64,000 bases of DNA, from the NCBI GenBank assembly GCA_051313645.2, contig JBNRSN020000010.1, forward strand, positions 2,232,001 to 2,296,000, given 5' to 3'. The DNA is from Centroscyllium fabricii. Taxonomy: Eukaryota. Made by a program: the position numbers and the translations under genes. Under the pieces are notes generated by a model. The model had not been told where the DNA came from. It was given only the letters and a program-made list of their open reading frames with translations, and did no database searches. This document shows, in pieces, positions 1 through 64,000 of this stretch; positions within the stretch are counted from its first letter, which is position 1; each line of letters opens with the position of its first letter.

Positions 1-2
1 AC

Positions 3-1670
3 GCCTCTGACCATGCGGTCGGGGCCGTATTTGAGCAGTGGACCGGCAACTCGTGGCAGCCCCTGGCCTTTTTCAGCCGGCAACTCCGGCCCCCAGAGGT
101 TAAATACAGCGCCTTCGATAGGGAGCTACTCGCTCTCCATCTGGAAGTGCGACACTTTCGTTTCGTCTTGGAGGGCCGCCACTTCACAGCCTTCAGCGAC
201 CATAAGCCACTCACGTTTGCGATGGCTAAGGTCGCCGAACCCTGGTCGGCCAGGCAGCAGCGCCAACTCGCGGCCGTGTCGGAATTTACAACCGACATCC
301 AGCACATTTCCGGCCGCGACAACGTTGTCGCTGACTGCCTCTCACGCCTCACCATTAACGCCGCCCAAATGGCGGTCGATTACGCCCAGCTGGCCGCGGA
401 CCAGCTGGCCGACCCCGACCTGCTCAACGCAGCAGCTAATCTCCCCGGCCTCCACTTGGTCAATATCGCGCACGGCCCCGCTGCCACCGTCGTCTGCTGC
501 GACGTATCCTTGCCGCAACCCAGGCCAGTCGTACCCCACGCTTGGAGGCGACACATGTTTAGGACCCTCCATGAACTGTCCCACCCCGGCGCCCGCGCGT
601 CCATCAAATTAATCTCGGCCCGATTCATATGGCGCGGCCTGCGCAAGGACGTCTGCGCCTGGGCCAGCTCCTGCATAGCCTGCCAGCGCTCCAAAGTGCA
701 TAAGCACATCAGGGCACTGCTGGAAACTTTTAAAGTGCCGGCCAGACGCTTTGACCATGTCCATATCGAACTCGTCGTGCCACTACCGCCATCCCGGGGC
801 CACACGCACCTAATGACCATGGTCGACCGCAACACTCGCTGGCCAGAAGCAGTCCCCCTCACTGCCACCGGCACCACGGACTTGGCCAGGGCGTTCATCG
901 CCACCTGGGTCGCCCGCTTCGGCGTGCCCACAGACATCACCTCTGACAGAGGACCCCAGTTTACATCGGCATTATGGGCGGCCATCGCCCGCGACCTTGG
1001 GGTGACACTACACCGAACCACCGCATACCACCCACAGGCGAACAGCCTATGCGAACGGTTCCACCGCTCAATGAAGGCATCAGTATGAGCCACACTAAAG
1101 GACGCATCGTGGACCGACCGCCTTCAATGGGTTCTTCTCGGGCTGCGCTTGGCAGTCAAGGAAGACCTAAATGCCTCGGCAGCAGAGCTCGTCTATGGCC
1201 AAACTTTAACGGTGCCGGGCGAGTTCCTAGCTGAGCCCAACGCCCCCTGGTCAGCCGACCAGTATTTAGAAGACTTTGCCAACCCGGCACGAGCTTTCCA
1301 GCCACTTCCAGTGGCCCGGCACGGAGAGCCGGCAGCTCGGGTGCCGGACGACATTAAAAAAGCTAAATTTGTGTTCGTCCGGCGCGACGGACACCGATCT
1401 CCACTACAGCCACCGTACGATGGCCCCTACAGAGTGCTTCGGGCGGGAGCTAAAGCTTTTGAATTACAAATGGGCAACAGGACTGACACTGTGACAATAG
1501 ACCGGCTCAAGCCAGCGCACGTTATAGCGGGTGAGACAACAGTCCCCGCACAACCACCACAACGCGGTCGCCCTCCCGCAACAAAACACGCCCACACTCC
1601 ACCGCAAAACCAGGAGCAACAGACAACATGGTCCGGCCGCATCATCCGGCCACTCCAAAGGCACACATAG
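3..1670 (+). pseudogene. pol: Gypsy pol C-terminus (RNase H, HHCC zinc domain, integrase core, GPY/F module) with one premature stop
   Basis: Frame 3 reads ASDHAVGAV...YSAFDRELLA...SDHKPL...NVVADCLSR (RNase H), HELSHPG...CIACQ (HHCC), ITSDRGPQF and YHPQANSLCERF (rve), PYDGPYRV. ORFs 147-1088 and 1149-1670 share a frame and are split only by TGA at 1086-1088 (likely CGA>TGA). The first catalytic D position reads E (HIELV). Confidence 0.93.
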
Positions 1671-1712
1671 ACTCGGTCACTATTCCTCCCGGACGGATTC
1701 TGGGGGGAGGTG

Positions 1713-1955
1713 TGTGGCGGCACGCCCACTGAGACATCGAATCCGCCATGGGAACTCCGCGGAGCAAAGCCCCGCTCATCCGGGTGACGCGATGACGTCA
1801 CCACGTCGGCCGACGCGATGATGTCACCAACACGGACTGTTTAAATACGCTTGCTGCGAGTGGTTCACGCTCTTTCTTGTTTTGCTTAGTTTATTAAAGC
1901 TGCATTTTCTCTAGCTCTGGCTCACGTGTGGTTCCTAGGCCCTGCCAGCGCTACA
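1713..1955 (+). promoter_or_regulatory. 3' LTR (243 bp) of the Gypsy element
   Basis: Follows the PPT; TG...CA with a 6/7 inverted terminal match; CRE TGACGTCA 1793-1800, TATA-like TTTAAATA 1840-1847, ATTAAA 1893-1898. Confidence 0.88.
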
Positions 1956-2174
1956 GTACACACACTATATCCATCTATATTCTACATCCTTGTTAATGAC
2001 CAATATAAGAATATGCATGTAAAATTATTAAATAGAATAAGCTAGTTTTTATAATATTGAACAAAGTACTTGAAGGTTTGTTAGTTTAAAACAGTTCAGA
2101 AAGACACACAGAAGGACCAGACAGGCTTTTCAGTATGGCAGGGCCAAGTGCGAGAAAGGACATTCCATCGCTGC
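1956..2174. repeat. Copy of an unidentified dispersed module (others start near 26133, 27790, 29128)
   Basis: Shares CCTTGTTAATGACCAATATA and TTTGTTAGTTTAAAACA...GAAAGGA..TT..ATC blocks with the other copies. Confidence 0.8.
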
Positions 2175-2403
2175 TGATGTGACAAAAGCGATTTACACAT
2201 CAAATACTTTAAGCAAAGCTTTAATCAGCTATTTACAGAGTTGAGAGTTTTAACATATTTACATGGAGAAGCATTATCTCAGACTGAATAGCAGCAGAAT
2301 TTATACTACCACACAGGAAGTGACGTGTACAGGAAGTGATGTCACTGGAAGTTCATAAGCAGAGTTCATCCGACTTCCTGCCGGAAGTCTCAATATCATT
2401 ACA
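2175..2403 (-). mobile_element. Solo LTR (229 bp) with 5-bp TSD GCTGC
   Basis: GCTGC at 2170-2174 and 2404-2408; minus-strand TGTAAT...CATCA, TATAAA (2300-2305), ATTAAA (2220-2225); paralogous modules near 26335 and 28080 lack it. Confidence 0.85.
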
Positions 2404-2414
2404 GCTGCGTTGTC

Positions 2415-3375
2415 AGGAAAAATAATAGAGTGAGTTATTATCTAAATGGAAAGAAACTGGAAAGTACTTCAGTGCAAAGGGATCTGGGGGTCCTGGTGCA
2501 GGAAACACAAAATGTTAGTATGCAGGTGCAGCAGGTGGTCAGGAAGGCCAACGGAATGCTGGCTTTTATTGATAAGGGGATGGACTATAAAAGCAGGGAG
2601 GTCTTGCTGCAGTTGTACAGGTTATTGGTGAGAGCACACCTGGAGTACTGTGTGCAGTTCTGGTATCCATATTTAAGAAAGGACATACTTACTCTCGAGG
2701 CAGTGCAATGAAGATTCACTAGGTTAATTCCAGGGATGAGGGGGCTGACATATGAGGAGAGGTTGAGTAGATTGGGACTCTACTCATTGGAGTTCAGAAG
2801 AATGAGAGGTGATCTTATTGAAACATATAAGATTGAGAGAGGGCTTAATCGGGTGGATGCAGCGAGGATGTTCACAATGGTGGGTGAAAGTAGGACAAGG
2901 GGGAATAATCTTTAAATAAGGGGCTGCCATTTCAAAACTGAGATGAGGAGAAACTCCTTCACTCAGAGGGTGGTGGGGCTGTGGAAGTTGCTGCCCCAGA
3001 GAGCTGTGGAAGCTACTATATTGAATAAATTTAAAACAGATACAGTTTGCTGGAAGTAAAGGGAATTAGGCGTTATGGTGAGTGGGCAGATAAGTGGGCA
3101 TGAGGCTAGGTTCAGATCAGCCATGTCATCTCCTGGAGCAGTTTTCTATCGCCTAGATGGGTCACAGAGGAATTTCCCAGAATTTGTTCTCCCAAATTGG
3201 CCACTGGGTTTTTTATCTGTTTTTTCACATCTCCCGGGTGATCACATGGGTTTGGGCAGGATGGAAAGTAAAAATAAAATTGAGGTTAGGATCAGATCAG
3301 CCATGATCTTGTTGAATGGCGGAGCAGGCTCGAGGGGCCGATGGGCCGACTCCTGCTACTATTTCTTATGTTCTT
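2415..3375 (+). mobile_element. 5'-truncated CR1 LINE (ORF2 C-terminus plus 3' UTR)
   Basis: QRDLGVLV...HLEYCVQFW...LEAVQ translation; CR1 3' end GATCAGCCATGATCTTGTTGAATGGCGGAGCAGGCTCG and TTCTTATGTTCTT tail. Confidence 0.93.
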
Positions 3376-3698
3376 TTACACTGAAAAAATTCAGTGCATT
3401 AATTTTACAAAAGGGATATAATTATACATGGAACCCAGTCACAGCCGTAACTGTAAAGCAGGAAATCATATATACACTGAACAGAGTCAGTACAGTAACT
3501 GTACAGCAGGAACACATCTATACTGAAAATATTCAGTGCAGTAACTGTACAGCAGGAACAAACATATATGCTGAAAAGATTCAGTGCAGCAACCATACAG
3601 CAGGAAGACATATATACTCTGAATAGAGTTAGTACAGTAACTGTACAGCAGGAAAACATATATACACTGAACAGAGTCATTACAATAAATGTAGAGTA

Positions 3699-5874
3699 CA
3701 TAGAACATAGAACATAGAACATACAGCACTGTACAGGCCCTTGGGCCCTCAATGTAGTGCCGCCCTTAGTCCATCTCTGATTTTTCCCTTCCCCCCTACT
3801 GTTCCTTCCCCTCCATGTACCTGTCTATCATCCTTTTAAAAGCACCCAGACTGTCCGCATCCACTATTTCAGATGGTAGCCTATTCCATTCCCCTACCAC
3901 TCTCTGTGTAAAGAACCTGCCCCTGCCATCCCTTCTGAATCTTCCTCCTTGAATCTTGTGCTCGTGTCCTCTTGTTGACGTTCTTCCCGCCCGGGGAAAC
4001 AGTCTTTGCACGTTTACTCTATCGATCCCCTTCATCATTTTAAACATCTCTATCAAGTCCCCTCTCTTCCTTCTCCGTTCCAGGGAGAAGAGTCCCAGCT
4101 CCCTCAACCTCTCCTCGTATGACCTTCCTCCCATTCCCGGCAGCATCCTGGTGAATCTCCTCTGCACCCTCTCCAGCGCCTCCACGTCTCTCCTGTAGTA
4201 CGGTGCCCAGAACTGCACACAGTACTCCAAGTGTGGTCTCACCAGTGACCTGTACAGCTGTAGCATGACCTCCCGGTTCCTAAACTCTATTCCCCTGTTG
4301 ATGAAGGCCAATACCCCATAGGCCTTTTTCACTGCTTTGTCCACCTGGGTGGCAGCCTTCAGTGATCTGTGTACATATACTCCCAGATCCCTTTGCTCCT
4401 CTGCTTCACTCAGGATTCTGCCATTGACCCTATATTCCCTCTTCCTATTTGCCCTGCCGAAGTGCATCACCTCGCATTTCCCCGTGTTGAACTCCATCTG
4501 CCATTCTTCAGCCCAGCTCTGCATCCTGTCTATATCCCTCTGAATCTTTCTACCTCCTTCCTCCTCATCCACTTCTCCCCCTATCTTTGTGTCGTCCGCA
4601 AACTTGCTGACCCACCCCTCAGTCCCCTCCTCCAAGTCATTGATGAAGATTACAAACAGTAGTGGCCCCAACACCGACCCCTGTGGTACCCCACTGGTGA
4701 CCGGTCTCCAGCCCGAGTATTGGCCATCTACCACTACCCTCTGCTTCCTTTGAGCCAGCCAGTTCTCAATCCATCCCACCACTTTGTTGCTTACCCCGCA
4801 TCTCCTTACTTTCCTCATAAGTCGATCGTGCGGGACCTTGTCGAACGCCTTGCTGAAGTCCATATATATGACATCAACCGCCTTTCCCTCATCCACACTC
4901 CTGGTCACCTCTTCAAAGAATTCTATCAGGTTGGTCAGGCACGATTTGCCCTTAACGAATCCGTGCTGACTGCTTCTGATTAATTCGCCCCTGTCTAGAT
5001 GGTCGTAGATCCTGTCCTTCAGGACCTTTTCCATCACCTTTCCGACCACTGAGGTGAGACTGACTGGTCTGTAGTTCCCTGGCGCGTCCCTGCTCCCCTT
5101 TTTAAATATGGGAGCCACATTCGCCTCTCTCCAGTCCTTAGGGACTATCCCCGAGGATAGCGATGATCTAAAGATAGAGGTCAGTGGCTCTGCGATTTCT
5201 TTCCTCGCCTCCCAGAGAATCCTTGGATAAATCCCGTCCGGCCCAGGAGATTTGTCTACCTTTAGTTTCTCCAAAATTTCTAATACCTCCCCCCTCTGAA
5301 TATTTACTTCCCCCATCTTTTCCCCTTGTATCTTGAGCTCCCCCTCTGCTTTTAGTTCCCTCTCCTTTGTGAACACGGACGCAAAATATTCATTTAGTGC
5401 TTCCCCAATTTCCTCTGGCTCCGTGCACATTTCTCCGTTGCTGTCTTTGATCGGCCCTACTTTTACCCTAGTCATCCTTTTATTTCTTACATAAGCATAG
5501 AAAGCCTTGGGGTTCTCCTTTATCCTTCCCGCTAATGCCTTCTCATGCCCACCCTTTGCCTTCCTTAGCCCATTCTTCAGTTTTTTCCTTGCTTCTTTGT
5601 ACTCCCTTCCCGCCCCCTCTGTACTCTGTTTTCTCATTTTATCATATGCTTCCTTCTTCCTTTTTACTAATTGTTCTACCTCTTTCGTGATCCATGGTTC
5701 TCTCATCTTACCCTTTCTTCCCATCCTACTCGGGACATGCTTGTCCAGGGCTTTCATAATTTGCTCCCTGAACACTCTCCACTTTTCTTCCGTTCCTCTT
5801 CCCTCAAGTTCCCGTTCCCAATTGGTGTTACCTAAATCGTGCCTAACCCTGTCGTAATTTCCCCTCCCCCAGCT
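3699..5874 (-). mobile_element. Young 5'-truncated CR1 LINE inserted in the satellite
   Basis: (TTCTATG)n tail at 3699-3722; GTA on both sides (3696-3698, 5875-5877); excision restores the satellite string seen at about 6478-6520. Confidence 0.96.
3796..5874 (-). CDS. CR1 ORF2 fragment (linker, complete reverse transcriptase, C-terminus), about 690 codons with no stop; no endonuclease and no native start
   Basis: KSPGPDG, NYRPVSLTS, QHGF, YMDFSKAFDKVPH, GVPQGSVLGPLLF, KFADD, HLEYCVQFW. The first ~67 aa of the 759-aa track ORF are satellite read-through. Confidence 0.9.
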   Translation of the reverse strand, partial: SWGRGNYDRVRHDLGNTNWERELEGRGTEEKWRVFREQIMKALDKHVPSRMGRKGKMREPWITKEVEQLVKRKKEAYDKMRKQSTEGAGREYKEARKKLKNGLRKAKGGHEKALAGRIKENPKAFYAYVRNKRMTRVKVGPIKDSNGEMCTEPEEIGEALNEYFASVFTKERELKAEGELKIQGEKMGEVNIQRGEVLEILEKLKVDKSPGPDGIYPRILWEARKEIAEPLTSIFRSSLSSGIVPKDWREANVAPIFKKGSRDAPGNYRPVSLTSVVGKVMEKVLKDRIYDHLDRGELIRSSQHGFVKGKSCLTNLIEFFEEVTRSVDEGKAVDVIYMDFSKAFDKVPHDRLMRKVRRCGVSNKVVGWIENWLAQRKQRVVVDGQYSGWRPVTSGVPQGSVLGPLLFVIFINDLEEGTEGWVSKFADDTKIGGEVDEEEGGRKIQRDIDRMQSWAEEWQMEFNTGKCEVMHFGRANRKREYRVNGRILSEAEEQRDLGVYVHRSLKAATQVDKAVKKAYGVLAFINRGIEFRNREVMLQLYRSLVRPHLEYCVQFWAPYYRRDVEALERVQRRFTRMLPGMGGRSYEERLRELGLFSLERRRKRGDLIEMFKMMKGIDRVNVQRLFPRAGRTSTRGHEHKIQGGRFRRDGRGRFFTQRVVGEWNRLPSEIVDADSLGAFKRMIDRYMEGKEQ

Positions 5875-7302
5875 GTAGGAATATAAATATACACTGTACA
5901 GTGTCAGTACAATAACGGTATATAAATATACACAGAACATAATCGTTGCATTAATTGTAAAGCAGGGATACATATATACACTGAACAAAGTCAGTGCATT
6001 AATTGTACAAAAGGCATATAAATATACATGGAACATAGTCACTGCTGTAACTGCATTGCAACAAATCATATACACTGAACTGAGTCAGTGCAGTAACCAT
6101 ACAGCAGGAATACATATATACTCTGAATAGAGTTAGTACAGTAACTGTACAGAAGGAATAAATATATATATACACTGAACAGAGTCAGTGCAGTAAATGT
6201 ACAGCAGAAATATAAATATACACTGAACAGTGACAGTGCAGTAACTTTAAAGCAGTAATATATGTATACACTGAACAGATTCAGTGCAATAATTGTACAG
6301 CAGGAACACATATACACTGGAAAATGTCAGTGTAGTAACTTAATGCAGGATACACAATATATACACTGAAAATATTCAGTGCAGTAACCATACAGCAGGA
6401 ATACATATAAACTCTGAATAGAGTCATTACAATAAATGTACATTGGTAATTTAAATATACACTGAACAGAGTCAGTACAATAAATGTAGAGTAGGAATAT
6501 AAATATACACTGTACAGTGTCAATACAATAACAGTATAGCAGCGATATAATTATACACTGAACATAGTCGCTGCATTAATTGTAAAGCACGGATACCGAG
6601 AAACACTGAACAGAGTCATTGCAGTAACTGAACAAAATGAATATAAATATACACAGAAAATATTCGCTGCTATAACTGTAAACCAGGAATACATATATAC
6701 ACTGAACCGAGTCAGTAACGTAACTGTGCAGCAGAAATACTTTTCTACACTGAACAGACTCATCACCGTAACTGTACACAATATAATTATTCATGGAACA
6801 TAAACACTGCGGTAACAGTACACTATGAACAAATATATACACTGAAAAAACTCAGTGTAGCAACCACACAGCAGGAACACATTCTGAATAGAGTTAGTAC
6901 AGTAACTGTACAGCAAGCAAACATATATATGTACACTAAATAGAATCATTACAATAAACGTACATCAGGAATATAAATACACACTGAACAGAGTCATTAC
7001 AATAACTGTACAGCAGGTATATAAAAACAGATCATAGTCACTGCAGTAACTGTAAAGAAGGCAATCATATATACACTGAAAATATTCAGTGCAGTAAACA
7101 TACAGCAGAAATAGATATATATACGGAATAGTGTTAGTACAGTCACTGTGCTACAGGAATACATATATATATATATATAAACGGAATAAAGTCAGTGCAG
7201 TAACTTTACAGCCAGAATATAAATTTTCATGGAACATAAACAGCGCCGTAAATGTACGCTAGGAATACATATATACACTGAAAATATTCAGTACCGTAAC
7301 TG

Positions 7303-9312
7303 TAAAAACAGATAGTAAGAGTTTCTATAGTTATATAAAAAGAAAAAGGGTGGCTAAAGTAAATGTTGGTCCCCTAGAGGATGAGACCGGGAAATTAATG
7401 GTGGGAAATATGGAGATGGCAAAAACACTGAATGAATATTTTGTATCAGTCTTTACACTAGAGGATACTAAGAATATCCTAACACCGGACAGACGGAGGT
7501 CTATAGAGGGGTAGGAGCTAAACACGATCAAAATCACTCAGGAAGTGGTACTCGGTAAATTAATGGGGCTCCAGTTGGATAAATCACCTGGACCCGATGG
7601 CTTACATCCTAGGGTCTTGAGGGAAGTGGTGCTAGGCATTGTAGATGCATTGGTAATAATTTTCCAAAACTCCATGGACTCAGCAAAAGTCCCGGCAGAC
7701 TGGAAAACTGTGAATGCAACACCCTTATTTAAAAAAGGCAGTAGACAGAAGGGCTGGAAATTATAGACCGGTTAGCCTAATGTCTGTTGTGGGTAAAATT
7801 TTGGAGTCCGTTATTAAGGAGACAGTAACAGGACATTTGGATAAACTTAATTTAATAGGACAAAGTCAGCATGATTTTACGAAGGGGACGTCTTGTTTGA
7901 CAAATTTGTTGGAGTTGTTTGAGGAAGTAACATAGGGTGGATAAAGGGGAACCAGTGGGCATAGTATATGCAGACATTGAAAAGGCATTTGACAAGGTGC
8001 CACACAAAAGATTACTGCTTAAAATAAAAAATCACGGAATTGGGGGTAATATTCTGGCATGGATAGAGGATTGGCTATCTAACAGAAGGCAGAGAGTTGG
8101 GATAAATGGATCATTCTCAGACTGGTGATGGATAACTAGTGGTGTTCCACAGGGATCAGTGCAGGTTCCCCAACTCTTTACAATTTATATTAACGATTTG
8201 GAGGAGGGGACCGAGTGTAACATATCAAAGTTTGCAGATGATACTAAGATGGGAGGGAAAGTGGTGAATGAGAAGGACATAAAGAACATGCAGGGGGACA
8301 TAGACAGGCTAAGTAAGTGGGCAGAGATTTGGCAGATGGAGTACAATACAGGAAAGTGTGAGGTTATGCATTTTGGCATGAAAAATCGTAGAGCTGATTA
8401 TTATCTAATGGCAAGAAATGGAAAAGTACTGTAGTACAAAGGGATCTGGGGGTCCTGGTGCACAAAATTCAAAAGGTTAGTATGCAGATGCAGCAAGTAA
8501 TTAAGAAGGCCAATGGAATGTTGGCTTTCATTGCTAGTGGGATAGAAAATAAAAATAGAGGTATTGCTTCAGTTGTACAAGGTATTGTTGAGACCGCACC
8601 AGGAATACTGCATCCAGTTTTGGTGTCCATACTTAAGAAAGGACATACTCACGGACACACTCGCTCTCGAGTCGGTACAAATAAGGTTCACTCGGTTAAT
8701 CCACGGGATGAGGGTTTGGACATATGAGAAGAGGTTGAGTAGATTGGGACTCTACTCATTGGAGTTCAGAAGAATGAGAGGAGATCTTATTGAAACATAA
8801 GATTGTGAAGGGTTTGGATCGGGTGGATGCAGGGAAGATGTTCCCAATGATGGATGAAACTAGAACTAGGGGGCATAAACTTAGACTAAGGGGCTGCTCT
8901 TTCAAAACTGAGATGAGGAGAAACTACTTCACTCAGAGGGTGGTAGGTCCATGGAACATGCTGCCACAAAAAGCTGTAGAAGCTACTTCATTACATAAAT
9001 TTAAAACAGAAATAGACAGTTTCCCAGTAGTAAAAGGGATTAAAGGTTACGGGGAGCGGGCAGAAATTTGGACATGAGTCTAGCTTCAGATCAGTCTTGA
9101 CCATGTGGGTAGTGGAGCGGGCCCAGGGACCATGTAGCCTGATCCTGCTCCTATTTTGTGTGTCGAATTCTGTTAGATGCAGGAGATGCTTCTGTGATAG
9201 TAGGTTGGTTGTTAGGATCAGTTCAGCCATGATCTTATTGCATGGCGGGGCGGGCTCGAAGGGCGGATTGGCCTACTCCTGCTCCTATTTCTTATGTTCT
9301 TTTGTTCTTATG
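7303..9312 (+). mobile_element. Decayed 5'-truncated CR1 LINE (copy A of a duplicated pair)
   Basis: Fragmented RT ORFs (KSPGPDGLHPRVL, NYRPVSL, KAFDKVPH, KFADD) with frameshifts and stops; TTCTTATG tail. Confidence 0.95.
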
Positions 9313-12300
9313 GATACACATATACACTGGACAGAGTCAGTACATTAAATGCACAGTAGGAATACATGTATACTGGGGAAACGTGTTAGTGCAGTAAATG
9401 TACACTTGGAATTTATATATATATATATATATACACACACTGAACAGAGTCAGTACAATAACTGTACAGAAGGAATATAAATATACACGGAACATAGTCA
9501 CAGCATTAACTGGAAAGCAGAGATATAAATATACACTGAACAGTCAGTGCAGCAACTATACAGCAGGAATTCCTATATACACTGAATAGATTTAGTACAG
9601 TAACTGTACAGCAGGAATAATATATATACACTGAATAGAGTCATTACAATAACTGCACAGTAGGAAAACATATATTAGCTGAATAGAGTCAATGCAATAA
9701 TGGGCAAAATGGATATAAATATACACGGAATATAGTCACTGCCATAACTGTAAAGCAAACAACATATATACACTGAACAGAGTCAGTGCAGTAACTGTAC
9801 AAAAGTATTATAAATATACAGGGAACATATTCGCTGCAGTAACCTTACAGCAGGAATACATATATATTCTGAATAGAGTTAGTACAATAACTGTACAGAA
9901 GAAATATAAATATACAAGTAACATAATTACTGCAGTAACTAAAGAAATAATACATATATACACGGAGCAGTCACTACAGTAACTGTAAATCAGCAATGCA
10001 TATACACACTGAATAGAGTCAGGCCAGCAACTGAACAGCAGGAAGACATATATACATGGAACAGAGTCAGTGCATTAATGGACAAAATGGATATAAATAT
10101 ACACGTAATGTAGTCACTGCCATAACTGTAAAGCAGGGATACATATAAACAGACAGAGTCAGTGCAGTAACTGTACTGGAGGGTTAGAAATGTACGTTGA
10201 GCAGAGTTGCTACAGTCACTGTAAAGCAGGAATACATATATTCACTGAAAACATTCAGTGCAGTAACCAAACAGCAGGAAGATATATATATTCTGAATAG
10301 AGTTAATACAGTAACTGTACAGCAGGAAAACTTATATATACACACACTAAATAGAATCATTACAATAAATGTACATTAGGAATATAAATATACACTGAAC
10401 AGAGACAATACAGTAACTGTACAGCAGGAACACATATATATTCTGAATAGATTTAGTACAGTCACTGTACTACAGCAATACATATATACACACAGTATAG
10501 AGTCAGTACAGTAACTGTACAGCAGGAATATAAATATACACTGAAACGATTCAGTGCTGCAACCACACAGCAGGAAGGCATATATATTCTAAATAGATTT
10601 ATTACAGTAACTGTACAGTATCAACACATACACTGAACAGAGTGGTAAAGTAACTGTACAGTATGAACACATAAACTGAACAGTCAGGACAATAACTGTA
10701 CAGCAGGAATATGTATATATATATATATATATATGGATCATAGTCGCTGCAGTTACTGCATAGCAGGAACACAGATACACTGAAAAGAGACAATACAGTA
10801 ACTGTACAGTAGGAAGACATATACACACTGAACAGAGTCAGTGCATTACTTGTACAAAAGGGATAGAAATATACACGGAACATAGTCACTGCCATAACAT
10901 TAAAGCAGGAAATCACATACATACTGAATAGAGTTAGGACAGTAACTGTACAGCATAAGTACATATATACACTGAACAGAGTCATTACAATAAATGTACA
11001 TTATTAATATAAATACACAATGAACATACTCAATATAATAAATGTAGAGTAGGAACATAAATATACACTGAACAGTGTCAGTACATTAATTGTACAAAAG
11101 GGATATAAATATACACGGAACCGAGTCACTGCTGTAAAAGTATTGCAGGAAACCATGTATACACTGACCTGAGTCAGTACAGTAACTGTACAGCAGGAAC
11201 ACATACACTGAAAAGATTCAGTGCATTAAATGTACAGTAGGTATACATATATACTCTGAATAAAACCAGTGCAGTAACAAAGCAGAAACACAGATATGCA
11301 CTGAAAATATTCAGTGAACTAACCATACAGCAGGAACACATACACTGAACAGAGTCAGTGAAGTAACTGTGCAGCAGGAATACAAATGTACACAAAGCAG
11401 AGTCGCTACAGTAACTGTAAAGCAGGAAATCATATACACACTGAAAACATTCAGTGCAGTAACCAAACAGCAGGAAGACATATATATTCTGAATAGAGTT
11501 AATACAGTAACTGTACAGCAGGAACAAATATACATAAACTGAATATAGTACCGTTACTGTGCAGTAGGAATACATATATATATATATACTGAACAGAGTC
11601 AGTGGATTAACTGTACAAAAGGAATATAAATATACACAGAACATATTCACTGCTGTAAATGTAAAACAGGAATACCTATATACACTGAACCGAGTCAGTA
11701 CAGTAACTGAACAGCAGAAATACTTATCTACCCTGAACAGACTTATTGCCGTAACTGTACGTAATATAAATATTCATGGAACATAAACGCTGCATTAACT
11801 ATACACTAGGAATACATATATATAGTGAAAAAATCATTGTATCAACCATACAGCAGGAAGACATATATTCTGAATAGAGTTAGTACAGTAACTGTACAGC
11901 AGGAAAACTATTATATATACACTAAATAGAATCATTACAATAACTGTACAGCAGGAATATAAATATACACATATCATAGTCACTGCATTAACTGTAAAGC
12001 AGGATATCATATATACACTGAACAGAGTCAAAACAGTGACTCTACAGCAGGAACACATATATACTCAGAATAATGTCAGTACAATAACTTTACAGGATGA
12101 ATACATATATACACTGAACAGAGTCAGTTAAGTTACTGTACAAGAGGAATATAAATATTCATGGGACCTAAACACTGCGGTAATTGTAGATTAGGAATAC
12201 ATACATACACTGAACAGAGTCAGTGCAGTAATTGAACAGCAGGAACACAAATATACACTGTATATAATCATTACAATAAATGTACATTAGTAATATAAAT

Positions 12301-13636
12301 ATAAACTGAACAGAGTCAGTACAATAAATGAAGAGTAGGAATATAAATATACAATGTACAGTGTCAGTACAATAACAGTACAACAGGTATATAATTATAC
12401 ACGGAACATCGCTGCATTAATTGTGAAGCAGCGATACATATATACACTGAACTGAGTCAGTGCAGTAACTGTGCAGCAGGATTACAAATGTACATTGAGC
12501 AGAGTCGCTAAAGTAACTTTAAAGCAGGAAATCATATATACACTGAACAGAGTCATTACAATAACTGTGCAGCAGGAACACATATATAGACTGAAAATAT
12601 TTAGTGTGGTGACCATACAGCAGGAACACATATATACTCAGAATAATGTTAGTACAGTAACTTTACAAGATGAATACATATATACACTGAACAGAGTCAG
12701 TTAAGCAACTGTACAAGAGGAATATAAATATTCATGGGACCAAAACACTGCAATAACTGTAGATTAGGAATACATACATACACTGAACAGAGTCAATGCA
12801 GTAAATGTACAGCAGGAACACAAATATACACTGAAAAGATGCATTGCATTAACCGTACAGCAGGAATACATATACAGTCTGAATAGTTTTAGTACAGTAA
12901 CTGTACAGCAGGAATACATATATACACACTGAACTGTGTCATTGCAATAAATGTACATTACTAATATAAATATACACTGAACAGAGTCAGTGCCATACAT
13001 GCAGAGTAGGAATAAAATACACTGAACAGTGTCAGTACAATAACGGTATAGCAGGTATATAATATACTGGGAACATCGTCACTGCTGTAACTGTAAACCC
13101 GGAATATCTATATATACTGAACCGAGTCAGTACAGTAACTGAACAGCAGGAATACTTATGTACACTTAACAGACTCATTGCAATAACTGTACAAAGTAAT
13201 ATAAGTATTCATGGTACATAAACGCTGTGGTAAATGTACACTAGGAATAAATATATACACTGAAACAGTTCAGTGCAGCAATCACACAGCAGGAAGACAT
13301 ATATATTTTGAATAGAGTTAGTACAGTAACTGTACAGCAGGAAAACATATACACTGAATAGAATCATTGCAATAAGTGTACATCATGAATATAATTATAC
13401 ACAGATCATAGTCAGTGCAGTAACTGTAAAGCAGGAAATCAAATATACACTGAACAGAGTCAGTACAGTAACTGCACAAAAGGAATATAAATATACATTT
13501 AAACGATTCAGTGCTGCAACCATACAGCAGGAAGACAGATATACCCTGAATAGAGTTAGTACAGTAACAGTACAGCAGGAACACATATATACACTGAACA
13601 GAGTCAGGACAATAACTTTACAGCAGGAAAAAATAA

Positions 13637-13675
<39 letters not shown>

Positions 13676-13937
13676 TAGATCATAGTCACTGCAGTTACTG
13701 TAAAGCAGGAACACATACTGAAAATAGTCAATACAGTAACTGTACAGTGGGAATACATATATACATTGAACATATTCAGTGCATCAATTGTACAAAAGGG
13801 ATATAAATATGCACGGAACATAGTCACTGCCGTAACTGTAAAGCAGGAAATCATATATACATTGAACTGAGTCAGCACAGTAACTGTACAGCAGGAACAC
13901 ATATACACTGAATAGCATTAGTACAGTAACTGTACAG

Positions 13938-13939
<2 letters not shown>

Positions 13940-14011
<72 letters not shown>
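13940..14011. repeat. (TA)n microsatellite expanded from the satellite's ATATAT linker
   Basis: About 70 bp of uninterrupted TA; the paralogous site at 36967-36998 is much shorter. Confidence 0.95.
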
Positions 14012-14017
<6 letters not shown>

Positions 14018-14553
14018 TAATGAACAGAGTGCAGTAAATGTAGAAAAGGAATATAAATATACACTGAGCATTGTCAGTGCAGTAATTTTAAAGTAGTAAT
14101 ATATGTATAGACTGAACGGAGTCAGAGCAATAACTGTACAGGAGGAACACATATATACACTGAACAGAGTCAGTGTAGTAAATGTACAGAAGGAACAAAT
14201 GTATATGGTGAAAAGATTCAGTGCAGCAACCATAACGCAGGAAGACAGATATACTCTGAATAGAGATAGTACAGTAACAGTACAGCAGGAAAACATATAT
14301 ACACTGAACAGAGTCATTACAATAAATGTACATTAGTAATATAAATATACACTGAACAGTGTCAGTACAATAACGGTATAGCATGTATATAAATATACAC
14401 AGAACATAATCACTCCATCAATTTTAAAGCAGGGATACATATATAGTCTGAATAGTGTTAGTACAGTAACTTACAGCAGGAACACATATACACTGAACAG
14501 AATCAGGACAATAACTGTACAGCAGCAATATATATATGTACACGGAACATAGT

Positions 14554-14954
14554 GGGCGGCACGGTGGCACAGCGGTTAGCACTGTTGTCTCACAGCACTG
14601 GAGACCCGGGTTCAAATCCAGCCTCGGGCGACTATCTGTGTGGAGTTTGCACATTGTCCTCGTGTCTGCGTGGGTTTCCTCCGGGTGCTCCGGTTCCCTC
14701 CCACAGTCCAAAGATGAGCGGGTTAGGTTGATTGGCCAGGATAAATTGACCCATAGTGTTAGGGGGATTGAATATGTGGGGTTACGGGGATAGGGTGGGA
14801 TACGTGTTGGTGCAGGCTCGATAGGAATCGAGGGACATGGGGAGAGGGCAGGGGCGGGGTACTGGGTTTGGATGATCAGCCATGATCTCATTGAATGGCG
14901 GAGCAGGCTCGAAGGGCTTAATGGCCGACTCCTGCTCCTAGTTTCTATGTTTCT
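14554..14954 (+). mobile_element. HE1-like tRNA-derived V-SINE, long-tail type, TSD ATAGT
   Basis: A box TGGCACAGCGG, B box GGTTCAAATCC, V-domain GTGTGGAGTTTGCACATT...GGGTTTCCTCCGGGTGCTCCGG, CR1-type tail (GTTTCTAT)n; ATAGT at 14549-14553 and 14955-14959. Confidence 0.93.
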
Positions 14955-16684
14955 ATAGTCACTGCCGTAACTGTAAAGTAGGAAATCTTATATATTTCTG
15001 AACAGACTCAGTACAGTAAACGTACAGCAGGAACAAATGTATACACTGAAAAAATTCAGCGCAGCAACCATGGAGCGGGAAGACATATATACTCTGAATA
15101 GAGTTAGTACAGTAACTGTACCGCAGTAATATATATATATACAGTGAACAGAGTCATTACAATAAATGTACATTAGTAATATAAATATAAATAGAACAGT
15201 GTCAGTATAATAGTGTAGAAATAAAAATATACACTGAAAATAGTCGCTGCATTAATGTTAAAGCAGGGATAAATATATACAATGAACACAGTCAGTGCAG
15301 TGATTGTACAAAAGGGATACACATATACAAGGAACATAGTCACTGCTGTAACTGTATTGCAGGAAATCATATATACACTGAACAGAGTCAGTACAGTAAC
15401 TGTGCAGCAAGAACACATATATACACTGAAAATATTCAGTGCAGTAACCGTACAGCAGGAATACATATATACTCTGAATAGTGTCAGTAGAGTAACTATA
15501 CAGCAGGAATATAAATATAAATTGAACATTAACGCCGCAGTAACTGTACAGAAGGAATACATTTATACACTGAACAGAGTCATCCAGTAACTGAACAGCA
15601 GGAACACATATAGAAACTGAAAAGATTCAGTGCAGTAACCATACAGCAGGAATATATATATACTCGGAATAGTGTTAGTACTGTCACTGTACAGCAGGAA
15701 CACATATATACTGGGAATAGTGTTAGTACTGTCACTGTACAGCAGGAATACATATATACACTGAACAGAGTCAGTGCAGTATCTGTGCAGCAGGATTACA
15801 AGTGTACGTTGAGCAGAGTCGCTACAGTAACTGTAAAGCAGGAAATCATATATACACTGAAAACATTCAGTGCAGTAACCAAACAGCAGGAAGACATATA
15901 TATTCTGAATAGAGTTAATACAGTAACTTTACAGCAGGAAAAAATATACATAAACTGAATATAGTACCGTTACGATGAAGTAGGAATATATATATATATA
16001 TATATATATACTGAACAGACTCAGTGTATTAACTGTACAAAAGGAATATAAATATACACAGTACATATTCACTGCTGTAAGTGTAAACCAGGAATATCTA
16101 TATACACTGAACCGAGTCAGTACAGTAACTGAACAGCAGAAATACTTATCTACCCTGAACAGACTCATTGCCGTAACTGTACACAAGTAATATAAATATT
16201 CATGGAACATAAACGCTGCATTAACTATACGCTAGGAATACATATATATACTGGAAAAAACCAGTGTATCAATCATACAGCAGGACGACATATATTCTGA
16301 ATAGAATTAATACAGTAACTGTACAGCAGGAAAGCTATTATATATACACTAAATAGAATCATTACAATAACTTTTCATGTATATTTATATTCCTGATGTA
16401 CAGAGTCATTACAATAACTGTATAGCAGGAATATAAATATATACGGATAATAGTCACTGCAGTAACTGTAAAGCAGGATATCATATATACACTGAACAGA
16501 GTCAGTACAGTGATTGTACAGCAGGAACACATATATACTCAGAATAATGTTAGTACAATAACTTTAGAGGATGAATACATATATACACTGAACAGAGTCA
16601 GTTAAGTTACTGTACAGGAGGAATATAAATATTCATGGGACCTAAACACTGCGGTAACTGTAGATTAGGAATACATACATACAC

Positions 16685-16991
16685 TGTAAGAGTTCGCAAT
16701 TACCGCGATTCAATAACAGGAGAAAAGCCAGTTTAATTGAACATTTTATTAGACAAAATGGCTGCAACACAGAAAAGGGCTGCGGCTCTTTGGAAGAGAG
16801 AGAGAGAGGGGCCTCTAAGATGGCCAACCGACCCAGTGACCAACTGACCAGAACTTACCAGTACATCTCCCGAATAAACTTAACTGCCATCCAGACAATA
16901 TTATGTATTGGCTTTGTAAAAGCCCGCGAAAACTTGCCAGCACCCAGACATGGAGGCGCTGAGGAATGACACTTCTTGTAAGATTAAACAA
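16685..16991 (-). mobile_element. Probable partial LTR terminating satellite array 1
   Basis: Minus strand ends ...CTCTTACA at the satellite break, with AATAAA (16745-16750) about 60 bp upstream plus CCAAT and GCCATNTT motifs; no second terminus or TSD found, so the right boundary is uncertain. Confidence 0.45.
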
Positions 16992-17091
16992 TTTAAAAAA
17001 AATTGAATTGAATTGATACAGAAATAGAGAGAGAGAGAGCGAGACAGAAACTGAGCATGTGAGCACAGGGGACATGCAGCGAATCGGGATT

Positions 17092-17276
17092 GGGACTGAG
17101 GAGAGAGGTCTCACAGAGAGAGCACAGAGGTGATGGGTTGAATGGAAAGAGGGACTGAGGAGGGAAAACTCAGAGAGAGAGCACAGAGAGAGCACAGAGG
17201 TGATGGGTTGAATGGAAAGAGGGACTGAGGAGGGAGAGCTCACAGAGAGAGAGAGCACAGAGGTGATGGGTTGAAT
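17092..17276 (+). repeat. Three purine-rich tandem units of 60-70 bp
   Basis: GGGACTGAGGAG...GAGAGCACAGAGGTGATGGGTTGAAT at 17092, 17151, 17221. Confidence 0.9.
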
Positions 17277-17496
17277 TTGGAAAGGACAGGAGAATGGGGC
17301 TATGTAATGGAACGCTCTAAAGGTCTGTGATTCTACACTTTCATGATCAGTTACTGGCTTGGCTTTGCCGCATGGACCATGTAACTAGGTTTCCCACCAC
17401 AGACTGGGAGATGGGAGCACTGGTGTGGTACACCCTGCACCGCAAGAATGCGTGGCGAGCTATTATATTAACGAGAAATTCAACGTCTTTTACTTA

Positions 17497-17563
17497 GGTA
17501 TCTGCCGTGGCTCAGTTGGTATCACTCTTGCTGCGAGTCCAAGGTTCTCTGTGTTCTTGGAAC
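17497..17563 (+). mobile_element. 5' tRNA-like head of a SacSINE1-like DeuSINE, split by the LTR element
   Basis: GCCGTGGCTCAGTTGGT A-box; the element continues after the second GGAAC at 21738. Confidence 0.75.
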
Positions 17564-18434
17564 TGTTGTGTATGTGCCTTTTAGTTATTATACTGGGAAC
17601 CGCTATGTGGTGCCACAATACTGTAGTACTTTGGCCAACCACTAGTGTATATAAGTTTGTGCGCGGAACGATATGCTCAGTTTCAGTTATGTTCCATACT
17701 CTGTAATAGAAGAATAAATACCTCCTTGTTTTATACTTTGGAGTCTAGTCCGTTGTTATATGAGACACATAGCATGGACTTAACAATGGTGATGAGGTTG
17801 GTCGAATCTACGGCAGTGTAATCAGTTTACAAGAAAAAAAAAAAAAAATTCTTACCGGCGACCATCGACTACAACGACATACCCTGCACTCCAAAAGTTG
17901 GAGCAGCAGTGATTCTTCAGTGACGCAGAGGGAACAGAGACAGCCAGCACTCCAAAATCGGGAGTGGCGTTGGCACTAGCCACAGAACCAGCTCTTCAAC
18001 ATCGTGGGGAGGAGCATTGGAAATAGCGTCGATGGCAGGAGGTAGCAGAACTCGGGGACCCAGCCAGCAACAGCAGTCAGTCATCGGACATCAACCTCGG
18101 GGCAGGGCCAGTGCTACAGCATCAGTCGGACATCGGACGTCGGCCGCGGGGGCAACCATCAGCGGCAGCAGTCGGACATCGGGCGTCGACAGCGGAGTGT
18201 GAACAGAGGCAGTCGAGCATGGAGGCTGTCGAGGATCAGATTTGGTCCTCCAGCCAAGGGACAATGGGCAAATCCAGGTAGAGCGCAATCCACCCAGCGA
18301 TCGCGGGTTATCGGAAACGCAGCAGGGAAGAAGCAAAAAGGCGGGAAAACACAATTTGGGGCGGGAAAAGCGCCGGAAGAGAAGCAAAAAGGTGGGAAAA
18401 GATGCCATTTTGGACGCCATTGGGAAACGTAACC

Positions 18435-19140
18435 ATGGCAAAATCAGACACATTTGGGGCCTTCCAACTAGAAAAGGAAGACTGGGAGGCATACCTAGAA
18501 TGCTTTGACATCTATTGCCAAGTACAGGCAGTCACTGATGCAAACAAAGCCGGCACCCTACTGAATGCAATGGGGTCTGAAACTTACGGGTTGTTGAAAA
18601 CCCTGGTGTCCCCAGATAAGCCAGTGGACGAAACCCTACTACAGATTATAGACATTTTAAAAGCAAACTTAAACCCCAAACCATCATCATTTATAGCAGA
18701 ACTCTTCAAGTTCTTCAAACGGTACCAACAAAAAGGAGTGTCACAGTCAGAGTACCTAACGGAGCTCAGAAGACTGTCTAAAAATTGGGTATTTGGGGAT
18801 GAACTGCCAAACTACTTAAGGGACAGACTTGTGTGGAATTTTAGATGAATGTACCCAAAATAGACTATTAGCCAAAAAGACGCTCACACTAGAGCAGGCG
18901 ATAGAAATCACTGCAGCACATGAGGCAGCTGCTGTGGGGGCAGAAGAGATAAGGAACAAGGGGATCTACTATGATCCCATGAAATTACAACCAGCACTAA
19001 AAAGTGCTACTGCTGCGGCAAGACGACACACGACCAGAATAATTGATGGGCTAAAGATAAGGATTGTCAACAGTGTGGCAAGATAGGCCATATAGCGGCA
19101 GTTTGCAGATCTGGGAAGCTAACTAAAATATTACAGAAAT
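18435..19140 (+). pseudogene. gag: gag with two CCHC zinc knuckles, frameshifted
   Basis: EDWEAYLECF...LLNAMGSETYGLL...YLTELRRL...LRDRLV/CGI...RLLAKKTLTLEQAIE; knuckles CYCCGKTTHDQNN* (last C lost to a stop) and CQQCGKIGHIAAVC at about 19005-19107. Confidence 0.9.
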
Positions 19141-19269
19141 AGACCAGGTCTAAGAAGGTACACAAACTCTCTGAAGATAGTTCGGGTGACGAATCAGAAA
19201 ATTCAAATAGTGGAGAATGAGGTCTCGAAAGTCTCAAAGTCCACAATATGGTCAATTCCACAGACCGCA

Positions 19270-19580
19270 GTATTATGTGGGTTCCCCTCAAGGTTGCAGG
19301 GGTTGAGTGTCAATGGAATTAGATACGGGGTCAGCCCTCTCTGTTATCAATGAAATGTTTACAGAAAGGCATTCAGAGGGGTGCCTTTAGAAGAATCGGC
19401 AGTTATATTAAAAATATATATGGGACAGAAGTTCCGGACAATGGGCAGACTGCACGCAACAGTTCAATATAAGGACAGGAAAGTAAAGGGACTGTACCTG
19501 TATGCTTCAAAGAGGAGTTCACCACTCCTGGGGCGTGAATGGATAAAACAAATCCATATCGGTTGGAACTCGATCCATGA
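19270..19580 (+). pseudogene. Retroviral-type aspartic protease, frameshifted
   Basis: MELDTGSALSVI (DTG at 19322-19330) and C-terminal LLGREWI motif. Confidence 0.88.
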
Positions 19581-21162
19581 CTTACACATAGAGGGTGAGG
19601 AAAATGATGCAGCCATGTCAGACAGACTGGGTATACACCAGATGCATATTTCCCATCTGACTCAGGGGCTGCTGGAAGCCCGAGACCAAATTGAATTGTT
19701 GTGGACTGCACAAAGTGAGTGGGTTTATCAACACAACCGATCACACTTGAACGGAGCACTTCAGACAACTGAAGGAGAGACTTTGAGTGACATAGAAACA
19801 TAGAAACTAGGAGCAGGAGTAGGCCATTCGGCCCTTCGAGCCTGCTCCGCCATTCAATGAGATCATGGCTGATCATCCAAACCCAACACCCCGCCCCTGC
19901 CCTCTCCCCATATCCCTCGATCCCTATCGAGCCTGCACCGACACATATCCCACCCTATCCCCGTAACCCCACACATTTAATCCCCCTAACACTAAGGGTC
20001 AATTTATCATGGCCAATCAACCTAACCCGCACATCTCTGGACTGTGGGAGGAAACCGGAGCACCCGGAGGAAACCCACGCAGACACGGGGAGAATGTGCA
20101 AACTCCACACAGATAGTACCCGAGGCTGGATTTGAACCCGGGTCTCCAGTGCTGTGAGAAAACAGTGCTAACCGCTGTGCCACTGTGCCGCCGTGACATG
20201 ACCATGGGTGCCGTATTGGCTGAACCAAAAGATGACACGTTGCCTTATCGTGCTGGACTGAGTTACGCACCTCCATCACTGATATCGGCAAGCACCCCAG
20301 ACACACAAAAGGGCTGCAAGGACTTGGCTAACAATACTCAGAGCCCAGTAGTCGACTCTAAATCTGGGAAGAACGTTAATAAAAAGAAAGGTCTTCTAAA
20401 TAACAGTCCTGTGATTTCCTATAGGACTGCTGCTTCAGAAAGGTACTCAGTCCCTGATGGTGGCTCTACTTCAGAAATACTCAAACTTGAATTGAGCGAT
20501 AAGAATGATGTGCAGGACAAGGAGATCAGTTGTCTCCAGATTAGTTTCGAAGATCAAGAGAAATTTCTGCAAGCTGAGCTACAAACCTCCAAAGCTACAG
20601 TGGCCGCATTGCAGGACAGAAATGTGTCACTGGAGGAGATGCACCAGGATCGGGACAAAGAAATGGACCAACTTCAGACTCAGATACAGGAGTTGCGGGA
20701 AAATAACAAAGTACTGCAAGATTACGTGGATGAGGCCAAGGAACAAAATAAGGATCTTCAGACACAGTTGAGCTCCAAAGTAACTGACTATGAGAGCAAG
20801 TTGGAGCAGCTCTCCACCGACATGAAAGAAAAGTGCTTGGTTGCAATAGTCAAGCAGCAAGAGGCTGAAAATAACCTGCTAGCAGTGCAGAAACTTTTTA
20901 AACAGTCAATTGATGAGGTTGATGGACTTCAGGAGGATCTGGCTGTAATGGAGCAGTAGAAAGCGCTATTGTCGGAAGGTAAAGTTGAGGTTGAAATGAA
21001 ACTCGACTGCGTGAATGCTGAACTCGGGAGGTTGGGGTTTTGTTTGGGACAGCTGAGGAGCAAGGCCATCCGCAGTTGATGGACACCGAATGGTGAGGAA
21101 AATATGGCTAACAGATTGCCGATAAAAGCCGACCTCAAAAGCAAAGAATCAACACCATTATA
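19581..21162 (+). pseudogene. Unknown coiled-coil ORF in frame with the protease, interrupted by a SINE and two stops
   Basis: Removing 19794-20199 (SINE plus one TSD) joins ...GETLSD to MTMGAV... in frame; the E/Q/K/L-rich tract LQAELQTSKATVAALQDRNVSLEEM...LQEDLAVMEQ reads on past TAG 20957 to TAG 21160-21162. Confidence 0.7.
19794..20192 (-). mobile_element. HE1-like V-SINE, long-tail type, TSD GTGACAT
   Basis: Reverse complement of the 14554 element; GTGACAT at 19787-19793 and 20193-20199. Confidence 0.94.
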
Positions 21163-21738
21163 GAAAAACTAGAAATTGTTAAATGTAAAAATTGTTAACA
21201 ATGTTAGTGTTCAAGTGTATCGAGTTGATGTACCATGTTGTTAAGAAAGGTACCATGTGACGAAGATTGCAATGTGATAAATGTACGTTAACCATTGTTG
21301 TAATTATGTTATTTCGATTTAGATAAGTTAACATGGAACATTCGAGTTAAAAATATTGCTTGTATGCAAAATGTTATAATGAGTAGAATGGTGTCGAAAA
21401 TTGTTGTAAGAGACTAACTAGCACCGAACAATGTATGTAACAAAAGTTAACTGTTGTACCCCCTTGTGTACTTATCATCGTACCTGTACGATTGAAGTAA
21501 GAAAGGAGGAATGTTGTGTATGTGCCTTTAAGTTATTATACTGGGCACTACTTTATGTGGTGCCACAATACTGTAGTACTTTGGCCAACCACTAGTGTAT
21601 ATAAGTTCATGCGTGGAGCGATATGCTCAGTTTCAGTTACGTTCCATACTCTAATAGAAGAATAAATACCTCCTTGTTTTATACCTTGGAGTCTAGTCCG
21701 TTGTTATATGAGCCACATAGCATGGACTTAACAGGAAC

Positions 21739-22146
21739 CACTCCAGACATTTGAGCACAAAATGCAGGCCGAAAGTCCTCAGTATCTGGACTGAGCACGG
21801 GACTGTGGGAGTTACTGTCTCTTAAGATGAGGCTCAGTCAGCCCTCTCAGGTGGTGGTAAAAGCTCCCCCGGCCACTCTTTGAAGAAGAGCGGGGGGCGG
21901 GAGGGGCAGTTCCAGCCTATATCCTGGCTGATATTTATTCTTCACGCAACATCACTAAAAGAATACAGATAATCTTGTCATTATCTCATTGCTGTTTCTG
22001 GGAGCTTGCTCGCCATAAGTAGTTTGCCGTGTTTCCTACATTCCAACCGTGACTACAGTTTGATAGTAATAAAGTGGTAAAGGGCTCGGGGACAGCCTGA
22101 GTTCAGGAAAGGCGCTGTATAAATTCCAGTCTATTTCTTTCTTTCT
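21739..22146 (+). mobile_element. Body and tail of a SacSINE1-like DeuSINE
   Basis: CACTCCAGA..TTGAGCACAAAAT, GCCCTCTCAGGTGG..GTAAAAG, GAAGAAGAGC, TCATTATC.CATTGCTGTTT.TGGGAGCTTGCT, GTTTCCTACATT.CAAC.GTGACTACA, GAAAGGCGCT.TATAAAT and a (TTTC)n tail match the recalled dogfish SacSINE1 consensus. Confidence 0.82.
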
Positions 22147-22147
22147 A

Positions 22148-22933
22148 GGATGCATTTTGGAAGGACTAACAAGGCAAGGGAATACACAATGAATGCTAAG
22201 ACCCTAGGAAAGACAGAGGATCAGAAGGACCTTGCTGTGCATGTACACAGATCCCTGAAGGCAGCAGGACAGGTAGATAAGGTGGTTAAAAAGGCATATG
22301 GGATACTTGCCTTCATTAGCCGAGGCATAGAATATAAGAGCAGGGAGGTTATGATGGAGCTGTACAAAACGCTGGTAAGGCCACAGCTGGAGTACTGTGT
22401 GCAGTTCTGGTCGCCGCACTATAGGGGGATGTGATTGCTTTGGAGAGGGTGCAGAGGAGATTCACCAGGATGTTACCTGGGCTGGAGTGCTTCAGCTATG
22501 AAGAAAGACTGGACAGGCTGGGGTTGTTTTCCTAAGAGCAGAGAAGGCTGAGGGGGGACCTGATTGAGGTGTACAAAATTATGAGGGGCATAGATAGGGT
22601 GGATAGAAAGGAACTTTTCCCCTTACTGGAGGGGTCAATAACCAGGGGGCATAGTTTCGAGGTAAGGGGCAGGAGGTTTAGAGGGGATTTGAGGAAAACC
22701 TTTTTTCTCAGAGGGTGATTGGAATCTGGAACTCACTGCCTGAAAGGGTGGTAGAGGCAGGAACCCTCACAGCATTCAAGAAGCATTTAGATGAGCACTT
22801 GTAACGCCAAAGCATACAAGGCTACGGACCAAGTGCTGGAAAATGGGATTAGAATAGACAGGGCTTGATGGCCGGCGCGGACACGATGGGCCAAAGGGCC
22901 TCTTTATGTGCTGTCACTCTTTGACTCTATGAC
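22148..22933 (+). mobile_element. 5'-truncated CR1 LINE (3' end)
   Basis: MHFGRTNK...VRPQLEYCVQFWSPHYR; 3' end ACGATGGGCCAAAGGGCCT...GTGCTGT and GACTCTATGAC tail. Confidence 0.93.
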
Positions 22934-23529
22934 ACTGCTTGCCCTTAAAGAACACTCTACCATCCCAAGGGCGACATGTTCCGCAAACTAGCTGAAGGAT
23001 TCTTTCCCAAAATGGGGCTGCATTAAGCAGTCCTGGTGCCGGGAGTTGGAGAATCTGGGCCTAAGTAGGCCCGAGATTGGATTTGAACATGTGTCCTCAG
23101 TGCGAGCAGTTTCAGCACTGTGTTGAAAATTGTGCCGTTCTTTAAATTAGTGAACAGTTGTGGTTCATATATTCGGACTCCTTTAACCAAATTGTCCCCA
23201 GCTATTCTTTATAATGTGGAGATTTTCACTCATTTTGTATATATTTTATCGTAGATAAGTTTTACATTTTTTAAAAGTGTTTTTCTTTCATATGCAAAAA
23301 GTGAGGTGATTTAGTCCCAGGTGAGAGAGTCTCTCTTGGGCCTGGAGCATGAAGTGGAAACAGGACCGCCTGACAGATGTGTCACTTGCAATCCGTAATG
23401 ATGCAATCCTTGTTGATCAAGGGCTTTGCGCTGAATCACTGAGCAGAGCTAATCAGGCTTGACAGTGTTAACCATCTAGATGCCAAAGAACAGACACGTT
23501 GAAAGAATGAGAAAAGTCCTTAATGCCAA

Positions 23530-23789
23530 GAATCTATCCATCGACACACACTATCTTACTGTTAAGTCACACATTCTGTCCATATATACACTACTTTATA
23601 GTTAATACACACGTACACAGTCCATCTACAACTATATTATCGTTACTACGCACACTCTCTATCTATACACTATCTTACTGCTAATACACACACAGAGTGT
23701 TCATCTACACACTATCTTATTCTAAGTAGACACTCACTGTACATCAAAACACTATCTTACTGTTAATACCCACACTCTCTATCCGTCTA
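23530..23789 (+). repeat. Degenerate ~40-bp minisatellite (TCCATCTATACACTATCTTACTGTTAATACACACACTC-like)
   Basis: About six units; continues at 25675-25746; related tracts at about 27500-27770, 28780-29170 and 44220-44490. Confidence 0.8.
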
Positions 23790-25673
23790 TTTTCTTTATT
23801 AGCACCTGGAATGTGGGCATCACTGGCAAGGCCAGAATTTATTGCCCATCCCTAGTTGCCCTTGAGAAGATGGTGATGAGCCGCCTTCTTGAACCGCTGC
23901 AGTGCATGTGGTGAAGGTGCTCCCACAGTGCATGTTAGGGAGGGAGTACCGGAATTCTCACCCAGCGGCGATGAAGAATCGGCCGATATACTTCCAACTC
24001 AGGATGGTGCGTGACTTGGAGGTGGTGGTGTTCCCATGCACCTGCTGCCCCTTGTCCTTCTCGGTGGAAGAGGTCGGGGGTTTGGGAGATACTGCCAAAG
24101 AAGCCTTGGCGAGCTGCTGCAGTGCATCTTGTAGATGGTACACACTGCAGCCACGGTGGTGGAGGGAGTGAATGTTTAGGGTGCTGGCTGGGGTGCCAAT
24201 TGAATGGGCTGCTTTGTCCTGGATGATGTCGAGCTCCTTGAGTGTTGGTGCAGCTGCACTCATCCAGGCAAGTGGAGAGTATTCCCTCACACTCCTGACT
24301 TGTGCCTTGTAGATGGTGGAAAGGCTTTGGGGAGTCAGGAGGTGAGACACTCGCTGCAGAATTCCCAGCCTCTGGCCTGCTCTTGTTGCCACAGTATTTA
24401 CACGGCTGGTCCAGTTATGTTTCTGGTCAATGGTGATCCCCAGGTTGTTGATGGTGGGGGATTCGGCAATGTTAATGTGGTTGAATATCAAGGGGAGGTG
24501 GTTAGACTCTCTCTTGTTGGAGATGGTCATTGCCTGGCATTTGTGTGTCATGAATGTTACCTGCCACTTAGCAGACCAAGCCTGACTGCTGTCCAGATAT
24601 TGCTGCAGGTGGGCACGGATTGCTTCTTTATCTGAGGAGTTGCGAATGGAACTGAACACTGTGCAATCATCAGCAAACATCGCCATTTCTGACCTTATGA
24701 TGGAGGGAAGGTCATTGATGAAGCAGCTGAAGATGCTTAGGCCTAAGACACACAGCCCCAGGAAATCACTTAAGGAGTTCCTCAGGGCAGAGATGATTGG
24801 TCTCCAACAACCACAATCATCTTCCTTTGTGCGAGGTATGACTCCAGCCAGTGGAGAGTTTTCCCCCCTTATTCCCATTTACTTCAATTGTACTCGGGTT
24901 CCTTGATGCCACACTTGATCAAATGCTACCCTGATGTCAAGGGCAGTCACTCTCACCTCACCTCTGGAATTCAACTCTTTTGTTCATGTTAGGACCAAGG
25001 CTGTAATGAGGTCTGGAGCTGAGTGGTCCTGGCAGAACCCAAACTGAGCATCAGTGAGCAGGTTATTGGTGAGTAAGTGCCACTCGATAGCTCTGCCAAT
25101 GACATCTTCCATCAGTTTGCTGATGATTGAGTGTAGACTGATGAGGCGGTAATTGGCTGGATTGGATTTGTCCTCCATTTTGTGGAAAGGACATACCTGG
25201 GCAGTTTTCCACATTGTTAGATAGATGCCAGTGTCGTAGCTGTACTTGAACAGTTTGGCAAAAGGTACAGCTAGTTCTGGAGCACAAATCTTCAGCACGA
25301 TAGCCGGGATATTGTCAGTGCCCATAGGCTTTGCTGTATCCTTTGCTGTATCCAGTGCGCTCAGCCATTTCTTGATATCACATGGAGCGAATCGAATTGG
25401 CTGATGACGGGCTTCTGTGATGTTGGGGACAGGAGAAGGCTGATACGGATCATCCACTTGGCACTTCTGGTGTAAGATGGTTGCAAACCTTGCCTTTTAC
25501 ACTCATGTGCTGGGCTCCACCATCATGGAGGATGGGAATGTTGATGTAGCCGCTTCTTCCTCCAGTTAGTTGTTGAATGGTCCACCACCATTCAGGACTG
25601 GATGTGGCAGGACTGTAGAGCTTTGATCTGATCCGTTGATTGTAGAATCGCTTAGCTCTGTCTATAGCATGCT
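23790..25673 (-). mobile_element. Decayed LINE of the CR1/L2 group (distinct family), RT and 3' UTR
   Basis: NYRLISL, QFGFCQDHSAPDL, FINDLPS...MFADDCTV, YKAQVRSVREYSPLAW; 3' UTR with AATAAA followed by an A-rich end. Confidence 0.9.
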
Positions 25674-25746
25674 ATTTTACTCTTAATATAGACACACACT
25701 CCCTCCATCAATACACTATCTTACTTTTAGTACACACTATCCATCT

Positions 25747-26132
25747 TTCCTCTCTTCTTACTTCTTAGGCTTTCCCTTGGAACCGAGGATGACTTGCTTC
25801 CACACTAAAAACTAGTTCTAAGGCGACTAATGTGTCCGATGCGGGAGCGACAATTTCGGTCACAGGTGGGGCAGACGGTAGTTAAAGGGGCGGGTGGGTG
25901 GGGTGCTTGGGTTGACGTGCGCTCCTTCCACTGTTTGCGCTTGATTTCCGCTTGCTCCTGCCGAAGAGACTCCAGGTGTTCAGCACTTTCCCAGATGCTT
26001 CTCCTCCATTTTGTGTCTTCTTGCGATTCCCAGGTGTCAGTGGGGATGTTGCACTTTTTCAATGAGGCTCTGAGGGTGTCCTTGGACTGTTTCCTCTGCC
26101 CACCTGGGGTTCTCTTGCCCAAGGTGGACACA
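25747..26132 (-). mobile_element. 3' fragment of an RTE-clade LINE with probable TSD ATCCATCT
   Basis: GKRTPGGQRKQSKDTL...W...KWR...CPTCDRNCRSRIGHISRLRT (RTE C-terminal zinc-finger pattern); AAGAAG-type tail; ATCCATCT at 25739-25746 and 26133-26140. Confidence 0.85.
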
Positions 26133-26501
26133 ATCCATCTATACCCTACCTCCTTGTTAATGACCAATATAAGAACATGCATGTATAGATTATTAAATAG
26201 GATTAGCTAGTTTGTATAATATTGAGCAAAACACTTTATGGTTTGTTAGTTTAAAACACTTTAGGAAGACACACAGAGGGACTAGATGGGCTTTGCAGTA
26301 TACCAGGGCTGAGAGCGTGAAAGGACCTTTACATCACTGCTTGTCTTGTGTGTCATGTTCATATGACTCCAGTGTATATTAGGAATAAGCTCCTTTTGCA
26401 ATAGAGATATTTAGATATTAAACGTCAATGGTATATAGACTAAGGAACACTCATGAATGCAATTTGTGGAGTTTAATAAGCAATGTAAAACACACATGAT
26501 T

Positions 26502-26719
26502 TGTGATATAATAAACTAGCCTTATACATCAATAACTCTAAAGTAAAGTTTTAATCCACTATATTGTCACTATTTACAAAGGTGTGTTTTACCATACTTC
26601 CAATTGAAGCATTCCCCCCCATACTGAGCAGCTCCACTATTTATACTGTCTGGGCACAGGATGTGACATGTCCAGAGTTCACCATTCAACCTTCCCCCGG
26701 AAGTTGTTCAATATCACCA
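26502..26719 (-). mobile_element. Solo LTR related to 2175-2403
   Basis: Termini TGTGATAT...ATATCACCA; shares TATTTACA, GAAGCATT, TTTATACT, ACAGGA.GTGAC and CCGGAAGT...CAATATCA in order with the 2175 LTR; absent from the paralogous site at about 28220; no clean TSD. Confidence 0.7.
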
Positions 26720-26914
26720 GTCTGCATAACAAATGGTAGCGAAAACATTACCCTTAACAATCTTACATTTCAACAGCATATACGTGAAACATGATTACAC
26801 GAAGAAAAGATACAACACACTGGAGACCTTGGGAAACTTCAACCCAGTCTTGCTGAGGCTTGTGTAACCAGTCAAGGTGACACAATTTCGACCTCATGTA
26901 GGAGTCCTTAGTAT

Positions 26915-27307
26915 AGAAACATAGAAGATAGGAGCAGGAGTACGCCATTCGGCCCTTCGAGCCTGCTCCGCCATTCAATGAGATCATGGCTGATCATCCA
27001 AACCCAGCACCCTGTCCCTGCCTTTTCCCCACATCCCTCGATCCCTATCGAGCCTGCACTGACACATATCCCACCCTATCCCCGTAACCCCACATATTCA
27101 ATCCCCCTAACACTAAGGGTCAATTTATCATGGCCAATCAACCTAACCCACACATCTTTGGACTGTGGGAGGAAACCGGAGCACCCGAAGGAAACCCACG
27201 CAGACACGGGGAGAATGTGCAAACTCCACACAGATAGTACCCGAGGCTGGATTTGAACCCGGGTCTGTAGTGCTGTGAGGCAACAGTGCTAACCACTGTG
27301 CCACCGT
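26915..27307 (-). mobile_element. HE1-like V-SINE, long-tail type, TSD GTAT
   Basis: Same family; GTAT at 26911-26914 and 27308-27311; empty site at about 28444. Confidence 0.93.
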
Positions 27308-27841
27308 GTATGTGAGTATTGTACCAATAGATCATTTACACAGCATCGAAGGGCTGGTGTTTCTATTATCTCATTAACGTAAGTTAATAAACAGGATTAT
27401 CTCTGACAAATTCAGTGTTTCATAGTTCTAGAATTTGTATTATAAGTAAAGGATGTATCCTATAATAGCCACACAGAAGTGTGTAGGGAACTACAAAACA
27501 CAACCTCCCTGTTAATACCGAGATTGTATCTAACGATATGCTCTCTCCTTGTTAATACAGTCTCTATCCATCTATTCTATCCATCTGTACACTAGCATTC
27601 CATTAACATCAGACTCTTCCTATTTATACATGATTTATTTCCGTTTTATTATCAATCTATATAGTGCCTCCCTGGTCATATCCAGATTCCATCACTCTAT
27701 GCCTGGCCTCACCCTTCCTCCCTAGACACTATCTCTCAATACACAACCTCTCTGTTAATACCCAAATTGAGAATAGGAGTGAATTGTTCATTCAATAGAA
27801 TAAGCTAGTTTATAACTTATGGGATTATATAGTTTAAAAAA

Positions 27842-27963
27842 AATGTTCTTGGTATCTGGGAGTCGCTAGCATGACCAGCATTTATTGCCCTCCCTAGTTG
27901 CCCTGAGGAGGTGGTGGTGAGCCACCTTCTTGAACCACTGCAGAGCGTGTGGTGAAGGTTCTC
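27842..27963 (-). mobile_element. Short 3' fragment of the 23790-25673 LINE family
   Basis: ATTTATTGCCC.TCCCTAGTTGCCCT...GGTGAGCC.CCTTCTTGAACC.CTGCAG matches 23837-23920. Confidence 0.8.
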
Positions 27964-29395
27964 CTAATTGAGCAAATTACATTAGGTTGTTAGGTTCAAA
28001 ACCACTTCAGAGGGACACACCGAAGGACTAGACGGGCTTCTCAGTAGGGCAGGGCCAAGTGTGAGAAAGGACATTCTATCACTGTGTTGACTCCGGTGTA
28101 GATCGGGAATAAGCTCCTTTTGCATAAGGATGGTTAGAGATTGGACTTCAATGGTTCTCAGAACTAATGAACACTCATGTGCAGTGTCCGCAGTGTAATA
28201 AACAACCTAAAATAAGAATGTGTCTGCAAAACAAATGGTAGCAACAACCTCATGCCTAAAAGCAATGTTACATTTGAACATTACACACGGAGCATGATGT
28301 ACAGTACACATATTTTGCGTAAAGGATAAAACCAATAAAAAGATACAACACATTGAAGATCCTGGGCAACTACAACCTAGTCTTGCTGGGGCTGGCGTAA
28401 CCAGTCAAGACAACATGATGGCGGCCTTCGGTAGGAGCCCTTAGTATGTGAATATTGTATCCATAGCTCATTTACACTGCATGGAAGTGTTGGTGTTTTT
28501 ATTCTCATTGACTTGATTTAATAAACAGTATTAACACAGAACTTTTCAGTGTTTCCTGGACTTGCATTAGAGGGAAAGGATGGATGCCAATATCCTATAA
28601 TACCTCCACAAATAGCTAGAGAGATGGAGAGATACATCTTCTGTGAGGGTTTTATAGGAACTTCAACATAGTGCAAGCATTCAAGACAAAATGCTTGCAA
28701 CCTCCTGAAGGAGTCCTTGGTATGTGAGTATTGTACCTATAGCTCATATACACAGCATGGAACTTCAAACAGGCACTACCCATCTATTAACGACCTTTCT
28801 GTTAGTACCCAGATCATATCCATATATACACAGCCTCCTAGTTAATACTCACGCAGTATCCACCAATACAGTGCTGTCCTGTTAATGCCCAGATGCTGGT
28901 TATCCATATGCAAATGCAGTTTTAATACCAATACCCTATACATTTATGCAATAGAATCCCGGTTAATATCCAGACTCTGTCCATCTAGACACTATCTCTG
29001 TTGTAATACACATATTCTGTCTATCTATACACTATATTAATTTTAACACACTGTCCATCTATACAGTTTCTTACTGTTAGGACACACATACACACAAACA
29101 GTCCATCTATGCACTATCCAACTGTTAGTACACACACTCTATCCATCTATACTCTTCCTCCTTGTTAATGACCAATATAGGAATATACATGTATATCATA
29201 AAATAAAATCAGCTTGTTTTTATAATATTGAGCAAATTATTGATGGTTTGTTAGTTTAAAACACTTCAGAAAGTCACACAAAATGACCAGACGGGCTTTT
29301 CAGTATGGCAGGACCGAGTGTGAGAAAGGATTTTCCATCTCCAGTGTATATTAGGAATACGATCCTTTTTGCAAAACATGTTGTTAGAGATTGTA

Positions 29396-29710
29396 GCCTG
29401 TGGTACAGACAGCATCAAAAATGAAATGCTCAAGTACAGCACTCCGGCGATGCAGGACGCAGTGCTCAGGCTGTTCAACCTTATATTACATTCAGGCTAT
29501 TTTCCTGATATTTGGTGTCAAGGGCTTACTTTGCCCATTTATAAGAGCAGAAACAAATCAGACCCAAACAATTACCATGGTATCTGTGTCAGTAGTTGCT
29601 TAGGGAAGTTATTCTGCAGTATTATAAATAGCAAACATAATATCATCAGTAAAAACCAAATTGGCTTCCTTCTGAAACACTGCACCACTGACCATATCTA
29701 TACCCTTCAC
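29396..29710 (+). mobile_element. Internal RT N-terminal fragment of a non-LTR retrotransposon (RTE-X-like)
   Basis: ACGTDSIKNEMLK...LFNLIL..GYFPDIW...DPNNYHGICVSSCLGKLFCSIIN...QIGF...TTDHIYTLH; clade assignment is from recall. Confidence 0.75.
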
Positions 29711-30478
29711 TGCAGTAACTGTAAAGCAGGAAATCATATACACACTGAACAGAGTCAGTACAGTAAATGTATAGCAGGAACACATATATACAATGAACAG
29801 TGTCAGTACAATAGTATCGCAGGTATATAAATATTAACATGGAACATCGTCGCTGCATTAATTGGAAAGCAGGGAAACATATAAACACTGAACTGAGTCA
29901 GTGCAGTAACTGTACAGCAGGATTACAAATGTACATTGAGCAGAGTCGCCACAGTAACTGTAAAGCAGGAATACATATATACACTGAAAACATTCAGTGC
30001 AGTAACCAAAAACACGAATACATATATATTCTGAAGAGGTAATACAGTAACTGTACAGCAGAAATACTTTTATACACTGAAAAGACTCATTGAAATAACT
30101 GTACACAATATAAGTATTCATGGAACATAAACACTGCAGTAACTGTACACTAGGATTTCATATATACACTGAAAAATATCAGTGTAGCCACCATACAGCA
30201 GGCAGACATATATTTTGAATAGAATTAGTACAGTAACTGAACAGCAGGAACAATATATAGATATATACAGATATAGATATAGATATATATACTCGGAATA
30301 GTGTTACTACAGTCACTGTGCTACAGGAATACATATATATATATATATATATAAAAATGGAATAAAGTCAGTGCAGTAACTTTACAGCCAGAATATAAAT
30401 TTTCATGGAACATAAACAGCGCTGTAAATGTACGCTAGGAATACATATATACACTGAAAATATTCAGTACCGTAACTG

Positions 30479-32485
30479 TAAAAACAGATAGTAAGAGTTT
30501 CTATAGTTATATAAAAAGAAAAAGGGTGGCTCAAGTAAATGTTGGTACCCTAGAGGATGAGACCGGGAAATTAATGGTGGGAAATATGGAGATGGCAAAA
30601 ACACTGAATGAATATTTTGTATCAGTCTTTACACTAGAGGACACTAAGAATATCCCAACACTGGACACACGGAGGTCTATAGAGGGGTAGGAGCTAAACA
30701 CAATCAAAATCACTAAGGAAGTGGTACTCGGTAAATTAATGGGGCTCAAGTTGGATAAATCACCTGGACCTGATGGCTTACATCCTAGGGTCTTGAGCGA
30801 AGTGGTGCTAGGCATTGTGGATGCATTGGTAATAATTTTCCAAAACTCCCTGGACTCAGCAAAAGTCCCGGCAGACGGGAAAACTGTGAATGTAACACCC
30901 TTATTTTAAAAAGGCATTAGACAGAAGGCTGGAAATTATAGACCGGTTAGCCTAATGTCTGTTGTGGGTAAAATTTTGGAGTCCGTTATTAAGGAGACAG
31001 TAACAGGACATTTAGATAAACTTAATTTAATAGGACAAAGTCAGCATGATTTTACGAAGGGGACGTCTTGTTTGACAAATTTGTTGGAGTTCTTTAGGGA
31101 AGTAACATAGGGTGGATAAAGGGGAACCAGTGGGCATAGTATATCCAGACATTGAAATGGCATTTGACAAGTTGCCACACAAGATTACTGCTTAAAATAA
31201 AAAATCACGGAATTGGGGGTAATATTCTGGCATGGATAGAGGATTAGCCATCTAACAGAAAACAGCGAGTTGGGATAAATGGGTCATTCTCAGACTGGCA
31301 ATGGGTAACTAGTGGTGTTCCGCAGGGGTCAGTGCAGGGTCCCCAACTCTTTACAATTTATATTAATGATTTGGAGGAGGGGACCGAGTGTAACATATCA
31401 AAGTTTGCAGATGATACTAAGATGGGAGGGAAAGTGGTGAATGAGGAGGACATAAATAACCTGCAGGGTGACAGACAGGCTAAGTCAGTGGGCAGAGATT
31501 TGGCAGATGGAGTACAATACTGGAAAGTGTGAGGTTATGCATTTTGGCATGAAAAATCGTAGAGCTGATTATTATCTAATGGCAAGAAATGGAAAAGTAC
31601 TGTAATACAAAGGGATCTGGGGGTCCTGGTGCACGAAAATCAAAAGGTTAGTATGCAGGTGCAGCAAGTAATTAAGAAGGCCAATGGAATGTTGGCTTTC
31701 ATTGCTAGTGGGATAGAATATAAAAATAGAGGTATTGCTTCAGTTGTACAAGGTATTGTTGAGACCGCACCAGGAATACTGCATCCAGTTTTGGTGTCCA
31801 TACTTAAGAAAGGACATACTCATGGACACACTTGCTCTCGAGTCGGTACAAATAAGGTTCACTCGGTTAATCCACGGGATGAGGGTTTGGACATATGAGG
31901 AGAGGTTGAGTAGATTGGGACTCTACTCATTGGAGTTCAGAAGAATGAGAGGATATCTTATTGAAACATATAAGATTGTGAAGGGTTTGGATCGGGTGGA
32001 TGCAGGGAAGATGTTCCCAATGATGGATGAAACTAGAACTAGGGGGCATAAACTTAGAATAAGGGGCTGCTCTTTCAAAACTGAGATGAGGAGAAACTAC
32101 TTCACTCAGAGGGTGGTAGGTCCATGGAACATGCTGCCTCAAAAAGCTGTAGAAGCTACTTCATTACATAAATTTAAAACAGAAATAGACAGTTTCCCAG
32201 TAGTAAAAGGGATTAAAGGTTACGGGGAGCGGGCAGAAATTTGGACATGAGTCTAGCTTCAGATCAGTCTTGACCATATGGGTAGTGGAGTGGGCCCAGG
32301 GACCATGTAGCCTGATCCTGCTCCTATTTTGTGTGTCGAATTCTGTTAGATGCAGGAGATGCTTCTGTGATAGTAGGTTGGTTGTTAGGATCAGTACAGC
32401 CATGATCTTATTGCACGGCGGGACGGGCTCGAAGGGCTGATTGGCCTACTCCTGCTCCTATTTCTTATGTTCTTATGTTCTTATG
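30479..32485 (+). mobile_element. Decayed CR1 LINE (copy B, duplicate of 7303-9312)
   Basis: Identical 5' and 3' junctions with the satellite and shared lesions (GAAGTAACATAGGGTGG frameshift, 12-bp duplication giving KDIL(T/M)DTLALE). Confidence 0.95.
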
Positions 32486-33781
32486 GATACACATATACAC
32501 TGGACAGAGTCAGTACATTAAATGCACAGTAGGAATACATGTATAAGGAATATAAATAATAACGGAACATAGTCACAGCATTAACTGTAAAGCAGAGATA
32601 TAAATATACACTGAACAGAGTCAGTGCAGCAACTATACAGCAGGAATTCCTATATACACTGAATAGATTTAGTACAGTAACTGTACAGCAGGAAAAATAT
32701 ATATACACTGAATAGTGTCATTACAATAACTGCACAGCAGGAAAACATATATTAGCTGAATAGAGTCAGTGCAATAATGGGCAAAATGGATATAAATATA
32801 CACGGAATATAGTCACTGCCATAACTGTAAAGCAAACAACATATATACACTGAACAGAGTCAGTGCAGTAACTGTACAAAATTATTATAAATATACAGAG
32901 AACATATTCGCTGCAGTAACCTTACAGCAGGAATACATATATATTCTGAATAGAGTTAGTACAATAACTGTACAGAAGAAATATAAATATACAAGTAACA
33001 TCATTACTGCAGTAACTAAAGAAATAATACATATATACACGGAGCAGTCACTACAGTAACTGTAAATCAGCAATGCATATACACACTGAATAGAGTCAGG
33101 CCAGCAACTGAACAGCTGGAAGACATATATACATGGAACAGAGTCAGTGCATTAATGGACAAAATGGATATAAATATACACGTAATGTAGTCACTGCCGT
33201 AACTGTAAAGCAGGGATACATATAAACACTGACAGAGTCAGTGCAGTAACTGTACTGGAGGGTTAGAAATGTACATTGAGCAGAGTCGCTACAGTAACTA
33301 TAAAGCAGGAATACATATATTCACTGAAAACATTCAGTGCAGTAACAAAACAGCAAGAAGATATATATATTCTGAATAGAGTTAATACAGTAACTGTACA
33401 GCAGGAAAACTTATATATACACACACTAAATAGAATCATTACAATAAATGTAGATTAGGAATATAAATATACACTGAACAGAGACAATACAGTAACTGTA
33501 CAGCAGGAACACATATACTCTGAATAGATTTAGTACAGTCACTGTACTACAGCAATACATATATACACAGTATAGAGTCAGTACAGTAACTGTACAGCAG
33601 GAATATAAATATACACTGAAACGATTCAGTGCTGCAACCACACAGCAGGAAGGCATATATATTCTAAATAGATTTATTACAGTAACTGTACAGTATCAAC
33701 ACATACACTGAACAGAGTGGTAAAGTAACTGTACAGTATGAACACAAACTGAACAGTCAGGACAATAACTGTACAGCAGGA

Positions 33782-33817
<36 letters not shown>

Positions 33818-36800
33818 GGATCATAGTCGCTGCAGTTACGGCATAGCAGGAACACAGAAACACTGAAAAGAGACAATACAGTAACTGTACAGTAGGAAGA
33901 AATATATACACTGAACAGAGTCAGTGCATTAATTGTACAAAAGGGATATAAATATACACGGAACATAGTCACTGCCGTAACTTTAAAGCAGGAAATCATA
34001 TATACACTGAATAGAGTTAGGACAGTAACTGTACAGCATGAGTACATATATACACTGAACAGAGTCATTACACAATGAACACACTCAATATAATAAATGT
34101 AGAGTAGGAACATAAATATACACTGAACAGGGTCAGTACATTAATTTTACAAAAGGGATATAAATATACACGGAACCGAGTTGCTGCTGTAAAAGTATTG
34201 CAGGAAATCATGTATACACTGACCTGAGTCAGTACAGTAACTGTACAGCAGGAACACATACACTGAAAACATTCAGTGCATTAATTGTACAGTAGGTACT
34301 CATATATACTCTGAATAAAATCAGTGCAGTAACAAAGCAGAAACACAGATATGCACTGAAAATATTCAGTGAACTAACCATACAGCAGGAATACATATAC
34401 ACTGAACAGAGTCAGTGAAGTAACTGTGCAGCAGGAATACAAATGTACACAAAGCAGAGTCGCTACAGTAACTGTAAAGCAGGAATACATATATACACTG
34501 AAAACATTCAGTGCAGTAACCAAACAGCAGGAAGACATATATATTCTGAATAGAGTTAATACAGTAACTGTACAGCAGGAACAAATATACATAAACTGAA
34601 TATAGTACCGTTACTGTGCAGTAGGAATACATATACTGAACAGAGTCAGTGGATTAACTGTACAAAAGGAATATAAATATACACAGAACATATTCACTGC
34701 TGTAAATGTAAAACAGGAATACCTATATACACTGAACCGAGTCAGTACAGTAACTGAACAGCAGAAATACTTATCTACCCTGAACAGACTTATTGCCATA
34801 ACTGTACATAATATAAATATTCATGGAACATAAACGCTGCATTAACTATACACTAGGAATACATATATATACTGAAAAAATCATTGTATCAACAATACAG
34901 CAGGAAGACATATATTCTGAATAGAGTTAGTACAGTAACTGTACAGCAGGAAAACTATTATATATGCACTAAATAGAATCATTACAATAACTGTACAGCA
35001 GGAATATTAATACACACATATCATAGTCACTGCATTAACTGTAAAGCAGGATATCATATATACACTGAACAGAGTCAAGACAGTGACTCTACAGCAGGAA
35101 CACATATACTCAAAATAATGTTAGTACAATAACTTTACAGGATGAATACATATATACACTGAACAGAGTCAGTTAAGTTACTGTACAAGAGGAATATAAA
35201 TATTCATGTGACCTAAACACTGCGGTAATTGTAGATTAGGAATACATACATACACTGAACAGAGTCAGTGCAGTAATTGAACAGCAGGAACACAAATATA
35301 CACTGAATATAATCATTACAATAAATGTACATTAGTAATATAAATATAAACTGAACAGAGTCAGTACAATAAATGAAGAGTAGGAATATAAATATACAAT
35401 GTACAGTGTCAGTACAATAACCGTACAGCAGGTATATAATTATACACGGAACATCGCTGCATTAATTGTAAAGCAGCGATACATATATACACTGAACTGA
35501 GTCAGTGCAGTAACTGTGCAGCAGGATTACAAATGGACATTGAGCAGAGTCGCTACAGTAACTGTAAAGCAGGAAATCATATATACACTGAACAGAGTCA
35601 TTACAATAACTGTGCAGCAGGAACACATATAGACTGAAAATATTTAGTGTGGTGACTGTACAGCAGGATCACGTATATACTCAGAATAATGTTAGTACAG
35701 TAACTTTACAAGATGAATACATATATACACTGAACAGAGTCAGTTAAGTTACTGTACAAGAGGAATATAAATATTCATGGGACCAAAACACTGCAATAAC
35801 TGTAGATTAGGAATACATACATTTACTGCATTGACTCTGTTCAGTGTATGTACAGCAGGAACACAAATATACACTGAAAAGATGCATTGCATTAACCGTA
35901 CAGCAGGAATACATATATACTCTGAATAGTTTTAGTACAGTAACTATACAGCAGGAATACATATATACACACTGAACTGTGTCATTGCAATAAATGTACA
36001 TTACTAATATAAATATACACTGAACAGAGTCAGTGCCATACATGCAGAGTAGGAATAGAATACACTGAACAGTGTCAGTACAATAACGGTATAGCAGGTA
36101 TATAATATACTGGGAACATCGTCACTGATGTAACTGTAAACCCGGAATATCTATATATACTGAACCGAGTCAGTACAGTAACTGAACAGCAGGAATACTT
36201 ATGTACACTTAACAGACTCATTGCAATAACTGTACAAAGTAATATAAGTATTCATGGTACATAAACGCTGTGGTAAATGTACACTCGGAATAAATATATA
36301 CACTGAAACAATTCAGTGCAGCAACCACACAGCAGGAAGACATATATATTTTGAATAGAGTTAGTACAGTAACTGTACAGCAGAAAAACATATATACACT
36401 GAATAGAATCATTACAATAAGTGTACATCATGAATATAATTATACACAGATCATAGTCAGTGCAGTAACTGTAAAGCAGGAAATCAAATATACGCTGAAC
36501 AGAGTCAGTACAGTAACTGCACAAAAGGAATATAAATATACATTTAAACGATTCAGTGCTGCAACCATACAGCAGGAAGACATATATACTCTGAATAGAG
36601 TTAGTACAGTAACAGTACAGCAGGAACACATATATAAACTGAACAGAGTCAGGACAATAACTTTACAGCAGGAAAAAAAAAATAAAAAAAAAAATATTTA
36701 TATATAGATCATAGTCACTGCAGTTACTGTAAAGCAGGAACACATACTGAAATTAGTTAATACAGTAACTGCACAGTGGGAATACATATATACATTGAAC

Positions 36801-36964
36801 ATAGTCAGTGCATCAATTGTACAAAAGGGATATAAATATGCACGGAACATTGTCACTGACGTAACTGTAAAGCAGGAAATCATATATACATTGAACTGAG
36901 TCAGCACAGTAACTGTACAGCAGGAACACATAGACTGAATAGCATTAGTACAGTAACTGTACAG

Positions 36965-37008
<44 letters not shown>

Positions 37009-37543
37009 TGAACAGAGTGATGTAAATGTACAAAAGGAATATAAATATACACTGAGCATTGTCAGTGCAGTAATTTTAAAGTAGTAATATATGTATAGAC
37101 TGAACATTGTCAGAGCAATAACTGTACAGGAGGAACACATATATACACTGAACAGAGTCAGTGTAGTAAATGTACAGAAGGAACAAATGTATATGGTGAA
37201 ATGATTCAGTGCAGCAACCATAAAGCACGAAGACAGATATACTCTGAATATAAATAGTACAGTAACAGTACAGCAGGAAAACATATATACACTGAACAGA
37301 GTCATTACAATAAATGTACATTAGTAATATAAATATACACTGAACAGTGTCAGTACAATAACGGTATAGCATGTATATAAATATACACAGAACATAGTCA
37401 CTCCATCAATTTTAAAGCAGGGATACATATATAGTCTGAATAGAGTTAGTACAGTAACTTACAGCAGGAACACATATATACACTGAACAGAATCAGGACA
37501 ATAACTGTACAGCAGCAATATATATATGTACACGGAACATAGT

Positions 37544-37843
37544 TGTGATAAACCACTGTTTCCCACTGTTTCTTATTGTATATACTCACCCCGTTTGTAT
37601 CTATGTAATCGTACCTAATGCCATGTTGTACATAACCTGTTATACGATTACCGGGACATGCCCAGGCTGGCTCCGCCCGCGACTCCTCCCTCCCAGGATG
37701 GGGTATATAAATGGCCGTCTCCCATCCCCCGGCCATACCTGGGGACAGTCGACTAGCTGGTGCGTGTCCCACCATTTAGTTAATAAAAGCCGCATTGTTT
37801 CTCTTTCTAACTACTCGTCCATGAGGTCATTATTTCGGTCACA
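37544..37843 (+). mobile_element. Solo LTR (300 bp) with 5-bp TSD ATAGT
   Basis: TGTGA...TCACA termini, TATAAA 37706-37711, AATAAA 37782-37787, ATAGT at 37539-37543 and 37844-37848. Confidence 0.92.
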
Positions 37844-38015
37844 ATAGTCACTGCCATAACTGTAAAGTAGGAAATCATATATACTTCTGAACAGACTCAG
37901 TACAGTAAACGTACAGCAGGAACAAATGTATACACTGAAAAGATTCAGTGCAGCAACCATGGAGCGGGAAGACATATGTACTCTGAATAGAGTTAGTACA
38001 GTAACTGTACCGCAG

Positions 38016-38070
<55 letters not shown>

Positions 38071-38858
38071 GTGAACAGAGTCAGTACAATAAATGTACAT
38101 TAGTAATATAAATATAAATAGAACAGTGTCAGTATAATAGTGTAGGAATAAAAATATACACTGAAAATAGTCGCTGCATTAATGTTAAAGCAGGGATAAA
38201 TATATACAATGAACAGAGTCAGTGCAGTAATTGTACAAAAGGGATATAAATATACAAGGAACATAGTCACTGCTGTAACTGTATTGCAGGAAATCATATA
38301 TACACTGAACAGAGTCAGTACAGTATCTGTACAGCAAGAACACATATATACACTGAAAATATTCAGTGCAGTAACCATACAGCAGGAATACATATATACT
38401 CTGAATAGTGTCAGTATAGTAACTATACAGCAGGAATATAAATATAAATTGAACATTAACGCCGCAGTAACTGTACAGGAGGAATACATTTATACACTGA
38501 ACAGAGTCATCCAGTAACTGAACAGCAGGAACACATAGAAACTGAAAAGATTCAGTGCAGTAACCATACAGCAGGAATACATATATACTGGGAATAGTGT
38601 TAGTACTGTCACTGTACAGCAGGAATACATATATACACTGAACAGAGTCAGTGCAGTATCTGTGCAGCAGGATTACAAGTGTACATTGAGCAGAGTCGCT
38701 ACAGTAACCGTAAAGCAGGAAATCATATACACACTGAAAACATTCAGTGCAGTAACCAAACAGCAGGAAGACATATATATTCTGAATAGAGTTGATACAG
38801 TAACTTTACAGCAGGAAAAAAATATACATAAACTGAATATAGTACCGTTACGAAGTAG

Positions 38859-38891
<33 letters not shown>

Positions 38892-41800
38892 AATATATAG
38901 GAATATATATATATATATATATATACTGAACAGAGTCAGTGTATTAACTGTACAAAAGGTATATAAATATACACAGAACATATTCACTGCTGTAAGTGTA
39001 AACCAGGAATATCTATATACACTGAACCGAGTGGGTACAGTAACTGAACAGCAGAAATACTTATCTACACTGAACAGACTCATTGCCGTAACTGTACACA
39101 AGTAATATAAATATTCATGGAACATAAACGCTGCATTAACTATACACTAGGAATACATATATATACTGGAAAAAACCAGTGTATCAATCATACAGCAGGA
39201 AGACATATATTCTGAATAGAGTTAGTACAGTAACTGTACAGCAGGAAAACTATTATATATACACTAAATAGAATCATTACAATAACTGTACATCAGGAAT
39301 ATAAATATACACTGAACAGAGTCATTACAATAACTGTATAGCAGGAATATAAATATATACGGATAATAGTCACTGCAGTAACTGTAAAGCAGGATATCAT
39401 ATATACACTGAACAGAGACAATACAGTGATTGTACAGCAGGAACACATATATACTCAGAATAATGTTAGTACAATAACTTTACAGGATGAATACATATAT
39501 ACACTGAACAGAGTCAGTTAAGTTACTGTCCAAGAGGAATATAAATATTCATGGGACCTAAACACTGCGGTAACTGTAGATTAGGAATACATACATACAC
39601 TGAACAGAGTTAATGCGGTAATTGAACAGCAGGAACACAAATATATACTGAAAAGATTCATTGCATTAACCATACAGCAGGAATACATATATACACTGAA
39701 CAGAGTCAGTGCAGTAACTGTACAACAGGAATAGTTATATATTCTGAATAGAGTAATTACAATAAATGTACACTAGTAATATAAATATACACTGAACAGA
39801 GTCAGTACAATAAATGTAGAGTAGGAATATAAATATACACTGAACAGTGTCAGTACAATAACGGTATAGCAGGTGTATAAATATACACGGAACATCGCTG
39901 CATTAATTGTAAAGCAGAGATACATTTATACACTGAACAGAGTGCGTGCAGTATCTGTGCAGCAGGATTACCAATGTACATTGAGCAGAGTCGCTACAGT
40001 AACTGTAAAGCAGGAAATCATATACACTGAACAGAGTCATTACAATAACTGTACAGCAGGAACACATATATACTCAGAATAATGTTAGTACAATAACTTT
40101 ACAGGATGAATACATATATACACTGAACAGAGTCAGTTAAGTTACTGTACAAGAGGAATATAAATATTCATGGGACCTAAACACTGCGGTAACTGTAGAT
40201 TAGGAATACATACATACACGGAACAGACTCAATGCAGTAATTGAACAGCAGGAACACAAATATACACTGAAAGATGCATTGCATTAACCGTACAGCAGGA
40301 ATACATATATACTCTGAATTGTTTTAGTACAGTGACTGTACAGCAGGAATACATATATATACACTGGACAGTGTCATTGCAATAAATGTACATTAATATA
40401 AATATACACTGAACAGTGTCAGTACAATAACGGTATAGCAGGTATATAATATACTGGGAACATCGTCACTGCTGTAACTGTAAACCCGGAATATCTATAT
40501 ATACTGAACCGTGTCAGTGCAGTAACTGAACAGCAGGAATACTTATATACACTTAACAGACTCATTGCAATAACTGTACAAAGTAATTTAAGTATTCATG
40601 GTATATAAACGCTGTGGTAACTGTACACTAGGAATAAATATATACACAAACAATTCAGTGCAGCAACCACACAGCAGGAAGACATATATTTTGAATAGAG
40701 TTAGTACAGTAACTGTACAGCAGGAAAACATATATACACTGAATAGAATCATTACAATAAGTGTACATCATGAATATAATTATACACAGATCATAGTCAG
40801 TGCAGTAACTGTAAAGCAGGAAATCAAATATACACTGAACAGAGTCAGTACAGTAACTGCACAAAAGGAATATAAATATACATTTAAACGATTCAGTGCT
40901 GCAACCATACAGCAGGAAGACATATATACACTGATCAGAGTCAGGACAATAACTTTACAGCAGGAATATATAGATAGATCATAGTCACTGCAGTTACTGT
41001 AAAGCAGGAACACATACTGTAAATAGTCAATACAGTAACTGTACAGTGGGAATACATATATACATTGAACATAGTCAGTGCATCAATTGTACAAAAGGGA
41101 TATAAATATGCACGGAACATAGTCACTGCCGTAACTGTAAAGCAGGAAATCATATATACATTGAACTGAGTCAGCACAGTAACTGTACAGCAGGAACACA
41201 TATAGACTGAATAGCATTAGTACAGTAACTGTACAGGAATATATATATATATATAATATATATAATGAACAGAGGGCAGTAAATGTACAAAAGGAATATA
41301 AATATACACTGAGCATTGTCAGTGCAGTAATTTTAAAGTAATAATATATGTATAGACTGAACAGAGTCAGAGCAATAACTGTACAGGAGGAACACATATA
41401 TACACTGAACAGAGTCAGTGTAGTAAATGTACAGAAGGAACAAATGTATATTGTGAAACGATTCAGTGCAGCAGCCATAAAGCAGGAAGACAGATATACT
41501 CTGAATAGAGTTAGTACAGTAACAGTACAGCAGGAAAACATATATACACTGAACAGAGTCATTACATTAAATGTACATTAGTAATATAAATATACACTGA
41601 ACAGTGTCAGTACAATAACGGTACAGCAGGTGTATAAATATACATGGAACATAGTCACTCCATCAATTTTAAAGCAGGGATACATATATAGTCTGAATAG
41701 AGTTAGTACAGTAACTTACAGCAGGAACACATATATACACTGCAGAGAGTCAGGACAATAACTGTACAGCAGCAATATATATATGTACACGGAACAGTCA

Positions 41801-43188
41801 CTGCCGTAACTGTAAAGTAGGAAATCATATATACTCTGAACAGAGTCAGTACAGTAAATGTACAGCAGGAACAAATGTATAAACCAAAAAGTTTCAGTGC
41901 AGCAACCATGGATCGGGAAGACATTTATACTCTGAATGGAGTTAGTACAGTAACTGTACAGCAGGAATATATATATGCAGTGAACAGAGTCATTACAATA
42001 AATGTACATTAGTAATATAAATATAAACTGAACAGTGTCAGTATAATAATAGTGTAGGAATAAAAATATACACTGAAAATAGTCGCTGCATTAATGTTAA
42101 AGCAGGGATAAATATATACAATGAACAGAGTCAGTGCAGTAATTGTACAAAAGGGATATAAATATACAAGGAACATAGTCACTGTTGTAACTGTATTGCA
42201 GGAAATCATATATACACTGAACAGAGTAAGTACAGTAACTGTGCAGCAAGAACACATATATACACTGAAAATATTCAGTGCAGTAACCGTACAGCAGGAA
42301 TACATATATATTTGGAATAGTGTTAGTAGAGTCACTGTACTACAGGAATACATATATACTCTGAATAGTGTCAGTATAGTAACTATACAGCAGGAATATA
42401 AATATAAATTGAACATTAACGCCGCAGTAACTGTACAGGAGGAATACATTTATACACTGAACAGAGTCAATCCAGTAACTGAACAGCAGGAACACATATA
42501 GAAACTGAAAAGATTCAGTGCAGTAACCACACAGCAGAAATACATAAATATTCTGAATAGAGATAGTCTAGTAACTGTAGAGTATAAACACATATATACA
42601 CTGAACAGAGTCAGGACAATAACTGTACAGCAGGAATATGTATGTATATATATATATAACAGATCATAGTCACTGCAGTAACTGTAAAGCAGGAACACAG
42701 ATATACTCAACAGAGTCAGTGTAGTAACTGTACAGCAGGAATAGTTATATACACTGAATAGAGTCATTACAATAAATGTACATTAGTAATATAAATACAC
42801 TGAACAGTGTCAGTACAATAAATGTAGAGTAGGAATATAAATATACAATGTACAGTGTCAGTACAATAACGGTATAGCAGGTATATAAATAGACACAGAA
42901 TATCGCTGCATTAATTGTAAAGCAGAGATACATTTATACACTGAACAGAGTCAGTGAAGTAACTGTGCAGCAGGATTACAAATGTATATTGAGCAGACTA
43001 ACTGTAAAGCAGGAATACATATACACACTGAAAACATTCAGTGCAGTAACCAAACAGCAGGATTACATATATACTCTGAATAGAGTTAATGCAGTAACTG
43101 TACAGCAGTAACAAATACATATAGACTGAATAGAATCAGTACAGTTACTGTACAGTAGGAATACTTACATATACTGAACAGAGTCAGT

Positions 43189-43335
43189 NNNNNNNNNNNN
43201 NNNNNNNNNNNNNNNNNNNNNNNNNNNNNNNNNNNNNNNNNNNNNNNNNNNNNNNNNNNNNNNNNNNNNNNNNNNNNNNNNNNNNNNNNNNNNNNNNNNN
43301 NNNNNNNNNNNNNNNNNNNNNNNNNNNNNNNNNNN
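43189..43335. other. Assembly gap (147 N) inside the satellite
   Basis: Run of N flanked by satellite on both sides. Confidence 1.
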
Positions 43336-43699
43336 CAGTTACTGTAAAGGAAGAACACACATATACACTGAGCAGAGTCAATACAGTAACTGTACAGTAG
43401 GAATACATATACATGTGAGCTGGGATGGAGCTCAGAAAGTCCTGAATCTGTGAAAGACTGGAGAAGTATATTTTACTGTATTTATTTATTTATTAGAGAG
43501 TTTAAGTTAACAATAATTTAAATTTATTAATTTTAAAGTAGTTTGAAGAAAACCAGAATTTAAATCTGGCTTTAAAAAGGGGCGGGACTTATTGTGGCGT
43601 GCATGGAGGGCTGGCGAGATTTTGGTAAGTGGGAGAGTTCGGGCAAGTGGGAGGTGAAGGGGTGCTTCCCTGTTTTGTTTCTGTCCGCAATCTTAGGTT

Positions 43700-44002
43700 T
43701 CATAGAATCCCTACAGTGCAGATAGATGCCATTTCGGCCCATCAAGCCTGCACTGACACACATCCCACCCTATCCCCGTAACCCCACATATTTGATCCCC
43801 CTAGCACTAAGGGTCAATTTATCCTGGTCAATCAACCTAACCTGCAATCTTTGGACTGTGGGAGGAAACCGGAGCACCCGGAGGAAACCCACGCAGACAC
43901 GGGGAGAATGTTCAAACTCCACACAGATAGTCACCTGAGGCCGGATTTGAACCCAGGCTCCTAGCACTGTGAGGCAACTGTGCTAACCACTATGCCACCG
44001 TT
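43700..44002 (-). mobile_element. HE1-like V-SINE, short classical tail
   Basis: Same head and V-domain, ending ...GGGCCGAAATGGCATCTATCTGCACTGTAGGGATTCTATGA on the minus strand. Confidence 0.9.
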
Positions 44003-44004
44003 CC

Positions 44005-44490
44005 ACTCCATGGAAGAGCTGGAGTTTTTATTGTCTCACTTACTAGATTTAATAAAATATTGATCAGACATTTTCAGTGTTTCCTAGTACTCGAACTTGA
44101 ATTAGAGGTAAAAGGGTATATGACAATATATTTTACCACCACAGAAGTATAATAGGGAAATTATTGCAAATAAGTATGTAAAAATTCAAAGCATAGAACC
44201 AATACATTTATACACATTAACACCTAGACACTATCCACACACCTCTTTGTTAATGCTCAGACAGTTGCCATCTCCAACTAACTACCCTATTAATAACAGG
44301 ACTGTATCAATGTAAGCAGCCTCTCCCTGTTAATATGCAGACTCTATCCATCTGTACAGTAACATCCCGTTAATATCCAGACTATCCATTTCTATAGTTT
44401 TATCTGTTAACGATTGGGGTGTATCCATCTATACACTGCTCCCCTATTAAAACCCAGTCTCTATCCTTATACTCACCCTCCCAGTTAATA
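44005..44490. repeat. Distal half of the unidentified module plus 40-bp minisatellite
   Basis: CATGGAAGAGCTGGAGTTTTTATTGTCTCA...TTCAGTGTTTCCTAG...CACAGAAGT matches 27343-27480 and 28480-28600. Confidence 0.75.
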
Positions 44491-44827
44491 TCCATTCATT
44501 TGCCTTTCAACATTTCATCCATTCGGCCAGCTATGCTATCTTCCACCCATCTATTTGTTCACCCATTCGACCAAGCATCCACCTATGCAGCCTTTGATAA
44601 TTTCTTAGCCAACAAGGCATTCCACATCAGCCTTCACAGCCAGATATTATCTTATCCTTAGATCTGTCCATCCATCCTGTAAACCCTCTATCTCTGCTTA
44701 AATCCTTTCTGTCATTCAGCCCTCCATCTTGTCATCCAACCTTTCATCTATCCAGTCTTCTGTCCATCCATGGATCCCTCTATGTATTGAGAACCCATGC
44801 ATCCATTATCCTTCATCCATGCATTAT

Positions 44828-45227
44828 AGAAACATAGAAACATAGGAACTGGAGTAGGCCATTCGGCCTTTTGAGCCTGCTCCGCCATTCAATGAGATCA
44901 TGGCTGATCATCCAAACCCAGTACCCTGTCCCTGCCCTGTCCCCATATCCCTCGATCCCTATCGAGCCTGCACCGACATATTCCTACCCTATCCCCGTAA
45001 TCCCACATATTCAATCCCCCTAACACTAAGGGTCAATTTATCCTGGCCAATCAACCTAACCCGCACATCTTTAGACTGTGGGAGGAAACCGGAGCACCCG
45101 GAGGAAACCCACGCAGACACGGGGAGAATGTGCAAACTCCACACAGATAGTACCCGAGGCCGGATTTGAACCCGGGTCTCCAGTGCTGTGAGGCAACAGT
45201 GCTAACCACTGTGCCACCGTGCCGCCC
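44828..45227 (-). mobile_element. HE1-like V-SINE, long-tail type
   Basis: Full length from GGGCGGCACGGTGG to the (TTTCTATG)n tail on the minus strand; TAT on both flanks. Confidence 0.93.
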
Positions 45228-45230
45228 TAT

Positions 45231-45665
45231 TTATGCTCTCCTGGGTGATGCTGATGTTGTGCGCACTGCAGCACGGTTGAGTGAGGCCAGGTAGTGCTTG
45301 ATGTGGTCCAGCCAGAACTGGTGCTGAATAGCTAAGCCAGCTGACTGCTAGATATGCTCGTTGTTGAACACCTTAGATTTGGGGACAAGAGCATCAGAAG
45401 TGAAGCATGGGCAAATCGACAGCTGCCAAAATTTATAACTAATGAAAAGATTATCGGTTAAACAGTTAGGAATTTGGGTGTAAAGTTTTTATTCATAGTA
45501 GCTGATGTTGAAAGAATTGGGGTTAAAATGGGGTAGGATGATGTTAGGGATGCAAGAAGTTGATAGGATATGGCCGTGTTCAGGATCATGGGAATATAGG
45601 CTAACTTCAGGGGATGGGTGTTCTTATGGGAAGGAGAGGTTACAAGGAGCGAGAGGTCCTTAAAT
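45231..45665 (-). mobile_element. Old L2-like LINE ORF2 linker fragment
   Basis: Minus strand gives AGLAIQHQFWLDHIKHYLASL, resembling the recalled shark L2 motif TGLAIHRQIWLDHIKHY; otherwise highly decayed. Confidence 0.55.
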
Positions 45666-45723
45666 CCAACCATCCATTATGGTATCAACCATCCAGCCAG
45701 TCACCTTTGTCTGATCCTGCCTC

Positions 45724-47201
45724 TGTTTTCCCAAGTGCTCTGCTATTACATCTTTTATAATGGACTCTAGCATTTCCCCACTACCGATGTCAGGCTTACC
45801 GGTCTGTAATTCCCTGTTTTCTCTCTACCACCTTTTTTGAATAGTGGGGTAATATTAGCTACCCTCCAATCCATGGGAACTGTTCCAGAGTCTATTAAAT
45901 TTTGGAAGATGACCAGCAATGCATCCACTATTTCTAGGGCAACTTGCTTAACTACCCTAGGGTGTAGATTATCAGGCCCTGGGGATTTATCGGCCTTCAA
46001 ATCCATCAATTTCGTTAATAACATTCCCCTACAAATACTGATTTCCACAGTTCCACCCTTTCATTAGACTCCATGTACCTCGACATCTCTGGGAGGTTGT
46101 TTGTGTCCTCCTTTGTGAAGACAGACCAAAGTATGCATTTAATGGGTCTGCCATTTCTTTGTTCCCCATTATGAATTCTACTGATTCTGACTGCAAGGGA
46201 CCTACGCTTGACGTCACCAACCTTTTTCTCTTCACATATCTATGTAAAATATTTTACAGTCAATTTTTATGTTCCCTGAAAGCTTAGTCTCACACTCTAT
46301 TTGCCCCCTGTTAATTAATCCCTTTGTCCTCCTTTGTTAAATCCTAAACTGCTCCCAATCCTCAGGTTTACTGCTTTTTCTGGCCAGTTTATGTGTCCTC
46401 TCCTCGGATCTTATGCTATCCCTAATTTCCCTTGTTAGCCACAGTTGAGTCAACTTTGTTTTATTTTTATGCTATATAGGGCTCAACAAATTCTGTAGTG
46501 CATCCATGTGATCTTTTAATGTTTGCCATTGCATATCCACTGTCAACCCTTTGAGTAACATTCCCCAATCAATCGTACCCAACATGCACCTCATTCCATC
46601 ATACTTTCCTTTATTTAAATTTAGAAACCTAAGTTTCTGAGACAACTACTTCACTCTCCATATTAATGAATAATTCAATCATATTATGATCACTCTGAAC
46701 CCAGGGGCCTCGCACAACAAGATTGCTAATTAATCCTCTCATTACATAATACCCAGTCTAACATTACCTTTTCTCTAGTTGGTTCCTCATCATATTGGTC
46801 CAGGAAACCATCCGCTATACACTCCACGAATTCCTCCTCCACAGTATTGTTACTAATTTGTTTAGCCCAATCTATATGTAGATTAAAGTCACCCATGATA
46901 ACTGCTGTGCCCTTATTGTACGCTTCTCTAATTTACCATTTAATGCCATCCCCAACCTTTGCATTACTGTTTGGAGGTCTATATACCACTCCCACTAACG
47001 TTTTCTGCCCTTTGGTATTTCTCAGTTTTACCCATACAGATTCCACATCATCAGAACTAATATCTTTCCTCACAATTGCATTAATCCCCCCTTTAACCTG
47101 CAATGCTACCCCACCTCCTTTTCCTGAATATTGAATACCCCTGGATGTTGAGTTCCCTGCCTTGGTCACCCTGGAGCCATGTTTCTGTAGTTCCAATCAT
47201 A
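45724..47201 (-). mobile_element. CR1 ORF2 fragment: APE endonuclease through start of RT
   Basis: GKGGGVALQVK...ESVWVKLRNTKGQKTLVGVVYRPPNS (endonuclease); KSPGPDNLHPRV...NYRPVSLTSVVGK. Confidence 0.92.
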
Positions 47202-47960
47202 TTTAATTCTTATGTTCTTATGTCCGATCATTCTTGTGCCAAATTATTCTTCCATGTCCATTCATTCATCAATCCATGATCTATCTATTTGAGCAGCAAA
47301 TCATAAATCAATCAGTTCACCTGCCATCCATCCAAACCTCCAGATATCCAATCATCCTTTAAAATTATCAGCACCATTTAGCAGATCCCTTGTGATGTCG
47401 GGCAAGAGTCAGGATGCGATCATCTTTCCTAATTCCACTTCCATTCACGGTTGTACCCATGATTTTCAGAATGTCTTGAGGCAGTCAGAGGTGGGGTGGT
47501 TATCTCTTGTCTTTGTTTCAGAGAAGCATCATTCCCCAACTATGTTATTAATCTACCTGAGGGTCATCATTCATCTGCGCTTGTATTATTCATCTATCCA
47601 TTAATCTTCAGTTCTTTCATGCATAAAACAGTCCAAACTTCCATCCAAAATTCCACCCATCTATCTGTTCATCCATGGAATCTCGTCCATTCAGCCCTTC
47701 ATCCTACTGTCTACTCTTGATCCATCCACCCATCCATAAGATTAGCCATCTATTCATCCAGGCTTCACACATACAATGATCCTCCCATGCATCCTTCCAA
47801 CCAGCCATGGTTTTCCCACCCCTGCACCTAGCCACTATTCCAACAGTCTGTCTACTAGCGTTACACGCACCTATCCATTCCATCCATTCATCCTTGTATA
47901 TATCCATATATCTGCCCTCCATTTAACCATCTATATTTCAATCCATCCAGAGCTCGACCC

Positions 47961-48373
47961 AACATAGAAACATAGAAACATAGAAACTAGGAGCAGGAGT
48001 AGGCCATTTGGCCCTTCGAGCCTGCTCCGCCATTCAATGAGATCATGGCTGATCATCCAAACCCAGTACCCCACCCCTGCCCTCTCCCCATATCCCTCGA
48101 TCCCTATCGAGCCTGCACCGACACATATCCCACCCTATCCCCGTAACCCCACATATTCAATCCCCCTGACACGAAGGGTCAATTTATCCTGGCCAATCAA
48201 CCTCACCCGCACATCTTTGGACTGTGGGAGGAAACCGGAGCACCTGGAGGAAACCCACGCAGACACGGGGAGAATGTGCAAACTCCACACAAATAGTACC
48301 CGAGGCTGGATTTGAACCCGGGTCTCCAGCGCTGTGAGGCAACAGCGCTAACCACTGTGCCACCGTGCCGCCC
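47961..48373 (-). mobile_element. HE1-like V-SINE, long-tail type
   Basis: Full-length match to the family with three tail units. Confidence 0.94.
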
Positions 48374-49135
48374 ATCCGATCCATCCAATCTGCCATCTAT
48401 GCAACCTTCCTGTTATCCATCCATGAATAGATCCAGCCACAATAAGGTCCTCCATCAATACACATCCGCCCATCCGTCATGCATTCCTATCTTTTTCCAC
48501 CTACCATCCAGCCTTCTTGATAACCGTTTATCCACGCAATTGTCCATCCACCTATTCATCCTTTCCTCCATGCATACAGTCATCTAATCCTCTGACTGCA
48601 ACCTTACTTCCATCCATCTTACCGATGATGAATCTGTGCATTTGTTCATCATTCTTCATTCCATATATCATTTCCTGTAGCAAATTAATCCAGCTGTTCA
48701 TTCATAGATCCTTCTCGGTATTCACCCATCTATCGAATAATTGTAGAACACACTCATAGAATCAGTCTTTAATCTGTCCATCCATACACTAACCATTCAT
48801 TGTTCCATCTATTCCTTAACCTTCCACACTTTCTTGCATATATTTACCATTCGTCCGACCATCAAGCTAGACCATCAATTATCCATCGAATCTCCTATTC
48901 ATCTGAATCTCCTAACAATCATCCAACCATTTCTGCAGCTGTCTATCTTCCATTTGACCACTCATTCAAATATCCATCTAGTTAATCTTTCGAGCCATCC
49001 ACAAAGTCCATACATCTATACCTTCATCAGTATGTAATTTCATCTGGATGCTTATCGATCCACCTGTACAGCCATCCAGTGATCCTTTAATCTCGCCATC
49101 CATGCATTCTCCCATCCAGCTATCCATCCCTTCAC

Positions 49136-49564
49136 GGGACGGTGGCATAGTGGTTAGCGCTGTTGCCTCACAGCACTGGAGACCCGGGTTCAAATCCTGC
49201 CTCGGGTACTATCTTTGTGGAGTTTGCACATTCTCCGTGTCTGCGTGGGTTTCCTCCGGGTGCTCCGGTTTCCTCCCACAGTCCAATGATGTGCGGGTTA
49301 GGTTGATTGGCCAGGATAATTTGACCCTTAGTGTTAGGGCGATTGAATATGTGGGGTTACGGGGATAGGGTGGGATATGTGTTGATGGAGGCTCAATAGG
49401 GATCGAGGGATATGGGGCAGGGACAAGGTGCTGGGTTTGGATGATCAGTCATGATTTCATTGAATGGCAGAGCAGGCTCGAAGGGCCGAATGGTCTACAC
49501 TTGCTGCTATCTTCTATGTCTATGTCTATGTCTCCTATCTTCTATGTCTATGTTTCTATGTTTC
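49136..49564 (+). mobile_element. HE1-like V-SINE, long-tail type, more diverged, with duplicated tail
   Basis: Head, V-domain and CR1 tail present; CTATCTTCTATGTCTATG occurs twice at the 3' end. Confidence 0.92.
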
Positions 49565-50363
49565 AACACTCCACCCATGGGTCCTTCCATCCATCGTTAC
49601 ATCCACCGAAACTTCCATCCATTCAATCTATTCACAATCCATGCATTCAAACTTCTACACAACCGGCCACACATTATTTCATTCAATCTTCTATATTTAC
49701 ATTCATCCAAAAATCCTTCCATCCCACCTTAGATCCGATGGTACATCTGTCTCTATATCCCTCACTTGAACTTCAACAATTCAGCCAGTCACTTGCTGCT
49801 TTATCAACTGATGACTCAATCTTTAATATCTCTGTCAATGTACATATCTATTCATCCATCTATCCCATTATCTTTTGGTCATCCACCCATCTAAGCATCG
49901 ATCCAAACGTGCACACATAGATCCAACCATCCACTTATTCATCTGTGCTACCATTCATCCGTCCATAAATCTGTCCATTCGTAATTCCTACAGCAATAAT
50001 CCTCCCCTCCAGATATCCAAAGTATTATCCATCCAATTCTCCATTAGTCATTTTAAATCCAATCTTCTGTTCATTCATTTATCAGTCCTCGCAGCCAATC
50101 ATCTGTGCTGTCAGCCACACAACCACGTTCCATCCATTCATTAATCAGTCACACTTACATTCATCTACCTACCTAGTTATTCACTCCTCCATCCAACTTT
50201 TGTATCATTATTTCATCCAACTATGCATCTAACAGTCCACACAATGGTCCATTCGTCCCACCACTGATTTATCATTCTATCCAACCATACATCTTCCGAG
50301 CCATGCATCCATCCACTCTTCCATCATCAATCCACCCATCCAATCTTGCAACCATCTCTCCAT

Positions 50364-51391
50364 CATAAGAACTAAAGAATTAGAAGCAGAAATAGGCCAT
50401 TTCACTGCTCAAACCTGCTCCGTCATTCAATCAAGTCATGGCTGATCTGACCTTGGCCTCAACTCCACTTTCCTGCCTGCTCCCCATATCCCTTGACTGC
50501 CCTGCTGCTCAAATATTTGTCTATCTCCGCCTTGAATATATTCACTGGCTCAGTCCACATAACACTCTGGGGTAGAGAATTACAAAGATTCACAACCCTT
50601 TCGAGAAGAAATTCCTCCTCATCGGTCTTAAATGGTTGACCCATTATTCTGAAATTATGCCCCCTAATTCTAGATTACCCCACGAGAGGAAACATCTTCT
50701 CAGCATCTACCCTGTCGAGCCCCCTCAGAATTATATATGTTTCAATAAGGTCACCTCTCATTCCTCTAAACTCCAATGAGTATAGGACAAACGGTGGCAG
50801 CACGGTGGCATAGTGGTTAGCACTGTGGCCTTACAGCACCAGAGACCCGGGTTAAAATCCAGCCTCGGGTACTATCTGTGTGGAGTTTGCACATTCTCCC
50901 CGTGTCTGCGTGGGTTTCCTCCGGGTGCTCCGGTTTCCTCCCACAGTCCAAAGATGTGCGGGTTAGGTTGATTGGCCAGGATAAATTAACCCTTAGTCTT
51001 AGGGCGATTGAATATGTGGGGTTATGGGGATAGGGTGGGATATGTGTCGGTGCAGGCTCGATAGGGATCGAGGGATATGGGGACAAGGCAGGGACGGGGT
51101 GCTGAGTTTGGATGATCAGCCATGATCTCATTGAATGGCGGAGGAGGCTCGAAGGGCTGAATGGCTTACTCCTGCTCCTATCTTCTATGTTTCTATGTTT
51201 CTAAACCTGCTCAACCATTCCGCATAAGACAACCCCTTCATCTCCAGAATCAAACTAGTGAACCTCCTCTGAACTGCCTCTAATGCAAGTATATCCCTCC
51301 TTAAATAATGAGAACTAAACTGTATGCAGTACTTCAGGTGTGTTCTCAACCTGTAGAGTTGTAGCAGGACATTTGTACATTTATACTCCAT
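50364..51391 (-). mobile_element. CR1 3' fragment containing a nested SINE
   Basis: LLQLYRL...HLKYCIQF...DILALEAVQRRFT and RVVNLCNSLP...FKAEIDKYL...GYGEQAGKWS; TTCTTATG tail. Confidence 0.9.
50793..51202 (+). mobile_element. HE1-like V-SINE, long-tail type, TSD AAAC
   Basis: AAAC at 50789-50792 and 51203-51206; the CR1 is contiguous across it. Confidence 0.93.
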
Positions 51392-51892
51392 GTCTGCTGC
51401 AACTTTCAGGCAATTCATTCATTTTCCATCCATCTAAACTTCCATGCAATAATCTACAGTCTATATGTTAAGCCATTTCACCTCTAGCCATTGAATAATT
51501 CATCTTCCTGCACATCAGCCATTATTGCATCTATTGATCCATCCACTAACCATATATCTATCAGTAGCTCTAATCATCTAATCCATTATTCAATTATCGA
51601 TGCTGTTGAAATGCAGGAAATTAATGTTAAACCTGTATAGAACCTTAGTTAAACTACAGTTAGATTATGGTAGACAATATGGTCTCCACATTACAAAAGG
51701 GATTTATAGACATAAAGACGATTTACGAGAATGATCCCAGAATTCAGAGGGCACAACGATCAGGAAAGACAGAACAGGCTGGAGCTCCTTTCTGTAGAAA
51801 AAGAGAAGGTTGTGGAGTGAATGAATAGAGGGCTTTAAACATAGGAAGGAGCTGCATAGGTTAGAACTAGAGAAGATATGTCCACCTCTTGG

Positions 51893-52214
51893 TGGGGGGG
51901 GGGGGGGGGGGAAGAGGCAGGGGAGTACAAAACTAGGGACTATAATTGACGTAGCATCAATCAAACATGAAAGACGAGTGGTTACCCAAACTACATGGGG
52001 GGGGGGGGGGTGGAGGAGTACAATACTAGAGACTATAATTGACGTATCGTCAATCAAACACAAAAGACGAGTAGTTACCCAAACTACATGGGGGGGGGGG
52101 TGGAGGAGTACAATACTAGAGACTATAATTGACGTATCTTCAATCAAACACGAAAGACGAGTAGTTCCCCAAACTACATGGGGGGGTGGGGGACTACAAT
52201 ACTAGAGACTATAA
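51893..52214 (+). repeat. 86-93-bp tandem repeat with poly-G runs
   Basis: The ATAA(T) junction motif recurs at 51942, 52035, 52125 and 52211. Confidence 0.93.
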
Positions 52215-52624
52215 ACATAGAAACATAGAAATATAGAAACTAGGAGCAGGAGTAGGCCATTCGGCCCTTCGAGCCTGCTCCTCCATTGAATGAGATCATG
52301 GCTGATCATCCAAACCCAGTATCCCGCCCCTGCACTCTCCCCATATCCCTCGATCCCTATCGAGCCTGCACCGGCACATATCCCACCCTATCCGCGTAAC
52401 CCCACCTATTCAATCCCCCTAACACTAAGGGTCAATTTATCATGGCCAATCAACCTAACCCGCACATCTTTGGACTGAGGGAGGAAACCGTAGCACCCAG
52501 AGGAAACCCACGCAGACACGGGGAGAATGTGCAAATTCCACACAGATAGTACCCGAGGCTGGATTTGAACCCAGGTCTCCAGTGCTGTGAGGCAACAATG
52601 CTAACCACTGTGCCACCGTGCCGC
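52215..52624 (-). mobile_element. HE1-like V-SINE, long-tail type, with small target-site deletion
   Basis: Inserted between GACTATAA and CGTATCGTC; the TTGA of the repeat unit is missing and there is no TSD. Confidence 0.92.
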
Positions 52625-52910
52625 GTATCGTCAATCAAACACGAAAGACGAGTAGTTACCCAAACTACAGGCTTTTATTCACTTACAATGGAGCTAGTCT
52701 CCTGTCGAGTTCAAGGCGAGAATGAGTGGGGGCAGGGCAGCCCTCACCTATATGCTCCCACCTGAGGGGAGGAGTTAGAGTTGTGGCTGACCTGGCCTTG
52801 CGTACAATGTACAATGTCAAAGGTGAGCACATCCATATATATACACTGGTGAGCACATCAATACATACACTGGTAAAACGGATATATACACTGGTAATAC
52901 GGTTACCACA
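52624..52910 (-). mobile_element. Solo LTR (about 290 bp) with TSD ATAAT
   Basis: Minus strand TGTGGTAACC...AATAAAAGCC...TAACTACTCGTC...GACGATACG(TCA); ATAAT at 52911-52915 and before TGACG in the repeat units; shares AATAAAAGCC and TAACTACTCGTC with the 37544 LTR. Confidence 0.85.
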
Positions 52911-54118
52911 ATAATTAAAAAAGTCATTAAGGAATCCAATAAATAAGTCAGGAGGAACATCATTACCAAGAGAGTGCTTAGAATGGGGAATGCACCACCA
53001 CTTGGAGTAGTTGAGGCGAATAGCACAGATGCGATAAAAGTGAAGCCAGATAAACACTGATAGAAAGGAACAGAAAGATATGCAAATAGGGCGAGATGAA
53101 GTAAGGTGGGAGCAGGTTCATTCGGAACATAAGCATCGACACACACCCGTTGGGCTGAATGTCCTGTTTCTGTCCGGTTTGTGCTGGAAATTATTTGTAA
53201 TTCTATGTAATACAGCTGATTAAAATTGTGTCCATTAAAACCAGTCTTGTGTTTATTCATCTAATATTCTAATCGCCTATTATTACATAGATTGACACGT
53301 CCACCTCTTCATTCATTTGCCATATATCCGACAATCCACTAATCTGTGAATCATCTGTCCCACTATTCACCCTCCATCCAACCAACCCATGTTCCTTCTA
53401 TTCATTAAAGATCCATTCATACATAAATCCACCTGGTTACCATCAATCTTCTGTGAATCGATACAGTCAACCATTCATTCAACCTTCCAAACATCTGAGC
53501 ACCAATCAACCCTACATCCATCCAATTATCTACCTATCCACCCAATTTCCGTCAGCCCATGCATTGGTCTATCCTTATATCCATTCTTCTGATCATATTA
53601 GTCCATCACCATTCCAAAGCCATGCATCTCCATGGAACTGACAATCCATGTTTCCGTAGGACCATCCACTCAACCTTTCATCCAGCTTTTCTTGATGTTG
53701 TTCCATCTTCCAAACTTCCACTTATCGAGTATTCATTCAATCCACTCATTGAACAATAGTTCCTTAAACCCAGTGCCTATTGAGACATGCATCTCCACTC
53801 CCTCGTTAATTTATCAGCCTTTGGTACATCTATCCATTCATTCATTCATTCAAGGATCCACCCTACGGCCATCCGTTCACTCAGTCTTCCCTCCATCACT
53901 TCAACTGTCAATCGACCCATTCAATAATCTAATCATCCATATAATCAATGTAACTATCGTGCCATCCATCCAATAACCAGTCCTTCAATCATTCCTCCAA
54001 TATTCCATCTGGTCATCCATTCACTTTACTTGCCAACCGTTTATCAATCCAATCTTCCTTGCTCACCTGTTCAATCAACCACCTTTCCACACTTAACCCT
54101 TCAATCCGTCCCTAACCC

Positions 54119-54426
54119 ATCATAAAATCATAGAATTTTACAGCGCAGGGGGCGGCCATTCGGCCCATCTTGTCCATGCAAGCCGACAAAGAGCTATCCA
54201 TCTTAATCCCACTTCCCAGCTCTTGGTCCATAGCCTTGTTGTTTACAACACTTCAAGTGGCCATCCCAGCACTTCTTCAATCTTATGAGAGTTTCTGCCT
54301 CGACCACCCTTTCAGGCAGTGATTTCCAGACCACCACCACCTCCCTCTGGATGAAAATTTCTCCTCAAATCCCCTCTAAACATCGTACCAATTACTTGAC
54401 ATCTATGCCCCCGCGTTATTGACCCC
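54119..54426 (-). mobile_element. CR1 3' fragment similar to 22148-22933
   Basis: ACCACCCTTTCAGGCAGTGA..TCCAGA and CTATGCCCC are reverse complements of segments in 22645-22752; (ATTCTATG)-type tail. Confidence 0.85.
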
Positions 54427-57400
54427 TGATCAACCATTCATCCACTCACGAATTCCTCTATTCATTCGTCCAGGCATCCGTTCAACCAATTTGCGATTGG
54501 TCACTCCCTTCATGCATGCATCCCCTTATCCATTCGACTACCTGTCCATCCCATAATCCCTCTAATCAATAAACAATCCACTCAAACATCCTCTATTCAT
54601 TCTAGTCTGAATCCATAAGCAATCCGTCCTGCATTCATTCACCCCTTCATAAATTCAACCAACTCTCTAACCAACATTCGTTCCAAGATTCCTTCCAACA
54701 CTCAATCTTTCAAGGCTCTGATGTCCAATCATCCAATGTTCCCTAAGGTCATTCATTTATCCATCCATTTCACCATCCATCAAACATATCTTCCGTTCAC
54801 TAATCCATCCATCAATTATTCCTCTATCCATCACCTCAGCCAATCATCCATCCATTCAACACGCCCCATCTATCCCTGCTTCCAAACATCCATTCATCCA
54901 CTCAACCACCTGGACATCCAGCGCTCCCTTCAATCATTCTTCCATCCAGTGAACCAGCCATCCACCCAATTTCCCTTGCGTTCATTCATCCCTTTATCCA
55001 TTCAAATATCGCTCCAGCTCACAATCGCTATAATCAATTACCCATCCACCGAAGCACCTCTACATTTAGCACAATCACTATTTAACTCTTCTCAATCTCT
55101 CATCCATCCATCCAGCATGACCTCTATTCTTTAATTCATCCATGAATATAACCACTTCACTCGCCAACATTCAAACCAATCTGTTCATTCACTGAACTAT
55201 CCCTTCATCCACATTACCTACAATCATCAATCACCCATGGAGCCATCCATTCATCAAGAATTCCCTCCAAGGAATCCATGTAGCCAATTAAACTTCCATT
55301 CATCGAACATTGCATTCGATGATCCACCAAACATTCCAGTCATTTCCAATCATCCAATATTCCTAAATAATTAATAACCCAATCGGTTTATTGAACCAGC
55401 CAAACAGTCTTCTATCCCACCCGCCATCCAAATAAATCATAATCCATCCATCCAACCAATTATCCATTTAGCGCTCCCTCCATTCATTCACGTTGCAATA
55501 CTTCAAACCACCCATGCAAAGAAAGTCACCTCAATTCACTCAACCCTTTATCAATGCAACTGCCTGTCCATCACACAATTCTGACTAATCATGCTTCGCG
55601 TCCACTATCCATCCATCGACCCATTCATCTTCCACTCATTTAGCCACCCACACATCCAACTCTCCCTCCATTCATTCCTCCTTTTAGCAATGACACTGCC
55701 TTTCCACCCAACAATCTCTAATCAGCCAGTCAGTCATTAATCCCTGCATCCATTAAACTACCTATCCATCTCACAATCATTCCAATTAATTTCCCATCCA
55801 CACAAACACCTGTCCAAAACCTATATGTCCTCAGTCTACTCCTAATCCACAGACCATCTATTCTTTAACTCTTCCTTAAATGCGACCACCTCTCCATCCA
55901 ACATTCAAGCGATCATCATTCAATCCATCTAGAGCGACATTCATTCATATTGCCACACGTTAAATCAACCATCCAAAGTCACCTTCACTCATTCATCCCG
56001 TTTTCTTTTCAACTACCTGTCCAATCCAATATTCGGACCAAAAATCCATCCAATTCAACTACATTCATTTATAATTTTATCCAGTAGATTGCCTTTCCAT
56101 CTCAAAATCTCTGAAAAATCTCCCATCTACTCAAATCATCCTTCTATTGGCAATGCTCCATATTCTGTCTGCTCTCAAACCACAGCCCATCAATCCAGCA
56201 TGCCCTCTATTATTTCATCTCTCCCTGCATTAGAACACTCAAGCCAACATTTCCTCCAAACATTCAATCCATCCAATGATTTGCAATAAAATACTCCCTA
56301 TCATTCATTTTTCCATCCATATAAGCATTCATTCAACTTCATCCATTCAACACCTCTTCCATTCAATAGTCTGTCATTAAGCTATCCATTACCTCAACCA
56401 ATCACGCATCGATCCATTTTCTCCCATCCAACAATCCCCCCAACCATCCATCAATCTAACTAGTCTTCTATCACACCCTCCCTCCAAACATACCGCAATC
56501 CATCCATTCAAAGAGTTATCCAATCAAATCTCCCTCCAGTCATTCACCATCGGTATTCTTCAAACCACTCCTCCATGGAAAGTCCACTTTATTCATTCAT
56601 CCATTTGTTAATTAAACTATCTTTCCATCCCAAAAGTCGGACCAATAATCCCTCCATTAAAATAACCATCCATGCAAATCATCCTAAATGCATTTATCTT
56701 CCATTCACTCAACCAACCTCTCATTCAACTTCCACACCATTCTTTCTTCCATTTATCAATTAACCTGCTCTCCATCTAACAAACACTCTGATCAGCCTCC
56801 CAACCACCCCTCTGTTTAGTCATCCCGACATCCATTAAACTACATATCCCTCAAAATTCCTCTAATGAAACTACCATCCACAAAAACACATCTCTATCCA
56901 AATCTCTCTTCATTCTGCTTTCAATCGACAACTCGTCCATTCAGCATGCCCTTTATTCTTTTCCTCCATAAATTCTACGGCCTCTCCATCCAACATTACC
57001 ACCAATCATCATTCAATCCATTCAAAATTCCTTCCAAACATCAAATAATCCAACCAATAAACCTTCCATTCATCCAATAATTCCTCTAATCATGAACAGA
57101 TCCATCCATTGAAACTATCATTTTTTCAACATTGCCTCCAATCATAATTCAGTCCATCCACTGATTAACAATCTAATAGTCCCTACAATTATTCATTTAT
57201 CCAACCATTTTTGCATTAATTACGCCTCTCACCAATTCCTAACCTATTCTATTCAATAATCCATTATTCATCTATCCATCACCTCCACGAATCATCCATC
57301 CGTTCAACACCACGCCATCCACCTCTCCTTCCAAACATCCATCATGCCGTTCCAACAGCTGGACCTCCAGCATTCCCTCCATTCATTCATTGGACAACAC

Positions 57401-60367
57401 ATCTATCCACCTCTCCCACCAAATATCCACAATTTATCCATCGAAACAATTATCCATTCAACACTCCCTCCATTCATTCACATCTTTAAGATACCCATCC
57501 GATCCCCGATATTCATTCATCCCTTTATCAATTCAAATAAATTTCCATCCAAAATCTGGACCAATAATCCATCTAATTCAACTACATATCCATCCAGCTC
57601 TCCCTACATTTATTGATCTTCCACTCATTAAAATAGCCACTCGTCCAACCTCCATTCATTCATCCGTTTAGCAGCTGAACTGCCTTTCCACCCAACAGTC
57701 TCAATGATCAACCACTCATCCATCCAATGCTCCCTTCATTCAATCATCCCTACATTGTATTCATAGCAAATCCATCTCACAATCCCTCAATCACTATCTA
57801 ATCCACTCAACCACCACTCTATATAAACCTCTCTATTCATTCTACTCTCAATGCAATGATCATCCACCCAGCTCACCCTCTATTTTTCAGCCCTCCATAA
57901 ATACAACAAATTCTCAATTGAACAAACCTTCCACTGCCTGGCTATCCCACGATTTCCATCAATCGTCCATCCATCCAACTCTCGCTCCATACATTCATCT
58001 CTCCAATCATTTAACCACCCATCCATCCATCTCCCACTCCGTTTATTCATCCCTTTTTCAGATCAGTTATATTTCCATCCAACAATCGCTATGATATCCG
58101 ACCCAAGCATCCATCACGCCCATCATTCAATCATCCCTCCATCCATTCAACTGCATATCCCTCACAATCCCATCAATCAATCTTCCATTCACACAAACAC
58201 CTATCCATCCAGAATCTCTATCAATTATACACTCGTTGGAAATCCATTCCATCCAGCGTGCCCTTGATTCATTCCTGCCTCCATAAATTCAACCACCTCT
58301 CCATGCATCATTCCCTCCAATCATTAATTAACCCATCAACAGAACCCTCCGTTCATCCAGTGTTGCCTCCAACGATCAACCAATCTATCCAGTAATTGTG
58401 CAGTAATCCAACACTCCCTTCCATCATTCATTTAGCCATCATTACATTTGTTCACACAATCATTCGATGACTCATCCATCCCACACCCGTGCGATTGAAT
58501 AATAATTCAATTATTCATCCTTTCATCACAACAACAACTCATTGAACAACTCTCCGACCAGCAAACCCTCAAAAATCCACCCATCCATTACACCACCTGG
58601 AAATAAAGCCCTCCCTTTCAATTATTCATCCTCATCTATCACTCCATCGATCTATCCAATCAGCCATCCACCCAATCAAGCTTCTATCCAACACTCTCGA
58701 TAAACATCCCACAGTCCATCAGTTCAGGAAATTCGCCATTATTCTCTCCCTCCATCGTTTCAAATCAGCAATGATTAAACCACCAATCTTTTCAACGTCT
58801 CTTCGATTACTTTATTCCTGTATCAATTAAACTGCCTGCCCATCACAGAATCCCTCTGATCAACCACCAATCCATCCATGCAACACTCTTTATTCATTTA
58901 TCCATTTAAACAAATCTCCACCACTCACTCCCTGAATGTATTCATCCTTTATCCATTCAACTGCCTACCCATCTCACAATCCCTGTAATCAATCACACAT
59001 TCACTCAACCTCCTCTCCTTCCAACGCACTCACAATTGAGTCTATTCTCAAACCACAGCTCATCAATCTAGTGCACCCTCTATTCTTTTATCCCTATATA
59101 TCCTGCCACAACTCCATCCAACATTACCTCCAATATTAATTCAGTCAATCCAAAATGCATTCCAAACATCAATCGAGCAGCAAACCTTCCATTCGTCTAA
59201 CAATGCCTCCAATAATAAATCAATTCATCCATTGAAACGTCCATTTATTCAACATTGCCTCCAATCCTCACTCAGTCCATCCACTGGTTATCAATAATGC
59301 AGTAGCCCCTTCAATTCTTCATTATTCCATCGAATTATGCATTCGTTCAAACTCTCATCCATTCCAAACCTATTCTATTAAATAATCCATCGTTTATCTA
59401 TCCATCACCTACACCAATCATCCATCCATTCATCATGGTGCCATCCAGCACTCCTTCCATACACCTATCTAGCCACTCAAACCTGGCCATCCAGCGCTCC
59501 CTTCAATAATTCATCCATCCATTGGATAGCTCATCTATCCCCCTCTCCCTCCAAACATCCCACAATCCATTCATTGAAACAATTATCCATTCAGCTCTCC
59601 CTCCATTCATTCACATCGCCACACTTTAAACCACTCATTCAATGACACCTCCACTCATTCACCCCTTTATTTATCAACTACCTTTCCATCCTGAAATTCA
59701 GCCCAATAATCCATTCAATCAAATAAATATCCATCCAACTCTCACTACATACATTTAAATTCCACTCCCATTCAACTTAAACGCCATTCATTCACTTATC
59801 AGTTAAACAGCCTTTCTATCAAACAATCATTCTGGTCAAAGACCCAACCATCCATCACTCCCTTCATTCATTCATTCATTCCCAAATCCTATAAACGATA
59901 TTTCCATCTACAATCGCTCGAATAAATAACACATTTATTCAAAAAACCCTCTCCAAAACCTTTCTATTCATTCTACTCTCAATCCTGTGATCACCTACCC
60001 TGCGCACACTCTATAGTTTCAGCCTTCCATAAATTCATCCACTTCTCAATTCAACAATCCTTCAAATCATCGATCAGTCCTTACACAGAACCCATCGTTC
60101 AACAAGCTCTCCAATCATCAATTGACTTACAATCATACAACACGCTTTAATTTATAATTATTCATTCAAATACACATCCATGAAATACCCAGAAATTCAA
60201 TAATCATTCCATTATTCATTTTTTTTTTCTTTCCATTATTCATCTATTCATCAAATCAACAAATCATCCATTCAACAACTCCCCATTCAACATTTCTTCC
60301 AAACATCTGTCCATCCAAGCATGCACCTTGCCATCCAATACTCCCTTCAATTATTCTTGTATCAATT

Positions 60368-60677
60368 GGGCGGCACGGTGGCATAGTGGTTAGCACTGTT
60401 GCCTCAGAGCGCTAGGGGCCTGGTTTCAAATCCGGCATCGGGTACTATCTGTGTGGAGTTTGCACATTCTCCCCATGTCTGCTAGGCTTTCCTCCGGGGG
60501 CTCCGGTTTACTCCCACAGTCAAAAAGATGTGCGGGTTACGTTGATTGGACATGATAAATTGACCCTTCGTGTTAGGGGGATTAAATATGTGGGGTTAAG
60601 GGGATAGGGTGGGATATGTGTCAGTGCAGGCTCGATAGGCCGAAATGAACTCTCTCTGCACTGTAGGGGTTCTATGA
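60368..60677 (+). mobile_element. HE1-like V-SINE, short classical tail
   Basis: GGGCGGCACGGTGG head, V-domain, ends GGCTCGATAGGCCGAAATGAACTCTCTCTGCACTGTAGGGGTTCTATGA. Confidence 0.92.
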
Positions 60678-63600
60678 TTGAGCCACCATCTATTCATCAC
60701 ACTGTTAAACAATCTACACACCCATCCATTTACTCAGCTATGGTCTCTATTCTTTAATCCCGCAAGGATTGATCCACCTCTCCATCCAACATTGCCTCCG
60801 ATCATCTCAATACACTGATTTACAATCATCCAATACTCCCTGCAATCACTAATTTCTTCATCAATTTATGCATTCATTAAAACGCCCGCCCATTCAAAAC
60901 CTGTTTTATTGAATAATCCATCATTCATTTATCCATCGCCTCCACCAGTCATCCATCAATTCAACAGTGATCCATTCAGCACTCCTTCCAAATTCCCATC
61001 AATCAGAATGCCATCCCTTCAATCATTCATTCATTGAAACACCTATCCATCAGTCCGTCACCTCTCCAAACATTCATCCAACTAACCAGTCTTCGAAGCA
61101 AACTTCCATTCTAATATTCCATAATTCATCCATTCAAACAGTTATCCATTCAACTGGCCCTCCATTCATTGACATCGCCACACTTTGCATTACCCAGTAA
61201 TCTAAGGTCCCCTTCATTCGTTAATCCATTCATTCAACGACCTGTCCATCCCACAAATTTGATCAAGCTTCCACCCATTCAAATTCTGACCAATCGAACA
61301 CTCCCTCCACTCTACTCATTCAACAACCGGTTTATCTCCCATTCTGTTATGTCCTCCCTTTATCATTTCTGCAACGTTTACATCCAACATAATCTGATAT
61401 CCGACCCACACATCCAGCACTCTCTTCATTCATCCTTTCACTGCATTTCCATCTCACAATTCCTCTAATAAAACTCCCAGCCACACAAATACCTGTATCA
61501 AAATCGCTGTATTAATTATGCTCTCTATCGACAACTAATCCTTTCAGCATGCCCTTGATTCTTTCATCACTCCATAACATGAACCACCTCACCATCCAGC
61601 ACTCCTTCCAAACATCCATATAGCTATTCAAACACCTAGTACTCTTGCACTACCTTCGATCATTTATCCATCCATTAGAAAATGAATCTATCTAACCCTC
61701 CATCCAAACATCCCACAATCAATCCATCGAACCAATTATCCAGTCAACTCTCCCTCCATTCAGTCACATCGCCACTCTGTAAATCACCCCTCCATTGATT
61801 CATCCCTTTACCATTTAAACTGCATTCCCATCCAGAAATTCTGCCCAATAATCCATTCAAATTACCACTCATTCAACTCTCCCTACATGTATTTACATCC
61901 AATTAATTCAACCGCCCTCTGATCCAACTTCCACACCATGTATTAATCCATTTATCAATTAACCTGCCTTTCTACCCAACATTCTCACCAATCAACCAGC
62001 CAAAAAACCATCACACTTCATTATTTCATCCCTACATCCATTAAACTACATGCACATCTCACATCCCTCTAATCAATAGTTCATCCACATCAACACTTCT
62101 TTATATAAAACGTCTATATTCATTCTACTCTAAATCCAATGATCATCCACCCAGCACACACACTATCCATTCAAATCTACCTCCATTTATTCATCATGTT
62201 ATTACTCAAACCACTCATCCAACGAAAGTCCCCTTTACACATTCATCCCTTTATCAATTCAACTACCTTTCCATCCCAAAGTTCTTACCAATAATCTGTC
62301 CAATGATATAACCATCCACCCAAATTTTCCAACATGCATTTATCATTCACCCATTCAACCACTCTCTCCTTCAACTTCTATACCATTCATTCATCTGTTT
62401 ATCAATTAACCTGCCTTTCTATCCAGCAATTTCTCTGCCCAACCACCGAAAATCCATACGACCATTATTCATACATCCCTACATTCATTCAACTAAATCT
62501 CCCTCTCACAATCCCTCCCATCAACACAAACACCTCTCTATCAAAATCACTATGCATTCTACTCTCAATCTACATCTCATCCATCCATCCAGCAGGTATT
62601 TATTTAACCCTCCATGAATTCGAATGACTTTCCTCCCAACATTGCCTCCAATAATCATTCAAACCATCCAAAACTCCAACCAAACATCAATCGATGCAAT
62701 CATTAAATCTTTCATTCATCCAACAGTGCCTTCAGTCATCAATAAATCCATCCATTGAAACTTCCATTTATTCAACATTGCCTCCATTCATCATTAAGTC
62801 CACCACTGGTTATCAATAATCCAATACTCGCGACAATTATTCATTCTTTCATCGATGTATGTGTTCATTCAAATTCTCATCCATTCAAAACCTATTCTAT
62901 TCAACAATCCACCATGCATCGATCCAGCACCTTCACCAGTCATCGATCCATTCAACACCACACCATCAAGCACTCTTTCCAAACATCCATCTAGCCACTC
63001 AAACACCTGGCCCTCCAATGCACCCTTCAATCATTCCGGCATCCATTGGAAAACACATTTATCCATCGCTCCCGCCAATATCCCACAATCCATCCATAGA
63101 ACCAATTATCCATTTAACTCTACCTCCATTCATTCACATCACCATTCTTTCAACCACCCATCCAATGTCCCCTCCATTCATTCCTGTCCATTCAACTACT
63201 TGTCCCTCCAGTTATTCGGACCAATAATCCAACCATTATGCATACAAATAAATTTAACTCTCCCTCCATTCTTTGACATTGCCACACTTTGAAGCTCCTA
63301 AACTAAATTCCCCATCATTCATTAATCCCTATATTAATTCAACTTCCTTTCATTGCAAAAAAGTTGATCTATCTTCCATCCATTCAACATCCCGTTCTGC
63401 CATTTCTTCCTCCATTTAATCATCTCGACTCATTAAAGCACCAACTCATCTCCCACTCCGTTAATCCATCCCTTTATCATTTCAACTATCGTTCCATCCA
63501 ATAATCCACGTGATCACCAATCCTATCAAAATTCTCTCCCTTCCTTCATGCATCCCTACATCCATTTAACTGCATATCCCTCCCACATTCCCTCTTCAAT

Positions 63601-64000
63601 CTCCCATCCACACAAACACCTCTCTATCCAAACCTCTCTATGCATTCAACTCTCAATCGACAACCCGTAGATCCAGGACGCCATTTATTATTTCATCCTT
63701 CAATTATGAATTCCCGAATCCACAGACCTAGCTAGTCATTCAGCATTGGCTCAACGATCAGCCGAGCCATTGAGTTATTTCATTCAAACTCCCGCCAATT
63801 CAAAACCTCTTATTGAATAATCCATCATTCATCTATCTATCACCTCCACCAGTCATCTATCAATTCAACAATGATCTATCCAGCACTCCTTCCAAATAGC
63901 CATCAATCAGACAGCCACCCCTTCAATCATTCATCCATCCATTGAACCACCCATCTATCTGTCCGTCAATCCCGCAAACATTCATTCAACCAGTCTAAGG

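Follow-up and report, generated by a model that had tools for sequence, protein, structure and literature searches.

A Mag-type retrotransposon family of Centroscyllium fabricii carrying pieces of spliced host mRNAs in frame behind gag and protease

The element at positions 17564–21733 of the window (the whole 64,000-nucleotide stretch of DNA analysed) is a Mag-type Gypsy retrotransposon that has gag and protease (PR) and lacks reverse transcriptase (RT), RNase H and integrase. Where pol stood it carries, in frame, pieces of spliced host mRNAs. We regard this anatomy and the mRNA capture as practically certain. The family to which the element belongs, family A, has a single Gag-PR-cargo frame and likely borrowed its enzymes from an autonomous sister family. 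The captured coiled coil would act as a dimerising substitute for Pol, a reading to which we assign a probability of about 0.5.

Anatomy of the element and origin of its cargo

All features lie on the forward strand except one SINE. The element is bounded by a 5-bp target site duplication (TSD), GGAAC, at 17559–17563 with an exact repeat at 21734–21738. The 222-bp 5' LTR (17564–17785) has TG...CA ends and is followed by a primer-binding site (PBS, 17787–17797) of the same type as in an autonomous partner family, while a polypurine tract (PPT, 21500–21511) precedes the 3' LTR (21512–21733); the two LTRs agree at 95% of aligned columns (K2P 0.052). Mag-type gag occupies 18436–19256, with CCHC knuckles at 19005–19046 and 19065–19106, and is disrupted in this copy. 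The aspartic protease at 19257–19545 (start approximate) has its DTG motif at 19322–19330 and an LLGREW end, and is frameshifted here. Both LTRs, the TSD, PBS and PPT, the gag with two knuckles and the DTG protease had been named in the original prediction, and all were re-found. The best database matches to gag and protease are fish K02A2.6-like (Mag-type) polyproteins (44–46%). Mag elements are described in the available text of PMC5408684 as having two adjacent zinc knuckles and one gag-pol frame, read without frameshift into a single polyprotein. The element shares the TG...CA LTRs, 5-bp TSD, PBS and PPT of the Mag clade, its two adjacent CCHC knuckles and the single frame, which here joins gag, PR and cargo. 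Unlike K02A2.6-like Gypsy elements of this clade, as far as their available descriptions go, it has no RT, RNase H or integrase: none was found after the protease, and the match to the Mag polyprotein P0004 stops at about residue 392, in agreement with the earlier statement that the pol enzymes are missing. Rfam and tRNA scans gave nothing.

Behind the protease lies a linker of about 64 aa, linker X (19546–19736), which is common to family A and to two sister families, B and C. No source for it was found in near-length, representative, longer-protein (0 of 13 candidates) or Pfam searches, and its best Atlas score (0.87) is at lead level only. It is followed by a 28-nt ANKRD26/CCDC144C-like remnant (19737–19764), whose long version is found in family C; in the reference copy the remnant matches at 93% over 28 nt (E 2e-5 in a 60-kb stretch). 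Next comes a captured ZNF608 exon piece of about 305 nt (19781–20491) with two in-frame deletions, which is interrupted by an insertion at 19794–20199 on the reverse strand. This 406-nt insertion, a SINE by appearance and already placed at these positions in the original prediction, includes one copy of a 7-bp duplication and is unique to the window copy in comparison with the 29 other loci. The coiled-coil stalk of HMMR (RHAMM) follows at 20487–21027 as seven spliced exons, and a C-terminal tail at 21028–21182, for which no origin was found, ends in a basic motif common to families A, B and C.

The captured coil matches two shark HMMR proteins at 60–62%, and homologues of the host genes point to a cartilaginous fish. 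A single host HMMR locus was found in the genome, with seven consecutive exons bounded by AG/GT and 76–92% identical to the element at the DNA level. In the element these exons are fused exactly at 6/6 junctions (about 20522, 20634, 20679, 20753, 20840 and 20941 in the window copy), and all six introns are gone. These DNA matches to host exons rule out a chance coiled-coil likeness behind the Pfam HMMR_N match. The only deletion in the HMMR piece is 21 nt long, exactly one heptad. The ZNF608 piece is 82% identical to one host exon and lies within it, so intron loss cannot show; the ZNF608 paralogue gave no match to it. At the ZNF608-HMMR junction, the resolved one, a purine-rich word of 7 nt is present in both donors. 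Template switching predicts such microhomology, according to the available text of Tan et al. 2016 (PMC5131818), and the capture would have come about by switching of RT to co-packaged host mRNAs. An ANKRD26-like donor was located in the genome as well (85–93%, with one exact splice junction in family C). The fourth donor, ERC/CAST, is assigned by a Pfam match only, and its exons were not found in 340 kb (200 kb of C700 and 140 kb of C435), a search that spanned only part of two large genes. Three of the four donors are coiled-coil proteins. The stretch behind the protease had been predicted to be a coiled coil and a novel or host-captured domain. The HMMR part is indeed a coil, about 100 aa are instead a Pro/Gly-rich piece of ZNF608, and with the donor exons of both genes at hand the sequence is host-captured and not novel.

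The window copy itself is dead. Its gag-PR region contains 3 stops and 4 frameshifts. Between 19354 and the SINE, and again between 20201 and 20956, no stop interrupts the frame, which bears out the earlier claim that it stays open past the protease and around the SINE. With regard to the stops further downstream, the original prediction was mistaken. The TAG at 20957 had been suggested to be a CAG transition; this stop is private, and the other copies do not have that C. The TGA at about 21078, suggested to be a CGA transition, and the coil end at 21162 both come from one private frameshift near 21039, and the frame of the family ends at about 21180.

Copies, sister families and a candidate helper

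A search of the 7.2 Gb genome with the cargo DNA gave 2,435 first-look candidates, which are not copy numbers; 40 were scored, and all of these except the window itself were 89–94% identical. Copies were chosen by similarity and not at random. The 46-copy set excludes three near-identical duplicates of one copy (L003) as well as short loci where a longer sequence of the same place was available. Forty family A loci were fetched in full, with ZNF608 present in 40/40 and HMMR in 37/40. Two whole LTRs were found in 22 of them, with TSDs that were exact in 19 cases, had one mismatch in 2 and were missing in 1, and pol was present in none of the 22. The copies have their own, different TSDs and share the same junctions, in line with the mobilised non-autonomous lineage that had been proposed. 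Since the architecture is repeated across many copies, a pol deletion in a single copy after insertion is rejected. The LTR pairs of the 22 copies have a median K2P of 0.046 (range 0.027–0.075). One natural copy is free of stops for 812 codons through gag, PR and cargo, the frame running about 415 aa beyond PR; an unbroken cargo was seen in 15 of 38 copies, and 3 of the 36 scorable copies are unbroken in both halves. The family A trees are star-like, indicating a past burst, and the copies gave no sign of current activity. Among the protein search matches from other species no Gag-PR-coil protein was seen, which is a weak result as transposons are poorly annotated.

Family B was found when the host ZNF608 exon served as query, and family C when the Pfam Cast family did. 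The cargo of family B consists of ERC/CAST, ZNF608 and HMMR, the extra coil passing Pfam Cast (ERC/ELKS). Its ZNF608-HMMR junction is the same as in A and its ZNF608-HMMR part is nearer to the host (92–94%) than that of A, while its LTR is different and its gag-PR only 65–70% like that of A. Family C has the linker and the basic tail of A and B, and an ANKRD26/CCDC144C-like piece with a longer ERC piece as cargo; ZNF608 and HMMR are lacking in 20/20 loci. With 2,219 first-look candidates, family C is spread about as widely as A. No pol was found in two-LTR copies of B (0/13) or C (0/7), giving 0/42 for the three families together. Median LTR K2P stood at 0.034 in B (13 of 20 loci) and at 0.044 in C (7 of 20 loci); the ends of some pairs are uncertain. 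In the gag tree B and C form separate clades, and no partner of either was found among the fetched loci. A PDB search turned up nothing related to the cargo of either family. Remnants of the ANKRD26-like piece measure 45 nt in B and 28 nt in A, and this nesting suggests the order C-like, B, A. The ZNF608-HMMR part would have replaced the ERC end of a C-like ancestor to give B, and A would have arisen from B by deletion of ERC and by exchange of gag-PR and LTR with a new helper near the PR end.

A search with RT, made for the kind of autonomous partner that the original prediction had proposed looking for, found Mag-type elements whose LTR is related to that of family A. These elements contain pol in 11/11 two-LTR copies, 54–63% identical to the Mag polyprotein P0004, and their gag-PR is, copy to copy, 90–92% identical to that of family A, until the PR end. 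They have the same types of PBS, PPT and LTR as family A, the LTR being 83% identical to the 225-bp subfamily of the window copy and 94–96% to a 213-bp subfamily. The median LTR K2P is 0.059 (n=11 of 21), with a range overlapping that of A. Neither HMMR nor ZNF608 was found in any of the 21 autonomous loci, which excludes that the cargo is the ordinary downstream ORF of an autonomous family. Judged by commonest codons, gag-PR differs between partner and family A by pN 0.015 and pS 0.083, and in the gag tree family A falls inside the group of partner copies. Of the 33 differences, 14 sit in the final 28 codons of PR, a clustering that likely marks a recombination boundary. The HMMR piece has a dS of 0.32 to the host, far above the gag-PR divergence from the partner, and the cargo therefore likely predates the present chassis. 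Taken together, the partner is very probably the helper of family A.

Selection on the cargo and competing explanations

There is strong evidence that the reading frame is preserved across the three families. No column in A, B or C has a stop as its commonest codon; the frame is thus open family-wide, as the original prediction required for support. All nine family-level indels are multiples of three, compared with 6 of 33 private ones. Alongside 105 fixed nonsynonymous changes about 12 disruptions are expected and 0 were observed, where the private frameshift rate may be inflated by assembly indel errors; if stops are the sole disruptions counted (12 of 341 private changes), 3.7 are expected (P ~0.025).

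Frame preservation is the strongest signal, and it suits the view that the cargo is tolerated filler in which selection keeps nothing except an open frame after PR, thereby sparing the RNA the decay that a very long 3' UTR brings, or maintaining RNA length. Coils and disordered pieces would then prevail by withstanding cutting and fusing, and GAA/AAG/CAG-rich RNA would offer microhomology for switches, as the purine-rich junction word does. We consider this view possible. It agrees with the free swapping and variable length of the cargo, with the non-coil nature of one donor piece (ZNF608), and with the B–C comparison, in which omega is 0.80 or 1.16 for the cargo and near 1 for cargo and tail. 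The same frame evidence makes it highly improbable that host-gene sequence merely shields the element from small-RNA silencing, the protein being irrelevant. Such camouflage, proposed for plant transposable elements in the available text of PMC13317346, could draw on conserved genes such as ZNF608 and HMMR, but it needs no frame, yet all junctions and family-level indels are in frame, and the DNA identity of A to the host has decayed to 76–92%.

At the residue level the evidence for purifying selection is mixed: it is seen in the HMMR piece of A and is absent in B and C. Shared and private changes were compared on non-CpG variants, CpG-context changes being counted apart. In family A the HMMR piece gave shared N/S of 14/17 against 155/47 private (relative omega 0.25, p=0.0008), a signal comparable to that of gag (13/16 against 267/100, relative omega 0.30, p=0.0026), which speaks against mere filler. 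When host or B alleles are removed the HMMR ratio is 10/10 against 143/44 (p=0.016). PR and linker X were not significant in family A, and no residue-level signal was obtained for family B (37/8 shared, 249/89 private) or family C (13/6 and 220/98). Between host and A, omega for HMMR is 0.42 (p=0.002), or 0.63 (p=0.07) with transition weighting; between A and B it is 0.53 or 0.78, not significant. None of the 39 changed residues in the HMMR piece became proline. The heptad-sized deletion, a single event, also fits poorly with filler. The ZNF608 piece has omega above 1 and an excess of shared amino-acid changes (21/1 against 103/32; p=0.047, uncorrected), which would be odd for inert sequence. 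The expectation of dN/dS below 1 is thus borne out by family A's HMMR piece, but not by ZNF608 or by families B and C.

In retroviruses, help in protease activation and assembly is usually credited to downstream Pol domains. Under the preferred reading, a dimerising stand-in for Pol, the element would supply its own Gag-PR and, in particles of mixed composition, use the RT and integrase of the helper polyprotein. By forming a parallel in-register dimer, the HMMR piece would pair Gag-PR molecules and so aid protease activation or assembly; as Mag elements make one polyprotein, the cargo would, by analogy, come with every Gag. A homodimer model of the HMMR piece was parallel and in register, with a score of 0.49 against 0.00 for the best of 3 controls, at least 98% agreement in contacts between runs and pLDDT of at least 87. 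The dimer mark used was reached by 21/30 solved homodimers and 0/23 single chains in the microbial calibration, and by 17/29 and 0/30 in eukaryotes (7/16 homodimers in animals, and only 1/7 without an older relative). The score may reflect memory of generic coiled coils. In the available text of PMC7226759 the HMMR stalk, inside which the captured piece lies, is termed a potential dimerisation domain.

A heptad-preserving stalk piece could also pair with a host protein. The coil, once released, might bind host HMMR, ERC, ANKRD26 or their partners and, in dividing germ cells, direct particles towards the spindle or the centrosome; it might also act as a dominant negative. Centrioles are a known location of ANKRD26, and cortical microtubule sites one of ERC1. 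For HMMR, a role at the spindle and relevance to the gonad are given in the available text of PMC7226759. We nevertheless find such a role unlikely: the captured part of HMMR, about residues 175–345 in approximate numbering, falls between the mapped sites for microtubule binding (40–59 and 76–90) and for CHICA (365–546; PMC7226759), family A has drifted to 77% identity with 25 changes on the element side and 6 on the host side, and family C is comparably widespread without HMMR.

A broader proposal is that the cargo is a new selected Pol-replacing module, repeatedly rebuilt from host coil exons (ANKRD26-like, ERC, HMMR), moved between at least three gag-PR chassis and needed to out-compete the helper. 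We hold it tentatively, just short of even odds. If true, it would represent exon shuffling for a transposon's benefit, in thousands of copies.

Relation to known systems

In acutely transforming gag-onc retroviruses, which are helper-dependent, pol is replaced by spliced host sequence fused to gag. The present element differs from these in lacking env, in spreading through the germ line and in its cargo, which consists of structural coil fragments where the viruses have signalling domains; a growth effect is not indicated for it. The maize element Bs1 has a low copy number. It contains segments of three host genes in a chimeric frame within an LTR element, according to the available text of PMC13317346. 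Several host genes in one frame are likewise found here, with the HMMR, ZNF608 and ANKRD26-like donors located and ERC/CAST assigned by Pfam. In contrast to Bs1 as described there, the host is an animal, the host pieces stand in frame behind a conserved gag-PR at the place of pol, and three families with different cargo are each widely amplified.

LTR-mediated retrocopies of animals, in the available text of PMC5131818, are intronless partial mRNAs between LTR sequence, with microhomology at the switch points and multi-gene chimeras; they are in sense orientation and often in frame, and some have been re-mobilised. The loci are few and young, and 14 of 21 older ones have loss-of-function changes. 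Introns were similarly lost here at 6/6 HMMR junctions and at 1 ANKRD26-like junction (family C). Compared with what is described for those retrocopies, the chimera here is itself a high-copy family of long standing, in which the frame has been maintained and the cargo exchanged repeatedly.

With regard to the chassis, the available accounts of wheat RLG_Sabrina_SA (PMC9744471) and TR-GAG (PMC6022998) report high-copy elements with Gag and protease that need an autonomous partner, and semi-autonomous Gag-Pro elements that switch partners through LTR exchange. Full cis signals and many insertions are alike, and so is the content of recognised domains, although the present frame goes on for about 415 aa after PR. 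Those are plant elements, and spliced host exons behind the protease are not described in the available parts of their accounts. By analogy, the element may be said to work like Bs1 on a Sabrina-like chassis.

The original prediction of an undescribed system must thus be qualified, as multi-gene mRNA capture by LTR elements was already known. The capture process is known; what differs is that in-frame pol replacement, four donors, three families each of wide spread and the exchange of chassis come together, and do so in a vertebrate. A search of the openly accessible literature returned no description of the family and no paper combining ZNF608, HMMR and a retrotransposon. Published captures of host mRNA by animal LTR elements are few, low in copy number and usually decaying. 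Here, three widespread families have captured exons as their lasting coding content, and neither the four captures nor the several changes of chassis have broken the frame. The families offer a rare and well-replicated opportunity to ask whether host parts can be assembled by a selfish element into a new protein that serves the element itself. The system also bears on what Pol contributes structurally to particle assembly. Many partial copies of HMMR, ZNF608, ERC and ANKRD26-like genes in the genome are transposon cargo, at risk of being misannotated as gene-family expansion, and might give rise to small RNAs directed at the genes from which they came.

Substitutions in the captured ZNF608 piece

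In the ZNF608 piece of family A, the Mag-type Gypsy family with captured host sequences (window 19781-20491), 22 of the 23 shared changes are nonsynonymous, and the changes fixed relative to the host are also mostly nonsynonymous (26.5 versus 5.5). The piece may have been under positive selection.

Autonomous family, duplicated copies and donor-like matches

Five element loci (L115, L117-L119 and L121) represent an autonomous Mag-type family with LTR identities of 97-99.5% and 1323-aa frames that are open in many cases. This family is far younger, and the gag tree does not place it as the partner of family A or of its sister families B and C. Four further loci (L003-L006) are almost identical, share the same SINE-bounded truncation and are spread over two contigs; they probably represent a segmental duplication rather than independent insertions. 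The CCDC144C-family, to which the host donor of the ANKRD26-like piece in family C is related, also has matches beyond the main donor locus (G000:C1033:5927282, C789:5038981 and C711:300846827). Stops are present in two of these three matches, which could be retrocopies or other captured pieces.

Other repeats in the window

A degenerate Gypsy pol remnant at 3-1208 (26% to residues 744-1170 of the Mag polyprotein P0004) is unrelated to the captured-coil element. The reading frame at 22123-22500 resembles the terminal part of a CR1-type LINE RT. Degenerate tandem arrays with periods of 48 bp and ~40 bp lie at 16000-16740 and 23548-23790. GC skew is extremely negative across 54000-64000 (-0.3 to -0.74), a stretch that is probably a low-complexity repeat.

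Follow-up and report, generated by a model that had tools for sequence, protein, structure and literature searches.

The window analysed here, a 64,000-nucleotide stretch of the Centroscyllium fabricii genome (contig JBNRSN020000010.1, positions 2,232,001 to 2,296,000, forward strand), contains a duplicated array segment in which the same ATAGT target is occupied by a SINE in one copy (A) and by a solo LTR in the other (B), with a shift of 0 at both edges. This coincidence, described in the initial annotation, is borne out letter for letter, and all three copies of the monomer, including a third copy (C), are altered at ATAGT. We consider it likely that two independent and ordinary insertions occurred at an empty site mildly preferred by the integrase, and that copy C lost 2 bp by slippage. 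In other words, the exact overlap is probably luck raised a few-fold by sequence preference, a real but chance coincidence.

The site belongs to a degenerate 48-bp tandem repeat that forms two blocks in the window, at 3391-16686 and 29707-43398. Duplication units A (7110-16685) and B (30277-39603), both on the plus strand and with approximate ends, represent a ~9-kb duplication that is about 2.5% diverged (substitutions 2.3-3.0%) and includes a LINE fragment common to both units. A partial third paralog, C (40400-42800, plus strand, ends approximate), contains a ~600-bp island of raised divergence around the site. The only other genomic place of the repeat found by DNA and pattern searches, which give lower bounds, is C2:3.588-3.665 Mb; the array is therefore a local minisatellite and not a genome-wide satellite, and its first description as a duplicated satellite has to be revised. 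Unequal exchange between two haplotypes may have produced the A/B duplication. A coding role of the 48-bp (16-codon) repeat was rejected, since the arrays hold no ORF longer than 206 aa. Between the end of A and the array leading into B lies a 13-kb block of mixed repeats (16686-29706), bounded by two different dispersed elements. Further along the window, positions 53000-64000 show a strong C-over-G strand skew, down to -0.74, across ~11 kb of degenerate short repeats.

The flanks of the site are true paralogs. Copies A and B are identical at 1458 of 1497 and 1640 of 1684 aligned bases on the two sides (97.4%), and the identity of A and C amounts to 95.5% on the left and 94.1% on the right. 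Homology extends over more than 1.5 kb on each side and is paralogous rather than orthologous. Branch lengths over 2,084 columns are 1.06% for A, 1.20% for B and 2.02% for C. Genome-wide, the exact right-flank pattern has three occurrences (A, B and C) and the intact left pattern two (A and B), so the assembly holds no empty intact copy matching those exact patterns. Neither C nor the older paralog at C2 has an insert at the site.

The occupant of copy A is a full-length tRNA-headed SINE of 401 bp (14554-14954, plus strand; the tail may run to 14956), placed between ATAGT repeats at 14549-14553 and 14955-14959. It carries a Pol III A box (14565-14575) and B box (14609-14619), and its 3' part (14866-14951) ends in (TTTCTATG)n and shares 83% identity over 88 bp (E 2e-21) with the 3' end of the LINE fragment at 7307-9311. 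The boxes, the LINE-shared 3' end and the high copy number all point to a tRNA-derived SINE mobilised by a LINE. We take the element to resemble the V-SINE superfamily. Such elements have a highly conserved V domain in their body, for which a length of ~120 bp is reported (PMC6887750). An Rfam scan returned nothing relevant. The first two bases of the right-hand repeat, AT, also fit the (TTTCTATG)n tail (microhomology); the true target duplication of the SINE is thus 3-5 bp.

Forty of the 4902 SINE candidates in the genome were scored. Apparent duplications range from 0 to 8 bp in the 32 full-length copies that passed the end filters, and ten of these have a duplication of at least 3 bp, in every case overlapping the tail by 1-3 bases. 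An apparent duplication of exactly 5 bp is found at the focal SINE only (0 of 31 other copies), which begins at the usual first base of the family and has an intact tail. Seven private substitutions in 401 bp (1.75%), set against a duplication age of 1.1-1.5% per lineage, give a Poisson likelihood ratio of 2.5-6 for a SINE older than the duplication, although the private changes may include source variants unsampled among the 40 scored copies. A sub-source for these changes was considered and rejected: the 273/283 pair recurs in five other copies, together with none of the other seven scored positions. An allelic twin was likewise discarded, as the 97.5% match (L034) sits in a LINE, outside the 48-mer.

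Copy B carries a 300-bp solo LTR (37544-37843, plus strand) that ends in TGTGA..TCACA and lies between ATAGT repeats at 37539-37543 and 37844-37848. The duplicated ATAGT originally assigned to both elements stands; the element spans first proposed had taken in both target repeats and are narrowed here. A TATA-like motif (37704-37710) and an AATAAA (37782-37787) are present, both on the plus strand, and the first 22 bases of the LTR occur 6,063 times in the genome, its first 13 bases 15,140 times. Related elements encode a protease near the 5' LTR (L003) and an integrase core before the purine-rich tract at the 3' LTR (L002), and motifs for RT and RNase H were picked out by eye. Because LTRs of these relatives flank protease/integrase elements, the family is of Ty3/Gypsy type, and the TG..CA ends, the family-length duplication and the gypsy order of the relatives characterise the focal element as a putative Ty3/Gypsy solo LTR. 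Duplications of 5 bp accompany all six paired LTR elements and four of six other solo candidates, the remaining two being one base off. The LTR has two private changes in 300 bp, both CpG, corresponding to a likelihood ratio of 2.4-5 for insertion after the duplication. An LTR older than C, with excision footprints, was ruled out on account of this young age. Homology between SINE and LTR as a driver of replacement was also set aside, only chance matches of 9-13 bp being found.

Several features of the LTR family were recorded in passing. Some LTRs are inserted in the integrase region of what appears to be their own family (L016, L017 and L150), and L017 is a 1.4-kb remnant with two LTRs. In L003, L005, L008 and others, the A/T-rich stretch that comes after the 5' LTR contains no recognisable tRNA primer-binding site; the gag frame begins ~25 bases on.

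The third copy of the monomer (41785-41800, plus strand) has no insert and reads GGAACAGTC at 41791-41799, which agrees with the earlier description of an empty paralog missing 2 bp of the target. Deletions of 2 bp starting at phases 22-25 were found in 19 of 770 monomer hits, which are partly non-independent, and are the commonest deletion scored, with indels in (AT)n runs under-counted. Copy C is therefore ordinary in this respect.

The involvement of different machineries, also suggested previously, agrees with the anatomy of both inserts, each being the canonical product of one pathway. The LTR has the TG..CA ends and the family 5-bp duplication expected from an integrase, and the SINE is full length, with a LINE-type tail and a 2-bp overlap of tail and target, as in target-primed reverse transcription (TPRT). 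The history would have begun with duplication of the array segment, visible as the ~2.5% distance between A and B. A LINE endonuclease and reverse transcriptase presumably then placed the SINE into A by TPRT at a time near the A/B split, the tail pairing with the AT of the target. Later, a Gypsy integrase cutting with a 5-bp stagger would have inserted an element into B at a site that matches its motif, and recombination between its two LTRs may have left the solo LTR. Copy C would have lost its dinucleotide, probably by slippage, at a monomer position where such deletions are frequent.

The preference of the integrase was derived from 63 host half-sites (31 left and 32 right), with element-internal flanks excluded. 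The LTR target prefers G/A at -3 (p 5e-7) and T/A at -2 (p 1e-5), and the focal site fits the resulting (G/A)(T/A)N-5-N(A/T)(C/T) pattern on both sides. It ranks among the top 2-7% of unit positions for this motif, a 3-6.5x enrichment, and an LTR insertion into the unit would land on it with a chance of 3.5-7e-4. Multiplying this value by an estimated ~0.1-0.3 for a match of the SINE edges, and allowing one copy-specific element per unit, gives a per-pair chance of ~5e-5 to 2e-4, which rises to as much as 1e-3 when one edge may be shifted by 1 nt. The view that a single duplicate pair is unlikely to show such an exact coincidence is confirmed. On the assumption that 1-5% of the genome lies in comparable duplicates, 0.2-4 such cases are expected genome-wide, and a repeat-rich genome of 7.2 Gb could give one such coincidence.

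Neither family shows a wider attraction to the repeat. None of 29 other LTR loci and none of 29 other SINE loci lies inside the 48-mer, so that satellite targeting by either family was rejected, and neither places most of its copies at one repeat position, as target-specific retroelements do. Four other AACATAGTCAC monomers of unit B carry no insert. The two arrays hold 16 insertions, counting one of each duplicated pair, at phases 4-47 of the monomer (good to about +-2). There is one same-phase pair, the focal one, against 2.5 expected, and four insertions fall at phases 22-28 against 2.3 expected (p 0.20), a count that would decrease further since the insertion labelled 19.4k is probably near phase 47 rather than 25. 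The proposed enrichment of insertions at this monomer position is consequently not seen in the arrays, and a monomer-position hotspot was rejected. In the related array, two elements of another LTR family (C2:3591167-3611001 and 3635243-3644502, spans of 19.8 and 9.2 kb; L094-L099) occupy different monomers, each within an (AT)n run and bearing an ATAT duplication of 4 bp, which suggests an AT-run preference.

Associations between the two families were also assessed genome-wide. An LTR of this family adjoins the SINE head at three loci (gaps of 3, 11 and 12) against ~1.3 expected, none of them at the 5-bp offset, and an LTR starts within 12 bp after a (TTTCTATG)n tail at seven loci against 2.5-3.9 expected (p 0.01-0.10). 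There is no genome-wide habit of this LTR sitting in a fixed register at SINE borders. A mild excess of the LTR in or just after the (TTTCTATG)n tails of SINEs and LINEs was noted (L146-L154), several of them lying inside the tail microsatellite.

Several observations nevertheless weigh against two independent insertions. These include the small per-pair chance, the apparent duplication of exactly 5 bp absent from the 31 other SINE copies, the seven LTR starts after (TTTCTATG)n tails, a SINE age at or above that of the duplication, the clustering of differences between C and the other two copies, and the alteration of all three copies.

The last of these points would speak for a local hot site, in which the DNA shape or chromatin of one monomer would expose the five bases to LINE endonuclease, integrase and slippage alike, for instance through a bend or non-B DNA beside an alternating purine-pyrimidine tract. 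Such a tract, 17 nt long, lies 4 bp upstream of the target (37518-37534 in B, strand not applicable) and is the same in A and C; it is the 7th longest of 78 in the unit (top 9% by length). Structural-variant breakpoints of cartilaginous fishes are reported to be modestly (2.2-fold) enriched in alternating purine-pyrimidine 5-mers and Z-DNA motifs (bioRxiv 10.64898/2026.06.26.733778), which would favour a hot site, as would a loose end in public run X8. There, one contig departs 1-2 bp before the site (at 41794) into 10 letters that are neither SINE nor LTR, possibly by chance and possibly as another junction. However, six longer or equal tracts of the unit have no insert, monomer positions are not enriched for insertions, and in the older paralog at C2:3.59 Mb, which has a long (AT)n tract, the site is intact. 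We regard a hot site as rather unlikely. The related suggestion of a fragile site is not supported: both inserts are canonical products of their own enzymes, these act on opposite strands at either edge of the 5 bp, so no single fragile bond is common to both, position enrichment is lacking and the deletion in C is commonplace. Unusual accessibility survives in a weak form only, as the top 2-7% rank for the integrase motif and the neighbouring 17-nt tract. Cutting at a cryptic recombination signal at the ATAGT/CAC boundary was dropped by eye, similar heptamers being present in most monomers.

The age and divergence data bear on a different possibility, namely a priming of the second insertion by the first. 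The SINE would have come first and its loop would have drawn the integrase; if it was present before the duplication, it would then have been lost from B by short-tract conversion from the empty C. The SINE age at or above that of the duplication and the younger LTR are consistent with this order. Moreover, an island of ~600 bp (about 41450-42050) shows ~4% divergence of C from A and B, compared with 1.1% in its flanks, and holds 11 changes derived in A and B, 13 derived in C and two unresolved. Within +-300 bp of the site lie 24 of the 42 differences, a clustering reached in none of 5,000 simulations, and an island centred on the site is of the type that a conversion-blocking insert would leave. 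Positions at which C can be told from B begin only beyond 40 bp to either side, so that a short tract of conversion would go unseen. Bent DNA is a favoured target of integrases. With a SINE about as old as the duplication and an island centred on the site, priming of the sister site by the earlier insert is conceivable. On the other side, the counts are small, the private changes of the SINE may be unsampled source variants, the centring reaches p ~0.09 only, and the island is explained equally well by chance mosaicism of an array undergoing conversion. Precise loss of retroposons is rare, put at 0.003% in whales (PMC10531181), and no precedent was found in the literature searched. Taken as a whole, this course of events appears unlikely. 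Its most specific version, in which filled and empty paralogs or alleles pair and the ~400-nt SINE loop kinks the empty strand at the target and so attracts an unrelated integrase, must be called a long shot, and its extension to small repair deletions drawn to the same spot is just as tenuous.

A single staggered break at ATAGT, patched by SINE cDNA in A, LTR cDNA in B and end joining with a 2-bp loss in C, would account for the same five bases in all three copies, yet it is highly improbable. The staggers of integrase and TPRT have opposite polarity and different bonds are cut, so one pre-existing break does not explain both inserts, and the events are of different ages. Truncation, lost termini and the lack of a clean duplication would be expected of captured cDNA. 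Both inserts are instead whole with clean ends, the LTR with exact TG..CA termini and its 5-bp family duplication, the SINE with its usual start and intact tail. Given these canonical products and the commonplace deletion in C, the idea of replacement during break repair is not supported.

The assembly itself was compared with contigs from public runs. The 2-bp-short junction of C is bridged by contigs in X7 and X9, which derive from one sample, and is nearly bridged in X8, where a loose end whose first nine letters agree in sequence and register with the SINE tail (window 14935-14943) would represent the SINE 3' junction. In runs X1 and X2 nothing spanned the site, and the contig matches listed, which were dominated by the LTR family, did not include the LTR junctions. 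The letters of C at 41743 and 41745 are in no contig of four runs, the contigs showing the A/B letters followed by the 2-bp-short junction; this mismatch (41743-41749) may be due to a polymorphism, to mosaic contigs or to a local error of the assembly. A mis-assembly, or a tandem placement of two haplotypes as A and B, is hardly credible: the missing LTR junctions, the unmatched letters of C and a run of 147 N at the array end (43189-43335, gap or masking being indistinguishable) speak for it, but A and B differ by 2.5% with different neighbours on both sides, the C junction is bridged and the SINE junction hinted at, an error would not make perfect terminal dinucleotides and duplications, and allelism would leave the coincidence standing anyway.

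Parallels to the preferred reading, two independent insertions, are found in other vertebrates. In toothed whales, different retroposons at the same position with a duplication shift of 0-1 nt have been reported, with 35 cases in cetaceans ascribed to chance and target preference (PMC10531181). The present pair resembles these non-homoplasious precise parallel insertions in having different element types at one position. The whale cases, as described there, are SINE/SINE pairs made by one LINE-1 endonuclease at orthologous loci of different species, whereas here TPRT and an integrase, with no common enzyme, acted on paralogs of one genome. Similarly, AluY and SVA occupy the same site in BTK (Conley 2005, tabulated in PMC4859970). 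They too are two independent, different elements at one site, but according to that table they share the L1 endonuclease and its consensus site and are disease-ascertained, neither of which applies here. The independence of the shark pair is tempered by the SINE dating given above and its small counts.

Each half of the event has its own counterpart. Drosophila LTR retrotransposons have family-specific duplication lengths and a palindromic motif that extends past the duplication by as much as 3 bp (PMC3276498), the same reach as the -3/-2 positions here; the motifs reported there concern preference within a family and do not deal with a site used by a SINE as well. For zebrafish ZfL2-1, a non-L1 LINE, a second-strand cut ~5 bp downstream that gives a 3' overhang and ~5-bp duplications is described (PMC4245944), which matches the short duplication of the SINE in A. 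ZfL2-1 is a different LINE, and the duplications of the SINE family here range over 0-8 bp, with exactly 5 in 1 of 32. No cross-class case and no heteroduplex-guided mechanism was found in the mainly open-access literature searched. The locus is best read as a cross-class precise parallel insertion, by TPRT and integrase, in paralogs of one genome; the documented cases involve a shared endonuclease.

As a lone coincidence, the finding adds one more precise parallel insertion, unusual only in its pairing of TPRT with an integrase. If cross-class overlaps were to exceed what the motif predicts, site choice would be shaped by something that both enzymes see, such as DNA shape, chromatin or the heteroduplex loops that form where an insertion is already polymorphic. 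Were the loop account true, sites of element presence/absence would be hotspots for insertion across families. An excess of cross-class overlaps is directly testable in haplotype-resolved vertebrate assemblies and, if true, would matter wherever the presence or absence of retroposons serves as a nearly homoplasy-free marker.
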